In this document: positions 1-64,000 of the stretch, piece after piece | Layout: the number at the start of each line of letters is the position of its first letter | How positions within the stretch are numbered: position 1 is the stretch's first letter | From: an uncultured Acidimicrobiaceae bacterium | Lineage (GTDB): Bacteria; Actinomycetota; Acidimicrobiia; Spongiisociales; UBA5794 | DNA: 64,000 nucleotides | Direction of reading: 5' to 3' | Assembly: GCA_947259365.1 (NCBI GenBank) | Contig: CAMYMC010000021.1 | Coordinates: 135,816 to 199,815, forward strand | Notes under the pieces: generated by a model | Told to the model about the DNA's origin: nothing | Databases searched by the model: none | What the model saw: the letters and a program-made list of their open reading frames with translations, nothing else | Position numbers and translations under genes: made by a program

Positions 1-122
1 TCCCGCCGTCACTGCTCCGACACCTGCACGACCCGGGAGAACGTCGCCGCCCACCGGAGGCGGCGGCGTTCGCTCTGACCGCGCGCCTGTGCCCGGCTGC
101 GCCCTGGTACGTTGAGTGATCG

Positions 123-1214
123 ATGTCGATCCGGTTCTCGTCGACCCGCCCCCTCCTCGTCCTGCGCGGGCTCGTCGCGGACCGGGAGCGGCCGCCGCTG
201 GCCAGGTTGAGCGCGATCTCCGACCCCGAGCGGTTCGTGTGGGCCGTGTTGCCGCACGCGGCGCGGACGTTTGCGACGAGCATCGTGGTGCTTCCCGAGC
301 CTGAAGCTCGCGCCGCCGCCGTCGCCTACCTCTACTGCCGGATGCTCGATACGTACGAGGACCTCCACCCCGACCGCGAGGCGAGACTCGAAGCCCTCCG
401 CAGCTTCTCCGCCCGCTTCGACGGTGACGCCCTCGAGACGCCGCCGCCGGTACCGGGGACGCTCGCCGCCGGCGATCGCGACCGGCTGCACCTTCTGCTC
501 GTCGCACGCTGCGGTCTCGTCGACACCGTCTACCGCGCCCTCCCCGGCTCCGTGCGCGCCTCCATTCGCCGGCTCGTCGCGTCGATGGCCGCCGGGATGG
601 CCTGGTCGGCCGAGACGTTTGCTCGTCAGGGCGGCATCCTCACCGACGCCGACCAGCTCGCCGCGTACTGTCACAACGTCATCGGGCATCCGGCGGTCTT
701 CACTCTCGAGCTCCTCGAGCACCAGGATCCCGATGCTCAGGCCCGCCGCGACGCGTTCGACGTCGGCGAGATGATCCAGCTCGCCAACGTCACGCGGGAC
801 ATCGAGCGCGACCTCGAGCGAGGGGTCGCCTACCACCCGCTCCTCGGTCCCCACCTGGGAGGAGGTGCGGACTCAGCGGCGCGGGTCGAAGCGGTGAGAG
901 CGGTGCGGCGGCTCCTCACCCATCGCGCCCTACGCCGCGCCCCCGCATACTCGAGGCTGTACGCCCGCAGCGGCGCAACGCAGCGGCCCTCGGTGCGGCT
1001 CGCTGCGGCTCTCATGCTGTTGTTCACCGACCTCCACTACCGGCGATCCCTCGAGCGCGTCGGGGAGGTGCCCTGGCCGGGCCCGGGCACGAAGCTCGGC
1101 GTCGTCGCAGCCGCACTTCCCGCTCTCGTCTCTGCCAGGCGGGCCGGAACGATGATCACGAGGGTCGAGCGCGCGTTCCTCGCCGCGGCGGCGAGGGGCG
1201 ACGCGCCGGCGTGA
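123..1214 (+). CDS. squalene/phytoene synthase family protein
   Basis: 363-aa ORF in the high-GC3 frame. It carries AVAYLYCRMLDTYED and QLANVTRDIERDLERG, which resemble the two Asp-rich motifs of head-to-head isoprenoid synthases. Confidence 0.7.
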   Translation: MSIRFSSTRPLLVLRGLVADRERPPLARLSAISDPERFVWAVLPHAARTFATSIVVLPEPEARAAAVAYLYCRMLDTYEDLHPDREARLEALRSFSARFDGDALETPPPVPGTLAAGDRDRLHLLLVARCGLVDTVYRALPGSVRASIRRLVASMAAGMAWSAETFARQGGILTDADQLAAYCHNVIGHPAVFTLELLEHQDPDAQARRDAFDVGEMIQLANVTRDIERDLERGVAYHPLLGPHLGGGADSAARVEAVRAVRRLLTHRALRRAPAYSRLYARSGATQRPSVRLAAALMLLFTDLHYRRSLERVGEVPWPGPGTKLGVVAAALPALVSARRAGTMITRVERAFLAAAARGDAPA

Positions 1215-1232
1215 CCGGCGCTCCCGGGGACG

Positions 1233-1652
1233 TCAGCCGGGGAGGTGGTAGCTGGCGGATGCGTGGGCGACGATCCGGTCCCGCTCCCCGTCCATGAAGA
1301 GGTCGACGTCGGCAAAAGCGACCCGGCGGCCGATCTTGCGCAGCCGGGCCTCAGCGAGAACGTCGCGGCCGATGGCCGGCCGGAGGAAGTTGATCTTCAG
1401 CTCGTTCGTCACGGCGAGCGGCACGATGCCCGACCGGCTGAACATGGCGATGAAGACGGCGACGTCGGCAAGGGCCATGAGCGTGCCGCCGTTGATGAAG
1501 CCACCGGGTCGGGTCCAGCGCTCGGTGTAGCTGAACCGAGCGACACCGAGGTCGAGCGCGATCGCCTCGCAGGTGATCTCGAGTTCACGGCAGAAGGGGA
1601 GCTCGGCGTCGAAGAACGCACGCACCTCATCGAGCGTCACTGCCGGCTCCAT
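1233..1652 (-). CDS. PaaI-family hotdog-fold thioesterase
   Basis: The C-terminal 139 aa of the 221-aa track ORF look protein-like (GGFINGGTLMALADVAVF, NELKINFLRP). Start set at the internal ATG (MEPAVTLDEV) because the upstream part is Arg/Pro-rich. Confidence 0.7.
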   Translation of the reverse strand: MEPAVTLDEVRAFFDAELPFCRELEITCEAIALDLGVARFSYTERWTRPGGFINGGTLMALADVAVFIAMFSRSGIVPLAVTNELKINFLRPAIGRDVLAEARLRKIGRRVAFADVDLFMDGERDRIVAHASASYHLPG

Positions 1653-1911
1653 CGGCGGCAACGCTATCAGGCCGCAGGACACGGGAGCGGATCGGCGGGA
1701 CGGAAGGCGGGAGCGGCATCGTCGTTCCATGCCAGCAAGCGCTGGGCCTGGTGGCGACGGGTCGAGCGTGGCGCCGGATCGGTCGCGACCGTTCTCGACG
1801 CCGGGCTGTGATGCGGGCCGGGTCCGCCGCTCCATCCGCCCGGGCATCCGGGCGCAACGACCCGTTATAACCGGGGCCTCGCTAGCGTCGACGCCCACCG
1901 GGAGGAGACGA

Positions 1912-2733
1912 ATGCCCGATCTCAGCCGCAGAGTGTTCCTCGGCCGGCTCGGACGCGCCTCGTTCGCCGTCGCCGTACTCGGGATCGCCGCCTGCGGGGA
2001 CGACGATGCGTCACCTGGGGACGACGGTGCGGCGTCGCCGGCGACGTCGAGCCCACCGGCAGCCGACCCACCGGCAACGCAGGTCCCGACGACGACGCTC
2101 GAACAGCCCGCCGAGCCTACGACCGCGACGACCGAGGCCGTCGCCGCCGGCGTCGAGTGGCAGCGGGTATCGCTCGGGTTCGTCTCGGCCTATGTGCTCG
2201 TTCGGGGTGGGGAGGCAGCCGTGGTCGACACGGGTGTGTCGGGGAGCGCCGACGACATCGAGGCCGGCCTCGGCGGTCTCGGGCTCGGGTGGGACGACGT
2301 CGGTCACGTCATCCTCACCCACCTCCACGGCGACCACATCGGCAGCGTCGAAGATGTCATGGACCGGGCGGCGGACGCCGCCGGGTACGCCGGCGAGGCC
2401 GACATCCCCTCGATCCCGGCGCCACGGCCTCTCGTCCCTGTTGGCGATGGCGATCGGGTCTTCGATCTGGACATCATCGCGACCCCGGGCCACACCCCCG
2501 GCCACATCAGCGTGCACGACCCCGTCGGCGGGATCCTCGTCGCCGGGGACGCTCTCATCGGCGAGGGCGGCGGTGTCGTGGGTCCCAGCGCTCAGTTCAG
2601 CGACGACATGCCGACCGCCCTCGAGTCGGCGAGAAAGCTCGGCGCGCTCGAGTTCGAGATCGCCCTCTTCGGCCACGGTGATCCAGTCCTCACCGGGGCG
2701 TCAGGCCTCGTCGCCGCCCTCTTTTCCGACTAA
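1912..2733 (+). CDS. MBL-fold metallo-hydrolase with Tat/lipoprotein-type signal
   Basis: ATG is preceded by GGAGGAGACGA. N-terminus is MPDLSRRVFLGRLG...LGIAAC (twin-Arg plus lipobox). THLHGDH metal motif and TPGHTPGH are present. Confidence 0.85.
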   Translation: MPDLSRRVFLGRLGRASFAVAVLGIAACGDDDASPGDDGAASPATSSPPAADPPATQVPTTTLEQPAEPTTATTEAVAAGVEWQRVSLGFVSAYVLVRGGEAAVVDTGVSGSADDIEAGLGGLGLGWDDVGHVILTHLHGDHIGSVEDVMDRAADAAGYAGEADIPSIPAPRPLVPVGDGDRVFDLDIIATPGHTPGHISVHDPVGGILVAGDALIGEGGGVVGPSAQFSDDMPTALESARKLGALEFEIALFGHGDPVLTGASGLVAALFSD

Positions 2734-2756
2734 GCGAACCGGGCGACTGCCATCGA

Positions 2757-2792
2757 ACACACAAAAGGCCCCCGGAGGGGCCTCTCGTGTGT
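2757..2792. terminator. bidirectional terminator-like hairpin between convergent genes
   Basis: ACACAC-AAA-AGGCCCC-CGGA-GGGGCCT-CTC-GTGTGT. A 7-bp GC stem with a tetraloop, plus a 6-bp outer stem, lies between the stops at 2733 (+) and 2810 (-). Confidence 0.5.
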
Positions 2793-2809
2793 CCGGCTCC
2801 CGGTGCGTC

Positions 2810-5800
2810 TCAGCTGCACCCCTTCGAGTCCCCGCAGTTGAGGCACCGGTAGCACGACCCGTTCCTGATCGTGATGTGGCCGCAGGTGTCGCACAGCGGC
2901 GCATCCCCCATCTTGTCGGCAAGCGCTGCCTGGACCGCCGCGGTGCGGACATCTGTCGTCGCATCGATGGTGGCGACGGGGGCGTGCCGCCCGCCGTTGC
3001 CCGCCGCTCTGGTGCCGGACGGCGTCGCGGTTGGGTTCGCCATCGCCCCCGGACCGGGCGAGAGCTCCTTGACGCTCGTCGGCTCGCCGTCTGCGAACTC
3101 CGCTGCCCTCGCTACCGCGGTGAGATCGTCCTCCATCGCCGCTTCCTCGAGACCGAGCTGGACCCCGGCTTCGACGGCGATGCCCCGCGGCGGCTCGGGG
3201 AGCTCGCTGCTGCGATCCGGCGGCACCTGGGCGAGCTCGTCGCGCTCGAGGTACTCGACGCCGAGGGCGCGGAACACATAATCGATGATCGAGTTCGCCA
3301 TCTTGATGTTCGGGTGACCCTCCACCATCCCTCGCGGCTCGAACGTCTGGAAGGTGAACGTGTCGACGAACTCCTCGAGGGGCACGCCGTACTGGAGACC
3401 CTTCGAGACCGCGATGGCGAAGCAGGACAGCACCCCGCGCAGGGTCGCTCCTTCCTTGGCGAGATCGATGAACAGCTCCCCGAGGGTTCCGTCCGAGTAC
3501 TCGCCGGTGCGGAGGAAGATCTTGTGGCCCCCCACCCTGGCCTCCTGAGTGAAACCGGATCTGCGAGCGGGGAGCAGGAACCGGGGGCGGGACAGGTCGG
3601 AGTAGGCCTGCGACGGTGAGATGCCGGGAGCGAACATCCCGGCGTGGATCATCGTCTCGGTCTGGATCGCCTCCTCGACGGCATCCGCAGTGTCGGCGTC
3701 CATGTCATCGGATGCGCCCTCCTCGGCGTTGGCCGACAGCGGCTGGGACGCCTTCGAGCCGTCTCGGTACAGCGCCATCGCCTTGAGACCGAGCTCCCAC
3801 GACATGCGGTAGGCCTCCTCGATGTCGTCCACCGTGATGTCGTTCGGCATGTTGATCGTCTTCGAGATCGCTCCCGAGATGAAGGGCTGGGCGGCGGCCA
3901 TCATCTTGATGTGCCCGACGTGGTGGATGAAGCGCTCGCCGTACTTCCCGTTGCGATTGGCGCAGTCGAAGACGCCGAGGTGCTCGTCGGCGAGGCTCGG
4001 GGCACCCTCGATGGTCTGTCGCCCGCACACGTAGTCGTTGGCGGCGCGAATCTCGTCGTTGGTGAAGCCGAGGGCATGCAGCATGTCGAACCCGGGAGCG
4101 TCGTACTCGGCGGGGGCGAAGCCGAGCCGCAGCATCGTCTCCTCTCCGAGCGTCCACCGGTTGAAGGCGAACCGGAGCTCGAAGACGCCCGGCAGCACCG
4201 CTTGGACCTTCTCGATGTCCTCGGCCCGGAAGCCCTTGGCGATGAGGGCTGATGTGTTGACGTGCGGCGCCCGGTTGAGGTCCATCGTTCCGATGACGTA
4301 CTCGACGATCTGGTCGATCTGTTGCTCGGTGTAGCCGAGCCGGCGCAGGGCCGGTGTCACGGACTGGTTGACGATCTTGAAGTACCCGCCTCCTGCCAGC
4401 TTCTTGAACTTGACGAGAGCGAAGTCGGGTTCGACGCCGGTCGTGTCGCAGTCCATGAGGAGCCCGATCGTCCCGGTCGGGGCGAGCACGGTGGCCTGGG
4501 CGTTGCGGTACCCGTACTCCTCGCCGAGCTTGACCGCGATGTTCCACGCGTTCTGCGCCTCGTGCAGCAAGTCGTTGGGGCAATGGTCGGGGTCGATGCC
4601 GACGACACGATGATCGATGTCCTCGTAGGCGTCCACCTCGGTGTTGTAGGCGGCGCGCTTGTGGTTGCGCATCACCCTGAGCATGGCGTCACGGTTCTCC
4701 TCGAACCGGGGGTACGGACCGAGCACCGACGCCATCTCGGCCGACGCCGTGTAGGCGTAGCCGGTGAGGATCGCGGTGAGCGCCCCGGCGATGGCGCGGC
4801 CCTCGTCGGAGTCGTACGCGATCCCCATCCGCATGAGCAGCGAGCCGAGGTTGGCGTAGCCGAGCCCGAGGGTCCGGTAGTCGTACGAGCCTCGGGCGAT
4901 CTCCCGCGAGGGGAATTGAGCCATCGTCACCGAGGTCTCGAGCACGATCGTCCACAGCCGGATGGCATGCCGGTAGCTCTCGAGGTCGAAGGCGCCGGTC
5001 TCGTCCGAGTAGAAGCTGCCCAGGTTCAACGAGGCGAGATTGCAGGCGGTGTTGTCGAGGAACACGTACTCGCTGCACGGGTTCGTCGCGTTGATCCGGC
5101 CGCCTGCGGGCGCGGTGTGCCACTGCTGGATGGTCGTGTCGAACTGGACCCCGGGGTCGGCGCATTGCCACGCCGCCCTCGCGATCTGGTGCCACAGGTG
5201 GCGGGCCTTGACGGTCCTCATGACGGATCCGTCGGTGCGGGCCGTGAGGTCCCAGTCGCCGTCGGCGAGGACGGCCTCGATGAACTCGTTGGAGAGCCGC
5301 ACCGAGTTGTTCGAGTTCTGCCCGGAGACGGTGGCATAGGCCTCGCCGTTGAAGTCGGCCGGATACCCGGCACCGACGAGGGCGCGAACCTTGTCCTCCT
5401 CGAGCGCCTTCCAGGTGATGAAGCTCTCGATGTCGGGGTGGTCGACGTCGAGGATGACCATCTTGGCGGCGCGGCGGGTGGTGCCGCCGGACTTGATCGC
5501 CCCGGCGGCGCGATCGCCCACCTTGAGAAAGCTCATGAGCCCCGACGACTTGCCCCCGCCCGAGAGCGGCTCGCCCTCGGCACGCAGGCGGGAGAAGTTC
5601 GTGCCGGTTCCGCTGCCGAACTTGAACAGGCGCGCCTCACGGACCCACAGATCCATGATGCCGCCCGCGTTGACGAGGTCGTCGTCGACGCTGTTGATGA
5701 AACACGCGTGGGGCGCCGGCCTGCTGTACGAATCGGGGGACGCTGTGAGCTCCTCGGTCTCGGGATCGACGTACCAGAAGCCCTGGGGCGGCCCGGCGAT

Positions 5801-6262
5801 GCCGTAGCGGTGATGGAGCCCGGTGTTGAACCATTGCGGCGAGTTGGGCGCCGCCATCTGGTGGAGGAGCATGTAGGCGAGCTCGTCCTCGAAGGCGTCG
5901 GCGTCGCTGCTCGTGGCGAAGTAGCCGTGGCGCTCACCCCACCACCGCCACGTCGAGGCGAGGCGGTCGATGACCTGGCGGGCGGAGCGCTCGGGTCCCA
6001 GCACGGGTTCCCCGTCGTCGTCGAGCAACGGATTCCCGGTCTCGTCGAGCTGGGGGACACCCGCCTTGCGGAAGTACTTCGAGACCATGATGTCCGCCGC
6101 CACCTGGGACCATTGATCCGGGATCTCGGCATCCTTCATCTCGAAGACGATGGAGCCGTCCGGGTTGGAGATGCGGGAGTCGCGACGGGTCCACTCGACG
6201 GTCCCGTAGACGTCCTGGCCCTCTGTCGTGAATCGACGTTCGACGCGGAGACCTCTCGTCAT
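2810..6262 (-). CDS. nrdJ: vitamin B12-dependent (class II) ribonucleoside-diphosphate reductase
   Basis: About 1150 aa with N-terminus MTRGLRVERRFTTEGQDVYGTVEWTRRDSRISNPDG and a C-terminal Cys-rich tail CDTCGHITIRNGSCYRCLNCG. The chosen ATG has GGGAGGG upstream. Confidence 0.93.
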   Translation of the reverse strand: MTRGLRVERRFTTEGQDVYGTVEWTRRDSRISNPDGSIVFEMKDAEIPDQWSQVAADIMVSKYFRKAGVPQLDETGNPLLDDDGEPVLGPERSARQVIDRLASTWRWWGERHGYFATSSDADAFEDELAYMLLHQMAAPNSPQWFNTGLHHRYGIAGPPQGFWYVDPETEELTASPDSYSRPAPHACFINSVDDDLVNAGGIMDLWVREARLFKFGSGTGTNFSRLRAEGEPLSGGGKSSGLMSFLKVGDRAAGAIKSGGTTRRAAKMVILDVDHPDIESFITWKALEEDKVRALVGAGYPADFNGEAYATVSGQNSNNSVRLSNEFIEAVLADGDWDLTARTDGSVMRTVKARHLWHQIARAAWQCADPGVQFDTTIQQWHTAPAGGRINATNPCSEYVFLDNTACNLASLNLGSFYSDETGAFDLESYRHAIRLWTIVLETSVTMAQFPSREIARGSYDYRTLGLGYANLGSLLMRMGIAYDSDEGRAIAGALTAILTGYAYTASAEMASVLGPYPRFEENRDAMLRVMRNHKRAAYNTEVDAYEDIDHRVVGIDPDHCPNDLLHEAQNAWNIAVKLGEEYGYRNAQATVLAPTGTIGLLMDCDTTGVEPDFALVKFKKLAGGGYFKIVNQSVTPALRRLGYTEQQIDQIVEYVIGTMDLNRAPHVNTSALIAKGFRAEDIEKVQAVLPGVFELRFAFNRWTLGEETMLRLGFAPAEYDAPGFDMLHALGFTNDEIRAANDYVCGRQTIEGAPSLADEHLGVFDCANRNGKYGERFIHHVGHIKMMAAAQPFISGAISKTINMPNDITVDDIEEAYRMSWELGLKAMALYRDGSKASQPLSANAEEGASDDMDADTADAVEEAIQTETMIHAGMFAPGISPSQAYSDLSRPRFLLPARRSGFTQEARVGGHKIFLRTGEYSDGTLGELFIDLAKEGATLRGVLSCFAIAVSKGLQYGVPLEEFVDTFTFQTFEPRGMVEGHPNIKMANSIIDYVFRALGVEYLERDELAQVPPDRSSELPEPPRGIAVEAGVQLGLEEAAMEDDLTAVARAAEFADGEPTSVKELSPGPGAMANPTATPSGTRAAGNGGRHAPVATIDATTDVRTAAVQAALADKMGDAPLCDTCGHITIRNGSCYRCLNCGDSKGCS

Positions 6263-6324
6263 CCTGCACCCTCCCAAGGCAGTCCGGCCCTCACCTGCGT
6301 GGTTGTCCACAATGTTGTCCACAC

Positions 6325-6372
6325 CCACAACATCTTGTGGTGGGGAAGCGGCTGGGGCCCAAGATGTTGCGC
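6325..6372 (-). promoter_or_regulatory. pair of NrdR-box-like palindromes upstream of nrdJ
   Basis: CCACAACATCTTGTGG (6325-6340, plus strand) and GCGCAACATCTTGGGC (6357-6372, read on the minus strand) share the 10-nt core CAACATCTTG. Their centres are 32 bp apart. A third, weaker copy CCACAATGTTGTCC lies at 6307-6320. Confidence 0.55.
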
Positions 6373-6385
6373 AGTTGGACACACG

Positions 6386-6415
6386 ACTGTAATTACGCGC
6401 GTGTCATTCTGTCAA
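6386..6415 (-). promoter_or_regulatory. candidate sigma70-type promoter of nrdJ
   Basis: On the minus strand: TTGACA (6415-6410), an 18-nt spacer, then TACAGT (6391-6386). It sits directly upstream of the NrdR-like boxes. Confidence 0.4.
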
Positions 6416-6709
6416 GCAACCCGACCCGGCGCCGGGCGTGGGGGAAGCTCCGAGGGAAGCTGGCGCCGTTTGTACCGCCGGGAGCACACCTCCGGCAACC
6501 GCCGCAGCTGGTTTTGTTTCGCGTTGCGCGCCCCGTTTTCGCGGCCGGGTGCGGCACGGCTCTCAGCTGGACGATCGGCGGCGTCGATTCGGACCGTTCC
6601 CGTTCGTCGTCCCGGCGAAGATCCCGGAACGGATGTCGCACCCGCCGAGTAGGTTCGAAGAGGCTGCTCGAAGAGGGGGCAGTCCGCCGCACACGAGGAG
6701 GAGGACTCG

Positions 6710-7495
6710 ATGCCGCATCGCTCGTCGTACGCCGAGGGAACGCCGAGCTGGGTCGACCTGTCGACCCCGGATCCCGAGGCGTCCAAAGCCTTCTACGCCG
6801 GCCTGTTCGGCTGGAGCTGGGAGGACCAGCATCAGGAGGGCCAGTACATCTATTCGATCGCGTCGCTCGACGGCGCCCAGGTCGCCGGGCTCGGCCCCCA
6901 GCCCGAGGAGATGACCCGTCAGGGTATGCCACCGTTGTGGAACACATATCTCGCCGCGGACAGCTGCGACGGCTGCACCCAGCGCGCCGTCGACGCCGGT
7001 GGGAAGACGATCGTCGAGCCCATGGACGTCATGGACGCCGGCCGTATGGCGTTCATCGCCGACACCCAGGGAGCGGTCTTCGGTCTCTGGGAGGCGGGCA
7101 CCCACCGTGGCGCCGAGAAGGTGACCGAGCCGGGCGCGTTCACCTGGGCGGAGCTCTACGTTCCCGACACCGAGGCTGCGGCACGCTTCTACGAGGCCAC
7201 CGTCGGACTCGGCGCCGAAGCGGCCGACATGGGTGAGATGCCGTACACGACGTGGAAGGTCGGCGACGCAGTCGTCGGCGGGACGATGCCGCCGCCGATG
7301 CCGGGGATTCCGAACCACTGGCACGTGTACTTCGGCGCCTCCGACACCGCTGGCCTCGTCGCCCGCGCTCGCGAGCTCGGAGCCACGGTGCTCGTCGAGC
7401 CGATGGACACACCGGTCGGCGCGATGGCAACCATCCAGGACCCCCAGGGAGGCGCGTTCTCGGTCATCCAGCTCAACGAGTGGCCCACCGGGTGA
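6710..7495 (+). CDS. VOC (glyoxalase/bleomycin-resistance fold) family protein, two-domain
   Basis: 261 aa with RBS GAGGAGGAGG upstream. The half-motifs are repeated (FYAGLFGW..., FYEATVGL..., and the P.G..A.I.DPQGA.F type). Confidence 0.8.
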   Translation: MPHRSSYAEGTPSWVDLSTPDPEASKAFYAGLFGWSWEDQHQEGQYIYSIASLDGAQVAGLGPQPEEMTRQGMPPLWNTYLAADSCDGCTQRAVDAGGKTIVEPMDVMDAGRMAFIADTQGAVFGLWEAGTHRGAEKVTEPGAFTWAELYVPDTEAAARFYEATVGLGAEAADMGEMPYTTWKVGDAVVGGTMPPPMPGIPNHWHVYFGASDTAGLVARARELGATVLVEPMDTPVGAMATIQDPQGGAFSVIQLNEWPTG

Positions 7496-7510
7496 GGTGA
7501 CCCGGCTCGA

Positions 7511-7547
7511 ACGCGGAGAGCCCCGCTACGGCGGGGCTCTCTCGCGT
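7511..7547. terminator. terminator-like hairpin between convergent genes
   Basis: GAGAGCCCCGC-TACG-GCGGGGCTCTC forms a perfect 11-bp stem, extended by ACGCG/CGCGT. Confidence 0.6.
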
Positions 7548-7569
7548 CGTGGGTGGTCGGCTGCGGGCC

Positions 7570-9624
7570 TCAGGCGCTGAAGGGGACCCACACCTGGTCG
7601 TCGAGGGAGTCGAGATCGCTCTCGAGGATCCCCTTGAGCGAGACCGTGAACAGCGAGTCGTCGACGACGACGCTGCGCTGGATCTGCGCCATCCAGTCCC
7701 ATGCGTCACCGTCCGAGGATCCGCCGGGGTGGGTGATCTTGCCCATCGGCCTCAACTCGCCTTCGGGATCGACGTCGACGCCGAAGGCTCCGAAGAACAC
7801 TTCCTCTTTGCCGGAGCGCTCGTCCCAGCTCCACGACTGGACGGGGAGCACGGTGAGACCGGTCTCGGGCCAGTGGAGGAACGCCCGGTGGTCGTACTCG
7901 ACGCTGGAGTTGCCCTCGCCGAGCGTGATCTGGTCGATGCGGCGCGGGTTCTCGAGGTCGCTGATGTCGAACAGCGAGACCTGGGTGCCGAGCGTCCGGC
8001 CCTCTTCGGTGGCGTCCTGGCCGACGCCGAGGAGCAGGCCGTCCGAGACCGGGTGCAGGTAGGCGGAGTAGCCGAGGATCTTCAGCTCACCCGTCACCTT
8101 GGGAGCGGTCGGCTCGGAGAGGTCGATCGTGTAGAGCGGGTCGGTCTGGCGGAACGTGACGACGTAGCCCACGTCGCCCATGAAGCGGACCGAGTAGATC
8201 TGCTCGCCCTTGCCCAGGCCGTCCACGACGCCGATGCGCTCGAGGATCCCGTCGACTGGCTGGAGCACACTGACGAGGGATTCCGACTCGCGACCTTCGT
8301 TCCACCACCAGTTGGGGCTCGTTGTCGAGGCGACTCGCAGATAGCCCTTGTGCTCTGACATGGCGAACTGGTTGAGGAGGAACCCGGTCACCTCACCGGA
8401 GGCGACATAGTCGGTCCGCTCTTCACGGGAGATGTCGAACTGGTGGATGGCGGTGCGGACGGTGTCGATCTCCTCTTCGATCGAGGCCTCGTCCTCGAAC
8501 ACCGCCCAGTCGATCCACCGCTGGGTGGCGACGTACAGCGAGTCCGTCGACGCGTACACCGTCTGCCCGCTCGCCAGGACGCCGGTGGCGTCGACGATGT
8601 CGAGCCCGTTGTCCAGATCCACGGTGATGACGTTGAGCATGCCGAGGCCGGAGAACTCGACTGGGTGGTTCGCCCGGTCGCACTCGATGAGGTTGCCCTC
8701 GGCCACCACGGTGCCCCGGCCGTTCGTCATCACGAAGTAGGGAACCCAGTTGTCGACCGTCGAGTTGCGGATGATCTCCTTGTTCTTCTCCAGCGCGGTG
8801 CGCTCGGCGCGGAGACCACCGCCCTCCGGGTAGGCCCACACGAGCCCGGTCGGACCGGAGTTGACGACGACCCTGACCGTGTCGTCGACCATGCGGGCGC
8901 TCAGGTAGCTGCCGTCGAGCTCGAGGATGCGGACGATCTCCATGGCGTCGGGGTCGGAGATGTCGATCTCGACGAGGTCGGCGGTCGGAGACTCGTAGTA
9001 CGGGTAGTAGTCGGGAGCGATGAGCGCCTCCGACTCGATTGCCGGGGCGGCGAGGTGGGTACGCCAGTTCGCCCCCATCAGCAGGACCGTGTCATCGGAG
9101 AGGAACATGTCCTGGACGTAGCGATCGCCGAGGGGCAGGGACCCGACGAGGCGTGGTGTCGCCGAGGCGACGTCGACGACGAACAGTGTGTTCTGGCTCA
9201 GGGCGACGATTCGGCGGCCGTCGGTCTTGACGATGTCGGGCTCGTCGACGCCGAGCTCCTGGACGTTCGTTCCCGAGTAGTCGACGCCTTCGACGCGACC
9301 TTCAGCCTGGGGGAACGACGCGGCGACCGTCGTTGCCGGAGCGGCGGCGTCCTCGGCGACTCCTCTTCCGGCGAGCGGCATCGGGAAGCCGAACCCGCCG
9401 TCGAGCCCCCACGGGGTCACGAGGTCGAGCGCATGGGTCTTCACGTACTCGAGGAACCCGTCGCACGCCTCGAATGGGACGAGCGAGAACGCGGCGGGCT
9501 CGCCGCGCTGGGTTGCCACCGTGCCGACGGTGATCCCACGCGTGGTAGGTGGCGCATCGGTCGTGTTCGTGCACGCAGCCATCACCACGGCGGTGGCGAT
9601 GAGAGTGATCGTGAGGCGTCGCAT
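7570..9624 (-). CDS. secreted beta-propeller domain-containing protein (lipoprotein-like signal)
   Basis: 684 aa. N-terminus is MRRLTITLIATAVVMAAC. The C-terminal region YSVRFMGDVGYVVTFRQTDPLYTIDLSEPTAPKVTGELKILGYSAYLHP matches my recollection of the Beta_propel family. Confidence 0.75.
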   Translation of the reverse strand: MRRLTITLIATAVVMAACTNTTDAPPTTRGITVGTVATQRGEPAAFSLVPFEACDGFLEYVKTHALDLVTPWGLDGGFGFPMPLAGRGVAEDAAAPATTVAASFPQAEGRVEGVDYSGTNVQELGVDEPDIVKTDGRRIVALSQNTLFVVDVASATPRLVGSLPLGDRYVQDMFLSDDTVLLMGANWRTHLAAPAIESEALIAPDYYPYYESPTADLVEIDISDPDAMEIVRILELDGSYLSARMVDDTVRVVVNSGPTGLVWAYPEGGGLRAERTALEKNKEIIRNSTVDNWVPYFVMTNGRGTVVAEGNLIECDRANHPVEFSGLGMLNVITVDLDNGLDIVDATGVLASGQTVYASTDSLYVATQRWIDWAVFEDEASIEEEIDTVRTAIHQFDISREERTDYVASGEVTGFLLNQFAMSEHKGYLRVASTTSPNWWWNEGRESESLVSVLQPVDGILERIGVVDGLGKGEQIYSVRFMGDVGYVVTFRQTDPLYTIDLSEPTAPKVTGELKILGYSAYLHPVSDGLLLGVGQDATEEGRTLGTQVSLFDISDLENPRRIDQITLGEGNSSVEYDHRAFLHWPETGLTVLPVQSWSWDERSGKEEVFFGAFGVDVDPEGELRPMGKITHPGGSSDGDAWDWMAQIQRSVVVDDSLFTVSLKGILESDLDSLDDQVWVPFSA

Positions 9625-9701
9625 TGCCGGCTCCCGGTCTTGTCGTCCTGGTCGCAGCTACGACGACCGGGCGGACCTGGCGGGTTCCCGGGTCGAGAGC
9701 G

Positions 9702-10247
9702 TTAGAGATTGCCGAGAACCCGTTCGGGATCGATGAACACTGCGGCACGCCGCTCTTCGGCCATGACCCGGTCGTACTCGTCCCAGTCGTCGTGGGTTCC
9801 GCCGGCTGCCGTGAACACTGCCCGCAGCAGCTCGGGGAGCCGGTGCGGATCGAAGCCGGGATAGGGGTCGTCCGGGCCGATGACGTCCGCCGGGCCCTCG
9901 ACGCCGGCCCAGCGCCATCCGGCGCGAAAGACCAGCGATGCCCGCCCGGCGCGGGTGAAGAGCGTGCGCTTCCACGCCTTGCCGCGGACGGCCAGTGCGA
10001 CGACGTCGTGCCCGTCGACCGGGTGCGCCATGACGCCGGCGTTGACGACGGTCGAGTGGACCGAGCCGTCGGGTCGGGTCGTCGAGACGACGGCGAGACC
10101 GCGGTCGGCGGCGGCGATGGCACGGACGTCGTCGAGGGTCGGCACCGGCCCAGTCTCGCACAGCCGGAGTCGCCGCCTCACGGAAGTGCGGGTGCGGGCA
10201 CGAGGTCTCGGCGCAGTCGCTCTCGCGTGATCGACGCCGGGCTTCAT
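9702..10247 (-). CDS. PPOX-class (pyridoxamine 5'-phosphate oxidase-like), probably F420-dependent, oxidoreductase
   Basis: The conserved part runs TLDDVRAIAAADRGLAVVSTTRPDGSVHSTVVNAGV...RASLVF. The start is uncertain: ATG at 10247 or an in-frame GTG at 10181. Confidence 0.6.
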   Translation of the reverse strand: MKPGVDHARATAPRPRARTRTSVRRRLRLCETGPVPTLDDVRAIAAADRGLAVVSTTRPDGSVHSTVVNAGVMAHPVDGHDVVALAVRGKAWKRTLFTRAGRASLVFRAGWRWAGVEGPADVIGPDDPYPGFDPHRLPELLRAVFTAAGGTHDDWDEYDRVMAEERRAAVFIDPERVLGNL

Positions 10248-10495
10248 GCGTCGCCTGGGGACCGTCTGGGTCGGACGCTGAAGCGGGATGGACCACGGTT
10301 GAGGCGACCGGCTTGCCGATCTCGATCGCAGGTCTCCTCTTGCGGGTAGCTTTGGGAGACGCAACGCGGTGAGGGAGCCTGGATGTCGTGTGACAGACGC
10401 CGCCCGCCGGCCTGGTTCGCTGCGGCGCGTCCCATACGCGGCCGGGACCCTGCGCATCGCGCTCGCCGGGACCCGTTCGAGAAGACCGAGCCGGG

Positions 10496-11359
10496 TTGGA
10501 CGTTGCCATGAAGCTCACATTGCTGGGCACCGGCATTCCAGCCCCGACGGCGGAACGCCAGGGGAGTGCCAACCTGGTCGAGATCGGAGAGCAGGTCCTC
10601 CTCGTCGACGCTGGCCGGGGGGCGACCACCCAGTTGGCGCGGGTCGGGTTGGCCCCCGCCGTCGTAGATCAGGTGTTCATCACTCATCACCACTTCGATC
10701 ACATGAGCTGCCTCGACGATCTGCTGCTCAGCGCATGGAACGGTGGCCGGTCCGACCCCATCGCCGTCTTCGGCCCGCCCGGAACCGCAGACATCGTCGA
10801 GACCCTTCTGTACCAGGTGTATCGCCGCGACATCGAGTACCGCTTGTTCGAGGCCGAGAGATTGGGTTTCGTGGTGCCGGACTTGCGGGCCCTCGTCGTG
10901 ACTCGTGATTTGGCGGCGGGCGAGGTGGTGGAGGGGCCTGGATGGTCGGTGCGCGCCGATCTCGTCGAACATGGGCATTCACTCGGCCTCACGCACGAAG
11001 AGTGGCCGTGTCTCGGCTACCGCGTGGAGGCAGAGGGCAGCGTTGTCGTGTTCAGCGGCGATGCGGTCGCGTGTGATGCCCTCGACCGTCTCGCCGAAGG
11101 CGCCGACGTGCTGGTGCACTGTTGCTATCTCGCCGATGTCGAGCTCGACACACACCAACGCCGGATGTTGGCCGATCATGTGCTCGCCGGATCGGTGCAA
11201 GCCGGTGGCACGGCGGCGCGAGCGCACGTCAAGAAGCTGGTGCTCACTCATCTCGCGCCGAAGAGCCCAGATGCGCTGGCGGCCATCGAGCATGACGTCC
11301 GCCGTTCGTACACCGGTGACATGGTCATCGGGGAAGATCTGCTCAGCATCGAAGTCTGA
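10496..11359 (+). CDS. MBL-fold metallo-hydrolase (RNase Z/BN-like)
   Basis: 287 aa with KLTLLGTGIPAP, the ITHHHFDH motif and a C-terminal VLTHL. The start could instead be the MKL codon 12 nt downstream. Confidence 0.8.
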   Translation: MDVAMKLTLLGTGIPAPTAERQGSANLVEIGEQVLLVDAGRGATTQLARVGLAPAVVDQVFITHHHFDHMSCLDDLLLSAWNGGRSDPIAVFGPPGTADIVETLLYQVYRRDIEYRLFEAERLGFVVPDLRALVVTRDLAAGEVVEGPGWSVRADLVEHGHSLGLTHEEWPCLGYRVEAEGSVVVFSGDAVACDALDRLAEGADVLVHCCYLADVELDTHQRRMLADHVLAGSVQAGGTAARAHVKKLVLTHLAPKSPDALAAIEHDVRRSYTGDMVIGEDLLSIEV

Positions 11360-11410
11360 GCCGAGGCCCCGTCTCCCGGCCATACCCACCGATTGGCCGC
11401 CGGCGGGGGA

Positions 11411-11761
11411 CTACCCGACGGAGCAAACGCCGACGGTCCCACTGATCGGAGTCATGGATGAACCGCCAGTCTCCGCTCCCCGGCGTGTTCCCCGGACGCT
11501 TGTCACGGAGCGTGTCCCTCCCAGGACCGCCGGCGAACGAGATTGCCGACGCGGACCGTGCCTCAAGCTGCGTACGCGCTGGCTGCGCGGACCACGTCCT
11601 CTCCGGTCCCTGCCGGCGGCTCCATGGGCCTCCTGCAACATCGCGCGCAGCTCGTGTTGCCGGTGCTTCAGCGCGAGACGCTGGTCGAAGTCGTTCGCGG
11701 AGAGCGCGGCGAGGGCGTCCATCACCGAGGCGAGCTCGGTCAGAATCTGGTGCCCGTCCAT
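11411..11761 (-). CDS. hypothetical small protein
   Basis: From the ATG (MDGHQILTELASVMDALAALSANDFDQRLALKHRQHELRAMLQEAH) the first ~50 codons have strong GC3. The Arg-rich remainder has weaker codon bias, so the 3' end is doubtful. Confidence 0.3.
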   Translation of the reverse strand: MDGHQILTELASVMDALAALSANDFDQRLALKHRQHELRAMLQEAHGAAGRDRRGRGPRSQRVRSLRHGPRRQSRSPAVLGGTRSVTSVRGTRRGAETGGSSMTPISGTVGVCSVG

Positions 11762-11898
11762 CGTCCAAACATGTCGAACTGCGCTTCGACGTGTCGGGCC
11801 ATCGTTCCCGGTGGTGTCGAGGTGCGACCTCGCCCGAGTTGGCGGCTGCCCATTGCTCACCGGGTGGCGAACCGCCGTGCGGCTACGATCCTTGCGCA

Positions 11899-12387
11899 GT
11901 GCTCACCCCCGGAACCGTGGCACCCGACTTCGACGTCGCCGACCAGTGGGGCGGCCGCGTCCGACTCCGCGACCTTCGCGGCACCTGGGTGGTGCTGTGG
12001 TGGTACCCGAAAGCCGCCACGTCGGGATGAACGGATGAAGGGCAGGGGTTCCGTGACCGAATCCCGGACTTCGACGGGCTCGGCGTGGTGATCCTCGGCA
12101 TCTCCTACGACACCCCCGATGACAACCGCGCCTGGGCTGAGAAGCACCGGTTCCCGTTCCAGCTCCTCTCCGACGAGGATCGCTCCGTGGCCGGGGCCTA
12201 CGGCGCAGTCCGCCACCCCGACGATGCCTCCCCCGGGCGCCCCCGGAGGATCACCTACGTCATCGACCCGGCGGGTGTGATCCGGCTGTCGTATCGCGTG
12301 GCCTCAGCCGACATCGCCGGCCACGCCGACCGGGTGCTCGCCGACGTGGAGGTACGCATCGACGCACCGCGCCGCGGCGGGGTCTGA
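11899..12387 (+). CDS. Bcp/PrxQ-type peroxiredoxin with in-frame TGA at the peroxidatic Cys position (probable selenoprotein)
   Basis: Track ORFs 11458..12030 and 12085..12387 are in the same frame with no other stop between them. Read-through gives VLTPGTVAPDFDVADQWGGRVRLRDLRGTWVVLWWYPKAATSG[TGA]TDEGQGFRDRIPDFDGLGVVILGISYDTPDDNRAWAEKHRFPF. That is the PxxxTxxC motif with TGA (12028-12030) in place of C. The GTG start at 11899 gives a typical ~160-aa length. Confidence 0.7.
12045..12065 (+). promoter_or_regulatory. SECIS-like hairpin downstream of the peroxiredoxin TGA
   Basis: GGGGUUC-CGUGACC-GAAUCCC has a 7-bp stem with one G-U pair. It starts 15 nt after the UGA and has GU in the apical loop. 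Confidence 0.45.
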
Positions 12388-12470
12388 GCGCTTCTTCGAG
12401 CACATTGGCGGCAACCGAGCCGTCGTTCGGGTGGCGCAGCCCGCAACGCAACGACCGGTAGCCTCGGCCA

Positions 12471-13676
12471 ATGCGCAGAGCCCTCGCAGCGCTCCTGGTC
12501 ACGATCACGGCGTGCTCGCAAGGCGCACCGGCGCCGACCACCAGTTCGGTGTCGTCGACCCTCCCGACGCCGGTGTCCACGCCGCCCGCCACCACGTCGC
12601 CGCCCGCGACGTCCACCACAACCGGGCATTCTGCTCCTCCCGTATATCTCACGTGGGTGTCGGGGCGCCTCCCCGACGGGTTCGGGGATCTCGTCGCCTC
12701 GGTTGCCGGCGTCGAGCGCGTCACCGTCGTCTCGGCCGGGATCGGCGACCTCGTCGCATCGAGGAACCCAGCCGGTATCCCGATGGACGGCCCTCCGGAC
12801 GGCTTCGCGTTCCCGCTCGAGGTCTTCGCCGTCGACGGTGACGGCTACGCCTCGTTCCTCGGTCCCGACGAGGCGGGCATCATCGCCTCGCTCGGTCCCC
12901 ATGAGGTCGTGCTCGGTGCGACCTCGGCAGCGGTCCGCGGGCTCGGCGTCGATGGGGTACTCGGCTTCCGCACCGGCGACGGCGCGACGGTCGAGGTGAG
13001 GGTGGCGGCCGTGCTCCCCGATGTGACAGTCGGTGGCGCCGAGGTCATGACGGTCGCCGGCGACGCCATCGCCCCGGGCAGGCTCACCCCACGCTACGCC
13101 CTCGTCGCCGGTGACGTCACGAAGGGGGTGTTGCGGGCAGGCCTCGCTTCCGGCCTCGGCGAGGACAGCCCGTTCCAGGTCCTCGCCGAGGGAGAGACGC
13201 CCATCTTCCGTCACGCCGACGCGGTCCGGCCGCAGAGCTGGATCAAGCTCCGGTTCGGGGAGTTCGCCTATCGCGACGGCGAGGGCCGGCGAATCGAGAT
13301 CGACCCGGCGTGGGTGGAGGACAACATCGTGGAGGTCGTCGTTCCACTGCTCGGCCGCTTCAAGTGCCACCGGGACTTCGCCGAGCTTCTCGACGGCGTC
13401 ATGCGCTCCCTCGTCGAGATCGGGGCCACCGACGTCGTCGACGGCGACGCGTTCTTCGGGTGCTGGAACCCCAGGTGGATCAGCGACAGACGCGGCCTCA
13501 GCCGCCACGCGTGGGGCGTCGCCGCCGACATCAACCTGGGGAACGCGACGGATGGCGGGCCCGGGTCCCCGGTGAATCCGCTGCTGCTCGAGGCGATGGA
13601 GGAGGCGGGAACGACCTCGGGGCACACCTGGGTGGAGCCGGACGCGGGTCACTTCGAGTGGTATCGCGACCGTTAG
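12471..13676 (+). CDS. lipoprotein with C-terminal M15-family (VanY/D-Ala-D-Ala carboxypeptidase-like) metallopeptidase domain
   Basis: Lipobox LLVTITAC is followed by a Ser/Thr/Pro linker. SRHAWGVAAD (HxxxxxxD) and DAGHFEW are the zinc-ligand motifs. Confidence 0.75.
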   Translation: MRRALAALLVTITACSQGAPAPTTSSVSSTLPTPVSTPPATTSPPATSTTTGHSAPPVYLTWVSGRLPDGFGDLVASVAGVERVTVVSAGIGDLVASRNPAGIPMDGPPDGFAFPLEVFAVDGDGYASFLGPDEAGIIASLGPHEVVLGATSAAVRGLGVDGVLGFRTGDGATVEVRVAAVLPDVTVGGAEVMTVAGDAIAPGRLTPRYALVAGDVTKGVLRAGLASGLGEDSPFQVLAEGETPIFRHADAVRPQSWIKLRFGEFAYRDGEGRRIEIDPAWVEDNIVEVVVPLLGRFKCHRDFAELLDGVMRSLVEIGATDVVDGDAFFGCWNPRWISDRRGLSRHAWGVAADINLGNATDGGPGSPVNPLLLEAMEEAGTTSGHTWVEPDAGHFEWYRDR

Positions 13677-13703
13677 GACGCCAGACGTGTCAAGGACGGC
13701 GGC

Positions 13704-14135
13704 TCAGCGCCGGGTGCGGACGAGCTGGAGCCCGCCGGCGGCCATGAGCCCGGCTCCGGCGTAGAACCCGAGCCGGAACAGCCACGTGATGTCGTTCCTG
13801 CTGTACGCCCTGAAGTCCTCGAAGAACGCCTGAAGGCCGAGGAGGCCCACAGCGATGGCGGCGACGGCGACGATCCACGGGTACAACGAGTGCCATGGGG
13901 CCTGGGCCGCCTTGAAATAGCTGTAGACCCCGACGAGCGTCCCGACGGCGAGGAGCCAACCGACCTCGGCGACCTGGTACTCGTTGAAGAGCACGTCGCC
14001 GACGAGCCAGGAGAGCCCGGCGACGAGGGCGGCGCCGACGACGACGAGCCGCTCGGCCGTGGTCAGCTGTTCGAAGACCTCTCCGACCGGATTTGGCTCC
14101 TCTTCGGGCCGCGGCTGCGGTGTCGGGTCGGTCAT
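13704..14135 (-). CDS. hypothetical membrane protein
   Basis: 143 aa with four hydrophobic segments, in a good GC3 frame. Confidence 0.65.
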   Translation of the reverse strand: MTDPTPQPRPEEEPNPVGEVFEQLTTAERLVVVGAALVAGLSWLVGDVLFNEYQVAEVGWLLAVGTLVGVYSYFKAAQAPWHSLYPWIVAVAAIAVGLLGLQAFFEDFRAYSRNDITWLFRLGFYAGAGLMAAGGLQLVRTRR

Positions 14136-14173
14136 GGCCCCTCCCTTCGTGCGTGCGCGACTCTACGGCACAG

Positions 14174-14965
14174 TCACCCCTGCCCGAACACGACGACCTC
14201 TGTGTTGGAGCAGGCCGACGATCCCAGATCGCAGACGACGTAGGTATATGTCGCATTGCCCGTCGTCCCGATCGCGTCGGTATGCGTGAAGCCGGCGGCG
14301 CTGGCGATCGACGCTCCGTCGCGCAGAATGTCGACCGCCGTGGACCCGGTCCATGTGAGATCGACCGTGTGCTTGCCCTGAACCTTGTAGCCGGTTGCGC
14401 TCAGGGTCATCGTCGGCGGCGGTGTCGTCGTGGTCGTCGTCGTGGTCGTCGTCGTGGTGGGTGGCACGGTCGTGGTCGTGGTGGGTGGCACGGTGGTGGT
14501 CGTGGTCGTGGTGGGTGGCACGGTGGTGGTCGTGGTCGTGGTGGGTGGCACGGTCGTGGTCGTGGTGGTCGTGGTGGTGGTGGTGGTCGTGGTGGTCGTG
14601 GCGATCGTTGTCGTGGTGGTCGTCGTGGCTCCGGGCACGGTTGTCGTCGGTGAGGGTGGCGCCGTCGTCGACGCAGGGAGGGTGGACGACGTCGAAGCGC
14701 CGGGCAGTGTCGTGGTTGCACCCGTTGTGGCCGGGGTCGTCGCCGGGTCGGTCGCGGCCGCCGCTTGCGTTGTCGACGCCGCAGCCGCGTCTGTGGTCGG
14801 CAACGCCTCCCCGACCGGGCCGGCCACGACGGTGCCGTCGGCGAAGTCGGTATCGGGGAGTCCGCTCGTGTCGGGCACCGCGGCGCCGCACGCCGCAGCA
14901 ACGATGGCGAGAGCGGCGAGCGTCAGCCACCCCTGCCTGTTCGCATTGCTCCATCTGCTCAGCAC
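14174..14965 (-). CDS. Thr/Pro-rich secreted lipoprotein with small C-terminal Ig-like domain
   Basis: Lipobox AIVAAAC, then a long poly-Thr tract with VPPTTTTTTT repeats. The C-terminal YKVQGKHTVDLTWTGSTAVDILRDG...YTYVVCDLGSSACSN resembles the C-terminal domains of secreted proteases. GTG start. Confidence 0.7.
   Translation of the reverse strand: MLSRWSNANRQGWLTLAALAIVAAACGAAVPDTSGLPDTDFADGTVVAGPVGEALPTTDAAAASTTQAAAATDPATTPATTGATTTLPGASTSSTLPASTTAPPSPTTTVPGATTTTTTTIATTTTTTTTTTTTTTTTVPPTTTTTTTVPPTTTTTTTVPPTTTTTVPPTTTTTTTTTTTTPPPTMTLSATGYKVQGKHTVDLTWTGSTAVDILRDGASIASAAGFTHTDAIGTTGNATYTYVVCDLGSSACSNTEVVVFGQG
14454..14567. repeat. tandem 24-30 bp repeats encoding the VPPT(n) units
   Basis: The unit GTGGTGGGTGGCACGGT(G/C)GTGGTC(GTGGTC) occurs about 4 times. 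Units 14478-14507 and 14508-14537 are identical. Confidence 0.8.
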
Positions 14966-15107
14966 CGGTCCAACTCCCCTCGCGCCCCCGGCGCGCCCCC
15001 TTCCAGTGCTCGCGGCCGCCGGCTTCGAAGAGCCGCCGGCGCAGCATCACGAAAGGGCACGTCCCCGGACGTGCCCTCCCGTCGTCAAGCCGGTTGCCAG
15101 TGTACCG

Positions 15108-15332
15108 TCACCCCTCGCCGCCGCCAGCGGCAGGTGGCTGGGCCGGCGTGAGTCGCTTCCTGCCGAACGGCGCCCACCAGGCGAGCGCGATACCGCCCAC
15201 GGCGCCGATGATGATGAGCGGGAGCAGCAGGTTGTTGTTGGACGGCACGATGCCGCCGAGCCACAGATCCAGCCACACGAACAGGCCGAGAAAGGCTCCC
15301 GCGACGAAGCCGAGTATGGGTCGTCCTCTCAC
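15108..15332 (-). CDS. small hypothetical membrane protein
   Basis: 74 aa with two hydrophobic helices. Its GTG start overlaps the upstream stop (GTGA), which suggests translational coupling. Confidence 0.5.
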   Translation of the reverse strand: MRGRPILGFVAGAFLGLFVWLDLWLGGIVPSNNNLLLPLIIIGAVGGIALAWWAPFGRKRLTPAQPPAAGGGEG

Positions 15333-15877
15333 AACTGCCTCGCTCTCATCGCCACTCCGACGCCGACGATCGACACCACGGTGAGCACGATGGTCCCGAT
15401 GAGCAGCGGACTCGTGCCTTCGAAGTGGAGCGTCACCGACCCGCTACACCACACCGAGCCGCTCTCGGAGTGGGAGCCGACGACGACGATGTCGTAGCCG
15501 GAGAGGATCGACGGCAGATCGTACGTGTAGGTGCCACGGCTGGACGTGCCGGTTGCGTCCTCGTCGAACCAGTCACCGGCGGTGATGTTCGGCACCGGGA
15601 ACGGGAAGTCGACGGCGACCGACCCGCTGATCTCGCGCCCTTCCGGGGGCGGCGTCACACCGTTGACGGCGCCCTCCCATGAGACGCTCGCCTTCAGCGG
15701 GATCTCGGGGAACGGCTGCAGCTGGGCGGCGTCGATGAACGGGCCGGGCGTGAAATCGCCCGTCCCCTCGCAGTTCCCCGGCGGGTTGATCGTCGCCGCC
15801 GCCGGCCCGGCCGTGAGCGCCGCCAGCATGAATAAGGCCCCGCCGAGGCTGGTCCACCTGGCGAATTGCCGTCGCAC
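15329..15877 (-). CDS. hypothetical secreted protein with C-terminal membrane anchor
   Basis: GTG start with GGAGGGGG 6 nt upstream. Signal-like N-terminus VRRQFARWTSLGGALFMLAALTAGPAAA and C-terminal TM LLIGTIVLTVVSIVGVGVA. Confidence 0.6.
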   Translation of the reverse strand: MRRQFARWTSLGGALFMLAALTAGPAAATINPPGNCEGTGDFTPGPFIDAAQLQPFPEIPLKASVSWEGAVNGVTPPPEGREISGSVAVDFPFPVPNITAGDWFDEDATGTSSRGTYTYDLPSILSGYDIVVVGSHSESGSVWCSGSVTLHFEGTSPLLIGTIVLTVVSIVGVGVAMRARQL

Positions 15878-15911
15878 GTTCCACCCCCTCCGGTCGCGTC
15901 GGGGCCTCACC

Positions 15912-17341
15912 CTACCGATCCGGCTCCGTGCTGCGCGGGACCGCATCCCCCACGCTGCCCCTGCGGCGGAGGATGGAGCTGACCTCGTCGATGTCTCCGG
16001 GAGCCGTTTGCGCCGCCCTGGCGTACATCCAGCCGGTCGGGAGGAAGAAGACCTGGAAGCCTGCGAGTCCGACCGCCCAGTTGAGCGGTGGCGGGAAGGC
16101 CCGCTCGATGCTGCCGGCGAGCGCACCGACGAGTCCGTTGCCCGAGGCCCTGCCGACCCCGTTGGCGAGATTGCCGAGCCCGAACACCGTTCCCCTGTGC
16201 TCGGGGAGGTTGACGTCGGAGATGAGGGCGAACCAGTTGGGTGAGTCGGCGCTCGTGAACGCCAGCGCCAGCAGCGACATGAAGAACGCCGCCGTCACCC
16301 ACCCGTTCGTGACGATGCTGCCGAGCACCTCGGGCACGAGCGTCGCCGTGCTCCCCCCGGGTGTGACCTCGAGGCCCCGCAGCGGGATGAAGAAGAACGC
16401 GAGGAAGAAGGGGATCGCGCCGAGGATGCCGACGGAGGACACGATGGCGCGGCCGGACTTCGTCCGCTGCTGCACCCTGTCCCCGATCCAGCCGGCGAGG
16501 ATCGAGAAGAGCCCGCCGAGCTGGAAGATCGCGCCGAAGAGCCCGCCGACCTTCGTCGCGGTCGCGGTGTCGTAGCCCTCGGCGACGATCTTCTCCTTGT
16601 AGATCCGTAGGCGAACTGGGCGCTGAGGCCCTGGAGGATGAGCCACATGTTCGTCCTGCGGCGAAGCAGGCCGGGGATCTGGCGGTGGTCGATGCGGTAC
16701 TCGTAATCGGCGCCCGCCGCCCGCAGCTCCTCCAGCTCGGGTTCGCGGTACCCCCGCGGCGCCTCGTAGGTGAGCAGGTAGAGGACGGCGAAGACGGCGC
16801 CGAGCGCAGCCATGACGAGGAGCGGGCGGCGGAAGTCCCCGGCCCCGAGCTGGCTGGCGATCAGACCGCCCGCGAGTCCTCCGATGCCCTGGGAGAGGCC
16901 CCAGAAGCTCATCGCGAGACCACGGCGCGCCGGCGATACGAAGTCGCTCACGACCGAGAAGCCCACCGAGGCGATGGAGCCGAGGCCGATCGCCGTCAGG
17001 CTTTGGAACATGAACAGGGCGCCGAAGCTGCCGGCGCGAGAGCTGAGGAAGACTCCGACCGCCCAGATGGCCGTACCGATGAACAGGAGACGCTTGCGGC
17101 TGGAGCGATCGCCCCAGTAGCCCCATGCCACGGCAGTCACCGCGGTGACGAGCAGCACGGTGCCGGTCATGAATCCGATCGCCTGGTCGGAGGTGCCGAG
17201 TGACTCCGCCACCGGCTTGACCATCGACGGGAACAGCGCGAGCGCGCTGTTGTCGAGCGAAGCGAGGACGATGAAGACGACGATGGTGAAGATCACGTGG
17301 CCCCGTGAGCCCCACCACGGCGGCCTCCGCTGTTGCGTCAT
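15912..17341 (-). pseudogene. MFS transporter with an apparent 1-nt frameshift
   Basis: The N-terminal half (MTQQRRPPWW...NMWLILQGLSAQFAYG) is in the 16295..17764 frame. The C-terminal half (IYKEKIVAEGYDTATATKVGGLFG...) is in the 15912..19163 frame. The junction is at about 16603-16607. This could be a sequencing error. Confidence 0.6.
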
Positions 17342-17417
17342 GGCCGTGGAGTCTCCAGACAACTTCGCCGCGCCGCAAGTAGGGGCGGTAGCCTCCGCCC
17401 CCGATGCGGGAGCCGAC

Positions 17418-19250
17418 ATGACCGAAGGCCCGTCGCCACCGGGCAAGCCGGCGTGGACGCCGGACGAGGCCGACATCGCCTCTGCGAACGTGACCGAGGT
17501 GGCCGCCCGCCTCGACCTCGCCGGGATCGAGGAGGTCCACCGATGGTCCGTCGAGCACCGCTCCGAGTTCTGGCGGCTCGTCGTGGAACGCCTCGGCGTC
17601 GTGTTCCGCCGCCCGCCGGAGCAGGTCCTCGGTGATGAGGACTCGGCGGAGCGCCCGCGATGGCTCGACGGCGCGAAGCTGAACATCGCCGAGAGCTGTT
17701 TTCGCCACGACCCGGGACGCGTCGCTGTTGTCGCTCGCCGGGGGGGCGGTGTCGAGCGGGTCACCTACGGTGACCTGGTGACGAGCGTGAGCCGGTTCGC
17801 CGCCGGCTTCCGCGAAGCAGGACTCACACCGGGCCGACCGGTGGGGATCGCGATGCCGATGACCCTCGAATCGGTCGTCGCCTACCTCGGCATCGTCGCC
17901 GCCGGGGGCGTCGTCGTCTCCATTGCCGACTCGTTCGCCCCGGACGAGATCGCCACTCGGCTCCGCATCGCCGGAGCGGACACCGTGGTGACCCAGGATC
18001 GGATGGTGCGCGGCGGCCGGGAGCTGCCGATGTACGAGAAGATCGTCGCCGCCGGCGCGACCAAGGCGATCGTCGTCGACACGGGCGCTGCCATCCCCCT
18101 GCGCCCCGGCGACGTGTCCTGGGAGCGGTTTCTCCAACCGGACCCCGGGCTCGTCCTCCACGTCGGCGACGCTCACGATCACACCAACATCCTCTTCTCG
18201 TCCGGCACGACGGGTGAGCCCAAGGCCATTCCCTGGACCCAGGTGACGCCGCTCAAGGCGGGGATGGACGCCCATTTCCACCACGACGTCCACCCCGACG
18301 ACGTGCTCGCCTGGCCCACCAACCTCGGGTGGATGATGGGGCCATGGCTCATCTACGCCGCTCTGCTCAACGGGGCGAGCCTCGCCATCCACGACGACCA
18401 ACCGACCGACGCCGCATTCGGGAGGTTCGTCGAGGAGGCCGGGGTGACGATGCTGGGCGTCGTGCCGAGCCTCGTCGCCACGTGGCGATCGACCCGGTGT
18501 CTCGACGGGATCGACTGGTCCGCGGTCAGGCGGTTCAGCTCGACCGGTGAGGCCTCGAATCCGGACGACATGCGATGGCTCATGTCCTTCTCGGGTCCGA
18601 AACCGGTCCTCGAGTACATCGGCGGCACCGAGATCGGCGGCGGCTACCTGTGCGGATCGATGGTCCAGCCGGCGATCCCGTCGATGTTCTCGATCCCGGC
18701 ACTGGGCCTGGACGTTCGTATCCTCGACGACGAGGGGAAACCGGCGACGAGCGGCGAGCTGTTCGTCGTACCGCCATCGATGGGGCTCTCCGAGGAGCTC
18801 CTCAACCGTGACCATCACCAGGTCTACTTCGACGGGACGCCGGATTCGGACGTCGTCCTCCGCCGCCACGGGGACCACATCGAACGCTTCGAGGGCGGCT
18901 ACTACCGGGCGATGGGCCGCATCGACGACACGATGAACCTCGGCGGCATCAAGGTCAGCTCCGCCGAGCTGGAGCGAAGCGTCTCCGAGGTGGCGGGCAT
19001 CGCCGAGGTCGCCGCGGTCGCAGTCCCACCTCCCGGCGGCGGCCCCAGTCTCCTCGTCGTGTACGCCGTGGCGGACGCGGGGGCGGCGCCCGAGCCGGCC
19101 GTCGTCAAGGAGGAGATGCAGCGCGCCATCCGCACCCGTCTCAACCCGCTGTTCAAGATCCACGGCGTCGTCATGGTGGACTCGCTCCCGCGCACCGCCT
19201 CACAGAAGGTGATGCGCAGGCTCCTCCGGTCGAGCTACACCGCAGGCTGA
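17418..19250 (+). CDS. AMP-binding enzyme (acyl/acetyl-CoA synthetase-like ligase)
   Basis: 610 aa from the ATG (MTEGPSPPGK). It has FSSGTTGEPK, YGGTE-like EYIGGTEIGG, GRIDDTMNLGGIKV and a C-terminal PRTASQKVMRR. Confidence 0.85.
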   Translation: MTEGPSPPGKPAWTPDEADIASANVTEVAARLDLAGIEEVHRWSVEHRSEFWRLVVERLGVVFRRPPEQVLGDEDSAERPRWLDGAKLNIAESCFRHDPGRVAVVARRGGGVERVTYGDLVTSVSRFAAGFREAGLTPGRPVGIAMPMTLESVVAYLGIVAAGGVVVSIADSFAPDEIATRLRIAGADTVVTQDRMVRGGRELPMYEKIVAAGATKAIVVDTGAAIPLRPGDVSWERFLQPDPGLVLHVGDAHDHTNILFSSGTTGEPKAIPWTQVTPLKAGMDAHFHHDVHPDDVLAWPTNLGWMMGPWLIYAALLNGASLAIHDDQPTDAAFGRFVEEAGVTMLGVVPSLVATWRSTRCLDGIDWSAVRRFSSTGEASNPDDMRWLMSFSGPKPVLEYIGGTEIGGGYLCGSMVQPAIPSMFSIPALGLDVRILDDEGKPATSGELFVVPPSMGLSEELLNRDHHQVYFDGTPDSDVVLRRHGDHIERFEGGYYRAMGRIDDTMNLGGIKVSSAELERSVSEVAGIAEVAAVAVPPPGGGPSLLVVYAVADAGAAPEPAVVKEEMQRAIRTRLNPLFKIHGVVMVDSLPRTASQKVMRRLLRSSYTAG

Positions 19251-19495
19251 GGGCCGTATCCACCGGTGATGGGCAACGTCCGCCCGAACGGGGAAGGAAC
19301 GGCAGGAACGAGCGCCGTGCCGTCGTGACGCCTCACGCTCGACCGCCGTCGGGATCGGACTCGTCGGCTGAATCGCCATCGTCGGCCGAGCCGTCCCCAC
19401 GTCGCCGCCTTCGGCGGCCGGTTGGATTCAGGAAACGCGGGCCCCCGGCCACATCGGGGGCGTGTGAGGTCGGGGGCGTGGGAGGTTGCGCCGTG

Positions 19496-20092
19496 TCAGC
19501 CCGGGTCGCGTTGTCGCCCCGCGGCATCGAGCCAGTCCTCCGGTTCGACGCCGAGCCCGTCGGCGATCCGGTTGATGTAGTTGAAGTAGGCGCAGACCTG
19601 GGTCGCGTCGTGGATGGCACGGTCGTCCCATCCCGCGGCCCGCAACGCGGCGACGTCGCCCTCAGCCATGTCTCCCGGTGCCAGCGAGAGCTTCTCTGTG
19701 TACTCGAGCAGGGCCACCGTCTTCGCATCGAGGCCGGCCGTTCTCCATCCCGTCGCGACCCGGTCGGCGAGCGCCCGGGCGTGGTCGTCGTCGAGGTCGA
19801 GGTCGGCGCCGATCTCCGACCGGAGATCGTGCAGGTGGGCCTGGACTCAGTACTCGCACTCGTTGGCGACGGAGGTGACGACGGCGATGAGCTCGCGCTG
19901 GGAGCGGCTCAACGGTGACTCGCCGAACATGAGCGAGCCGTAGAGCCGCATCGAGTCGCGCATCGCTTCGCCGTTCTGGCTCATGATCGCCACGATGTTC
20001 CAGATGCGTCCGGCGCGCCGCATCGCGGCCTCGTACTCGCGTCGCGTCGCACCGGTCGCGGCGTCCGGCGGGATCTCCTCGATGTACGGCAT
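19496..20092 (-). CDS. AhpD/carboxymuconolactone-decarboxylase-family peroxidase-related protein with CxxU (in-frame TGA; probable selenoprotein)
   Basis: Track ORFs 19847..20092 and 19496..19717 are in the same frame, with 43 open codons between them. Read-through gives ...LSRSQRELIAVVTSVANECEY[TGA]VQAHLHDLR...LLEYTEKLSLAPGDM...CAYFNYINRIADGLGV. This matches the N-x-C-x-Y-C-x-x-x-H motif with TGA (19847-19849) at the second Cys. Confidence 0.7.
19810..19829 (-). promoter_or_regulatory. SECIS-like hairpin downstream of the AhpD-like TGA
   Basis: On the minus strand: C-GAUCUCC-GGUC-GGAGAUC-G, an 8-bp perfect stem with a GGUC tetraloop. It starts 18-19 nt after the UGA. GGUC is also the apical loop I recall for the E. 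coli fdhF SECIS. Confidence 0.5.
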
Positions 20093-20132
20093 CGTCTCGG
20101 GACACTACCGCCCGGCTCTCTAGTCTTGGCCG

Positions 20133-21239
20133 ATGGCCGTCGTCTCCGTTCTCGTGTTCACCGCCGGGCTGTGGTTGGTGGGTTGGACGATCCTCTCCGC
20201 CGTCCGCACCGTCATCTTGCCCCGCAACGCTCAGTCGATCATCACCCGGGCCGTGTTCCGCAGCGTCCGGGTCCCGTTCCGGTGGCTCGCCGGTGAGCGG
20301 CGCACGTTCGAGAGCCGCGACCGGATCCTCGCCCTCTTCGCCCCCGTGGGTCTCGTGGCCCTGCCCGGGGTGTGGCTCACCATCGTCACCGCCGGGTACA
20401 CGCTGATGTTCTTCGCGCTCGGCGGCCGCAGCCTGGGAGAGGCGTTCCATCTCAGCGGCTCATCGGTCACGACGCTCGGCTTCGCCCCGGCCACGACGCT
20501 CGTCGAGAGGGCACTGGCCTTCACCGAAGCCGGCTGGGGACTCTTCCTCGTCGCCCTCATGATCACCTACCTCCCCTCCCTCTACTCGGCCTTCGCCCGG
20601 CGCGAGGCCCTCGTCGCCCTCCTCGAGGTTCGCGCCGGGAAGCCCCCCTCGGCGACCGAGTTCATCGAGCGGCACCACCGCATCGGGTGGCTCGACGAGC
20701 TGCGGGAGACGTGGCTCGCCTGGGAGCTGTGGTTCGCCGAAGTGGAGGAGTCGCACTCGAGCTTCCCCGCGCTCGTCTTCTTCCGCTCCCCAGATCCCGG
20801 CCGTCACTGGCTCACCGCCGCGGGAACGGTGCTCGACTCCGCCTCGGTGTTCATGTCGTCGGTGGAGGGCGTCGAGCGGGGTCCGCCCGGCGTCTGCGTG
20901 CGCTCCGGCTACCTCGCGCTGCGCAAGATCGCCGACTTCTTCGGCATCGCCTTCGATCCCGATCCCGCCCCGACCGATCCGATCTCGATCACCCGGGACG
21001 AGTTCGAATCTGCCCTCGATCATCTCGGCGGCGTCGGCGTGCAGCTCACCCCGGATCGGGACCAGGCGTGGCGCGACTTCGCCGGATGGCGGGTCAACTA
21101 CGACACCGTGCTCCTCCAGCTCGCCGAGGTCACACAGGCGCCCTACGCGCCGTGGACGGCCGACCGCTCAGCGGTGAGCCGGGAGCGGCCGAGGATGCGG
21201 CGTTTTGGACGCCGCGCCGGAGCCGGGCGGGAGGGATGA
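20133..21239 (+). CDS. hypothetical polytopic membrane protein with soluble C-terminal domain
   Basis: 368 aa with N-terminal TM helices and a pore-loop-like SGSSVTTLGFAP segment. No family could be assigned with confidence. Confidence 0.65.
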   Translation: MAVVSVLVFTAGLWLVGWTILSAVRTVILPRNAQSIITRAVFRSVRVPFRWLAGERRTFESRDRILALFAPVGLVALPGVWLTIVTAGYTLMFFALGGRSLGEAFHLSGSSVTTLGFAPATTLVERALAFTEAGWGLFLVALMITYLPSLYSAFARREALVALLEVRAGKPPSATEFIERHHRIGWLDELRETWLAWELWFAEVEESHSSFPALVFFRSPDPGRHWLTAAGTVLDSASVFMSSVEGVERGPPGVCVRSGYLALRKIADFFGIAFDPDPAPTDPISITRDEFESALDHLGGVGVQLTPDRDQAWRDFAGWRVNYDTVLLQLAEVTQAPYAPWTADRSAVSRERPRMRRFGRRAGAGREG

Positions 21240-21293
21240 GCGGACGCCCGGAGCGCCCGTAGACTCACGCCGAGGCAATCTGAAGGAGGTCTG

Positions 21294-22184
21294 GTGCAGT
21301 CCGATCCCGATCTGCATCGGTCGCTCCGCGAGCGGGTGGTCGGCGAGCACGGGGTGATCATGGTGGTGGGCGCCGCCAACACCGGGAAGACGACGCTGGC
21401 GCGTCTCCTGTTGACGGACGCGCTCGAGGCGGGCCGGTCGGTCGCCTTCGTCGACGCAGACGTCGGGATCTCGGCGGTCGGCCCTCCGGCATGTGTCGGC
21501 CTGCGCTGGATCGACTCGCCCGATGCCCTCTCCTCCCTCGAACACGCCGACGAGCTGCGCTTCGTCGGTTCGACGCAGCCCCAGGGCGTGGTCCTGCCCC
21601 ACGTCGTCGCAACTGCCGATCTCGTCGCGGTCGCGGCGCGCCGGGCCGACTTCGTCGTTCTCGACACGACCGGCGTCGTCTCGGGCGTCGTCGGCCAGAC
21701 GCTGAAGTACCACCTCACCGAGTTGTGCAAGCCCGCGCTCGTCATCGCCATGCAGCGGGGCGGCGAGTTGGAGCCGACGATCGGCATGCTGCGCCGGTTC
21801 CTCGGGACGCGGGTCGCCAAGGCTCAGCCCCACGACTCGCTCACTCCCTCGAGCCCGCTCGAGCAGCGAGCAGCACGGGTCAAGGGCTTCGCGGCCGCCC
21901 TCGCCTCGCCCCTGCAGCGCTGGCGGGTGCAGCTGCGGGTGTTCGCCCCCACCCTTCCGGAGGGGTTCGACCTCGACAAGCTCGAGGGCATGCTCGTCGG
22001 TGTGCAGGACGGCGAGGGGCGCTGCCTCGGGCTCGGTGCGCTCGAGTTCACCGACGGGGTGCTCCGGGTGGCAACTCGTCACGGCGATCAGATGAAGGGC
22101 TTGCGCCTCGGATCCATGCGGATCGACCTCGACACGTTCGAGACGGTCCCCATCCGGCTGCGCGAGCTCATCTTCGGGACGTAG
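21294..22184 (+). CDS. Clp1/Grc3-like P-loop polynucleotide kinase family protein
   Basis: GTG start preceded by GAAGGAGG. It has the Walker A MVVGAANTGKTTLARLL, then FVDADVGISAVGPP, VVLDTTGVVSG and LKYHLTELCKPALVIAMQRGGELEP, as in the Clp1 kinase domain. Confidence 0.65.
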   Translation: MQSDPDLHRSLRERVVGEHGVIMVVGAANTGKTTLARLLLTDALEAGRSVAFVDADVGISAVGPPACVGLRWIDSPDALSSLEHADELRFVGSTQPQGVVLPHVVATADLVAVAARRADFVVLDTTGVVSGVVGQTLKYHLTELCKPALVIAMQRGGELEPTIGMLRRFLGTRVAKAQPHDSLTPSSPLEQRAARVKGFAAALASPLQRWRVQLRVFAPTLPEGFDLDKLEGMLVGVQDGEGRCLGLGALEFTDGVLRVATRHGDQMKGLRLGSMRIDLDTFETVPIRLRELIFGT

Positions 22185-22207
22185 CCGGCGAGGCCGCCGT
22201 CAGTCCG

Positions 22208-22759
22208 TCAGTCTCCGGGCGCCGGGGCCGGGGCCTCGCGGTCGGGAGACATGACGGCGAAGCCGGCGTCGAGCGAGCGGACCGTCAGGATCCTTCGCCC
22301 CGGCTGGATGGCGGGACGGGGATCCGTCACCTCGCGTCCCAGCGCCCGCCAGCGCAGGGCGACGACCTCGAGCGGCGTGTCGGTGACGAGGGCGACGCCG
22401 TACAGGGACGGCGCTCTGACCGGTGATTCGATGACCTCGAGCAGGGGCCCCACGCGGAAGAACGCGGTGGGCCTTCCCTTCACCTCGATGCGGAGCCGGG
22501 GCGATGCCCCCGCCTCACCGATGACCTCGGTGGCCGTCTCGATGTCTGGGACGAGGAGCACGACGTGGTCGACGTCCCAACCGGGAGCCGGCTCACCGCG
22601 CGGCACGTCGCAGTCGGGAACGCCGAGGCCCGGCGGTGCCGGCTCCCATGCCCAGGCCGGGTCGCCGGTGGTGAGGACGGTCGAGGGGGTCTGGAGGGGG
22701 TTGGGAAGCTCGAACTCGTCCCAGAGAACCGGGAGGCGCAGCGCGGTGATCGCAGGCAC
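22208..22759 (-). CDS. glyoxalase/VOC-like domain protein
   Basis: The conserved part is VDHVVLLVPDIETATEVIGE...FFRVGPLLEVIESP. Start set at an in-frame GTG (VPAITALRLPVLWDEF) because codons upstream of it have poor GC3. The start is uncertain. Confidence 0.5.
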   Translation of the reverse strand: MPAITALRLPVLWDEFELPNPLQTPSTVLTTGDPAWAWEPAPPGLGVPDCDVPRGEPAPGWDVDHVVLLVPDIETATEVIGEAGASPRLRIEVKGRPTAFFRVGPLLEVIESPVRAPSLYGVALVTDTPLEVVALRWRALGREVTDPRPAIQPGRRILTVRSLDAGFAVMSPDREAPAPAPGD

Positions 22760-23099
22760 CCGGGGGAGTATCGACTGCCCGCTTCGAGGTGTCGAACCCG
22801 GCGTCGACCCCGGACGCGGCCGACGCGCCGAAGCCCGAGGAACCTTCGGCAGTTGCTCCCCGCACTTCCCCGAACGAGGTCTGGCTGCCTCAGCACCTTG
22901 GGCTTCGACGGTTCCGACCCTACGGAGCCGGCACGGAGGTTTCAACCCCGCCGCGCAAGGGTTTTCGGGCCGTCTCAGGGGTCTGCGCGGTGATGTTATC
23001 CATGTCAGTTGACCTCAACCACCCATCGGGATCGCCGGTTCTCCACATGTCCACACCAATCCACAGGGGGTTGTGCACAACGGGGTGTCGACAACTTTC

Positions 23100-23537
23100 T
23101 CAAGAGGTTTTTTCGCGGCTCGCAAACCCGGCGCGTACGAGCGGGCGGAACGCCACCTCGACGAGTTCGTAGACGGCGCCGACGATCTGATCGAGCGCGG
23201 CGGCGTCGAAGATCTCGAGCGGAATCCTGCCGATGACGTAGAGGTCACCGTTCCGGTCCATGGCGATCGAAACGGGCCACGACCTCAGGTTGCGGACCAG
23301 GCACTGCCGGTACACCTCTTCCCGGGAGTGGGTCGGCGGCGGCACGAGGTACGCCTCGACGGCGACGGTCCGCTCGCCGACGTCGAACCAGATCGTCGTG
23401 AAGTCCCTGCTGGTCTGGGCCATCCGCAGCCCTGGCCTTCCCTCGTGCTCGCCGGCCCAGACCACGGCGGAATGGGGGTCGTCGACCCAGGCCGTCGTCG
23501 TCTCGGCGATCACCCGGCGGGCCCGGTCCGGGTTCAC
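23100..23537 (-). CDS. YbjN-domain protein (the conserved gene found downstream of mshA in actinobacteria)
   Basis: 145 aa. The GTG start overlaps the mshA stop (GTGA). Sequence includes FTTIWFDVGERTVAVEAYLV...SIAMDRNGDLYVIGRIPL. Confidence 0.7.
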   Translation of the reverse strand: MNPDRARRVIAETTTAWVDDPHSAVVWAGEHEGRPGLRMAQTSRDFTTIWFDVGERTVAVEAYLVPPPTHSREEVYRQCLVRNLRSWPVSIAMDRNGDLYVIGRIPLEIFDAAALDQIVGAVYELVEVAFRPLVRAGFASREKTS

Positions 23538-24742
23538 GGGCTCGTGATCCCCTCGTAGAGCTCGATGAGACGGTCCGCCGTCGCCGGCCAGCTGAAGTCC
23601 CCCGCCTTTGTCAGCGCTCCCTGTCTCAGCCTGGAAGCGAGCGCCGGGTCGGAGATGATCCGGCCGAGCGCCTCGGCATACGCCGCCGGGTCGTGGCCCT
23701 CGACGAGGATCCCGGAGCTCCCGTTGGAGACCACGTAGGCGAGCCCGCCAACGCGTGCCGCCACGACGGGCAGCCCGCACGCCTGCGCCTCGGCGGCGAC
23801 GAGGCCGAAGCTCTCGGACCGCGACGGCATGATGAGCGCATCGGCGGCGCGATAGAAGTCGGCGAGCTGGGCGTGGGGCTGGGGGGGGAGGAAGTGGATT
23901 CGGTCCGAGGCGCCGAGGCGGGCGGCGAGGTGGTCGAGGGCCATCACCTCCGCCGGGCCCCCGCTTCCGCTCGGGCCGCCGACGATGACGAGGTGGACTC
24001 CGTCGAGGCGGGCAACCGCGTCGACGGCGACGTCGAGTCCCTTGTGCGGTTGGATCCTGCCGGCGTACAGCACGATGGGCTCGGGGCCGAGGCCCAGCCA
24101 CGTGCGCGCCTCGTCGCGGTCACCGGGGTTGAAGAGCTTGTGGTCGATGCCGGGTGGTGACGTGCACAGACGCTCCGGGCTCGCCCCGTAGTGCTCTGCG
24201 AGATCGTCGAACTCGTACGGTGTCGAGGCGACGACGCAGTCGGAGCGGGCGATCACCTCCTCCTCGGTGAGGTTGCGCATCAGGCTCGCCGACGGCTCGC
24301 CGGCTCTCCTCGCGAGATCCTTGACCCTGCCGAGGGTGTGGAAGGAGTTGGCGAGCGGGACGCCGAGGGCTTCCTTGACGATGACGCCCGACCATCCGGA
24401 GAGCCAGTAATGGCTGTGGACGACGTCGAACGTCGGCCACGACGATGTCAGCCATTCGATGACGCCATCGGTGAACGGCCCGATGTGGGCTGCCATCTCC
24501 GCGATCCGGATCCTCTCCATCGGACCGGCATCGACGTGGACAACCCGGTAGCCGGGCTCGACCTCGATCTCGTCGGGCTCGGTGGGCGATGTCCGCCGCG
24601 TGAAGACCGCGACCTCGATTCCCCGTCCGGCCATCGTGCACGAGAGTTCGTGGATGTAGACGTTCATGCCACCGGCGTCGCCCTGCCCTGGTTGGGCGAG
24701 CGGGGAGGTGTGCATGGACAGGTACGCCACCCGCGAGATCAT
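23534..24742 (-). CDS. mshA: D-inositol-3-phosphate glycosyltransferase (mycothiol biosynthesis)
   Basis: 402 aa GT4-family protein. N-terminus is RVAYLSMHTSPLAQPGQGDAGGMNVYIHEL. Also has HSHYWLSG and PSRSESFGLVAAEAQACGLPVVAA. Confidence 0.9.
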   Translation of the reverse strand: MISRVAYLSMHTSPLAQPGQGDAGGMNVYIHELSCTMAGRGIEVAVFTRRTSPTEPDEIEVEPGYRVVHVDAGPMERIRIAEMAAHIGPFTDGVIEWLTSSWPTFDVVHSHYWLSGWSGVIVKEALGVPLANSFHTLGRVKDLARRAGEPSASLMRNLTEEEVIARSDCVVASTPYEFDDLAEHYGASPERLCTSPPGIDHKLFNPGDRDEARTWLGLGPEPIVLYAGRIQPHKGLDVAVDAVARLDGVHLVIVGGPSGSGGPAEVMALDHLAARLGASDRIHFLPPQPHAQLADFYRAADALIMPSRSESFGLVAAEAQACGLPVVAARVGGLAYVVSNGSSGILVEGHDPAAYAEALGRIISDPALASRLRQGALTKAGDFSWPATADRLIELYEGITSP

Positions 24743-25680
24743 CGCCGGCCTCCTGCGACGCCCGTGACTTCGTAGAGCGGGCGCGGCTGCGCGCCGAGGC
24801 GGTACTTGTAGGCCTCGTCGCCCTTGAGCAGGTCGAAGCGAGTGCGCCCGGCGGCGACGGCGCCGCGGATGAGCATCTCGAGGAGGACGATGCCGGGGCT
24901 GTGCTCGCGGTCCTCGGGCTCGTACGTCGAGTTGTAGAGGTAGTACGCGTCCGGCTCCTCGAAACCGACCGCCATGGCGTGCACCCGCCCGTCGCCGCCG
25001 ACGAGCGCATCGACGACGGCCCCGGCGTCGCGATGAAGCACCGCGAAGAAGGACTCGTGTGCTTCGTCCATGAAGCTGCCCTTCTCTCCGGCGGAGCGCC
25101 GGTGCATCGCGGCGAAGTCCGCAATCGAGCGCCGTCCCCGTCGCCGCTCGAGGACAGGAGGTCCGAGCCCTGCCTCGAAGCGTCTCCGTTTCCTCCGCAT
25201 CTCGTGGCGGTCCTTCTTCGCCAGCGCGGCGAGGTACTCATCGAACGTTGCCGGGAGCGTGAGCACAGGAGCGACCTCGTGCTGACGGAGGGGCGCCGGA
25301 CAGCCTGCGAGCTCGACGGCTTTGGCGACGACCTCAGCGGCCTCGATCGGCATGCTGTCGAACCGGAACGGGGTCGCCTCGTCGACTCCGGCGAGGTACT
25401 CGGCGAGGAGTTCGACGATCCCGGCACCGCGCGGGGAGTGATAGTCGGTGACGTCGCCATCGCCCGCGAACTCGAGGGTTGAGGCGGTGCGCATCATCGG
25501 GACGAGGCCGTCCTCCGCCTCGACGAGGTGGATCCGAGCACCGTTGCCGAGGACGCGATGCCAGGCGGCGAGGAACTGGGCTCCGGCGAAGGGCCCGATG
25601 TGCGGCGCCGCGGGCGCAGCGTCGAACATCTCGGTCGCCCAATCGTCGTGTACCCGCATCGTATCGTGCCGCTCAATCAC
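24739..25680 (-). CDS. GNAT-family acetyltransferase (CelD/BioF2-like)
   Basis: 313 aa with a C-terminal YYLYNSTYEPEDREHSPGIVLLEMLIRGAVAAGRTRFDLLKGDEAYKYRLG. It overlaps the mshA start by 4 nt. The start could also be the ATG at 25659. Confidence 0.7.
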   Translation of the reverse strand: MIERHDTMRVHDDWATEMFDAAPAAPHIGPFAGAQFLAAWHRVLGNGARIHLVEAEDGLVPMMRTASTLEFAGDGDVTDYHSPRGAGIVELLAEYLAGVDEATPFRFDSMPIEAAEVVAKAVELAGCPAPLRQHEVAPVLTLPATFDEYLAALAKKDRHEMRRKRRRFEAGLGPPVLERRRGRRSIADFAAMHRRSAGEKGSFMDEAHESFFAVLHRDAGAVVDALVGGDGRVHAMAVGFEEPDAYYLYNSTYEPEDREHSPGIVLLEMLIRGAVAAGRTRFDLLKGDEAYKYRLGAQPRPLYEVTGVAGGRR

Positions 25681-26602
25681 TGAATTCGACGCGCCCGACC
25701 GTCCGGCCGCCGCCGAGGACGGGGGGATGGGCCACGCCCTCGAGCGCCTCGAGCGCTGCTTGTGACAACATCCCGAGGCGGCGCATTGCTTCCATCATGC
25801 CCATGGCGGCAACCCAATGTGACCCGGAGTCGGACTTGACCGCGATGCCGACGCCGCGCCGGCCGGCAGCGAGCAAGCCCTCGGCCCCACCCTTCACCGG
25901 CCCTCCGAACCAGGCGGCGATGCGACTCTCGGGTCGCTCGTTGCCGCCCACGAGGCCCGGGAATCTGCACATCGCCGTCCTTGCCGCGCCGTAGCGGGAG
26001 TCCTCGCTCAGGGCGGCGAACCCCAGGGCGAGACCGCGGATCGAGCCGCGCAGCGTCGGGGCGCCGCAGCCGTCGACGCCCACAGGGTGGGGATCGATGC
26101 CGGTGCATTCCGCGATCGCGTGTGCGATCGACCGCTGCAGGGGGTGGGCCGGATCGAGGTAGGACCCGGTCGGCCAACCAGCCGCCGCACACGCGGCAAG
26201 CCAGCCGGCGTGTTTCCCCGAGCAGTTGTGGAAGATGCCATCCGGTGTGCGGCGACCCGATTCTCGCACCCGCGCCGCGGCGAGGTCTCCGAGCGGCCAT
26301 GACGGAGGCGTCTGGAGATCGCGCTCGTCGAGCCCGGCGCCGGCGAGTATCGATCGGACGAGAGCGAGGTGGGCGGGAGCGCCGCTGTGACTCGAGCAGG
26401 CGACCGCGAGCTGCTCGACGTCGAGAGAGGCACCCGCCTCGAGTGCGATCGTCGCCTGGAAGGGTTTGACCGCGGAGCGGTAGTACAAGGGCCGGTCGGC
26501 GTCACCCCACCCTCCGAGCGCCTTCCCCGAGGCGTCGACGACGACCGCCCGGGTGTGGTGGACCGACTCGATGAGCCCGCTACGTGTCGTCTCGGCGCGC
26601 AC
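25673..26602 (-). CDS. asparaginase II family protein
   Basis: 309 aa with YYRSAVKPFQA, SSHSG, NCSGKHAG and VDGCGAP motifs. Confidence 0.85.
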   Translation of the reverse strand: MRAETTRSGLIESVHHTRAVVVDASGKALGGWGDADRPLYYRSAVKPFQATIALEAGASLDVEQLAVACSSHSGAPAHLALVRSILAGAGLDERDLQTPPSWPLGDLAAARVRESGRRTPDGIFHNCSGKHAGWLAACAAAGWPTGSYLDPAHPLQRSIAHAIAECTGIDPHPVGVDGCGAPTLRGSIRGLALGFAALSEDSRYGAARTAMCRFPGLVGGNERPESRIAAWFGGPVKGGAEGLLAAGRRGVGIAVKSDSGSHWVAAMGMMEAMRRLGMLSQAALEALEGVAHPPVLGGGRTVGRVEFSD

Positions 26603-27151
26603 CTACAGGAGGTCGTCGACGCTGGCGCCGCCCTCCCGGTAGCGGCGGCTCAACTCGTCGAGGATCAGCTCATAGGCGTCGTACACGGTTCGCCGTTGCG
26701 CCGAGACGGCTTGCTCCACGGCGGCCAGTGACGCCTGGATCTCCTCGAGTTCTGCCGTCTCGATCGTGGGGAGGTGAGTGAGGAAGTCGTCGCCGAGTGC
26801 TCGGTCGATGTCGCGTCTGCCCGTCGCCGGAGTCTCCGGCGGCTCAACGGGCAGCGCCCGTTGCGACAAGAGGTCGTCGACGGTGCCGGTCTGCGGGGTG
26901 ACGTCGCTGTCGGCGAGGATTTCCGGCAGCGCCTCCATGAGTGTTCGGAGCTCCTCACCTCTGCGGCGCCGAAGCTCGAAGGCGAGCAGGTCCATACGGC
27001 CGTGGAGGAGGCGGCGATAGTACGAGAGCTCCGTGTCGAGATCGGCACAGAGTGTGCGCCGGGACCGGAGCTCGTCGATGGAGAGCGTCTCGAGTGCAGT
27101 CGTGAAGGCCGGATCGGCAACGATGTCGATCCTGCGGCGGTTCTGTTCCAG
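26603..27151 (-). CDS. RsiG-like (anti-sigma / aerial-mycelium-formation-type) coiled-coil protein; start codon unresolved
   Basis: The track ORF starts at the ATG at 26995. High-GC3 coding sequence and a conserved-looking helix (LSIDELRSRRTLCADLDTELSYYRRLLHGRMDLLAFEL) continue upstream to a TAG at 27197-27199. That stretch has no in-frame ATG, GTG or TTG. The 5' end is drawn at a CTG preceded by AAAGGGA. Confidence 0.5.
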   Translation of the reverse strand: MEQNRRRIDIVADPAFTTALETLSIDELRSRRTLCADLDTELSYYRRLLHGRMDLLAFELRRRRGEELRTLMEALPEILADSDVTPQTGTVDDLLSQRALPVEPPETPATGRRDIDRALGDDFLTHLPTIETAELEEIQASLAAVEQAVSAQRRTVYDAYELILDELSRRYREGGASVDDLL

Positions 27152-27273
27152 GGTCGTTCCCTTTCGTTCGGGCTCTCCGTCCGGCCCGGCTTCAGGCTAG
27201 TTGGGCGCCCGGTGGGCGGCGGCGCATCTCTTTCGTGCACGTGGTGCGTCCGTCGAGGCGGCCGCCTGGGGCA

Positions 27274-28362
27274 TCAGCAGGTTCGACGCAGCGTCTGATA
27301 GGGGTTGACGGCCGCTCCGTGACCGGGGTGGAGCTGGAAATGGAGATGGGGGGATGTCCCGATGGCGTTCCCGCTGGTGCCGACGTAGCCGATCGGGTCG
27401 CCCGGCCCGACTCGCTGGCCCGACGTGACACCGGGAACGTAACCCTCGAGATGTGCGTAGTAGTAAGTCAGCCCGTGGTCGGCGCGCAAGAAGGCGACGA
27501 TGCCACCGAGGTTGTTCGACTTGAGGCTCACGACCCCGGCGGCGACGGCCACTACCGGCGTGCCGCGAGGGGCGAACAGGTCGGTTCCCTTGTGGGTCCG
27601 GCCTCCGGAGCGGGGGAAACCCCAGCTGTCGATGAACTGGGAGCCCGGCACCGGACACGTGAATCCGGGGGTGACGTCCTCACCGACCCCGGCGGCGGCA
27701 CCGCGTCGCCGGGCGGCCGCGATCGCGGCGAGGCGGGACTGCTCGGCTTCGTAGGCCTCGAGCTCGACGGCAGCGTGCGCCCGGGCGTCTGAGTAGGCGG
27801 CAGCGGCTTCGCGCTGGAGGACCTCGACCCGCTCCACAACGGCTTCGGCCTCTTCGCGGAGGTCGGCGACCCGAGCCTGGTCGAGCGCGAGCGAGCCCTT
27901 GAGGCGGTCCAGCTCGCGCCGGACCACTTCGAGCCGCCCGGCTGCGGCGAGGTCGCTGCCGGCAGCTCGGTCGAGGATCAAGCGGCCGGTCAAGATGTCC
28001 TGGATCGAGGACGCGCTCAGCGCGATGTCGAGCAGCTCCCTGCCGCCCGTCTTGTAGGCGGCGACCACCGTGCCCTCGGCCCGCCGCCGCAGATCGACGA
28101 GTTCGGCCTCCTGGTCCCGCACCCGGTCGACGAGCAGCGTGATCCGGTAGGTGAGGTCCTCGAGCTCGGCGTTGACGGTCTCGTAGTCCAAGAGCGCGTC
28201 GGCGAGCTGCGCGTCGGCCGCGCGCAGCCGGGTGAGCGCTTCGTCTCTCGCAGCGTTGGCCCGTTCCACGTCCTCTTTCGTCTGGGCCGAGGCCCCTACC
28301 GGTGAGAGCGCAAGCACGGAGAGCACGAGCACGAGCGCAAGCGAACGCCTGCTCCTCGCCAT
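27274..28362 (-). CDS. M23-family peptidoglycan metalloendopeptidase with N-terminal coiled coil
   Basis: Signal peptide LALVLVLSVLALSPVGASA, then a long coiled coil. C-terminal HKGTDLFAP and GTSPHLHFQLH motifs. Confidence 0.85.
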   Translation of the reverse strand: MARSRRSLALVLVLSVLALSPVGASAQTKEDVERANAARDEALTRLRAADAQLADALLDYETVNAELEDLTYRITLLVDRVRDQEAELVDLRRRAEGTVVAAYKTGGRELLDIALSASSIQDILTGRLILDRAAGSDLAAAGRLEVVRRELDRLKGSLALDQARVADLREEAEAVVERVEVLQREAAAAYSDARAHAAVELEAYEAEQSRLAAIAAARRRGAAAGVGEDVTPGFTCPVPGSQFIDSWGFPRSGGRTHKGTDLFAPRGTPVVAVAAGVVSLKSNNLGGIVAFLRADHGLTYYYAHLEGYVPGVTSGQRVGPGDPIGYVGTSGNAIGTSPHLHFQLHPGHGAAVNPYQTLRRTC

Positions 28363-28435
28363 GTGAGCGCGACCTTAGCGGTGATTTCGCGAGGTGAGGT
28401 TCACCACCGGATCCGGCGCGAAACGGACGCCGGCA

Positions 28436-29428
28436 TCAGGTGAGCAGCCAAATCGCCAGCCAGAACACGGCGGCGCCCATCATGGGCCCGTCGAACGCGG
28501 TGAGCAGGCCGGGCGCCCGCACCGTGTGGTAGACGCGGCCGAGGCGGATCGTCGCCCCGACCGTCCGGCCGGCGATGAGCCCGCCGCCGGTCAGCGCTCC
28601 GGCCAGGATGGCGTTCACGATGTCGATCGTGTCTGTGAGGTAGCCCGCGACGGCGCCCGCCAGGAGCGAGACCACCAGCGCCGCGACGTTCGGGTCGACG
28701 GCGCGGCGCTGGCCCTCGGGTCGCTGCGCCCACCAGGCGGCGGCGGCGCCGGAGGCCGTCACCGCGAGGAGGGTTCCCGTTTCGGCGGGGGAGCGGAGGG
28801 CGACGATGACGCCAGCCCCGACGCCGACCGCGCCGGTGAGCCCGGCGAGCAGCGACGCCGCGACCGAGTCGATCGTGCGCTGTGAGCGATCGAGCACGGC
28901 CCAGGCGAGCACGACGGCGACCCCGACGGCAATCCCGCCGGCGAGGCCCGCGATGCCCCAGCGATAGGCGCCGTTGCCGGCGGCGGCCACTGCCAGCATC
29001 GCGGGGATCATCCGCACCGTCCGGCCCCGCGCCGTGTAGACGTCGCGGAGGTCCCACAACCACGCAACGGCTGCGCCGATGATGGCGACGACGAACGCCT
29101 CGGGTGACGCGAGGTTGGCAACGACGAGCGTGCCGAACAGCCCGACGACCAACAGCGGGGCAAGCGTGTCGGTCTCGGTCCCGCTCGCCACGGCGCCTCC
29201 GGACACCGGTGGGATGACGGCGATCTCATCGGAGTCGCCCACCGGCGTCGATCGGTCGGCTTGATCCCCGTTCACCCAGACCTGGGCAGTCTCGAGTCCC
29301 GCCGCGAACGTCTCGCCGTAGGCCTCCACCGCCCGGTCGAGCACCATCCCCACGGTCGCGCCGTCGATTTCGACGACGCTGGTGCCTGCGGTCTCTCTGA
29401 GGTTGGCGAACAGACGAAGCGTTGCCAT
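28436..29428 (-). CDS. MoaD/ThiS-like beta-grasp domain fused in-frame to a polytopic membrane domain
   Basis: The N-terminal ~80 aa are MATLRLFANLRETAG...DSDEIAVIPPVSGG. They run on without a stop into ~250 aa containing about 7-8 hydrophobic helices. Confidence 0.65.
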   Translation of the reverse strand: MATLRLFANLRETAGTSVVEIDGATVGMVLDRAVEAYGETFAAGLETAQVWVNGDQADRSTPVGDSDEIAVIPPVSGGAVASGTETDTLAPLLVVGLFGTLVVANLASPEAFVVAIIGAAVAWLWDLRDVYTARGRTVRMIPAMLAVAAAGNGAYRWGIAGLAGGIAVGVAVVLAWAVLDRSQRTIDSVAASLLAGLTGAVGVGAGVIVALRSPAETGTLLAVTASGAAAAWWAQRPEGQRRAVDPNVAALVVSLLAGAVAGYLTDTIDIVNAILAGALTGGGLIAGRTVGATIRLGRVYHTVRAPGLLTAFDGPMMGAAVFWLAIWLLT

Positions 29429-29471
29429 GCGCACCCGAAGCCAGCTAGCGGTCGCGGGTCGAGGCTAGTGC

Positions 29472-29514
29472 CCCGCCTCACGACCTTCGCCGCGCCGGGG
29501 CCGGATCTCGACGC
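29472..29514. repeat. 43-bp direct repeat, copy 1
   Basis: CCCGCCTCACGACCTTCGCCGCGCCGGGGCCGGATCTCGACGC, 42/43 identical to copy 2. Confidence 0.85.
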
Positions 29515-29634
29515 CCCCGGCTGCGTCCTCCTCCTCGACGCATTGCCCGAATGCGCCCTCGTCGTGCGTCCTTGCCGGCTGACGCCGATCCCTCGGCCCC
29601 GCCATCACCGACGCCGTGCGGCGGGGCACCCGTA

Positions 29635-29677
29635 CCCGCCTCAGGACCTTCGCCGCGCCGGGGCCGGATCTCGACGC
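29635..29677. repeat. 43-bp direct repeat, copy 2
   Basis: CCCGCCTCAGGACCTTCGCCGCGCCGGGGCCGGATCTCGACGC, located 163 bp from copy 1 in the same intergenic region. Confidence 0.85.
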
Positions 29678-29687
29678 TGCGGCCGGC

Positions 29688-30407
29688 TCAGTCGGGACGC
29701 GAGCCGTTGCGAACGAGTCCGACGAGCTCCGCCTGCGAATGCACGCTCAGCTTGCGGAACATCGACTTGAGGTGGTTCCGGACCGTGTGCTCGCTGACCT
29801 CGAGCTGCTCGGCGATCGACGTCACGCGGTGACCCTCGAGCAGGCGGTCGAGGACCTCGGTCTCGCGTGGCGAGAGCCTTCCCAGCTCCGGGACCGCTGC
29901 CTTGTGACGCACAGAGGCGGCGTTCGTCGCCACCCCGATGCGCTCGAGCTCGGCGGCGATCCTGCGCATGCCCTCCTCGAGCTGGCTCTGGCGTGCCGGG
30001 TCCGCCTCTTCCTTGGCGACCGGCGCCCGGTCGGGAACGATGAGCCAGATCAGCGGCACCGCCGAGGCCTGGGTGCCGCGCATCGGGATGAGCTTGATGA
30101 GCGCGGGGATCTCCCGTCCCGTTGCGGTGAGGAGACGCCACTCGAGCGAGACGATCTCACGCCCGATCCGCCCCTCGAGGGCCTGTTGCAGGTACTGGCT
30201 GTAGCGGGTCTGCTGATCCTCCGGCAGCCACGACGGGGCCATCGGATCCTCACCCCCGTCGCAGGGGTCGACGCCGAGGATGTCCCCCAGAGCCGGGTTT
30301 GCATACGTACGGTGGCCGTATTCGTCTGTGATGAGCACGCCGTCACTCATCGCCGTCAGCAGCGATTGGAGCGGCACGACCACCTGCATGGCGGTGGTCT
30401 TGCTCAT
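29688..30407 (-). CDS. PAS-domain LuxR-family transcriptional regulator
   Basis: 239 aa with an N-terminal PAS-like segment (GVLITDEYGHRTYANPALGDILG). The C-terminal HTH is LSPRETEVLDRLLEGHRVTSIAEQLEVSEHTVRNHLKSMFRKL. Confidence 0.85.
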   Translation of the reverse strand: MSKTTAMQVVVPLQSLLTAMSDGVLITDEYGHRTYANPALGDILGVDPCDGGEDPMAPSWLPEDQQTRYSQYLQQALEGRIGREIVSLEWRLLTATGREIPALIKLIPMRGTQASAVPLIWLIVPDRAPVAKEEADPARQSQLEEGMRRIAAELERIGVATNAASVRHKAAVPELGRLSPRETEVLDRLLEGHRVTSIAEQLEVSEHTVRNHLKSMFRKLSVHSQAELVGLVRNGSRPD

Positions 30408-30610
30408 GATCCTTCCCCCAGCGGGTCCCTGGCGACCCGACCCATGGCATCCACTACGCGATACCCCCTTTTCCGTCTAAGCCCCACCAGCGCAGGAAGG
30501 GTATGTGTCCGGCGCTTCATCGCAGGTTACCCCCTAGACCATCTCCAGGGGGAGGGGTTTCGTGGGGTCGAGGAGGAACTAGTCACCGGTCGTTCCCGGC
30601 TCGCAGCGCT

Positions 30611-30646
30611 GTCCGATTATCGGTGATGATCTCTTGAATATCGGAC
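30611..30646. promoter_or_regulatory. candidate operator in the divergent LuxR/IclR promoter region
   Basis: GTCCGAT-TATCGG...(AT-rich)...ATATCGGAC. The inverted repeat GTCCGAT/ATCGGAC (30611-17 / 30640-46) and the inner palindrome CCGATTATCGG lie 23 nt upstream of the IclR-type gene. Confidence 0.3.
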
Positions 30647-30668
30647 ACCAACGTCGTAGCGTGAGACC

Positions 30669-31388
30669 ATGCCGGAGACGTCGAAGACCGTGCATCACGC
30701 CCTCGACGTCCTGGGCCACCTGCGGGCCGAGGGCCCGGCGCCTGCGGCATCGATCGCAGCCCGTCTCGGTCTCTCCCGGACCGTCGTGGCGCGCTTGCTC
30801 GCAACGTTGGCGGCACACGATCTCGTGCGTCGGACCGACGGCGGGTTCGCGGTAGGGCTCGGCATCCTCGAGCTCGCGGCCGGTGTCGAGCCCCGGCTTC
30901 GCGACGCGGCCAGGCCCGTCCTCACCGATCTCGCCGACCGCTTCCAGGAGACGGCCGTGCTCGCGGTGCGACAAGGAACGTACGCCGTCGCGGTCGACGG
31001 CGTGGTGCCGGGCGGGCGCGTCGTGAGGGTTCACTACCAGCCGGGCACCCGCCATCTGCTCACAGAGGCCGCACACGGGCGGTGCATGCTCGCATCGCTG
31101 GCTCCGGATGACCCTGCAGCGGTCGCCGCCGACGGTCTCGACGCCGTCCGCCGCGCCGGCTACGCCACGTCACACGACGAGCTCGAGCCGGGCGTCTCGG
31201 GGCTGGCGGCACCCGTGATCGACGGACGCGGCGTCGTTGCCGCCGTCGGCGTGGTGGCACCGACGGGGCGCATGCCCGGCGAGGCGGAGCTGGCAGACGC
31301 CGTGTGCGCCGCAGCCGCTCGCATCACCGCGGCGCTTCGCGGCGGGAACCGGCCGGAGACGGCAGTCGCATCGTCGTCGAGGACCTGA
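30669..31388 (+). CDS. IclR-family transcriptional regulator (HmgR-like by context)
   Basis: 239 aa with the N-terminal wHTH ALDVLGHLRAEGPAPAASIAARLGLSRTVVARLLATL and a C-terminal effector domain (HDELEPGVSGLAAPV). It sits directly upstream of hmgA. Confidence 0.8.
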   Translation: MPETSKTVHHALDVLGHLRAEGPAPAASIAARLGLSRTVVARLLATLAAHDLVRRTDGGFAVGLGILELAAGVEPRLRDAARPVLTDLADRFQETAVLAVRQGTYAVAVDGVVPGGRVVRVHYQPGTRHLLTEAAHGRCMLASLAPDDPAAVAADGLDAVRRAGYATSHDELEPGVSGLAAPVIDGRGVVAAVGVVAPTGRMPGEAELADAVCAAAARITAALRGGNRPETAVASSSRT

Positions 31389-31406
31389 GACGGAAGGAGG
31401 AGAGCC

Positions 31407-32567
31407 GTGCCGTACTACCGCAGCGTCGGGGAGATCCCGGCCAAGCGTCACACCCGCTTCTACAAGCCCGACGGTGGTCTGTTCGCCGAGGAGCTCATGG
31501 GGGAGGAAGGGTTCAGCTTCGACTCGGCGCTCCTCTACCACATCAACCCTCCAACGCGCCTCGTCTCCGTGGATCCCGTCGCCACCGAGCCCCAGGAGAC
31601 GACGCCGAACCATCCCCTTCGCCCCCGGCACTTCCGCACGCACGAGCTGAAATCGGGCGGTGATCTCGTCACCGGGCGCCATCTCCTCCTGGCCAACGAC
31701 GACGTACGGATCTCGTACGTCGCTGCCGGCCAGACGAGCGACCTGACGAAGAACGCCATGGGTGACGAGCTGGTGTTCATCGAGGAAGGATCCGGCACCC
31801 TCGACACCGTCTTCGGATCGCTCGAGTTCGCCAAGGGCGACCACGTCGTCGTCCCGGCTTCGACGATCCACAGATGGGTGACCGGGGCGGAGACGGTGCG
31901 GGCCCTCGTCGTCGAGACGCGAGCGCACATCGGCCCGCCCCGGCGGTATCTGTCCCGCAACGGCCAGTTCCTCGAGCACGCCCCCTACTGCGAGCGAGAC
32001 ATCCGCGGTCCCTCCGAGCCCCTCATCGTCGAGGGGTCGGACGTCGAGGTGTTCGTGAGGCATCGCAACGGCACGACGAGGTACACGTACGCCCGCCACC
32101 CGTTCGACGTCGTCGGCTGGGATGGCTGCCTCTACCCGTGGGCGTTCTCGATCTACGACTTCGAGCCGATCACCGGGAGGATCCATCAGCCGCCGCCGGT
32201 GCATCAGACCTTCGAGGCGCCCAACCTCGTCGTCTGTGCGTTCGTGCCCCGCAAGTTCGACTACCACCCGCAGGCGATCCCGGCCCCGTACAACCACTCG
32301 AACGTCGACAGCGACGAGGTGCTCTTCTACGTCGACGGGAACTTCATGAGCCGTAAGGGGAGCGGGATCGAAGCCGGCTCCGTCTCCCTTCATCCCGGAG
32401 GGCACACGCACGGTCCCCAGCCCGGTTCGGTCGAAGCGAGCCTCGACGTCGAAGCCACCGAAGAGTACGCGGTCATGGTCGACACGTTCCGCCCCCTCGA
32501 CCTCGGCCCCGGCGGCCGCGACAGCGAGGATGACAAGTACGCGTGGTCGTGGCTGGAAGGGCGATGA
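31407..32567 (+). CDS. hmgA: homogentisate 1,2-dioxygenase
   Basis: 386 aa. GTG start preceded by GGAAGGAGGAG. Sequence includes YYRSVGEIPAKRHT, GRIHQPPPVHQTF, NHSNVDSDEVLFY and SLHPGGHTHGP. Confidence 0.88.
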   Translation: MPYYRSVGEIPAKRHTRFYKPDGGLFAEELMGEEGFSFDSALLYHINPPTRLVSVDPVATEPQETTPNHPLRPRHFRTHELKSGGDLVTGRHLLLANDDVRISYVAAGQTSDLTKNAMGDELVFIEEGSGTLDTVFGSLEFAKGDHVVVPASTIHRWVTGAETVRALVVETRAHIGPPRRYLSRNGQFLEHAPYCERDIRGPSEPLIVEGSDVEVFVRHRNGTTRYTYARHPFDVVGWDGCLYPWAFSIYDFEPITGRIHQPPPVHQTFEAPNLVVCAFVPRKFDYHPQAIPAPYNHSNVDSDEVLFYVDGNFMSRKGSGIEAGSVSLHPGGHTHGPQPGSVEASLDVEATEEYAVMVDTFRPLDLGPGGRDSEDDKYAWSWLEGR

Positions 32568-32631
32568 CGGCGACCGGGCCGGTTTCCGGCATCCGACACC
32601 GGGCGGGCGCCCGCCGACCCCCGGTGGCGCC

Positions 32632-33876
32632 GTGACCGGGCGCACGGTCGACCCCACCCTGCGCTCGTGGGTTCCTGTCCCGGCGGGATCCGACTTCCCC
32701 ATCCAGAACCTCCCGTTCGGGGTCTTCGAAGACGAGCGCGGCCGCCGGGTCGGGGTCGCGATCGGCGAACACGTCCTCGACCTGCGCGCGGTCCACGACG
32801 CGGGCATCATCCGCCTCGAGGCCGACGAGGCCGCCGCCGTCTCGCTGAACCCGATGCTCGGGTCCCGGGCCCGACTCGGCGCGATCCGGCACCGCGCCTC
32901 GGAGCTGCTCACCGAGGGCAACGAGGAGCTCTTCGGAATCCCCGGCCGCGGAATCGTGCCCCTGGAGCAGGTGACGCTCCAATTGCCCCTCGAGGTCCCC
33001 GACTACGTGGACTTCTACTCGTCGCTGCACCACGCCACCAACCTGGGACGTATGTTCCGTCCCGACGCCGAGCCGCTGCCGCCGAACTGGAGGCACCTGC
33101 CGGTCGGCTACCACGGGCGGTCGGCCACCATCGTCCTCAGCAGCACCGACGTCCGCCGCCCGTGGGGCCAGCACACGCCGCCCGCCGGCGACCCGGTGTT
33201 CGGCCCCTCCACCCGGCTCGATTTCGAGCTCGAGGTCGGCTTCGTCACCTGCGGCGACGTCCCCGCCGGCCGGCCGATTCCCGTCGACCGGGCGGAAGAG
33301 CACATCGCCGGTCTCGTGCTGGTCAACGACTGGTCGGCTCGCGACATCCAGGCGTGGGAGTACGTCCCGCTCGGGCCGTTCCTCGGCAAGAGCTTCGCCA
33401 CGACGATCTCGCCGTGGCTCGTGACCCTCGACGCCCTCGCTCCGTACCGGGTGCCGGCACCCCCCCAGCACCCGGAGCCCCTCCCCCACCTGCGCGCCGA
33501 CCCGAACCTCGGCCTCGACCTCGAGCTCGAGGTCGACCTCAACGCGACGACGATCGCGCGCACGACCTTCCGCGACATGTACTGGACGATGTCCCAGCAG
33601 CTCGCCCATGTGTCGAGCAATGGCGCCGTGGTGCGAGCGGGCGACCTCTATGCGTCGGGCACGGTGTCGGGCCCAGACCAGGGCACGTTCGGGAGCCTCA
33701 TCGAGCTCGCCGAGGACGGTGCACGTCCTCTCCGGCTCGGGGACGGTTCGGAGCGGGCGTTTCTCGAGGACGGCGACACGGTGACGATGCGGGGGTTCTG
33801 TGACGACGGGCGGGTGAGGATCGGCTTCGGAGCGAACGTCGGGACGATCGTCCCGGCTCCCGACGAGAGAGGATGA
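32632..33876 (+). CDS. fahA: fumarylacetoacetase
   Basis: Sequence includes SWVPVPAGSDFPIQNLPFGVF, VDFYSS, GYHGRS and NDWSARDIQAWEYVPLGPF. The GTG start was chosen to give the usual short N-terminus. The track ORF starts earlier, at 32530. Confidence 0.85.
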   Translation: MTGRTVDPTLRSWVPVPAGSDFPIQNLPFGVFEDERGRRVGVAIGEHVLDLRAVHDAGIIRLEADEAAAVSLNPMLGSRARLGAIRHRASELLTEGNEELFGIPGRGIVPLEQVTLQLPLEVPDYVDFYSSLHHATNLGRMFRPDAEPLPPNWRHLPVGYHGRSATIVLSSTDVRRPWGQHTPPAGDPVFGPSTRLDFELEVGFVTCGDVPAGRPIPVDRAEEHIAGLVLVNDWSARDIQAWEYVPLGPFLGKSFATTISPWLVTLDALAPYRVPAPPQHPEPLPHLRADPNLGLDLELEVDLNATTIARTTFRDMYWTMSQQLAHVSSNGAVVRAGDLYASGTVSGPDQGTFGSLIELAEDGARPLRLGDGSERAFLEDGDTVTMRGFCDDGRVRIGFGANVGTIVPAPDERG

Positions 33877-34988
33877 CGACGGTGAGCGAGGCCTTCGAGG
33901 CACACAGGAACGACTTCCCGATCCACGGGTTCCACCACATCGAGTTCTGGGTCGGCAACGCGTACCAGACCGCCCACTATTACCGCGCCATCCACGGCTA
34001 CCGCATCGTCGGGTACCGGGGCCCCGAGACCGGCGTCCGGGACACGGCGTCCTACGCCCTCAGCCAGGGCGACGTGCGGCTCATCGTCACGGGCGCCATG
34101 GCCCCGGATCATCCTCTCACCGCGCATCTGGGAGCGCACGGTCCAGGTGTGCGCGACGTCGCGGTCCACGTCCCGGACGCAGATCAGGCCTTCGACGTGG
34201 CGCTCGAGCGCGGAGCAGAGGGCGTCGCCAAGCCGGCCGTGGTCGAGGGCGACCGCGGCATCTGGAAGACGGCGGCCATCGCCGCCTACGGCGACACGGT
34301 CCACAGCCTCGTCGAGGACGAAGCGGGAACGTGGCCGCCTCCCGATTTTCGGCCGCGCCAAGACTCGATCGCCGAGCCGATCGGGCTGGCGAACATCGAC
34401 CACGTCGTTGCCAACGTCGAGCTGGGGGCGATGGACCGCTGGGTCGAGTTCTACGAGCGGGTGTTCGGGTTCGTCCTGTTGCGCCACTTCGACGACGAGG
34501 CCATCTCCACCGAGTACTCGGCGCTCATGTCGAAGGTCGTGTGGGACGGCTCCGGGGTCATCCGCCTGCCGATCAACGAGCCGGCGACCGGCCGCCGCCG
34601 CAGCCAGATCGAGGAATACCTCGAGTTCTACCGGGGACCCGGCGTCCAGCACATCGCCATCGCCACCGACGATCTCGTCTCGACGGTCGCCCGGGCGCGA
34701 CGGCGCGGAATGGGTCTCATGCGGGTGCCCGACACCTACTACGACGATATCGCCGACAGAGTCCCCGATCTCGACGCCGACGTCGACACGTTGCGAAGGC
34801 TCAACATCCTCGTCGACCGGGACGAGGGCGGGCATCTCCTCCAGATCTTCACGAGGATGATGCAGGACCGGCCGACGTTCTTCTACGAGTTCATCGAGCG
34901 GCGCGGCGCCGTCGGCTTCGGCGAGGGCAACTTCAAGGCGCTCTTCGAGGCGATCGAGCGCGACCAGATGGAGCGGGGCAACCTCTGA
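33873..34988 (+). CDS. hppD: 4-hydroxyphenylpyruvate dioxygenase
   Basis: 371 aa with FHHIEFWVGNA, IDHVVANVELG, GVQHIAIATDD, LLQIFT and FFEFIERRG-like FYEFIERRGAVGFGEGNFKALFEAIE. ATGA overlap with fahA. Confidence 0.92.
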   Translation: MTTVSEAFEAHRNDFPIHGFHHIEFWVGNAYQTAHYYRAIHGYRIVGYRGPETGVRDTASYALSQGDVRLIVTGAMAPDHPLTAHLGAHGPGVRDVAVHVPDADQAFDVALERGAEGVAKPAVVEGDRGIWKTAAIAAYGDTVHSLVEDEAGTWPPPDFRPRQDSIAEPIGLANIDHVVANVELGAMDRWVEFYERVFGFVLLRHFDDEAISTEYSALMSKVVWDGSGVIRLPINEPATGRRRSQIEEYLEFYRGPGVQHIAIATDDLVSTVARARRRGMGLMRVPDTYYDDIADRVPDLDADVDTLRRLNILVDRDEGGHLLQIFTRMMQDRPTFFYEFIERRGAVGFGEGNFKALFEAIERDQMERGNL

Positions 34989-35095
34989 GCCGCCCGTGCC
35001 GGCTCCGCAGCGGAGGCGGCCGCGTCGAACGCAGCCCCGGCCGTCGCCGGCCACGGCTGCTGGTCGCGCCGGCCGGCCGGTGCCATCATCGGAGG

Positions 35096-36001
35096 ATGCC
35101 GCTACCGCGTCGCGTCACCATCGTCGAGGTCGGTGCCCGGGACGGCCTCCAGAACGAGGACGTCATCGTCTCCACCGACGACAAGGTGGAGCTCATCCGC
35201 CGGCTCGTCGCCGCCGGCATCACCAGGATCGAGACGGCGTCCTTCGTCCATCCCGGCAGAGTGCCGCAGATGGCCGACGCCGAGGCGGTCATGGAGGTGC
35301 TCGGCCCGAGCCCGGAGGGGGTGTCCTACACAGGGCTGGTCCTCAACCGGCGCGGCCTCGACCGGGCGCTCGCCACCCCGGTGAACGAGGTCAACCTCGT
35401 CGTCGCGGCGACCGAGGGCTTCAGCGTCGCCAACCAGGGCGCGGCGGTGTCCACCGTGATGGCATCGATCGGGGAGATGGTCGCCGCGGCACAGGCGGCC
35501 GGGCTCGCCGCCACGGTGACGATCTCGGTTGCCTTCGGGTGCCCCTACGAGGGGGAGGTCGAGCCGGGCGTCGTGGCGGACCTCGCCGCCCGCATCGGTG
35601 CCGCCGGCGCCGACGAGATCGCCCTCGGGGACACGATCGGCGTCGCCGTTCCCCCCGACGTGACGACGCGCCTGGCCCTGGTGCGTGACGCGGTCGGCGA
35701 CACCGGTCTCCGCGTTCATTTCCACGACACCCGGAACACCGGCATTGCCAACGTCCACGCCGCCCTCGCCGCCGGGGTCTCCGTCGTCGATGCTTCCGTC
35801 GGCGGTGCCGGTGGTTGTCCGTTCGCACCCAATGCGACCGGGAACGTGCCGACAGAGGACGTGCTCTACATGCTGGAGAGGTCCGGCATCGAGACCGGCG
35901 TCGACCTCGACGCCGTGACGGAGACGGGGCGCTGGCTGGCACGGCTGCTGGAGAAGGAGCTCCCTTCCGCCATCGCCCGCGCCGGTGTGTTTCCCGGATG
36001 A
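35096..36001 (+). CDS. hydroxymethylglutaryl-CoA lyase
   Basis: Sequence includes VTIVEVGARDGLQNE, HFHDTRNTGIANVHAAL, GGCPFAPNATGNVPTEDV. The ATG comes immediately after GGAGG, an atypically short spacing. Confidence 0.85.
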   Translation: MPLPRRVTIVEVGARDGLQNEDVIVSTDDKVELIRRLVAAGITRIETASFVHPGRVPQMADAEAVMEVLGPSPEGVSYTGLVLNRRGLDRALATPVNEVNLVVAATEGFSVANQGAAVSTVMASIGEMVAAAQAAGLAATVTISVAFGCPYEGEVEPGVVADLAARIGAAGADEIALGDTIGVAVPPDVTTRLALVRDAVGDTGLRVHFHDTRNTGIANVHAALAAGVSVVDASVGGAGGCPFAPNATGNVPTEDVLYMLERSGIETGVDLDAVTETGRWLARLLEKELPSAIARAGVFPG

Positions 36002-36218
36002 CCGGCCGCCGACGGGCCGACGGCACCGGGTGCGCTCACGTGGTCTCGCCGTGGAACCTGGCTTGGGGGGCCACCATCACGTAGACCATCGCCGCGGCGG
36101 CGGCCGGTTGGGACCGACGCGAGGCAGATGGCCACCGTCCCGAGACGGCATCGCGAGCGGCGCCTGCGCCGCAGCCGAGGTGTCGGACTGGCCCCGGGAT
36201 GCGTCTAACCTCGAACGG

Positions 36219-37067
36219 GTGCCGCTACCCATCTCGTTCCTCTCCGATTTCGGCAGAAGCGACGAGTTCGTGGGCGTCGTTCATGGAGTCGTTGCCCGGA
36301 TCGCGCCCGACGTCACCGTCATCGACGTCGGCCACGATTTCCCCCGCGGCGACATCAGGGCGGGCGCGCTCGCCCTCCTGCGTGCCATCCAGTACCTCCC
36401 CCAGGGCGTTGCCCTCGCGGTGGTGGATCCCGGTGTCGGCACCGGGAGGAGAGCCATCGCAGCGGCAACCGAGTGGGGGATCTTCGTCGGCCCGGACAAC
36501 GGGCTCCTCGCCCCGGCGGTTGCGATGGTCGGTGGAGCGGATGCGATCGTGTCGATCGAGAACCCCGAGCTCCGGCTGCCCGTCGAAGGCGCCACCTTCG
36601 ACGGGCGCGATCTGTTCGCTCCGGCGGCGGCCGTTCTCGCCTCCGGTCAGGCAGGCATCGAGGAGCTGGGGCCGCCGGTCGATCCCGACAACGTCACGCC
36701 GCTCGTCCTGCCGCTCGTCGAGCACGAGGGCAGCGAGGTTCAGGGCGTGGTGCTCTGGATCGACCACTTCGGCAACGCCCAGACGAACATCACACCTCAA
36801 GACCTCGAGCACGCCGGAGCCGCTCCGGGCGACGAACTCGAGCTCGGCATCGGGGCGGTGAAGCACCGGCTGCGGTGGGCGACAGCCTACGGCGAGGTCG
36901 AGGAGGGGGAGGGCCTCGTGCACGTCGACTCGTACGGGCAGGTGGCGATCGCCGTCCGCGGGGATCGGGCAGATGACATGTTTGGGCTTGCTGAAAGGCG
37001 AGGCATTAGCCTTCGCCGCGGATGGGGGACCCGGCTCGAAGTTCAGAGCACGGCGTCGGCCAAGTAG
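36219..37067 (+). CDS. SAM hydrolase / SAM-dependent halogenase family protein (DUF62)
   Basis: Sequence includes ISFLSDFGRSDEFVGVVHGV, VVDPGVGT, GPDNGLL and IDHFGNAQTNI. The GTG start was inferred. Confidence 0.78.
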   Translation: MPLPISFLSDFGRSDEFVGVVHGVVARIAPDVTVIDVGHDFPRGDIRAGALALLRAIQYLPQGVALAVVDPGVGTGRRAIAAATEWGIFVGPDNGLLAPAVAMVGGADAIVSIENPELRLPVEGATFDGRDLFAPAAAVLASGQAGIEELGPPVDPDNVTPLVLPLVEHEGSEVQGVVLWIDHFGNAQTNITPQDLEHAGAAPGDELELGIGAVKHRLRWATAYGEVEEGEGLVHVDSYGQVAIAVRGDRADDMFGLAERRGISLRRGWGTRLEVQSTASAK

Positions 37068-37171
37068 AGCTGCCAGAGGAAGGCGCCAACGATGAGGACG
37101 AGTAGGGCGAGGACGACGAGGGCTGTCACCGGGCGCATGGGGATCCCGACCATAGTGAGCGATGGGGCTTC

Positions 37172-37459
37172 GTGGTGAACGGCCCGATCCTGCGGTTCGT
37201 CACCAGGGAACGCTGCCACATCTGTGAGGAATCCGCAGCGCGGGTTCGGGCGGCGGCGAGGCGGCTCGGCGTCCACGTCCTCGAGGTCGACGTCGACGGC
37301 GACGAGCACCTCCAGGCCGCGTTCGGCGGCCGAGTGCCGGTTGTCCTCAACGCGAGGGACCGGGTGCTCGCCGAGGGCCGCATCGGCACGGGCGCGGCGT
37401 GGCGGGCGGCGTTGCGGGCCAGGGTCGGCGGACGGGGCCGCTTCATGCCCGCCAGCTGA
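37172..37459 (+). CDS. glutaredoxin-like (thioredoxin-fold, CxxC) protein
   Basis: 95 aa. Sequence is LRFVTRERCHICEESAARVRAAARRLGVHVLEVDVDGDEHLQAAFGGRVPVV. It sits just upstream of rex. Confidence 0.7.
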   Translation: MVNGPILRFVTRERCHICEESAARVRAAARRLGVHVLEVDVDGDEHLQAAFGGRVPVVLNARDRVLAEGRIGTGAAWRAALRARVGGRGRFMPAS

Positions 37460-37494
37460 AGTGCTCCGCGGGGTGTCTATCCTCCCGGCGTGAG

Positions 37495-38121
37495 ATGAAC
37501 AGGTCGATTCCAGCGGCGACAGTGAGCCGGCTGCCGATCTATCTGCGGTCCCTGAACGATCTGCCGTCGGGTCAGTCGACGTGCTCCTCAGAGGATCTCG
37601 CCGAGATCGCCGGCGTCAACTCGGCGCAGGTGCGCAAGGACCTCTCGTACCTCGGCTCCCCCGGCGTCCGCGGAGTCGGCTACCACGTCGCCGATCTCCG
37701 TGAGGTACTCCGCCAGGCCCTAGGGCTCACCCAGGGGTACGCGGTCGTCATCGTCGGTGCCGGTCACCTCGGCACGGCACTCGGCAACTACGGCGGGTTC
37801 GAGGCGTGGGGCTTCTCCGTCGTTGCGGTCCTCGACGCCGACGTGGAGAAGGTGGGGACGATGGTCGGCGGACGGGCCGTCGAGGCCATGGAGCGCCTCG
37901 AGGAGATCGTGGCGGCGAGGGAGGTCTCCATCGGGATCATCGCCACGCCGATGGAGGCGGCCCAGGAGATCGCGGAGCGGCTCACGGCAGCGGGGGTTCG
38001 GTCCATCCTCAACTTCGCCCCGACGGTTCTGCGGGTCGCCCCCGGTATCGAGGTGCGGCGCGTGGACCTGTCGACAGAGCTTCAGATCCTGACGTTCCAC
38101 CTCCAGGCGTCCGGCGCCTGA
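37495..38121 (+). CDS. rex: redox-sensing transcriptional repressor Rex
   Basis: Sequence includes ATVSRLPIYLRSL, SSEDLAEIAGVNSAQVRKDLSYLG, GVGYHV, the Rossmann motif VVIVGAGHLG and ILNFAP. Confidence 0.9.
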   Translation: MNRSIPAATVSRLPIYLRSLNDLPSGQSTCSSEDLAEIAGVNSAQVRKDLSYLGSPGVRGVGYHVADLREVLRQALGLTQGYAVVIVGAGHLGTALGNYGGFEAWGFSVVAVLDADVEKVGTMVGGRAVEAMERLEEIVAAREVSIGIIATPMEAAQEIAERLTAAGVRSILNFAPTVLRVAPGIEVRRVDLSTELQILTFHLQASGA

Positions 38122-38129
38122 CGAGGCCG

Positions 38130-38663
38130 TCAGTCCTCGCGGTCCTTCTCGTACCGGTCGAGAGCGACGACGAAGATCATGAAGAGTATGAACGACGCCA
38201 GGGTCATGGCGATGGCGGGAATCCGGATCTGGAAGGCGTTGAGGCCCTCCAGGTTGGCCGGCCGGACGCCGCGGGGCGCGTAGATGACGAAGAGGAGGCT
38301 GCCGATGACGAGCCAGCCAAACGTCGCGGCGCCGGTGATGAGGATCGCGAGCCGGGATCCGACGTTGGTAGAGAGGACGAGCCATACGGTGCCGACGAAG
38401 GCACCGACCGAGACCACGGTGATGAGGATCCCCTTCGTCGCGACCGAGAACGTCTCCGTCTCACCGGCGGCGTTCTTCCGGTTGAAGATGCCGTCGTAGG
38501 CGTCGGCGACGATGCCGCGCAGCGGCGGGATGAACGCGATGATCGACACGACGATGAGCGCAACGCCGAGCCACTCCAGTTTGCTGAGGCCGCGTTCGTC
38601 GTGTCGCAGTGGGATCGACCGGCGATCCCGCCGGCTACGCCCTCGGCGTGGTGGTGTGGTCAC
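38130..38663 (-). CDS. hypothetical membrane protein, last gene of the bc-type operon
   Basis: 177 aa with about 4 TM helices. Its start overlaps the cytochrome c stop by 4 nt. Confidence 0.65.
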   Translation of the reverse strand: MTTPPRRGRSRRDRRSIPLRHDERGLSKLEWLGVALIVVSIIAFIPPLRGIVADAYDGIFNRKNAAGETETFSVATKGILITVVSVGAFVGTVWLVLSTNVGSRLAILITGAATFGWLVIGSLLFVIYAPRGVRPANLEGLNAFQIRIPAIAMTLASFILFMIFVVALDRYEKDRED

Positions 38664-40363
38664 AGCGTCCTCTCGTAGGCGACGATCAACTCGATGTCCT
38701 CGAGGCTGAGGACCTGTCCGAACCCCGGCATCCGTCCGCTGCCGAGACCGTTCACGCCGTAGCTGGCGCCGAACTCGCTACCCCGGATGATGAACGAGAT
38801 CTGATCCTCCTCGACGGGGAATTGGACGACGGACCGTCCGTCCCGCAGCGCCGGACCCCACGCCCCCGACCCGGCGCCTTGCTCGAACGCCACCCCGGCG
38901 CTGTATCCGGCGGTGTGGCAGCGGGCGCAGTAGCCGTTGAAGAGACCGACGGCGCGCTCGGCCTGTGCGGCGTTGACGGCCATGCGGGTGGCGAGCCCGC
39001 TGTAGTCGGCCGTGGTCGCCGTCGTCCCGTCCTCGGCCTCGGCGCTGGTGACCGTCACCCCGTCGGGGATCCACCGCTGGGCAGCGGCCGCGTCCTCGAG
39101 GAAGCGAGTGCCGAGATCGACTGTCTCGAGGAACCGGTCCTGGCGCTCGGTGATCACCGTGAGGGTGAGGATGTCGCTGTCGAGGTGGCCGAGGAACGTC
39201 TCGAGTTCGTCGAGGTCGGCGATCGCGGTGCCGGTGACATCGCTGTTGGTGAACGCCGAGGATGCGTCGAACGAGATGTCGTAGAAGTCGCTCGGCGTCG
39301 CCACGGTCTCGCCTTGGGGCGACACGGTCCTCGTCGTGATCGTGGCGAAGGCCTCTGCGGCGATCCCAGTGAGGACGTCCTCGGCCTCGTCGGCGATGCC
39401 GTCGCGGTCTCGGTCGACACCCTCGATGCCGCACGTCGTCCCGGCGAGCGCCGCCGACTCGTCGGTGCATGCACCGTCGCGGGAGATGAGCAGGCGCACC
39501 GCTTCGTTGAGCTTGAGCTGGGGGTTGGCCGCCGTCTCGGTCGCGAAGGCGCCCGAGTCGGCGAGAAAGCGCGCCTGGTTCTCGAGCTTGGACGGAGCGT
39601 CGAGCACGTCGTCGGTGCGCGCCTGTTGCTCGAGGAGAAGGCGAGCGACGGCCGCGTCGCCGCCGACGATCCTTCCGAGAGCCTGGCCGACCGTGTCCTC
39701 GATCTTCGACAGCGTCTCTCCCTGGGTGATCTGGAAGTTCTCGATGAAGGCGATGACCTGGTCGATCTCCTGGCTGGTCATGGCGCCCCCGCCCTCGAGC
39801 CCGGCGGGTGCCATGGGCGTTCCGGCCCGGCCGTTGACGATGACCTGGCGGATCTCCTCCTCCGAGTACCTGAAGTAGACGTCGTTGAGGCTGGGCGCCG
39901 CCCAGGCGACGTCGATGCCCGAGCGCTTCTCGACGAACGGAGCCCCGCCGCCGGCGCCCACCGGTCCGTGGCACTCGGTGCACACGAACTTCTCCCACCA
40001 CCGCTCGCCTTCTTCGATGTCCTTCTCGTGGATCGCCTCCGCCGCCTTCGCCTGCCGGTTCGACTCGTTGACGTAGTAGACGGGCAGGACGATGGCGAGC
40101 ACGGCAGCGGCGACGACGGCAGCGCCGAGGACCCGGGTGATCCTGTTGACCTCGAGTTCGTCGTCCGAGAGGTAGGGCTGGAGGTTCTTCGGCGTCTCCT
40201 CCGGCTTGGCCCTCCTCGTCCAACTCGCGACCAGGAGGTATCCCATCCAGGCCAGGAACGCCGCCACCGCCACCGTCAGCACGACGGCACCGAGACCGAC
40301 GTTGCTCGGTCCGGCCGGCTCGCTCTCGGAGACGGCCAGGATGATGGGGAGGGCGAGCGTCAT
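38660..40363 (-). CDS. qcrC: membrane-anchored diheme cytochrome c (QcrC-like) with a large inter-domain insertion
   Basis: 567 aa with two N-terminal TM helices. Heme motifs are CTECH (aa 128) and CARCH (aa 479). C-terminal GSGRMPGFG. Confidence 0.8.
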   Translation of the reverse strand: MTLALPIILAVSESEPAGPSNVGLGAVVLTVAVAAFLAWMGYLLVASWTRRAKPEETPKNLQPYLSDDELEVNRITRVLGAAVVAAAVLAIVLPVYYVNESNRQAKAAEAIHEKDIEEGERWWEKFVCTECHGPVGAGGGAPFVEKRSGIDVAWAAPSLNDVYFRYSEEEIRQVIVNGRAGTPMAPAGLEGGGAMTSQEIDQVIAFIENFQITQGETLSKIEDTVGQALGRIVGGDAAVARLLLEQQARTDDVLDAPSKLENQARFLADSGAFATETAANPQLKLNEAVRLLISRDGACTDESAALAGTTCGIEGVDRDRDGIADEAEDVLTGIAAEAFATITTRTVSPQGETVATPSDFYDISFDASSAFTNSDVTGTAIADLDELETFLGHLDSDILTLTVITERQDRFLETVDLGTRFLEDAAAAQRWIPDGVTVTSAEAEDGTTATTADYSGLATRMAVNAAQAERAVGLFNGYCARCHTAGYSAGVAFEQGAGSGAWGPALRDGRSVVQFPVEEDQISFIIRGSEFGASYGVNGLGSGRMPGFGQVLSLEDIELIVAYERTL

Positions 40364-40367
40364 CGGA

Positions 40368-41282
40368 TCAGATGCAGGAGGGACCCTGGGGGTATGGGAT
40401 CGTCTTCTTCTTGGCGCGCGCCGTCTGGAAGATCGCTCCCGTGTTGACGATGAGATCGCCGGTCTCGCTCACGTCGACCTCGAAACGGTCGAGGTTGCGC
40501 GGCGCCGGCCCCGCCTCGTATTCGCCGTGGAAGTTGTACCGCGATCCGTGGCACGGGCACTCGAAACCCTGGCTCGGCACGCACTCGGGCACGCGGCAGC
40601 CGAGGTGGACGCATCGCTGCCACAGCGCCATGAGCCCGACCTCGCCGCCCCCGCCGCCGGCGACGACGGGGAGGCCCTCGAAGGAGCTGCCTGGCAGCTG
40701 GGTGGGGTCGAAGGGGACGATCCACGCCTGAGCGGCCGCCACGAACTTCGGCACGATGACCTCGCCGGAGATCTCACGCCGGATGTCGACGAGGGTGCCG
40801 GCGTTGATCGGCGTTCCGAACCCTCCCCGCAGCTTCGGCCACAGGAAGGCGAGATAGGCGAGGGCCTGCCCGCCGAGAAAGGCACCGCCGAAGAGGCCGA
40901 GCACGGCCCGGTTGAGGAACTTCCGGCGGGTGGCTGCGTACTCCGCGCGGCTGATCTCCTCTCGCTCGAGGAGTGGATCGGGACCTGGCGGAGGAGCCGC
41001 GTCGGCTGGCGCCGGGGCGAGGTCGTCCGGCGCAGCCACGACCTCTGCGTCGGGTGCGGTGTCCTCGTCCTCGCGCACGAGCGTTGCCACCGTCCCGGTG
41101 TCGCCGCCGCCCGCTTCGGCGGCGCGACGGGCCTCAGCTTCGCCGCGGCGCGCTGCCTCCTCGAGGTCGCCGGTGATCGGCCCCGCCGACGGCTCGCGCC
41201 GGGCGGCGACGACGAACACGCCCGCGGAGGCGAGGACCGCGGCGGCGATGATGCCGATGACGAAGATGGTGGTTGGGCTCAT
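40368..41282 (-). CDS. qcrA: Rieske [2Fe-2S] subunit of cytochrome bc-type complex
   Basis: Cluster ligand boxes CVHLGCRV and CPCHGSRY, with an N-terminal TM. The ATG shares 1 nt with the upstream stop (TGATG). Confidence 0.9.
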   Translation of the reverse strand: MSPTTIFVIGIIAAAVLASAGVFVVAARREPSAGPITGDLEEAARRGEAEARRAAEAGGGDTGTVATLVREDEDTAPDAEVVAAPDDLAPAPADAAPPPGPDPLLEREEISRAEYAATRRKFLNRAVLGLFGGAFLGGQALAYLAFLWPKLRGGFGTPINAGTLVDIRREISGEVIVPKFVAAAQAWIVPFDPTQLPGSSFEGLPVVAGGGGGEVGLMALWQRCVHLGCRVPECVPSQGFECPCHGSRYNFHGEYEAGPAPRNLDRFEVDVSETGDLIVNTGAIFQTARAKKKTIPYPQGPSCI

Positions 41283-42355
41283 CAGAAGTCGAAGAAGACG
41301 CCGTCGATCCAGGGATACGTGAAGTTGAAGCCGGGTCCCCGGAAGAACGACCCGTAGATGGTCAGGATGGCCGAGGCGAAGAGGAAGAAGCTGAAGATCA
41401 TGATGGCGAGCTTGCGATCGGACGGTCGCACGGAGGGGTTCCGGTCGATATAGGGGATGATGGCGAGCCCGGCGAGGCCGAGACCGGGGATGGTGACGCC
41501 GGCGACCTGGGGGTCGAAGTACGACAGCATCTCCTGGAGACCGAGGAAGTACCAGGGCGCCTTCGAGGGATTGGGCTGGTCGTTGAAGTTGGCGAACTCG
41601 AGGAGCGGGGCATCGACGAAAGCGGAGAAGACGACGAGCAGGGCTGTGCACGCCATGAGCGCGACGAACTCGATGGCGAGGAGATGCGGCCAGACGTTGA
41701 CCTTGTCGTGCGGCTCGGCCTTCACCTGCTGGATCGCCCCCGCCTTGACGACGGTGAGGAGCCGCTGGGTCCGGACCCCTTCTGGGATGACCGGCGCCGC
41801 CGCCGGTGCGGCCGCCGCCGGTGCTGCCCCCGGTGTCGCGGCTGCGGGTGCCGCCGCCGGCGCGCCCTCGCCGGTGAACGCGGGTGCGGCGATGCCGTCG
41901 TGGCGTGCCCTGGCAACCGCCGCCCGCCGGAGCAGATCGACCGGGACTCCGTACGTGGCCGATTCCGCCTGCAGGTCCCGCGATGGCTCGCCGGCCGGTG
42001 CCGCCGCGGCGACCGGCGCGCCGGCCTCGGCGACGGGCGCGGGCTCTGGGGCCGGTGCCGCCGGCGGCGGCGCTGCCGCCGGTGCCGGCTCGCCCTTCAT
42101 CTCGGCAAGGACCTCTTCGACGTCGCGCCCCTCGGCCTTGGCTCTCGCCTCGGCCGACCGGCGCAGGATGCTCTCGGGAAGGCCGGCCGTCTCCGCCGGT
42201 GCGGGTGGGGTTTCGGCGGCCGCTGGCTCCTCCGCGCGGGGCTCCGGTGGCGACTCTCCTTTGAGCTCGGCGAGCACCTCTTCGACATCGCGGCCTTCCG
42301 CTTTGGCTCTCGCCTCGGCCGTCCTGCGCAGGATGTGCTCCGGTATTTCCGCCAC
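41282..42355 (-). CDS. cytochrome b C-terminal / subunit IV (PetD-like) protein with repeat-containing N-terminal extension
   Basis: The C-terminal ~140 aa include WPHLLAIEFV...NPSKAPWYFLGLQEMLSYF (the PEWYF-type motif). The N-terminal ~215 aa carry three copies of an (I/L/V)P..(I/L)LRR.A.ARA module. GTG start is 4 nt after AGGAG. Confidence 0.8.
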   Translation of the reverse strand: MAEIPEHILRRTAEARAKAEGRDVEEVLAELKGESPPEPRAEEPAAAETPPAPAETAGLPESILRRSAEARAKAEGRDVEEVLAEMKGEPAPAAAPPPAAPAPEPAPVAEAGAPVAAAAPAGEPSRDLQAESATYGVPVDLLRRAAVARARHDGIAAPAFTGEGAPAAAPAAATPGAAPAAAAPAAAPVIPEGVRTQRLLTVVKAGAIQQVKAEPHDKVNVWPHLLAIEFVALMACTALLVVFSAFVDAPLLEFANFNDQPNPSKAPWYFLGLQEMLSYFDPQVAGVTIPGLGLAGLAIIPYIDRNPSVRPSDRKLAIMIFSFFLFASAILTIYGSFFRGPGFNFTYPWIDGVFFDF

Positions 42356-42363
42356 GGTGCTCC

Positions 42364-43146
42364 TCAGAGTGGTCCGGAGATGCCGCCGTCCTTGCGGACT
42401 CTCCAGAAGTGGACGGCCATGAACACGACGATGATGAACGGCAGGAAGAGGACGTGCAGGACGTACCACCTCAATAACGTGTCGGGCGTGATCTGGACGC
42501 CTCCAATGAGGGTGAAGGTCACCTGATCCCCGAACACAGGGACGTACGCGGCCATGTTCGACCCGACCGTCACCGCCCAGATGGCGAGCTGGTCCCAGGG
42601 GAGCAAGTAGCCGGTGAACGACAGCAGGAGCGTCAGCAGCAACAGGATGACCCCGACCATCCAGTTGAACTCCCGGGGAGGCTTGTAGGCCCCGTGGTAG
42701 AAGACCCGCGCCATGTGGAGGAACACCGTGAGGACCATGGCATGGGCGCCCCACCGGTGCATGTTGCGCACGATCTGGCCAAAGGCGACGTCGGTCGAGA
42801 GCGCCTGGATGTCGATGTACGCCGCCGGGGACGTCGGGCGGTAGTAGAACATCAGGAAGATGCCCGTGATCGTGAGCAGGATGAAGAGGAAGAAGCTCAG
42901 CCCACCGAGACACAGCGTGTACGAGAGGCGCACACCGTGGCGCTTCACCTTCACCGGGTGGAGGTGGTACAGCACGTTGTTCATGATGACGTAGGAGCGG
43001 TTCCTCGGGCTGTCGGAGTAACCGGCGCGGAACGGGGAGCCGGGCCGGAAGATGCTCGACCACACCTGGCTCTGGCGGACGTGGTCCGCCGCGTCGGACA
43101 GGCGGTCCCGCAACCCGGGTCTGCCGTTACCCGTGCCGTTCGCCAC
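42364..43146 (-). CDS. qcrB: cytochrome b6-type (N-terminal four-helix, diheme) subunit
   Basis: 260 aa. Sequence includes [47 protein letters not shown] and LHVLFLP. Confidence 0.9.
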
Positions 43147-43221
43147 TCGATGCTCCTCGTCCTGTCGGGCCCTCGGCCCCCGGTGCGGCGTGCAGCGTAT
43201 CCGACCGAGCGGCTTCGAGCA

Positions 43222-43668
43222 TCACCATCTCATCCCGTATGAGTATCCGTTCTTGAAATCGCGCTGGCCGGTGTTGAACTCCCACGGCGACAGGTCGTAC
43301 TCCGAGGTCTGGTCGGACACCGATCCGGCGAACTTGCCGAGGGTGATGACCCCGGTCGGGCAGCGGTCGATGCAGAGCGCGCACCTCGTGCACTCGTCCT
43401 CGTCGACGAGGAAGAAGCCCATGTTCTCCGTCTTGTCCGCCGGGTTCTCGACGTTCGCCGCCTCCGCGATCGCGTCGAGAGAGAGGTAATGGATGCACTT
43501 CCAGGGGCAGATGTCGACGCACCCCTCACAGAGGATGCACTCCGACTGGTCGATGTGGAGGAACTGCTTCGGCTTGACCGCGGCCCTGAGGTACTCGTCG
43601 TCGACCGCGGCCAGCTGGTAGTCGTCGCGGATCGGTGGCGTCTCGAACCAGACGTCGGTCTTCGCCAT
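43222..43668 (-). CDS. 2x[4Fe-4S] ferredoxin-type protein encoded within the bc-type operon
   Basis: 148 aa with two CxxCxxCxxxCP motifs: CILCEGCVDICP and CTRCALCIDRCP. Confidence 0.85.
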   Translation of the reverse strand: MAKTDVWFETPPIRDDYQLAAVDDEYLRAAVKPKQFLHIDQSECILCEGCVDICPWKCIHYLSLDAIAEAANVENPADKTENMGFFLVDEDECTRCALCIDRCPTGVITLGKFAGSVSDQTSEYDLSPWEFNTGQRDFKNGYSYGMRW

Positions 43669-43671
43669 CGC

Positions 43672-44274
43672 CTACCTCCCCACCTTCGTGAGGGGGCGTC
43701 CGTAGGGCGAGACCGGCTCCGGCTTCGGGGTCGTGACCCGCTTGCCCGCCCGGACCTGCCACTGGTACATGGCGAAGACGATGAGTCCGGTGATGACGAG
43801 GTGGTAGATGCCGGACACCGCGTCCTTGACGGCGGCGTACGAGATGGACACCTCGTTGTTGAGCATGAGCCACTTCGGGAGCGTGATCGCGATCCTCTGC
43901 GGCGTCCACTCCCACACCGATTGCGTCAGCGTGAGCCACTCGTTGGGCACGAGTCCGTAGAGGATCATCATCAGGGTGGTGAAGAGAGTGGCGCCGAGCG
44001 AGGCCCGGGCCCACGTCATCTCCCGCTGGTAGAGGAAGGCCACGGCGACGCCCGCGATGAGGACGAGACCGCCGGCGAGGGAGATGACCTGGCCGATGAC
44101 GACCCACTGCCATCCCCGGGGTATGGCCGGGTAGATCTCCGCACCGACATCGTTGAGTTCTGACAAGCCGGTGAAGTGGGCGAACAGCGCCCCGGCGATC
44201 GTCACGAAGCCACCGGCGAGGATGGCGGCGATCCCGATCCTGCGGTACTTGTTCAGCTCGCGGATGTCGGTCAT
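43672..44274 (-). CDS. hypothetical membrane protein, first gene of the bc-type operon
   Basis: About 200 aa from the ATG (MTDIRELNKYRR), with 5-6 TM helices. Its stop lies 3 nt before the ferredoxin start. Confidence 0.6.
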   Translation of the reverse strand: MTDIRELNKYRRIGIAAILAGGFVTIAGALFAHFTGLSELNDVGAEIYPAIPRGWQWVVIGQVISLAGGLVLIAGVAVAFLYQREMTWARASLGATLFTTLMMILYGLVPNEWLTLTQSVWEWTPQRIAITLPKWLMLNNEVSISYAAVKDAVSGIYHLVITGLIVFAMYQWQVRAGKRVTTPKPEPVSPYGRPLTKVGR

Positions 44275-44486
44275 TTCGGCGGCATCGCTCCGTGGCGTCG
44301 GGACCGTGTCGGGTCGGCTCGCGACCGTACCGCTCGGCATTCTACGCACGGCTCACGGCGACACGAACTCGGCCCCGGACGGCACGGAGATGGATTCACC
44401 GCGCCGGCGCGGCGAAGCTAGGCTGCCCTCCGCCGCGCCACAGGACTGTGGGACGAACCAGTGCGTACGGGGAGGAGCCACGGGCG

Positions 44487-46427
44487 GTGACGACCGATAC
44501 CTTGGCCGACTCACCGGAGACGGCCGACCCGCAGCCTGAGCCCTCGTACACACCGGAATCCGACGGAGCCAGCCGGCTCCACCTGCTCGTCTCCTTCGCG
44601 TTCCTCCTCGAGGCGCTCCTCGCCGGCCTCCTGCTCGCCGCTCGCTTCGTCGAGCCGGATCTCCTCGGTGATGTCGCGTTCTTGTCGTCCGGCCGGCTGC
44701 AGCCCGTCGCGACGCATCTGTTCGTCTACGGCTGGGTCACGATCGGGCTCCTCGGGGCCGCCTACTACGTACTGCCCCGGGTGAGCGGCGCACCGCTGCG
44801 GAGTCCTGGTCGGGCCGGGGTCGCCCTCGTCCTGCTCACCGTCGGGTACGCCGCAGGCGCCGTCGGCATCGCCCTCGGGATGAGCGAGGGCCGTCGTCTC
44901 CTCGAGGCGCCGCTGTGGGCCGACGTCATCGTCCTGGCCGGTCTCCTCGCCGCCGCCTCGATCGTGACGGCCACTGTCCGCCAGCGCACCGACCTGGGTC
45001 CGGCCCAATGGTATTTCACCGCGGCGACGTGGTGGCTCGTGCTCCTCCACGTCGTCGGGAACATTCCCGGCGTCGCCGGCGTGGGATCGGCGCTGCAGAC
45101 ATCGTTCTACCGCGCGGGCCTCATCGGGCTCTGGGTGGCCGCCGCCGGCGTCGGCGTCGTGTATTACGTCATCCCGAGGTTGACGGGCCGGACGGCCCTC
45201 GCCCCGACGCAGATGTCGGTCATCGGTCTCTGGTCGCTCGCCTTCGTGTGGGCGCTCACCGCTCCCTCCGACCTCACCTACGGACCGACGCCGGACTGGC
45301 TCGACACGGTGAGCGTCATCTTCGCCATCGGGATGGTCATCCCGGTGGCCGTGATCATCGCCGACGTCGTGACCGCGATGCGGGGCAGGTGGGTCGACGT
45401 CTCGGGGACCATCACCATCCGCTACCTCATGGCCGGTGCGGTCGCGCTCGGGCTCATCCCGGCCGTCAACCTCCTCGTCGCCCTGCGCGGCCCCTCGACC
45501 GTCGTCGGTTTCACGGACTGGGCGCCCGCCATCGATTTCCTCGCCGTGGGGCTGGCGGCCACGTTCTGGCTGCTGGCCTACGTCGCCGTCGCCGCCCCCG
45601 ACCTCAGGATCGGGGGTCCGCCTCTGACCCGGTGGCCGTATCGGGTGACCGTCCTCGGCGGCGCGCTGTTCGTCGCCGGCTTGCTTCTCGGCGGTGCGCT
45701 TGCCGGGCTCACCTGGCTCGGTGGCGCCAACTCGGGGGTGTATGCCAACACCGGCGACGGGTTCCAAGCGACGGCGAGGGCTCTCGAGGGCATCTACGTC
45801 ATGCGCCTCGTCGGCTACGCGATCTACGCCTACGGTCTGTTCTGGTTCGCTCTCAGCCTCGTCCGCAGACGTGCCCTGGACGCGTCGCGGCCGGTGACCC
45901 GCTACGGCTCCGACATCGAGCTCGACCCCGAGGTCGTTCTGCGCAAACCGCTGCGACTCGGCAGCCTGGCCGGCACCGGGCTGGCCTTGTTCGGGGCCGC
46001 GGTGCTGTTCGCCTTCGTCGTGCCGGCGCTCGAAACCGGTGGCGCCGAGCCAACTCTCCTCGCCGATGAGCACAGGCTCTACGTCGAGGGGACCGCAGCG
46101 GCCGAAGGGCGTGAGGTGTATCTCCGCGAGGGCTGCCAGGTATGCCACACGCAGGCAGTGCGCCCGATCGTGACCGACGTCGGGCTCGGCGCCGTCGGCG
46201 TGCCCGGTGACTACGCCCACGAGGTCCCGGCCGCGATCGGCTCGACGCGCGTGGGGCCAGACCTCATGCACGCCGCCGCGGGGTCCGTCGCCGCGGACGC
46301 CGCCGCGCTCGAGGCTTACCTCGTCGACCCCCGCGCCGTGCGGTCGTGGTCCATCATGCCCGCGTACGCCCACCTGTCCGACGCCGACCGCGACGCACTC
46401 GTCGCCTACATCCTGACTCTCGACTGA
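44487..46427 (+). CDS. CcoN-like (heme-copper oxidase subunit I fold) / CcoO-like (FixO monoheme c) fusion; the CcoN-like part lacks active-site histidines
   Basis: GTG start 9 nt after GGGGAGGAG. The ~470-aa polytopic region has YYVLPR, YYVIPR, PDWLDT and FTDW landmarks. It is followed by a TM and then EVYLREGCQVCHTQAVRP...STRVGPDL...DPRAVRSWSIMPAY, a typical CcoO pattern. Confidence 0.75.
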   Translation: MTTDTLADSPETADPQPEPSYTPESDGASRLHLLVSFAFLLEALLAGLLLAARFVEPDLLGDVAFLSSGRLQPVATHLFVYGWVTIGLLGAAYYVLPRVSGAPLRSPGRAGVALVLLTVGYAAGAVGIALGMSEGRRLLEAPLWADVIVLAGLLAAASIVTATVRQRTDLGPAQWYFTAATWWLVLLHVVGNIPGVAGVGSALQTSFYRAGLIGLWVAAAGVGVVYYVIPRLTGRTALAPTQMSVIGLWSLAFVWALTAPSDLTYGPTPDWLDTVSVIFAIGMVIPVAVIIADVVTAMRGRWVDVSGTITIRYLMAGAVALGLIPAVNLLVALRGPSTVVGFTDWAPAIDFLAVGLAATFWLLAYVAVAAPDLRIGGPPLTRWPYRVTVLGGALFVAGLLLGGALAGLTWLGGANSGVYANTGDGFQATARALEGIYVMRLVGYAIYAYGLFWFALSLVRRRALDASRPVTRYGSDIELDPEVVLRKPLRLGSLAGTGLALFGAAVLFAFVVPALETGGAEPTLLADEHRLYVEGTAAAEGREVYLREGCQVCHTQAVRPIVTDVGLGAVGVPGDYAHEVPAAIGSTRVGPDLMHAAAGSVAADAAALEAYLVDPRAVRSWSIMPAYAHLSDADRDALVAYILTLD

Positions 46428-46436
46428 GCCGCGACC

Positions 46437-47348
46437 ATGGACGAACTCCTCCAGCTCATCTCCAACCGACTCGGTGTGCCGACCGATCTCCTCGAGCGTG
46501 CCGCAGCCGCCCGCGCCGCGGCGAGCGGCTCGGGCGCCGAGGACATCGTCCGCTCATGGGCCGGGGACGAGGCGCCGCTTCCGGCGGCCGCGGCCCCGCC
46601 GCCGCAGCCGGCGCCGGCCGCGCCCGTCGCTGCCGAGTCCGCTCCCGCCCCGCCCCCACCGGCACCGCCGGCCGCTACGGAGGCGGAGAGCCCGGCCGTC
46701 GAGGTGCTTCTCCCCGCCGAGCCGGCAGCCGGCGACAGTGACGACGGCGGCGAGGACGAGGCCGTGCAGCCGGCAGCGGCCGGCGATCGATCCACGGTGC
46801 TCAGCGGCTTCCCGCGCTGGCTCGCCGCCTCCTTCGTCCTCCTCCCGCTCGCCGCGCTCCTCTACGCGCTCGTGACTCCGAACGCCCCCGATTGCGGCAG
46901 TGCCGGCCAGCTCGCCGTCGACCCGGTCACGGGTGTCGCGGTGAACTGCGATGGCTCGCCGTACGGTGTCGACGCCGTCGACTTCTTCGCCATCGGCGAG
47001 GAGGTCTATTCCGGGAAGTGCGCCGCCTGCCACGGCGCCGCCGGCGGAGGCGGGGTGGGACCGGCGTTCACGGGCGGCGCTGTGCTCGCGACGTTCCCCG
47101 CATGCGGCGAGCACATCACGTGGGTCGAGATCGGCTCCATCGGCTGGCCCGACCCGACGTACGGCGCCAACAACACACCGGTGCTCGGCAGCGGCGCCGT
47201 GATGCCGGGCTTTGCCGCACCGGTGCTCACCGCCGAGGAGCTGGCGTCGGTCGTTCTCTACGAGCGCGTGGCCTTCGGGGGGGAAGCGCTGCCCGAAGCC
47301 GAGGGCGGCTGCGGACTCACCGGCGGCACGGTCGTCGCGGCACCCTGA
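46437..47348 (+). CDS. membrane-anchored monoheme cytochrome c (CcoP-position gene)
   Basis: 303 aa. The N-terminal module is GVPTDLLERAAAARAAASG, followed by an Ala/Pro-rich linker and a TM (WLAASFVLLPLAALLYALV). The heme motif is CAACH, and MPGF is present. Confidence 0.8.
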   Translation: MDELLQLISNRLGVPTDLLERAAAARAAASGSGAEDIVRSWAGDEAPLPAAAAPPPQPAPAAPVAAESAPAPPPPAPPAATEAESPAVEVLLPAEPAAGDSDDGGEDEAVQPAAAGDRSTVLSGFPRWLAASFVLLPLAALLYALVTPNAPDCGSAGQLAVDPVTGVAVNCDGSPYGVDAVDFFAIGEEVYSGKCAACHGAAGGGGVGPAFTGGAVLATFPACGEHITWVEIGSIGWPDPTYGANNTPVLGSGAVMPGFAAPVLTAEELASVVLYERVAFGGEALPEAEGGCGLTGGTVVAAP

Positions 47349-47627
47349 TCGGGGCGTGTCGCCTCGTCGCCACCCGGGTGAAGAGGATCACGGTGAAGCC
47401 GTTCATGGACATCAATACGATGATCGAGGAGCGGCTCCTCAGGTGTTGTGTCCACGTCGGCACGGTCGGCGAGCGTCATCAATGCGTGCCGTTCTGCGCC
47501 GCTCAGGCCTGGCCCCGGCTCGGCGCGATGAAGCTGGCGGCGGCGGGCGCCCGCCTCTGTCCCGTGGCCTGAGGAGGCGCAGAGACCGCATTCGCACCGA
47601 CGCCCGGATGGCGATCTCCGGTGCTGG

Positions 47628-48809
47628 TTGACTGGGCGGGTGCGGACCATCACCACGGCCGAGCGGAGGGCTCGTCTCGGGACGCGCCACGGGCTCGGCG
47701 TCGCCTTCCCAGATGTCGACGACGCCGCTGCCGCCGCCGTCGGGCTCCATTCGAGTGATCCGGCGACGGTGTTCCTCTCCGCCCGGGCCCGCTGCGACGG
47801 GTTGGAGGTGGGCGACCTCGAGAACGCCCTCTACGAGCGCCGCTCCCTCGTGCGGATGCTGGGCATGCGGCGGACGCTCTTCGTTGTCTCCCTCGAGGTC
47901 GCCGCGGAGATGGATGCCGCATGCACGAGAGCACTCGCGGGGACAGAAACCGCCCGTCTCGCCCGCATGCTCGAAGAACAGGGCATCGCGACGGACGGCG
48001 CCCGCTGGGTCGAGCGTGTCGAGCGCGACACCCTCGCCGCGGTCTCCGCCCGCAAGGAGGCCACCGCCGGCAAGCTCGGCGAGGACGTTCCGGAGCTGCG
48101 GCTCAAGCTCACCTTCGGTGAGGGCAAGACGTGGGGCGGCACGGTGGGGGTCTCCACCCGGGTGCTGTTCCTGCTCGCCACCAAAGGCCTCATCGTCAGG
48201 ACCCGCCCGCTGGGGACGTGGCTGTCGAGCCAGTACCGGTGGGCGCCGACGGAGGAGTGGATCGGCGGCCGGCTCGAGTCCCTCGAGACTGCAGACGCTG
48301 CAGCGAGACTGACGCGGCGCTGGCTCCGCTCCTACGGTCCCGGCACCCTCGCCGACCTGAAGTGGTGGACGGGGTGGACCGTGGCCCTCACCCGGCGGGC
48401 GCTTGCAGACGCGGGCGCCGTCGAGGTCGAGCTCGACGAAGGACCGGGCTTCGTCCTCGCCGACGACGTCGAACCGGTCACCGCGTCCCCGGACTGGGCA
48501 GCGCTCCTGCCCGGCCTCGACCCCGCCGTCATGGGGTGGAAGGACCGGGACTGGTACCTCGGCGGCCACGGCGCGGCGCTCTTCGACCGCAACGGCAACG
48601 CCGGGCCGACCGTCTGGTGGAACGGCAGGGTCGTCGGGGGGTGGGGGCAACGAGCCGACGGTGAGATGGCCGTTCGGCTGCTCGAGGACCCCGGGGCCGA
48701 GGCTCGGTCGCTCATCGATGCCGAGGCGGAGCGGCTCGCGACGTGGCTCGGTGACGTGCGGGTCACACCCCGGTTCCGCACCCCGGTCGAGAAGGAGCTC
48801 CGCGGCTGA
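47628..48809 (+). CDS. winged-helix DNA-binding domain protein (YcaQ/AlkZ-like DNA glycosylase family)
   Basis: 393 aa. Sequence includes LHSSDPATVFLSARAR, LYERRSLVRMLGMRRTLF, YRWAP, RRWLRSYGPGTLADLKWWTG and GPTVWWNGRVVGGW. The start is TTG at 47628 or GTG at 47640. Confidence 0.78.
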   Translation: MTGRVRTITTAERRARLGTRHGLGVAFPDVDDAAAAAVGLHSSDPATVFLSARARCDGLEVGDLENALYERRSLVRMLGMRRTLFVVSLEVAAEMDAACTRALAGTETARLARMLEEQGIATDGARWVERVERDTLAAVSARKEATAGKLGEDVPELRLKLTFGEGKTWGGTVGVSTRVLFLLATKGLIVRTRPLGTWLSSQYRWAPTEEWIGGRLESLETADAAARLTRRWLRSYGPGTLADLKWWTGWTVALTRRALADAGAVEVELDEGPGFVLADDVEPVTASPDWAALLPGLDPAVMGWKDRDWYLGGHGAALFDRNGNAGPTVWWNGRVVGGWGQRADGEMAVRLLEDPGAEARSLIDAEAERLATWLGDVRVTPRFRTPVEKELRG

Positions 48810-48879
48810 GCACGCCGGCCCCGGCGCCTTGCCGGTGCCGATTCCGTCTTGGCCTGGGTGCTCCCTAACCTCCCGCGTG

Positions 48880-50145
48880 ATGAGCCAGCAGCCCGACGTC
48901 GTGGTGGTCGGTGGCGGTCCCGGGGGGGCAGCCGCGGCGTACTGGCTCGCCCGCAAGGGCGCCTCGGTGCTCGTCGTCGAGAAGAAGTCGTACCCGAGGG
49001 AGAAGACGTGCGGCGACGGCTTGACGCCGCGGGCCGTCCGCCAGCTCATCGACATGGGCTACGACTTCGACGTCCCGGAGCTGCACCGGGTGACCGGGTT
49101 GCGGGCCTACGCCGGTGAGCTGACCATCGAGCTGCCCTGGCCGAGGCACACGATCTATCCCGATTGGGGCGTCGTCATCCGCCGGGCGGACCTCGACATG
49201 CACGTGGCCCGTCTCGCCGAGAAACAGGGCGCGGTCATCCGGGAGCGCACCGAGGCGGCGCCGGTGCTCGACGCAGGTGGGCGTCTGCGCGGCGTCTCGC
49301 TGCGCAGCGCCGACGCCGACGTCGAAGAGGTCGAGGTCCTGTCCCCGAAGGTCGTCGTCATCGCCGACGGGTCTCTGTCCCGGTTCGGCCGGGCCATGGG
49401 CGCGGTGCGCCGGCGCGACTACCCCTTCGGCCTCGCCGTGCGCGGTTACCACGCCAGCCGCAACTCGACGGATCCGATGCTGGAGAGCCAGCTCAACATC
49501 TTCGACTCCGAAGGGAGAGCGCTGCCCGGGTACGGGTGGATCTTCCCCCTCGGAGACGGGACCATCAACATCGGCGCCGGGGTCATCTCGAGTTTCAAGG
49601 GGTGGAAGGACGTCAACACGTCGAAGGTCCTCGACGCCTACATCGCGGGTCTGCCGGCGTACTGGGGCGTGGACGGCTCGTCGGAGATCACGAAACCTAT
49701 CGGAGGCAAGCTCCCGATGTCGTTCTCCGTCGCGCCGAAGGTCGGCCGCAACTGGCTCGCGGTCGGCGACGCCGTCGGCGCGGTGAACCCGTTCAACGGC
49801 GAGGGCATCGACTACGCCTACGAGACAGGTCGCATGGCGGCCGACGTCATCACGGAGGCGATCGGCGCGGACGATCTCACGCGGCTGACCCGGTACCGCG
49901 ACGCGCTCGAAGACGAGTACGGCGACTACCACCGGGTGGCGCGGGCGTTCGTCATCGCCGTCGGCAACCCGCGGGTGATGCGGACCCTCACCCGGACCGG
50001 TCTCCGCTCCCGGCCGCTCATGGAGTGGGTCCTCAAGGTGATGGCCAACCTCCTCGAGCCCGAGGACTACGGCATGGCGGAGCGGGTGTTCCACGCCATC
50101 GAGAAGATCGTCAAGGTCGGACCGGAGCCGCTGCTCAGGGCGTGA
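48880..50145 (+). CDS. geranylgeranyl reductase family FAD-dependent oxidoreductase (menaquinone-reductase-like)
   Basis: Sequence includes DVVVVGGGPGGAAAAYWLARKG, KTCGDGLTPRA, GYGWIFPLGDGTINIG and AVGDAVGAVNPFNGEGIDYA. Confidence 0.85.
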   Translation: MSQQPDVVVVGGGPGGAAAAYWLARKGASVLVVEKKSYPREKTCGDGLTPRAVRQLIDMGYDFDVPELHRVTGLRAYAGELTIELPWPRHTIYPDWGVVIRRADLDMHVARLAEKQGAVIRERTEAAPVLDAGGRLRGVSLRSADADVEEVEVLSPKVVVIADGSLSRFGRAMGAVRRRDYPFGLAVRGYHASRNSTDPMLESQLNIFDSEGRALPGYGWIFPLGDGTINIGAGVISSFKGWKDVNTSKVLDAYIAGLPAYWGVDGSSEITKPIGGKLPMSFSVAPKVGRNWLAVGDAVGAVNPFNGEGIDYAYETGRMAADVITEAIGADDLTRLTRYRDALEDEYGDYHRVARAFVIAVGNPRVMRTLTRTGLRSRPLMEWVLKVMANLLEPEDYGMAERVFHAIEKIVKVGPEPLLRA

Positions 50146-50276
50146 CGGCGCCCGGGCAGCGGCCCGCTGATCCCGCAGCGGATCGGGTCTTCGCTCCCAG
50201 TTCACCATCGGCGGGAAGGATTTTGGTGGTGCCTGCCGCGTTCCTAATCTCCGCTCCGGACGAGGAGTCTCCCGCC

Positions 50277-50699
50277 ATGACGCTTGCCGACTACCTGCCG
50301 ATCGCGCTGATGTTCGTGCTCGGCGTCGGGTTCGCCTCGGTCGCGATGTACTTCTCGTGGCGCATCGCACCGAAGAAGCCCACCCCGGAGAAGCTCGCAC
50401 CGTACGAGTGCGGCATCGTCCCCCTCCAGGAGCCGGCACAGCGGTTCCCCGTCAAGTTCTACATGGTGGCGATGCTCTTCGTCATCTTCGATGTCGAGAT
50501 CATCTTCCTGTTCGCCTGGGCCGTGCGTTTCGACCAGTTCGGGTGGGCCGGGATCGCAGCAGTCGGGATCTTCGTCGCGCTCCTCATCGAGACGCTCGTG
50601 TACGTCTGGAAGCGCGGCGCCTTGGACTGGAATGTTGCCCGGCGCGCCCGGTACCGCCGCGTGGTGGCACCGGAACGGGTGCAGGAGGAAGCCGCCTGA
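50277..50699 (+). CDS. nuoA: NADH-quinone oxidoreductase subunit A
   Basis: YECG and [11 protein letters not shown] motifs. GAGGAG lies 9 nt upstream of the ATG. Confidence 0.9.
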
Positions 50700-51169
50700 T
50701 GGCAGGGAGGAGTGAGCCTCCCGGCTTTCTGCTCACGACTCTCGACAAGGGGGTCAACTGGGCCCGCACCCGCTCGATGTGGGGCGCCGTGTTCGGGCTG
50801 GCGTGCTGCGCGATCGAGATGATGGCCACCGGCGCCTCCCACAACGACCTCGGTCGCTTCGGGATGGAGGTGTTCCGGGCCTCTCCCCGCCAGGCAGATC
50901 TCATGATCGTCGCCGGGAGGGTGTCCCAGAAGATGGCGCCCGTCCTCCGCCAGGTCTACGACCAGATGTCGGAGCCGAAGTGGGTCATCTCGATGGGGGC
51001 GTGCGCCTCGACCGGCGGGATGTTCAACAACTACGCCCTCGTCCAGGGGGTGGATCAGGTCGTCCCTGTCGACATGTACGTCCCGGGGTGCCCGCCAGGT
51101 CCCCAGTCGCTCATGCACGGGATCCTGACGCTGCACGACAAGATCATGGCCGGCGACATCGACCGCTGA
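50699..51169 (+). CDS. nuoB: NADH-quinone oxidoreductase subunit B
   Basis: [20 protein letters not shown] and VPGCPP motifs. The ATG overlaps the nuoA stop. Confidence 0.92.
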
Positions 51170-51189
51170 GGACAACGGAGACCCAGGAC

Positions 51190-51741
51190 ATGACAGACGC
51201 ACCACAGACGGAGTCGCCGGCGGCGGATGAGCAGACCGCGGCGGCGGACCCGCCGGTCGACGTCGCCCTGGACGGCCTCGCTGCCGCCGTGCCGGGGGCG
51301 CGGTTCGAGCGGCTTGCAGCGCCCACCGGCCACGCTCAGGATGTCCTCGTCGTCGATCGCGACGGCTATCCGGACCTCGTCGCCGCCGTCCACGAAGCCG
51401 GCTACGACGTCTTCGTCGATCTGTGCGCCGTCGACTACCTCAGTCGCGATCCCCGCTTCGAGGTCGTCGTCGTCCTTCTCGATCACGACGCCGGCAGGCG
51501 GGTGCGGATCCGAACCGGAGTTCCCGGCGGCGACCCATCGATCGCGAGCATCACCCGGGTCTTCCCCGGCGCCAACTTCTACGAGCGGGAAGCCTTCGAC
51601 CTGTTCGGCATCGATTTCGAGGGCCACCCGGATCTGACCCGGATCCTCCTCCCCGACGACTGGGAGGGCCATCCCCTCCGCAAGGACTACCCGGTCGGCT
51701 CGGTCCCGGTGCAGTTCAAAGAGGCGCACAAGGTCACGTGA
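51190..51741 (+). CDS. nuoC: NADH-quinone oxidoreductase subunit C
   Basis: FPGANFYEREAFDLFGIDFEGHPDLTRILLPDDWEGHPLRKDYP. Confidence 0.9.
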   Translation: MTDAPQTESPAADEQTAAADPPVDVALDGLAAAVPGARFERLAAPTGHAQDVLVVDRDGYPDLVAAVHEAGYDVFVDLCAVDYLSRDPRFEVVVVLLDHDAGRRVRIRTGVPGGDPSIASITRVFPGANFYEREAFDLFGIDFEGHPDLTRILLPDDWEGHPLRKDYPVGSVPVQFKEAHKVT

Positions 51742-51748
51742 GGCAGCG

Positions 51749-53185
51749 ATGAGCGACACCCCCGACCTCGCCACCGGCAACCTCGAAGCTCCGACCACCG
51801 AGGCCCCTCCCGAGAGCGCGGCGCAGCCCTCGCCGACCGCGAGACAGCGGCGAGAGGTCCACGACGCGTGGGTGGCGGGGACGGAGGAGCCCGCCTGGGT
51901 GCGCGAAGCGACGGACGAGGGCGCCCAGGAGCTGCTTCCGGAAGCGGACGACCCGGCGGCGTCGTCGCAGCGAGGCATCGTCGTCGCCGACGACTACGTC
52001 GTCGAGGACGACGTGGACGAGGAGGAGCGCCAGATCATCAACATGGGGCCGCAGCACCCGTCGACCCACGGTGTGCTCCGTCTCCATCTCGAGCTCGAAG
52101 GCGAGAAGATCCACCGGGTGAAGCCGATCATCGGTTACCTCCACACCGGCATGGAGAAGACGGCCGAGACGCTCACGTACCTCCAGGGCGGTACGAACGT
52201 CACGCGGATGGACTACCTGTCACCGTTCCACAACGAGCTCGTCTACTCGCTCGCCGTCGAGCAGCTCCTCGGCATCGACGTTCCGCCGCGCGCGGAAGCC
52301 ATCCGCATCCTCATGACCGAGCTCAACCGGATCGCCAGCCATCTCGTCTGGATCGCCACCCAGGGCATGGATGTCGGTGCGATCTCGATGATGCTCTACG
52401 GGTGGCGCGAGCGCGAGCTGTGCCTCGATTTCTTCGAGAAGGTGACCGGCCTGCGGATGAACCACAACTACGTCCGTCCGGGCGGTGTCGCCGCAGACCT
52501 ACCCGACGGTTGGGAGGACGACGTCGAGGTGATCCTCACGAGGATCCCCGCGGCGCTCGCCGAGTACGAGGAGATCCTCAACGCCAACCCGATCTTCCTC
52601 GACCGCACCCAGGGTGTCGGCGTCATCACCCCCGAGGAGTGCCGGGCGTTCGGCGTCACGGGGGCAAACGCCAGGGCCTCCGGTGTCGACTGGGACCTGC
52701 GCAAGGCCTTCCCCTACTCGGGCATCGACCGTTACGACTTCGACGTGCCGCTGGGCACGCACGGCGACGTCTACGACCGCTGGCTCGTTCGGCTCGAGGA
52801 GATCCGCCAGAGCCTGCGAATCGTCTCCCAGGTCCTCGCCACGATGCCCGCCGGCGACTACCGCACCGACGACCGGAAGGTCACGCCGCCGCCTCGCAAG
52901 CGCATCGACGAGTCGATGGAGGCGCTCATCCACCACTTCAAGCTCTTCACCGAGGGCTTCAAGGTGCCGGAGGGTGAGGTCTACCAAGCGGTGGAGTCAC
53001 CCCGGGGCGAGCTCGGCGTCTACCTCGTCTCCAACGGAGGGGCGCGGCCGTGGCGGCTCCACATGCGGACGCCGTCGTTCGCTCACGTCCAGGCGCTGCC
53101 GGTGATGATGACCGACTCGCTCGTCGCCGACATCGTGGCGACCCTCGCCTCGGTCGACCCGGTGCTCGGAGACGTCGACCGATGA
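51749..53185 (+). CDS. nuoD: NADH-quinone oxidoreductase subunit D (long acidic N-terminal extension)
   Basis: NMGPQHPSTHGVLRL occurs at about aa 98, with HTGMEKT and a C-terminal RTPSFAHVQAL...VLGDVDR. Confidence 0.9.
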   Translation: MSDTPDLATGNLEAPTTEAPPESAAQPSPTARQRREVHDAWVAGTEEPAWVREATDEGAQELLPEADDPAASSQRGIVVADDYVVEDDVDEEERQIINMGPQHPSTHGVLRLHLELEGEKIHRVKPIIGYLHTGMEKTAETLTYLQGGTNVTRMDYLSPFHNELVYSLAVEQLLGIDVPPRAEAIRILMTELNRIASHLVWIATQGMDVGAISMMLYGWRERELCLDFFEKVTGLRMNHNYVRPGGVAADLPDGWEDDVEVILTRIPAALAEYEEILNANPIFLDRTQGVGVITPEECRAFGVTGANARASGVDWDLRKAFPYSGIDRYDFDVPLGTHGDVYDRWLVRLEEIRQSLRIVSQVLATMPAGDYRTDDRKVTPPPRKRIDESMEALIHHFKLFTEGFKVPEGEVYQAVESPRGELGVYLVSNGGARPWRLHMRTPSFAHVQALPVMMTDSLVADIVATLASVDPVLGDVDR

Positions 53186-53817
53186 CGGCGGACACCCTGG
53201 CCGGTTGGAGCGCCGCAAATCGCCGGCGGGCAGAGGCGATGCTCGCTGCCTACCCGGACCGCCGGTCGGCAGTCATGCCGCTGCTGTACCTCGCCGCGAT
53301 GGAGCACGGCCACATCACCGAGGACGCGATGCGGGAAGTGGCGGCGCTCACCGGGATGACGCCGGCCCAGGTCCAGTCGGTTGCCAGCTTCTACACGATG
53401 TACAAGCGTGACGGCGTCGGCCGCTACCTCATCTCCGTGTGCACGTCGATCTCGTGCTTCCTCCTCGGCTCCGATGCGCTGCTCGCTGCCGTCGAGGAGG
53501 AGACGGGGACCGCCGGCGGCGAGTCGAGCGACGACGGCCTCTTCTCCGTCGAGCATGTCGAATGCATCGGCGCCTGCGGCGGCGCCCCGGCGCTGCAAGT
53601 CAACTACGAGCTCGTCGAAGGCGTCGCCCCCGACAAGGGAGCGGCCCTGTGCCGGTGGCTGCGCGACGCCGGGCCGGAGATCGTGCTCTCAGACGAGATG
53701 CAGCAGCTCTTCGGCGGCCGGCGGTCCTTCGATTGGGCGATCCGGGAGCACGAAGGCGCCGTCGCCCCGGTTCCTGCGTTCGCACCGTACGGGTCGTCCG
53801 GCGAGGAGGGGGCCTGA
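53182..53817 (+). CDS. nuoE: NADH-quinone oxidoreductase subunit E
   Basis: ATGA overlap with nuoD. The [2Fe-2S] ligands are in VCTSISC...ECIGACGGAP. Confidence 0.9.
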   Translation: MTADTLAGWSAANRRRAEAMLAAYPDRRSAVMPLLYLAAMEHGHITEDAMREVAALTGMTPAQVQSVASFYTMYKRDGVGRYLISVCTSISCFLLGSDALLAAVEEETGTAGGESSDDGLFSVEHVECIGACGGAPALQVNYELVEGVAPDKGAALCRWLRDAGPEIVLSDEMQQLFGGRRSFDWAIREHEGAVAPVPAFAPYGSSGEEGA

Positions 53818-55112
53818 TGGCGTCGGGGTTCCCGCCCATCCTCACGGGGCGCATGACCGAAGCGCCCGGGGACAGCCACACCATCGCCCGGTACGAGGCG
53901 ACCGGGGGCTACACCACGCTTCGCACCGCCCTCTCCGGGATGACGCCGGAGCAGGTCACGGAGCAGGTCAAGGCGTCGAACCTCCAGGGACGCGGCGGTG
54001 CTGCGTTCCCCACCGGCGTCAAGTGGGGGTTCCTCGCCCCGGCGACCCCGCGGTTTCTCGTCGTCAACGCCGACGAGTCCGAGCCGGGCACGTTCAAGGA
54101 CCGCCAGCTCCTCGAGCGCGACCCGCATCAGCTCATCGAGGGAACCGTGCTCTCCGCATACGCGCTGGCGGTGCATCACGCCTTCGTGTACGTCCGGGGG
54201 GAGTACCCGAAGCCGGCGCGGCGGCTCCAGCGCGCCATCGACGAGGCGTACGCGGCCGGCTTCCTCGGCTCCGACATCCTCGGCAGCGGGTTCGACCTCG
54301 ACCTCATGGTCCACCTCGGCGCGGGCGCCTACATCTGCGGTGAGGAGACGGCGCTGCTCAACAGCCTCGAGGGCAAGCGCGGCGAGCCCCGGATCAAGCC
54401 GCCGTTCCCCGCGGTCGAGGGCCTCTACTCACGTCCCACGATCGTCAACAACGTCGAGACGATCTCCAACGTGCCGTGGATCGTGGCCAACGGCGGGAGG
54501 GCGTACGCCTCGATCGGGGACCCGGCGTCGGCGGGCACTCGGTTGTTCTCCTTGTCGGGTCACGTGAAGAACCCGGGCAACTACGAGATCCCGATGGACC
54601 TGACCTGGCGGGAGCTGATCTACGACATCGGCGGCGGGATCCCGGAGGGGCGTGAGCTCAAGTGCTGGATCCCCGGCGGAGCATCGGCTCCGTGGTTCGT
54701 GCCGGCCGAGCATCTCGATACGCGCGTCACGAAGGACGACGTCGCCGAGAACGGCTCGATGCTGGGGTCCGGCGCCGTCGTCGTCATGGACGACACGACG
54801 AACGTCGTGGCGGCAGCGCACCGCATCGTGAGGTTCTTCGCCCACGAATCGTGCGGGCAGTGCACCCCGTGCCGTGAAGGCACGACGTGGCTCGAGCGCA
54901 TGTTGTGGAGGATCCTCCAGGGCCACGGCAGGCCCCAGGACCTCGACATGCTCATGGACGTGTCGGACAACATCAGCCCGGGCCTCACCTGGCCACCGGC
55001 GATGACCACGATCTGTCCGCTCGGGCCGTCTGCGGTGTCGCCGATCACGTCGATCATGAAGTACTTCCGCGACGAGGTCGAGGAGATGCTCGCGGCGGGA
55101 GTGACGACGTGA
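53817..55112 (+). CDS. nuoF: NADH-quinone oxidoreductase subunit F
   Basis: GRGGAAFPTGVKW, NADESEPGTFKDR, YICGEETALLNSLEG and ESCGQCTPCREG. Confidence 0.93.
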   Translation: MASGFPPILTGRMTEAPGDSHTIARYEATGGYTTLRTALSGMTPEQVTEQVKASNLQGRGGAAFPTGVKWGFLAPATPRFLVVNADESEPGTFKDRQLLERDPHQLIEGTVLSAYALAVHHAFVYVRGEYPKPARRLQRAIDEAYAAGFLGSDILGSGFDLDLMVHLGAGAYICGEETALLNSLEGKRGEPRIKPPFPAVEGLYSRPTIVNNVETISNVPWIVANGGRAYASIGDPASAGTRLFSLSGHVKNPGNYEIPMDLTWRELIYDIGGGIPEGRELKCWIPGGASAPWFVPAEHLDTRVTKDDVAENGSMLGSGAVVVMDDTTNVVAAAHRIVRFFAHESCGQCTPCREGTTWLERMLWRILQGHGRPQDLDMLMDVSDNISPGLTWPPAMTTICPLGPSAVSPITSIMKYFRDEVEEMLAAGVTT

Positions 55113-57562
55113 CCGCGGAGACGGGGGACAGGGTCACGATCACCATCGACGGCCGAGAGCACGCCGCGGAGCCGGGAGCGCTGCTCATCAAGGCCGCGGA
55201 GGAGGCCGGCACCTACATCCCCCGGTTCTGCTGGCACCCGAGGATGAAGCCGGTCGGAATGTGCCGGATGTGCCTCGTCGAGGTCGAGACGCCGCGAGGG
55301 CGGATGCTGACGACTGCGTGCACGATGCCGGTGGCCGAGGGCCTCGTCGTCGACACGAAGTCGGCCGTCGTCGAGAAGGCACAGGAGGGCGTGCTCGAGT
55401 TCCTGCTCATCAACCACCCCCTCGATTGCCCGGTCTGCGACAAGGGCGGGGAATGCCCGCTCCAGGACCAGACGATGTCGTACGGGCCGGGGGAGAGCCG
55501 CTTCGTCGAGGAGAAGCGCCACTACGAGAAGCCCATCCCGATCTCGGACCTCGTCCTCCTCGACCGGGAGCGGTGCATCCTCTGTGCCCGCTGCACCCGC
55601 TTCTCCGACGAGATCTCCGGCGATCCGCTCATCGAGTTCAAGGACCGCGGCAACCTCACCCAGGTCATCACCTTCCCCGACGAGGCGTTCTCGTCCTACT
55701 TCTCCGGCAACACGGTCGAGATCTGCCCCGTCGGCGCGCTCACCGCCAAGCCGTACCGCTTCCGCGCCCGGCCCTGGGACCTCGAAGCCGTCGAGAGCGT
55801 CTCGATGGTCGACTCGTTCGGCTCGCGGGTGTCGGTGCAGGCGAGCCAGAACGAGGTGCTCCGCATCAACGGCGTCGACAACGATCCGACGAACCAGGGA
55901 TGGCTCTCCGACAAGGATCGGTTCGTCTTCGAGGCGATCAACTCCGAGCACCGGCTCACGACGCCGCTCGTCAAGGAGAACGGCGAGTTCCGCGAGGCGC
56001 AATGGAGCGAGGCGCTCGAGCTCATCGCCGAGCGGCTCGGGTCGGTGCGCGGCGACGAGGTCGCCGGTCTCGGCGGCGCTCGGTCCACCAACGAGGAGGC
56101 CTTCGCGTTCGGCAAGTTCCTCCGCACCGTCGTCGTCACGCCCCACCTCGACGCCCAGCTCGACGACGGACTCGACCCGCGATTCCTCGCCGGCACCGTG
56201 GCCCGGGCCACGGTCTCCGACCTGGAGGAGGCGGCGACGATCCTCGTGTGGGCCGCCGACCTGAAGGAGGAGCTCCCGGTGCTGTACCTGCGGGTGCGGC
56301 GGGCCGCCACCGAGCTCGGCGCCTCGGTCGTCGTCGTCCATCCCCGCCGGACCGGGCTCGACGACGTCGCCGCGGTCAAGCTCACGTACCGTCCCGGCGA
56401 CGGCGCCGACCTGCTCGGTTCGCTGCGCTCGAAGCGACGCGCTCGCGCCGAAGTGACGGCTGCCCGCGCCGCCCTGAAGGACGGCCCCGTCGTGGCCATC
56501 GTGGGGCGGACGTCGGCGGCGGAGCGCCCCGGGCTCGCCGAGGCCGTCGCCGCGTTCGCCCGGGATCTCCCCGGGGCGAAGATCCTCCCCGTGGCCAGGC
56601 GCGCCAACGTCTTCGGTGCGCTCGACATGGGCCTGTCGCCGGAGCTGCTGCCCGGTCGGGTCCCGGCAGCGAGCGCGCAGGGCCGGTCCGCACTCGAGGA
56701 GGCGTGGGGCCCGATCCCGGAGCCGGGCGGTCGAAGCGCGACGCCGATCCTCGAGGGTCTCCGCGACGGGGCGGTGAGCTCCCTCGTGCTCCTCGGGTGC
56801 GATCCAGCGCGCGATCACCCTCGGCCGATCCTCGCCCGCCAGGCGCTCGAGAACGCCGGCTTCGTCGTCGCCCTCGACCTGTTCCTGAGCGACACGGCGC
56901 AGCTCGCCGATGTCGTCCTTCCCCTCGAGGGATTCGCCGAGACCGAGGGGACCGTCACCAATCTCGAGGGCAGGGTCCAGAAGGTCAACCGCATCATTCC
57001 CGGACCCGGTCGCTCCCGACCCGCCTGGTCGGTCCTCGGCGACCTGTCCCGGCGCATGGGAGGCGATCTCGGTGCCCCCTCTGCCGAGGTCCTCATGGAA
57101 GAGATCGCGACCGTGGCACCGGCCTATCGCGGCTTGAGCTGGGACCGGCTCGAATGGGGGGACGGCCGGGAAGGGCTCGTCGTCCCGACGGGGGACGGTG
57201 AACAGCCGCTCCAGCACGTCCCGGACGCGGCGGCGCTCGACGGAGCCGGTGACGGCTGGGCGCTCCACGCCGGTCGGGTCCTCTACGACGACGGTGTGCT
57301 CACCAGGATGAGCCCATCCCTTGCCGCCCTCGCTCCCCGTGCCGCCGCGTACCTCGGTCCGGCCGATGCCGGAAAGGTGGGCGTCGAGGCGGGGGAGGAA
57401 GTGATCCTCCGTGGCCCCTACGGCGCGGTGGCGTTGCCGGTCGGCATCGACCCCACGCTCGCCGGGGGCACCGTGTACGTCCCCGCCAACCTCCCTGCCA
57501 CGGCGGCCCTGGGCGCCCCGTCACACGTCGAGATCGAGCGTCTGGAAGGCGGTGGGTCGTGA
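55109..57562 (+). CDS. nuoG: NADH-quinone oxidoreductase subunit G
   Basis: GTGA overlap with nuoF. Sequence includes IPRFCWHP, CRMCLVEV, HPLDCPVCDKGGECPLQ and CILCARCTRF. Confidence 0.92.
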   Translation: MTAETGDRVTITIDGREHAAEPGALLIKAAEEAGTYIPRFCWHPRMKPVGMCRMCLVEVETPRGRMLTTACTMPVAEGLVVDTKSAVVEKAQEGVLEFLLINHPLDCPVCDKGGECPLQDQTMSYGPGESRFVEEKRHYEKPIPISDLVLLDRERCILCARCTRFSDEISGDPLIEFKDRGNLTQVITFPDEAFSSYFSGNTVEICPVGALTAKPYRFRARPWDLEAVESVSMVDSFGSRVSVQASQNEVLRINGVDNDPTNQGWLSDKDRFVFEAINSEHRLTTPLVKENGEFREAQWSEALELIAERLGSVRGDEVAGLGGARSTNEEAFAFGKFLRTVVVTPHLDAQLDDGLDPRFLAGTVARATVSDLEEAATILVWAADLKEELPVLYLRVRRAATELGASVVVVHPRRTGLDDVAAVKLTYRPGDGADLLGSLRSKRRARAEVTAARAALKDGPVVAIVGRTSAAERPGLAEAVAAFARDLPGAKILPVARRANVFGALDMGLSPELLPGRVPAASAQGRSALEEAWGPIPEPGGRSATPILEGLRDGAVSSLVLLGCDPARDHPRPILARQALENAGFVVALDLFLSDTAQLADVVLPLEGFAETEGTVTNLEGRVQKVNRIIPGPGRSRPAWSVLGDLSRRMGGDLGAPSAEVLMEEIATVAPAYRGLSWDRLEWGDGREGLVVPTGDGEQPLQHVPDAAALDGAGDGWALHAGRVLYDDGVLTRMSPSLAALAPRAAAYLGPADAGKVGVEAGEEVILRGPYGAVALPVGIDPTLAGGTVYVPANLPATAALGAPSHVEIERLEGGGS

Positions 57563-58611
57563 CGGGCTGGGAGACGCTCCTCACGGCTGCGATCAAGGTC
57601 GCCGTCGCGTTTGCGCTCCTCCTCAGCCTGACGATCGTCCTCGTCTGGTTCGAGCGAAAGATCGTGGCCGACATGCAGAACCGCCTCGGCCCGACGAGGG
57701 CGGGGCCCTACGGGATGCTGCAGACGGTGGCCGACGGGGTGAAGCTGCTCTTCAAGGAGTCGGTCACGCCCCGCCGCGTCGAGTTCGCCCTCTATATCGC
57801 GGCACCCATCGCCGCGCTCGTCCCTGCATTGCTCATCTTCCTCGTCATTCCGATCGGGCGGCCCTTCACGCTGGGGGATCGGGTGATCGATCTGGCCGGC
57901 ACCGACCTCAACGTGGCCGTGCTGTACGTGCTCGCCCTCTCCTCGCTCGCGGTGTACGCCGTCGTGCTCGCCGGCTGGTCCTCCGGCTCGAAGTACCCGC
58001 TGCTGGGCGCGGTCCGGGCGTCGGCGCAGATGATCTCGTACGAGGCGGCGATGGGGCTTGCGCTCGTGCCCGTCATCCTCTTCACCGGCACGACGTCGAT
58101 CCGCGCCATCGTCGACGCCCAGGCCGGCGAGTTTCTCTCCTTCCTCGGGATCTGGAACATCGTGCTGGTCCCGTCGTTCCTGATCTTCTTCATCGCCGGG
58201 GTCGCCGAGACGAACCGGGCCCCATTCGACCTCGTCGAGGCCGAGTCCGAGATCGTCGGCGGCTACCACACCGAGTATTCGGGGTTCCGCTTCGCCCTCT
58301 TCTTCCTCGCCGAGTACATCAACATCTTCAACATCTCGGCGCTGACGACGACGCTGTTCCTCGGTGGCTGGCACGGGCCCACCTTCGGCGCCCCGGAGTG
58401 GCTGGCATGGGTGTTCCCCATCGTCTGGTTCTTCGTCAAGACCGTCGCGCTCGTCTTCGTGTTCGTGTGGATCCGGGCGTCCTTGCCGCGGATGCGGTAC
58501 GACCAGCTCATGCAGTTCGGCTGGAAGCGACTCATCCCGCTCACCCTCGTCTGGATCATCCTGTCCACGGTGGCGATCGGATTCCGCCGGTTCGGGGCGC
58601 CGTGGGGATGA
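57559..58611 (+). CDS. nuoH: NADH-quinone oxidoreductase subunit H
   Basis: ERKIVADMQNRLGP, PFDLVEAESEIVGGYHTEYSG and RASLPRMRYDQLM. Confidence 0.93.
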   Translation: MTGWETLLTAAIKVAVAFALLLSLTIVLVWFERKIVADMQNRLGPTRAGPYGMLQTVADGVKLLFKESVTPRRVEFALYIAAPIAALVPALLIFLVIPIGRPFTLGDRVIDLAGTDLNVAVLYVLALSSLAVYAVVLAGWSSGSKYPLLGAVRASAQMISYEAAMGLALVPVILFTGTTSIRAIVDAQAGEFLSFLGIWNIVLVPSFLIFFIAGVAETNRAPFDLVEAESEIVGGYHTEYSGFRFALFFLAEYINIFNISALTTTLFLGGWHGPTFGAPEWLAWVFPIVWFFVKTVALVFVFVWIRASLPRMRYDQLMQFGWKRLIPLTLVWIILSTVAIGFRRFGAPWG

Positions 58612-58621
58612 GGAGGGTGTG

Positions 58622-59332
58622 ATGGGAGCGTGGCAGGACTTCAGGAAGGCTTTCGGAGGCTTCTTCGTCACGGCCCGCCAGATGGTCCGCACCGTGCGCG
58701 GCGACGGTCTCGTCACGACGCAATATCCGCAGGAGAAACGCGTCAAGCCGCAGCGATTCCACGGCCGCCACGTCCTCAACCGCTACCCCGACGGAATGGA
58801 GAAGTGCATCGGGTGTGAGCTGTGCGCAGGCGTGTGCCCCGCCCGGTGCATCTACGTGCGCGGCGCCGACAACCCGCCCGATGAGCCGGTCAGCCCGGGG
58901 GAACGGTTCGGGTTCGTCTATGAGATCAACATGCTGCGTTGCATCTTCTGTGGGCTGTGCGTCGAGGCCTGTCCCACCGAGGCGATCACGATGACCAGCC
59001 TGTTCGAGTTCTCCGTCACCGACCGCGACGACGCCATCTACACGAAGCGGGAGCTGCTCGTCGGCGAGGACGGCACGCCAAACCACCCCCAGGACCCCAA
59101 CCGGCTCATCGACCTCGCCGAGCTCGAACTGGCCGACGGGTGGATGCGGGCGACGTCGCCATCCGGCCGCGCCGCCTACGAAGGGGTGGTGGCGTGGACC
59201 CCGTCTGCGGGTGTGGGCCTACGGCCGCCCGAAGCGGGACAGGGCGAAGCCGAGGCTGTCGGATCCGGGAGCGGCGCCGGCGCGGCGCAGCGTGAGGAGG
59301 CCGGCGACGAGTCGGGAGATGCGCCGGCATGA
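58622..59332 (+). CDS. nuoI: NADH-quinone oxidoreductase subunit I (C-terminal extension)
   Basis: CIGCELCAGVCP and CIFCGLCVEACP. AGGAGGG lies upstream of the ATG. Confidence 0.9.
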   Translation: MGAWQDFRKAFGGFFVTARQMVRTVRGDGLVTTQYPQEKRVKPQRFHGRHVLNRYPDGMEKCIGCELCAGVCPARCIYVRGADNPPDEPVSPGERFGFVYEINMLRCIFCGLCVEACPTEAITMTSLFEFSVTDRDDAIYTKRELLVGEDGTPNHPQDPNRLIDLAELELADGWMRATSPSGRAAYEGVVAWTPSAGVGLRPPEAGQGEAEAVGSGSGAGAAQREEAGDESGDAPA

Positions 59333-59907
59333 CCGCCGAGACCGTCGTCTTCGTGATCTTCGCGCTGGCGGCGCTGGCGGGCGCACTCACGATGGTGACG
59401 GCACGCAATCCCGTCTACTCGGCGATGGGACTGCTCACCACGATGTTCTCGATCGCCGTCTTCTTCGTGCTCAATGACGCCCATTTCGTCGCCGCGGTGC
59501 ACGTCCTCATCTACGCCGGGGCCGTGATGACGCTCTTCTTGTTCGTCATCATGCTCATCGGCGTCGACAAGGCGGAGGACATCCGGGAGTCGATCCCGTT
59601 CCAACGCCCGATGGCGGTCGTGCTCGGCGCCGGGCTGTTCGTGCTCGTGCTCGTCGCCGGAAGGGCTTCATGGGTGACGGGGACGCGGGCCGTGGAGGAA
59701 GGCGGTGCGCTCGGGACGATCGAGAACGTCGCCGACGAGCTCTTCGGCGTGTGGCTGCTCCCATTCGAGGCGACCGTCCTTCTCCTCACGATCGCCGCCG
59801 TCGGGACGATCGCCCTCGCCCAGTTCCTGGACAAGCCCCGGGAGCTCGCGGCCGCCCGCGAGGCGGAGATCGCTCCGGGGCACGAAGACGAGGAGCGCGC
59901 CGAATGA
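59329..59907 (+). CDS. nuoJ: NADH-quinone oxidoreductase subunit J
   Basis: 192-aa hydrophobic protein. [11 protein letters not shown] and [14 protein letters not shown]. Confidence 0.88.
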
Positions 59908-60209
59908 CGGTGACGGCCGGCTGGTACATGGCGCTGGCTGCTTCGCTGTTCACGATCGGCGCCGCCGGCCTGTTGCTGCGCCGAAACGCCCTCGTCATGT
60001 TCATGTCGATCGAGCTCATGCTCAACAGTGTGAACCTCACGTTCGTGGCCGCCGGGCGCGAGCTCGGCGTGCTCGAGGGCCAGCTCTCCGTCCTGTTCGT
60101 GATGGTGGTCGCCGCGGCCGAGGTGACCGTCGGCCTCGCCATCATCGTCGCCGTCTTCCGCAACCGGGCAACGGCCAGCGTCGACGAGCTCACCGGGTTG
60201 AGGGGATAG
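59904..60209 (+). CDS. nuoK: NADH-quinone oxidoreductase subunit K
   Basis: 101 aa. ATGA overlap with nuo[12 protein letters not shown] and [11 protein letters not shown]. Confidence 0.9.
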
Positions 60210-60213
60210 CGCC

Positions 60214-62100
60214 GTGGGTTACCTGTGGCTCGTCATCGCCCTCCCGCTCGCAGGAGCGGTGACGCTGCTCCTCTTCGGCAAGCGGATCGGGGAGCCGGGG
60301 GCGGGCACGCTCGCCAGCTCGCTCGTCGGTGCGGCGTTCCTCATCGCCCTCGTCGGCTCGTACGACTTCATCACCGGCAGCGGCCACGCCGAGGTGGTGT
60401 CCGGGTTCGCCTGGATCCCCGGGCTCGGCATCGAGCTGGCGCTGCTGTGGGATCCGCTGTCGTCGATGATGACCCTCGTCGTCACCGGCGTCGGTGCGCT
60501 CATCCACGTCTACGCCATCGGGTACATGCACGGCGACCCGAGGTACGGGCGGTTCTTCACGTACCTCAACCTCTTCATCGCCTCGATGCTCATCCTCGTC
60601 CTCGGCGAGTCGTTCGGCGTGCTCTTCATCGGCTGGGAGCTGGTCGGGCTCTCGTCATACCTGCTCATCTCCTTCTGGTTCGAGAAGCCGTCGGCGGCCG
60701 CCGCCGGCAAGAAGGCGTTCGTCGTCAACCGCATCGGCGACTTCGGGTTCCTCATCGCGCTGATGGTCATCTTCGCCGAGGTGGGGTCGCTCTCGTACGG
60801 CACCGTGTTCGAGGAGGCGGCAGAGGTCATGACGACGGGCACCGCGACCCTCGTCACGCTGCTCCTGCTCGTCGGCGCCGCCGGCAAGTCGGCCCAGCTG
60901 CCCCTCTACGTGTGGCTTCCCGACGCGATGGAGGGCCCGACGCCGGTCTCAGCCCTCATCCACGCGGCGACGATGGTCACCGCCGGCGTGTACATGGTGG
61001 CGAGGACCGGCGCCCTCTTCGAGCTTGCCCCGTTCTCCGCGGGCACCGTGGCGACGGTCGGCGCCGTCACTGCGCTCTACGCGGCCACGATCGCCATCGG
61101 CCAGCGGGACATCAAGCGGGTGCTCGCCTACTCGACGATCAGCCAGCTCGGGTACATGTTCATGGGGGTCGGTGCCGCCGCCTACGTCGCCGGCATGTTC
61201 CATCTCGTCACCCACGCGTTCTTCAAGGCGCTGCTGTTCTTGGGAGCCGGCTCCGTCATCCACGCCATGTCCGGCGAGCAGGACATGTGGAAGATGGGAG
61301 GGCTGCGCCGGCTCATGCCGACGACGTTCGCGACGATGGTCATCGCCTGGCTGGCCATCTCCGGCATCCCGCCGCTGAGCGGTTTCTTCTCCAAGGACGA
61401 GATCCTCGCCGTGACCTTCGACAAGGGCGGGTGGTTCGTCGTGCTGTGGGTCGTCGGCATCGCGACCGCGGCCCTCACCGCGTTCTACATGACCCGGCTC
61501 ATGCTGTTGACGTTCTGGGGTGAGCCGCGGTGGGACGAGGGCGTTGCCCCGCACGAGTCGCCCCGGGTCATGACGGCGCCGCTCATCGCCCTCGGTGCCC
61601 TCGCCGCCGTCGGCGGTTTCCTCAATACGCCGTTCCGGCTCGGCCGGCTCGGTGCCGGACTCGAGCACTTCCTCGAGCCCGCCTTCGAGGCGGTCGAGCA
61701 GGCGCACCTGCCCGCTGCCGGCACGCAGTGGCTCCTCGCCCTCGTCTCGGTCGCCGCCGCCGTCGCCGGGATCTGGTACGGGTGGCGACGGTACGTCGAG
61801 CGTGAGCTTCCCGCCGAAGAGGGTGGAGTCTGGGACAGCCTGCTCGCCGGGTACCGCGTCGACGATCTCTACGGGCGTGCGCTGGTGCTGCCCGGCAAGA
61901 AGCTGTCGGAGGCGGCCGCGTTCACGGCCGACATGAAGGTCGTCGACGGTGCCGTGAACGGGGTCGGTGCGCTGGTGACCCGGTTGGCGGCGTGGCTGCG
62001 CCCGATCCAGAACGGTCTCGCCCGCAGCTACGGCGTCGGCATCCTCGCCGGAGCCGTCGCGCTCGTCGTGTGGCTCCTCGCATCCGGGGGAGGCTCGTAG
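60214..62100 (+). CDS. nuoL: NADH-quinone oxidoreductase subunit L
   Basis: 628 aa. WELVGLSSYLLI, GAAGKSAQLPLYVWLPDAMEGPTPVSALIHAATMVTAG. Confidence 0.93.
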   Translation: MGYLWLVIALPLAGAVTLLLFGKRIGEPGAGTLASSLVGAAFLIALVGSYDFITGSGHAEVVSGFAWIPGLGIELALLWDPLSSMMTLVVTGVGALIHVYAIGYMHGDPRYGRFFTYLNLFIASMLILVLGESFGVLFIGWELVGLSSYLLISFWFEKPSAAAAGKKAFVVNRIGDFGFLIALMVIFAEVGSLSYGTVFEEAAEVMTTGTATLVTLLLLVGAAGKSAQLPLYVWLPDAMEGPTPVSALIHAATMVTAGVYMVARTGALFELAPFSAGTVATVGAVTALYAATIAIGQRDIKRVLAYSTISQLGYMFMGVGAAAYVAGMFHLVTHAFFKALLFLGAGSVIHAMSGEQDMWKMGGLRRLMPTTFATMVIAWLAISGIPPLSGFFSKDEILAVTFDKGGWFVVLWVVGIATAALTAFYMTRLMLLTFWGEPRWDEGVAPHESPRVMTAPLIALGALAAVGGFLNTPFRLGRLGAGLEHFLEPAFEAVEQAHLPAAGTQWLLALVSVAAAVAGIWYGWRRYVERELPAEEGGVWDSLLAGYRVDDLYGRALVLPGKKLSEAAAFTADMKVVDGAVNGVGALVTRLAAWLRPIQNGLARSYGVGILAGAVALVVWLLASGGGS

Positions 62101-63644
62101 TGGAGTTCCCCGCGCTCGCCCTGCTCGTGCTCCTCCCGGCGGGGGGCGCCGGCATCGTCGCTCTCATTCCGGAGCGCCGGCGCGATCTCATCCTCCCGGT
62201 GACGGTCGGGCTGACGATGCTGCCCCTCGCCGTCGCTCTCTGGATCCTGTGGGAGTTCGAGGTCGGCAACGGTGCATTTCAGCTCACGGAGCGGGTGCTC
62301 TGGTTCGAGCCGCTCGGAATCTCGTGGAATGTCGGCGTCGATGGGATCTCACTCCTCCTCGTCGTCCTCACCGCCGTCCTGTTCCCGATCTCGATCCTCG
62401 CGTCCACCTCGATCACGAAGAACGTCAAGATGTACATGGTCTCGATGCTCATCCTCGAGACCGGCCTCCTCGGGGTGTTCGTGGCTCTCGACCTGCTGCT
62501 CTTCTTCGTGTTCTTCGAGGTGACGCTGATCCCGATGTACCTCCTCATCGGCATCTGGGGCTCGGAGAACCGCGTGTACGCCGCGGTCAAGTTCGTCCTC
62601 TACACCGCGCTCGGGTCGGCGCTCATGTTGGCGGCGATCATCTGGCTCGCGGTCGTTGCTGGGCCCCAGCTCGGCGGCACGACGTTCGACTTCACCAGGC
62701 TGCTCGATGCCGAGCTGTCCTCCGGCGCGCAGCTGTGGCTGTTCCTCGCGTTCGGTGCGGCGTTCGCCATCAAGGTGCCCTTGTTCCCGTTCCACACCTG
62801 GCTGCCGGATGCGCACACCGAGGCGCCGACCGCGGGCTCAGTGCTGCTCGCCGGGGTCCTCCTGAAGCTGGGCACGTACGGGTTCGTGAGGTTCAACCTC
62901 ACCCTGTTCCCCGACGCCAGCGTGCGGCTCGCGCCGTGGATTGCGGCCATCGCCGTCGTCGGGATCGTCTACGGGGCGGTGGTCGCCATCGTCCAGCCGG
63001 ACGTGAAGCGGCTCGTCGCGTACTCGTCGGTGAGCCACCTCGGCTTCATCGTGCTCGGCACCTTCGCCCTCACCACCCAGGGCATCCAGGGCGGGGTCAT
63101 CCAGATGGTCAACCACGGGCTCACCACCGGCGGGCTCTTCCTCCTCGTCGGCATGATCTACGACCGCAGGCACACGAGGGAGATCGCCGACTACGGGGGC
63201 CTCGCCCGGGTCATGCCGCTGTACGCCGGGTTCTTCCTCTTCACCGCGTTCGCGTCGGCGGGCCTGCCCGGGCTCAACGGATTCATCGGAGAGTTCAAGG
63301 TGCTCCTCGGCAGCTACCTCAGTCTGCCGGTGCACGCCGTCGTCGCCGCCTTCGGCGTCGTCCTCGCCGCGGTCTACCTGCTCTGGGCCTACGAGCGGGT
63401 CTTCACCGGCCCGGTCACGAAAGAGGAGAACGAGAAGCTCGTCGACCTCAACGCACGCGAGATCTCGATCCTGGTGCCGATCGCCGCGCTCATCGTCTTC
63501 CTCGGCGTCTACCCCCGGCCGGCGCTGGACCGGATCGAGCCGTCTGTCGACGTCATCCTCGAGCGCATCGAGGCACAGACCGATTACGACGTGCCCCGGT
63601 TCGGGACCACAGCCGAGATCGACCTCGCTGCAGAGGGGGACTGA
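62100..63644 (+). CDS. nuoM: NADH-quinone oxidoreductase subunit M
   Basis: The GTG start overlaps the nuoL stop. FAIKVPLFPFHTWLPDAHTEAPTAGSVLLAGVLLKLG. Confidence 0.92.
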   Translation: MEFPALALLVLLPAGGAGIVALIPERRRDLILPVTVGLTMLPLAVALWILWEFEVGNGAFQLTERVLWFEPLGISWNVGVDGISLLLVVLTAVLFPISILASTSITKNVKMYMVSMLILETGLLGVFVALDLLLFFVFFEVTLIPMYLLIGIWGSENRVYAAVKFVLYTALGSALMLAAIIWLAVVAGPQLGGTTFDFTRLLDAELSSGAQLWLFLAFGAAFAIKVPLFPFHTWLPDAHTEAPTAGSVLLAGVLLKLGTYGFVRFNLTLFPDASVRLAPWIAAIAVVGIVYGAVVAIVQPDVKRLVAYSSVSHLGFIVLGTFALTTQGIQGGVIQMVNHGLTTGGLFLLVGMIYDRRHTREIADYGGLARVMPLYAGFFLFTAFASAGLPGLNGFIGEFKVLLGSYLSLPVHAVVAAFGVVLAAVYLLWAYERVFTGPVTKEENEKLVDLNAREISILVPIAALIVFLGVYPRPALDRIEPSVDVILERIEAQTDYDVPRFGTTAEIDLAAEGD

Positions 63645-63647
63645 CCG

Positions 63648-64000
63648 GTGCAGGACATCGCCTTCCTCCCCATCGGACCGGAGATCGTTCTCCTCGGTGC
63701 CGCCCTCGCCGTGCTCATGGTCGCCGTCACCCTCGACCTCGGCCATCGGATGTGGGCGGCGATCTCGTTCACCGCGCTCGCCCTCGCCATCTTGCTGTCG
63801 TGGGCGCAGTGGATCCGCGTCGACGACGTCGGGCCTCAGCTCAACTACGGCGGCGAGGGTGTGCGGACGGCGTCGATGGTCGTCATGGACCATTTCTCCG
63901 CGCTCGCCGGCATCGTCGTCTTCGTCGTCGCCGCGCTCGCTCTCCTCGGGGCGTGGCCGCTCGTCGAGTCGCTGGAGCGGCGCGGCGCCGAATTCGTCGC
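63648..64000 (+). CDS. nuoN: NADH-quinone oxidoreductase subunit N (5' part; truncated by the window end)
   Basis: GTG start 3 nt after the nuoM stop. The hydrophobic N-terminus is VQDIAFLPIGPEIVLLGAALAVLMVAV..., in the expected operon position. Confidence 0.8.
   Translation, partial: MQDIAFLPIGPEIVLLGAALAVLMVAVTLDLGHRMWAAISFTALALAILLSWAQWIRVDDVGPQLNYGGEGVRTASMVVMDHFSALAGIVVFVVAALALLGAWPLVESLERRGAEFV

What the first reader, a model, noticed from the sequence alone, without database searches (positions are those of the whole stretch)
44487..46427. CcoN-CcoO fusion whose oxidase subunit-I domain has lost the heme/CuB histidine ligands
Seen in sequence:
- The C-terminal ~150 aa are a well-preserved CcoO/FixO-type monoheme domain (EVYLREGCQVCHTQAVRP, STRVGPDL, DPRAVRSWSIMPAY).
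- The preceding ~470-aa polytopic region has subunit-I landmarks (GRLQPVATHLFVYGW...YYVLPR, YYVIPRLTG, TYGPTPDWLDT, GFTDWAPAIDF).
- That whole membrane region has only three His (RLHLL, ATHLF, LLHVV), all in its first third.
- Where I recall cbb3 CcoN having W-Y-G-H-N, P-H-H-L and G-H-x-H, this protein reads FYRAG, APSDL and APAIDF.

Established knowledge: heme-copper oxidases and NO reductases need six invariant His, namely two for the low-spin heme, one for the high-spin heme and three for CuB (or FeB in NO reductases).

Inference: this protein cannot assemble a binuclear O2/NO-reducing centre. It may be a repurposed scaffold, a heme c carrier or a supercomplex subunit. It is encoded divergently from the bc-type operon and co-transcribed with another cytochrome c. 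I know of no description of such a histidine-less CcoNO.
Basis: partly seen in the sequence, partly recalled or inferred. Interest (0 to 1): 0.85.

Follow-up and report, generated by a model that had tools for sequence, protein, structure and literature searches.

The report
Cofactor-less cbb3 oxidase relic keeping haem c
This Acidimicrobiia gene encodes a fused cbb3-oxidase subunit I/II whose membrane part has lost every ligand for haem b, haem b3 and copper but is still under selection, so it cannot reduce oxygen and most likely serves as a membrane scaffold for a c-type cytochrome working with the neighbouring cytochrome b6c complex.

Summary
ORF 44487-46427 (+, 646 aa) is a true CcoN-CcoO fusion: Pfam COX1 2.8e-23, FixO 6.9e-20, and an AlphaFold model that superposes on P. 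stutzeri CcoN (TM 0.85).

All six metal-ligand His and the cross-linked Tyr are replaced. The CcoO CXXCH and axial Met are intact.

This is not an error or a pseudogene:
- The same loss is seen in all 29 database homologues, in 21 GTDB loci and in about 75 further 50%-identity cluster representatives.
- dN/dS of the membrane domain is 0.11-0.22.
- Outer-face loops are as conserved as the haem c domain.

In 25 of 26 ligand-less loci the gene is immediately divergent from, or (L087) three cytochrome c maturation genes away from, a Rieske/cytochrome b6 operon. It is normally followed by a membrane-anchored cytochrome c. Subunit IV of that b6c complex and the downstream cytochrome c share a family-specific 32-aa cytoplasmic motif.

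Canonical, His-bearing cbb3 genes sit in homologous b6c-cbb3 clusters in Acidobacteria and other phyla. The Acidimicrobiia form therefore looks like a degenerate descendant.

Best reading: a non-catalytic scaffold carrying one haem c, working as an electron-relay or supercomplex subunit of the b6c complex. The loss of oxidase function is shown; the relay role is inferred. I found no published description, and databases name these proteins cbb3 oxidase.

The parts
44487..46427 (+). Ligand-less CcoN-CcoO fusion protein (646 aa)
   Evidence: Pfam COX1 and FixO; 100% identical to P0001; RBS GGAGGAG upstream of GTG 44487.
44562..45866 (+). CcoN-like 12-helix membrane domain (residues 26-460) without haem b, haem b3 or CuB ligands
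   Evidence: AF2 model pTM 0.85 with 12 TM helices. Foldseek hits 3mk7 CcoN with TM 0.85 and rmsd 3.0 A. Ligand columns read A/A/W/S/D/I/F.
45957..46043 (+). CcoO-type transmembrane anchor helix (residues 491-519)
   Evidence: Helix H491-519 in the AF2 model. It aligns with the N-terminal helix of CcoO in 8smr_F and 3mk7_B.
46074..46424 (+). CcoO/FixO-type monohaem cytochrome c domain (residues 530-646)
   Evidence: FixO 6.9e-20; alignment to CcoO of 9g83 and 6xkw; mean column conservation 0.68.
46134..46148 (+). CXXCH haem c attachment motif (C550-Q-V-C-H554)
   Evidence: Invariant C550, C553 and H554 in alignment A1; position.
46356..46358 (+). Met624, axial haem c ligand in the S-I-M-P motif
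   Evidence: Invariant M624 and P625. It aligns with the canonical CcoO S(I/V)MP(K/S)Y.
46437..47348 (+). Membrane-anchored monohaem cytochrome c (303 aa), probably co-transcribed (9-nt gap)
   Evidence: Pfam Cytochrome_CBB3 and Cytochrom_C; one CAACH motif; present downstream of the gene in nearly all ligand-less loci.
46473..46568 (+). 32-aa N-terminal cytoplasmic motif of the downstream cytochrome c, shared with b6c subunit IV
   Evidence: Motif HMM hit 5.9e-13; regex hit.
43672..44274 (-). Conserved 4-helix membrane protein of unknown fold, first gene of the divergent b6c operon
   Evidence: 444 homologues, all unnamed and from Acidimicrobiia/Actinomycetota. AF2 model pLDDT 82. No structural or Pfam match.
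43222..43668 (-). 2x[4Fe-4S] ferredoxin-like protein in the b6c operon
   Evidence: Pfam Fer4 families; PDB polyferredoxin and NuoI-like hits; conserved in synteny.
42364..43146 (-). Cytochrome b6 (with CLGG, the haem ci-type Cys motif)
   Evidence: Pfam Cytochrome_B 7.6e-48; 80-93% identical across the ligand-less loci; C.GG motif.
41282..42355 (-). Subunit IV (PetD-like) with an N-terminal extension carrying three copies of the shared motif
   Evidence: Pfam Cytochrom_B_C; motif hits at 42254-42349, 42089-42184 and 41888-41950; start.
40368..41282 (-). Rieske [2Fe-2S] protein
   Evidence: Pfam Rieske; start.
38660..40363 (-). Dihaem cytochrome c of the b6c operon
   Evidence: Pfam Cytochrome_CBB3 with two stretches.
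38130..38663 (-). Conserved membrane protein of unknown function, last gene of the b6c operon
   Evidence: No Pfam, NCBIfam or PDB match; conserved in synteny.

Best explanation
The protein descends from a cbb3-type (C-family) haem-copper oxidase but is catalytically dead.

Shown:
- The CcoN-like 12-helix domain binds neither haem b, haem b3 nor CuB, so it cannot reduce O2 or NO or pump protons by the known mechanism.
- It is nevertheless kept under purifying selection, most strongly on its outer (periplasmic-side) face.
- The fused CcoO-like domain keeps everything needed for one covalently bound, His/Met-ligated haem c.

Inferred: the membrane domain now serves as an anchor and docking platform that positions this haem c. 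Together with the co-transcribed membrane-anchored cytochrome c, it would form a c-haem relay attached to the divergently encoded Rieske/cytochrome b6/subunit IV/dihaem c complex. That relay would pass electrons from menaquinol oxidation on to a separately encoded terminal oxidase (aa3/caa3 type) or another acceptor. In other words, it would be a former bc-cbb3 supercomplex in which the oxidase partner decayed into a structural, electron-carrying subunit.
For: Homology and fold:
- Pfam COX1 and FixO.
- PDB hits to CcoN and CcoO.
- AF2 model plus Foldseek, TM 0.85 to 3mk7 CcoN.

Loss of ligands:
- All six ligands and the Tyr are lost in the window protein.
- The loss holds in 29 of 29 homologues, apart from one stray His at column 258.
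- It holds in 21 Acidimicrobiia/Actinomycetota GTDB loci, while all 60 canonical sequences read HHYHHHH.
- Two independent alignments of 150 cluster representatives agree.
- Other residues invariant in canonical CcoN are also variable: R57, N62, E122, Y123, W203, N208, T215, N289, Y317, S377, W386, Q406.

Still functional:
- dN/dS of the membrane domain is 0.11-0.22 in six pairs.
- P-side loops have conservation 0.68, N-side loops 0.40 and the haem c domain 0.68 (Mann-Whitney p 1e-12).
- C550, C553, H554, M624 and P625 are invariant.

Link to the b6c complex:
- The operon lies divergent from the gene in every ligand-less locus with enough flank except L086: immediately adjacent in all but L087, where ResA, ResB and CcsA lie between.
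- In L087 cytochrome c maturation genes sit directly upstream of the gene.
- A 32-aa cytoplasmic motif occurs at the N-termini of subunit IV, of the downstream cytochrome c and, in unfused loci, of the CcoO-like protein. It is found in 24 of 26 ligand-less loci and in none of about 60 canonical loci.

Ancestry: canonical CcoN/CcoO lie directly downstream of Rieske-cytochrome b-multihaem c, with CcoG and CcoI nearby, in Acidobacteria and a deltaproteobacterial MAG.

Precedent: bc1-cbb3 supercomplexes with CcoN, CcoO and CcoP contacts to cytochrome c1 are solved (PMC10556555; PDB 8smr, 6xkw, 9g83).
Against: - No direct evidence of physical association, of haem c incorporation or of expression.
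- The terminal acceptor is unknown. No oxidase is encoded in the 64-kb window and I could not read the rest of the contig.
- One ligand-less unfused relative (L086) is not next to a b6c operon, so adjacency is not universal.
- The CcoN-like domain evolves four to five times faster than cytochrome b6: 35-48% versus 80-93% identity. This shows strong relaxation and leaves open how much of it matters.
- Higher conservation on the outer face is also expected simply from the ancestral architecture.
Confidence: 0.55

Rival explanations
1. The membrane domain has taken on a new, non-redox job of its own, for example ion or proton conduction, lipid or quinone binding, or acting as an assembly or stability factor for the b6c complex. 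On this reading the haem c domain is secondary.
For: Purifying selection acts on all 12 helices, with mean conservation 0.51-0.70 per helix. Some residues are specific to the family and nearly invariant, for example D293 in place of the canonical invariant Asn, W255 in place of Tyr251, and R334.
Against: The residues of the canonical proton pathway and the Ca/propionate site are not conserved. No conserved polar chain across the membrane stood out in the conservation table, though I did not search for one specifically. The strongest conservation is on the outer face next to the haem c domain.
Confidence: 0.2
2. The module works independently of the b6c complex as a membrane-anchored cytochrome c. 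It would serve another pathway, such as extracellular or metal electron transfer or a nitrogen-oxide reductase, and the adjacency would only reflect a shared respiratory gene island.
For: In L086 the ligand-less CcoN-like and CcoO-like genes sit next to an MtrC-like multihaem cytochrome and FeS proteins, with no b6c operon adjacent. The module is also always near a MenJ-like reductase and nuo genes.
Against: 25 of 26 ligand-less loci have the b6c operon divergent from the gene, immediately adjacent in all but L087. The cytoplasmic motif shared by subunit IV and the module's cytochromes argues for a common assembly.
Confidence: 0.15
3. It is still an oxygen or NO reductase that binds its metals through unconventional ligands.
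For: The overall HCO fold is retained. Unusual ligands (His/Met, His/Lys, Asp for His) are known in other HCO families (PMC11214002).
Against: No His, Met, Cys or Lys is conserved at 90% or more anywhere in the membrane domain; the only conserved Tyr is the structural Y226. The ligand columns hold Ala, Ser, Gly, Val, Leu and Phe. No ccoG, ccoH, ccoI or ccoS genes are nearby.
Confidence: 0.03
4. It is a decaying pseudogene or an assembly or sequencing artefact with no function.
For: Sequence divergence is much faster than in the neighbouring cytochrome b6. It scores far below the curated NCBIfam cut-offs.
Against: Intact ORFs of about 610-750 aa occur in dozens of independent assemblies. dN/dS is 0.11-0.22. 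The haem c motifs are invariant and synteny is conserved.
Confidence: 0.03

Closest known systems
cbb3-type cytochrome c oxidase CcoN/CcoO (C-family haem-copper oxidase), including the fused CcoNO of Bacteroidota
   Same: 12-helix subunit I fold (Foldseek TM 0.85 to 3mk7). CcoO-type single-helix anchor plus monohaem c domain with CXXCH and Met. A cytochrome c gene follows. Fusion order N then O, as in Dyadobacter and Flavobacterium loci, which have no internal stop.
   Different: All six His ligands, the cross-linked Tyr, the Ca-site Glu and the proton-pathway residues are gone. The downstream cytochrome is monohaem rather than dihaem CcoP. There is no ccoGHIS neighbourhood. About 60 residues of canonical CcoO after the Met region have no counterpart. 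Scores are far below the TIGR00780 and PRK14485 cut-offs.
bc1-cbb3 respiratory supercomplexes (P. aeruginosa 8smr, R. capsulatus 6xkw, 9g83) and the b6c-cbb3 gene clusters of Acidobacteria and Ignavibacteria
   Same: A Rieske/cytochrome b complex and a CcoN/CcoO module are encoded together or associate physically. c-type cytochromes bridge them.
   Different: In those systems CcoN is the working oxidase. Here it has no redox centre, so the module can only carry electrons on haem c.
Cofactor loss in accessory subunits of haem-copper enzymes (bo3 and gNOR subunit II without CuA; the qNOR N-terminal domain without haem c)
   Same: A redox domain is retained structurally after losing its metal site (PMC11214002).
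   Different: Those losses affect the electron-entry subunit while subunit I stays catalytic. Here the reverse holds: subunit I is emptied and the haem c entry domain is kept.
Non-catalytic enzyme relics used as structural subunits of respiratory complexes (for example the peptidase-derived core proteins of mitochondrial complex III)
   Same: An enzyme fold under purifying selection inside or next to a bc-type complex after loss of catalytic residues. This comparison rests on my general knowledge and was not tested here.
   Different: Unrelated fold and origin. Association with the complex is not yet shown for the protein studied here.

Membership tests
C-family haem-copper oxidase (cbb3) subunit I, CcoN | 12-transmembrane-helix HCO subunit I fold | tested here: met
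   Pfam COX1 82.9 bits against a cut-off of 34.8, covering the whole model. The AF2 model matches 3mk7 CcoN with TM 0.85.
C-family haem-copper oxidase (cbb3) subunit I, CcoN | Two His axial ligands of low-spin haem b (H60, H347 in P. stutzeri) | tested here: not met
   Ala75 and Phe351 in the window protein. None of 29 homologues has His at either column.
C-family haem-copper oxidase (cbb3) subunit I, CcoN | His ligand of high-spin haem b3 (H345) | tested here: not met
   Ile349 in the window protein; the family has Y/L/V/I/T.
C-family haem-copper oxidase (cbb3) subunit I, CcoN | Three His ligands of CuB (H207, H257, H258) | tested here: not met
   Ala, Ser and Asp in the window protein. The family has A/S/G, A/S/R and D/E/R, with a single His in 1 of 29 at column 258.
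C-family haem-copper oxidase (cbb3) subunit I, CcoN | Cross-linked active-site Tyr in helix 7 (Y251) | tested here: not met
   Trp in 22 of 29, Phe in 5, Tyr in 2.
C-family haem-copper oxidase (cbb3) subunit I, CcoN | Score above the curated family thresholds (TIGR00780 ccoN; PRK14485 fused I/II) | tested here: not met
   95.5 bits against 583, and 171 bits against 1080.
cbb3 subunit II, CcoO/FixO | N-terminal membrane helix plus monohaem c domain with CXXCH and an axial Met in the S-x-M-P motif | tested here: met
   FixO 71.9 bits against a cut-off of 29.6. C550, C553, H554, M624 and P625 are invariant. Alignment to the CcoO chains of 9g83 and 6xkw.
cbb3 oxidase operon | Dihaem CcoP and ccoGHIS assembly/copper-delivery genes nearby | tested here: not met
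   The downstream cytochrome has one CXXCH. No FixG, P-type ATPase or CcoS/H genes are in the flanks of the window, L001, L003, L084, L087 or L088. Canonical L031 has CcoG and CcoI. Genes elsewhere in these genomes were not searched.
Nitric oxide reductases of the C-family branch (cNOR, qNOR, NOD) | Haem b and b3 His ligands, plus three His (and Glu) for FeB | tested here: not met
   The ligand columns are the same as for CcoN and none is His. Foldseek matches to 3o0r and 3ayf are weaker than to CcoN.
Holo-cytochrome c (functional haem c carrier) | Haem actually attached and redox-active | not testable with these tools
   Only the motifs can be seen. Haem staining or spectroscopy is needed.

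The most novel reading that the evidence does not exclude
Acidimicrobiia have turned an entire haem-copper oxidase catalytic subunit into a cofactor-free structural subunit of a new kind of menaquinol:cytochrome c complex. Its parts would be b6c, a ferredoxin-like protein, pseudo-CcoN(O) and extra c cytochromes, tied together by a family-specific cytoplasmic docking motif.

This would be one case of a wider, unrecognised class. Dozens of 50%-identity clusters of CcoN homologues in several lineages have no ligands or only partial ligand sets, and all are currently annotated as cbb3 oxidases.
Probability: 0.45. Interest if true: 0.85.

Novelty: new variant of a known kind. Interest (0 to 1): 0.72.

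Why it matters
1. To my knowledge, and after eight literature searches, no homologue of haem-copper oxidase subunit I that lacks all redox ligands yet is maintained by selection has been described. It would be the first pseudo-enzyme of this superfamily at the level of the catalytic subunit, and a clear case of a respiratory enzyme decaying into a structural or electron-carrying part of its former partner complex.

2. It has a practical consequence. NCBI and JGI name these proteins cbb3-type cytochrome c oxidase subunit I/II. Metagenome studies of Acidimicrobiia report cbb3 oxidases and infer high-affinity oxygen respiration (for example PMC8357290). I did not check those particular sequences, but if they are of this type the inference is wrong. 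A simple six-His check would correct it.

3. It points to an undescribed architecture of the b6c-type complex in a widespread class of soil, freshwater and marine Actinomycetota: a ferredoxin-like subunit, two unknown membrane proteins and a shared cytoplasmic motif. This is directly testable by cryo-EM.

Tried and rejected
- Shifted or alternative ligands: I looked for any His, Met, Cys, Lys or Tyr conserved at 90% or more in the membrane domain. Only the structural Y226 qualifies. H188 aligns with the non-ligand H175 of P. stutzeri and is present in only 20 of 29.
- Sequence error or pseudogene: rejected by recurrence in independent assemblies and by dN/dS.
- Rex operator (TGTGAA-N4-TTCACA) in the divergent intergenic region: no better than chance, and none between the operons.
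- Sigma-70 promoter and terminator scan of 44100-47800: nothing informative.
- The two unknown membrane proteins of the b6c operon: no Pfam, NCBIfam or PDB sequence match. The AF2 model of the 200-aa protein has no Foldseek match in the PDB (best E 0.5).
- The shared 32-aa motif: no Pfam family.
- Canonical oxidase in the window: none among the ORFs tested. Two attempts to read beyond the window through exact-protein look-ups failed, probably because my start codons differ from the called genes.
- One hmmalign read-out was off by one column. It was corrected and then agreed with MAFFT.
- Literature: eight searches and six papers read found no description of a ligand-less CcoN. The library does not hold most subscription-journal papers.
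Full report
**What is there.** The window is about 70% G+C and comes from an Acidimicrobiia-type genome; the closest named homologues are Acidimicrobiia MAG proteins.

The ORF in question starts most plausibly at GTG 44487, behind a GGAGGAG ribosome-binding site, and ends at 46427. Its 646-aa product is identical to database protein P0001.

Pfam matches COX1 over essentially the full model (E 2.8e-23, above the gathering score) and FixO (6.9e-20). NCBIfam recognises the fused cbb3 subunit I/II family but far below its cut-off, 171 against 1080 bits. phmmer against the PDB finds CcoN and CcoO of P. stutzeri, P. aeruginosa and R. capsulatus.

An AlphaFold2 model built from 29 homologues (pTM 0.85) has 12 transmembrane helices, a thirteenth CcoO-type anchor helix and a C-terminal domain. 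Foldseek places it on CcoN of 3mk7 with TM 0.85 and rmsd about 3 A; NOR and A/B-family subunits I come far behind. Homology to HCO subunit I is therefore secure.

**The ligands are gone.** I rebuilt P. stutzeri CcoN residues 28-464 from the printed alignment. Its numbering reproduces H60, H207, Y251, H257, H258, H345 and H347. Aligned to it, the window protein reads A, A, W, S, D, I, F at these positions.

The membrane region contains only three His (32, 77, 188), no Cys and one Lys. The CcoO part keeps C550-x-x-C553-H554 and M624-P625, aligned with the canonical REGCxVCH and S(I/V)MP motifs.

**It is a family, not an accident.** Several searches point the same way:
- A database search returned 32 homologues of 40-63% identity, most carrying both Pfam domains. 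In an alignment of 29 of them, the only invariant His is the CXXCH His. None of the six ligand columns holds His, apart from one stray His in one sequence.
- A scan of one genome per GTDB species returned 80 loci. The 21 from Acidimicrobiia/Actinomycetota lack the ligands, while all 60 canonical sequences in that alignment (59 loci from other phyla plus the P. stutzeri reference) read HHYHHHH. That result also validates the alignment.
- A profile search of 1.84 billion cluster representatives gave 5183 hits. I classified the best 150 by MAFFT and, independently, by hmmalign to an HMM built only from canonical CcoN. They include:
  - about 37 fused ligand-less representatives;
  - about 40 unfused CcoN-like proteins of 460-520 aa with none of the six His;
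  - about 20 fused proteins with partial ligand sets;
  - canonical sequences (clusters).

One unfused ligand-less cluster carries the NCBI name 'cbb3-type cytochrome c oxidase subunit I [Acidimicrobiia bacterium]'.

**It is under selection, but relaxed.**
- Nei-Gojobori dN/dS for six pairs is 0.11-0.22 in the CcoN-like domain and 0.08-0.32 in the haem c domain.
- In canonical b6c-cbb3 clusters, cytochrome b and CcoN diverge at similar rates: 64-83% and 56-81% identity to one reference.
- Among the Acidimicrobiia loci, cytochrome b6 is 80-93% identical to the window's copy but the CcoNO-like protein only 35-48%.
- Many residues invariant in canonical CcoN, beyond the ligands, are variable here. 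These include the Ca/propionate-site E122, W203, N208 and residues of the proton pathway.
- What stays conserved are structural Gly, Pro and Trp residues and, notably, the outer-face loops. Mean conservation is 0.68 there, equal to the haem c domain, against 0.40 for the cytoplasmic loops (p about 1e-12).

**Context.**
- The gene lies head-to-head with an operon on the minus strand. In order it encodes a 200-aa membrane protein of unknown fold, a 2x[4Fe-4S] ferredoxin-like protein, cytochrome b6 (with the CxGG haem ci motif), subunit IV, a Rieske protein, a dihaem cytochrome c and another unknown membrane protein. A Rex regulator gene lies beyond it.
- A 303-aa membrane-anchored monohaem cytochrome c starts 9 nt downstream of the gene. 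A MenJ-like FAD reductase and the nuo operon follow.
- This arrangement recurs in every ligand-less locus with enough flanking DNA, whether fused or unfused. The one exception, L086, has a different upstream neighbourhood.
- In L087, cytochrome c maturation genes (ResA, ResB, CcsA) sit directly upstream of the gene.
- No ccoG, ccoH, ccoI or ccoS genes are nearby. The canonical Terriglobia locus L031 has CcoG and a copper ATPase downstream of CcoN-CcoO.

**A second link between the two operons.** A 32-aa motif (consensus roughly G-[VI]-P-E-x-L-L-x-R-S-A-E-A-R-A-x-A-E-G-x-x-V-E-E-V-L-A-x-W-x-G-E), followed by an Ala/Pro-rich linker and a transmembrane helix, occurs in these places:
- the N-terminus of subunit IV, in one to four copies (three in the window);
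- the N-terminus of the downstream cytochrome c;
- in unfused loci, the N-terminus of the separate CcoO-like protein.

An HMM of the motif hits 24 of 26 ligand-less loci and none of about 60 canonical loci. It matches no Pfam family. By topology these N-termini are cytoplasmic, so subunits of both operons probably dock onto a common partner. In the fused proteins the CcoO part has no such motif, as if covalent fusion to the CcoN-like domain had replaced it.

**Origin.** In Acidobacteria and a deltaproteobacterial MAG, His-bearing CcoN and CcoO lie directly downstream of Rieske, cytochrome b (51-58% identical to the window's b6) and a multihaem cytochrome c. The Ignavibacteria loci (L034, L047) keep a cytochrome b6 of similar identity about 4 kb upstream of canonical CcoN. 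bc1-cbb3 supercomplexes with direct CcoN, CcoO and CcoP contacts to the bc complex have been solved (PDB entries). The simplest history is that an ancestral b6c-cbb3 unit lost oxidase chemistry in the Acidimicrobiia lineage while its c-haem part and its membrane body were retained.

**Mechanism proposed.**
- Shown: no binuclear centre or haem b can be ligated; the haem c motifs are intact; there is purifying selection and tight genomic coupling to the b6c operon.
- Inferred: the CcoN-like body acts as anchor and docking platform. The CcoO-like haem c and the downstream cytochrome c extend the c-haem chain of the b6c complex towards a terminal oxidase encoded elsewhere. Acidimicrobiia MAGs are commonly reported with caa3 and bd oxidases (PMC8357290).
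- I give this 0.55. The rivals are a new non-redox role of the membrane domain (0.2), a b6c-independent cytochrome c role (0.15), unconventional metal ligation (0.03) and a functionless relic (0.03).

**Novelty and limits.** Eight full-text searches and the main survey of HCO diversity (PMC11214002) turned up no cofactor-less subunit I family. The library lacks most subscription-journal papers, so an earlier mention cannot be excluded. I file this as a new variant of a known kind: it clearly descends from cbb3 oxidase but fails five of its defining features. Haem content, expression, physical partners and the terminal acceptor could not be tested here.

Noticed in passing
window 42254-42349, 42089-42184, 41888-41950 (-) and 46473-46568 (+); also L001, L003, L005, L008, L011-L018, L021, L023, L049, L079, L084, L088: A 32-aa cytoplasmic N-terminal motif (G-[VI]-P-E-x-L-L-x-R-S-A-E-A-R-A-x-A-E-G-x-x-V-E-E-V-L-A-x-W-x-G-E), often in tandem. 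It is shared by b6c subunit IV, the cytochrome c downstream of the pseudo-CcoN(O) and, in unfused loci, the CcoO-like protein. It is absent from about 60 canonical cbb3 loci and matches no Pfam family.
   Followed up: partly
window 43222-43668 (-) and 43672-44274 (-); 38130-38663 (-): The b6c operon opens with a conserved 4-helix membrane protein of unknown fold (444 unnamed homologues, no Foldseek match) and a 2x[4Fe-4S] ferredoxin-like protein, and it ends with another unknown membrane protein. Cytochrome b6 carries the CxGG haem ci motif. A cytoplasmic FeS subunit on a b6c complex is unusual.
   Followed up: partly
L085 9001-11286 (protein P0123) and cluster 3: A separate group of fused CcoNO-like proteins of 700-800 aa with partial ligand sets. 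P0123, for example, reads HHFQNHH: the haem ligands and one CuB His are kept, while two CuB His and the Tyr are lost. P0123 lies behind an ECF sigma factor and a FecR-like gene and is followed by a cytochrome c and a Urate_ox_N membrane protein.
   Followed up: partly
L024-L036, L044, L045, L052 and others (for example L031 6252-11980): In Acidobacteria and a deltaproteobacterial MAG (L052), canonical CcoN and CcoO are the last genes of a Rieske-cytochrome b-multihaem c operon. L031 has a large FAD/FeS protein, CcoG and a copper ATPase downstream. This is a one-operon bc-cbb3 unit.
   Followed up: partly
L086 1104-10886: An unfused ligand-less CcoN-like plus CcoO-like pair that is not next to a b6c operon. 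It is divergent from an FHA-domain flavoprotein, a cNMP-binding FeS protein and an 871-aa MtrC-like multihaem cytochrome, and it still precedes a MenJ-like reductase and nuo genes.
   Followed up: no
L087 6021-8916: System II cytochrome c maturation genes (ResA-like thioredoxin, ResB, CcsA) lie between the b6c operon and the ligand-less CcoNO gene.
   Followed up: no
window 46074-46427 (CcoO-like domain): Compared with canonical CcoO, about 60 residues between the Met-ligand region and the C-terminal helix have no counterpart (chain residues about 154-213 of 9g83_u). The haem domain is therefore shortened.
   Followed up: no
L013 (record titled 'uncultured Saprospiraceae bacterium'): This contig carries the complete Acidimicrobiia-type cluster with a ligand-less CcoNO and an 85%-identical cytochrome b6, so it is probably mis-binned.
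   Followed up: no
L049 9188-13050 and L023 about 10570-12000: In L049 the CcoN-like and CcoO-like parts are in separate frames, with motif-bearing inserts between them and apparent frame changes inside the CcoO-like part. L023 shows many stops in a single-frame reading. These could be assembly errors or genuine decay in those lineages.
   Followed up: partly
window 31407-34988 (+), 2810-6382 (-): A tyrosine/homogentisate degradation cluster (HPPD-like dioxygenase, fumarylacetoacetase) indicates oxygen-dependent metabolism. There is also a B12-dependent class II ribonucleotide reductase with a TSCPD domain.
   Followed up: no
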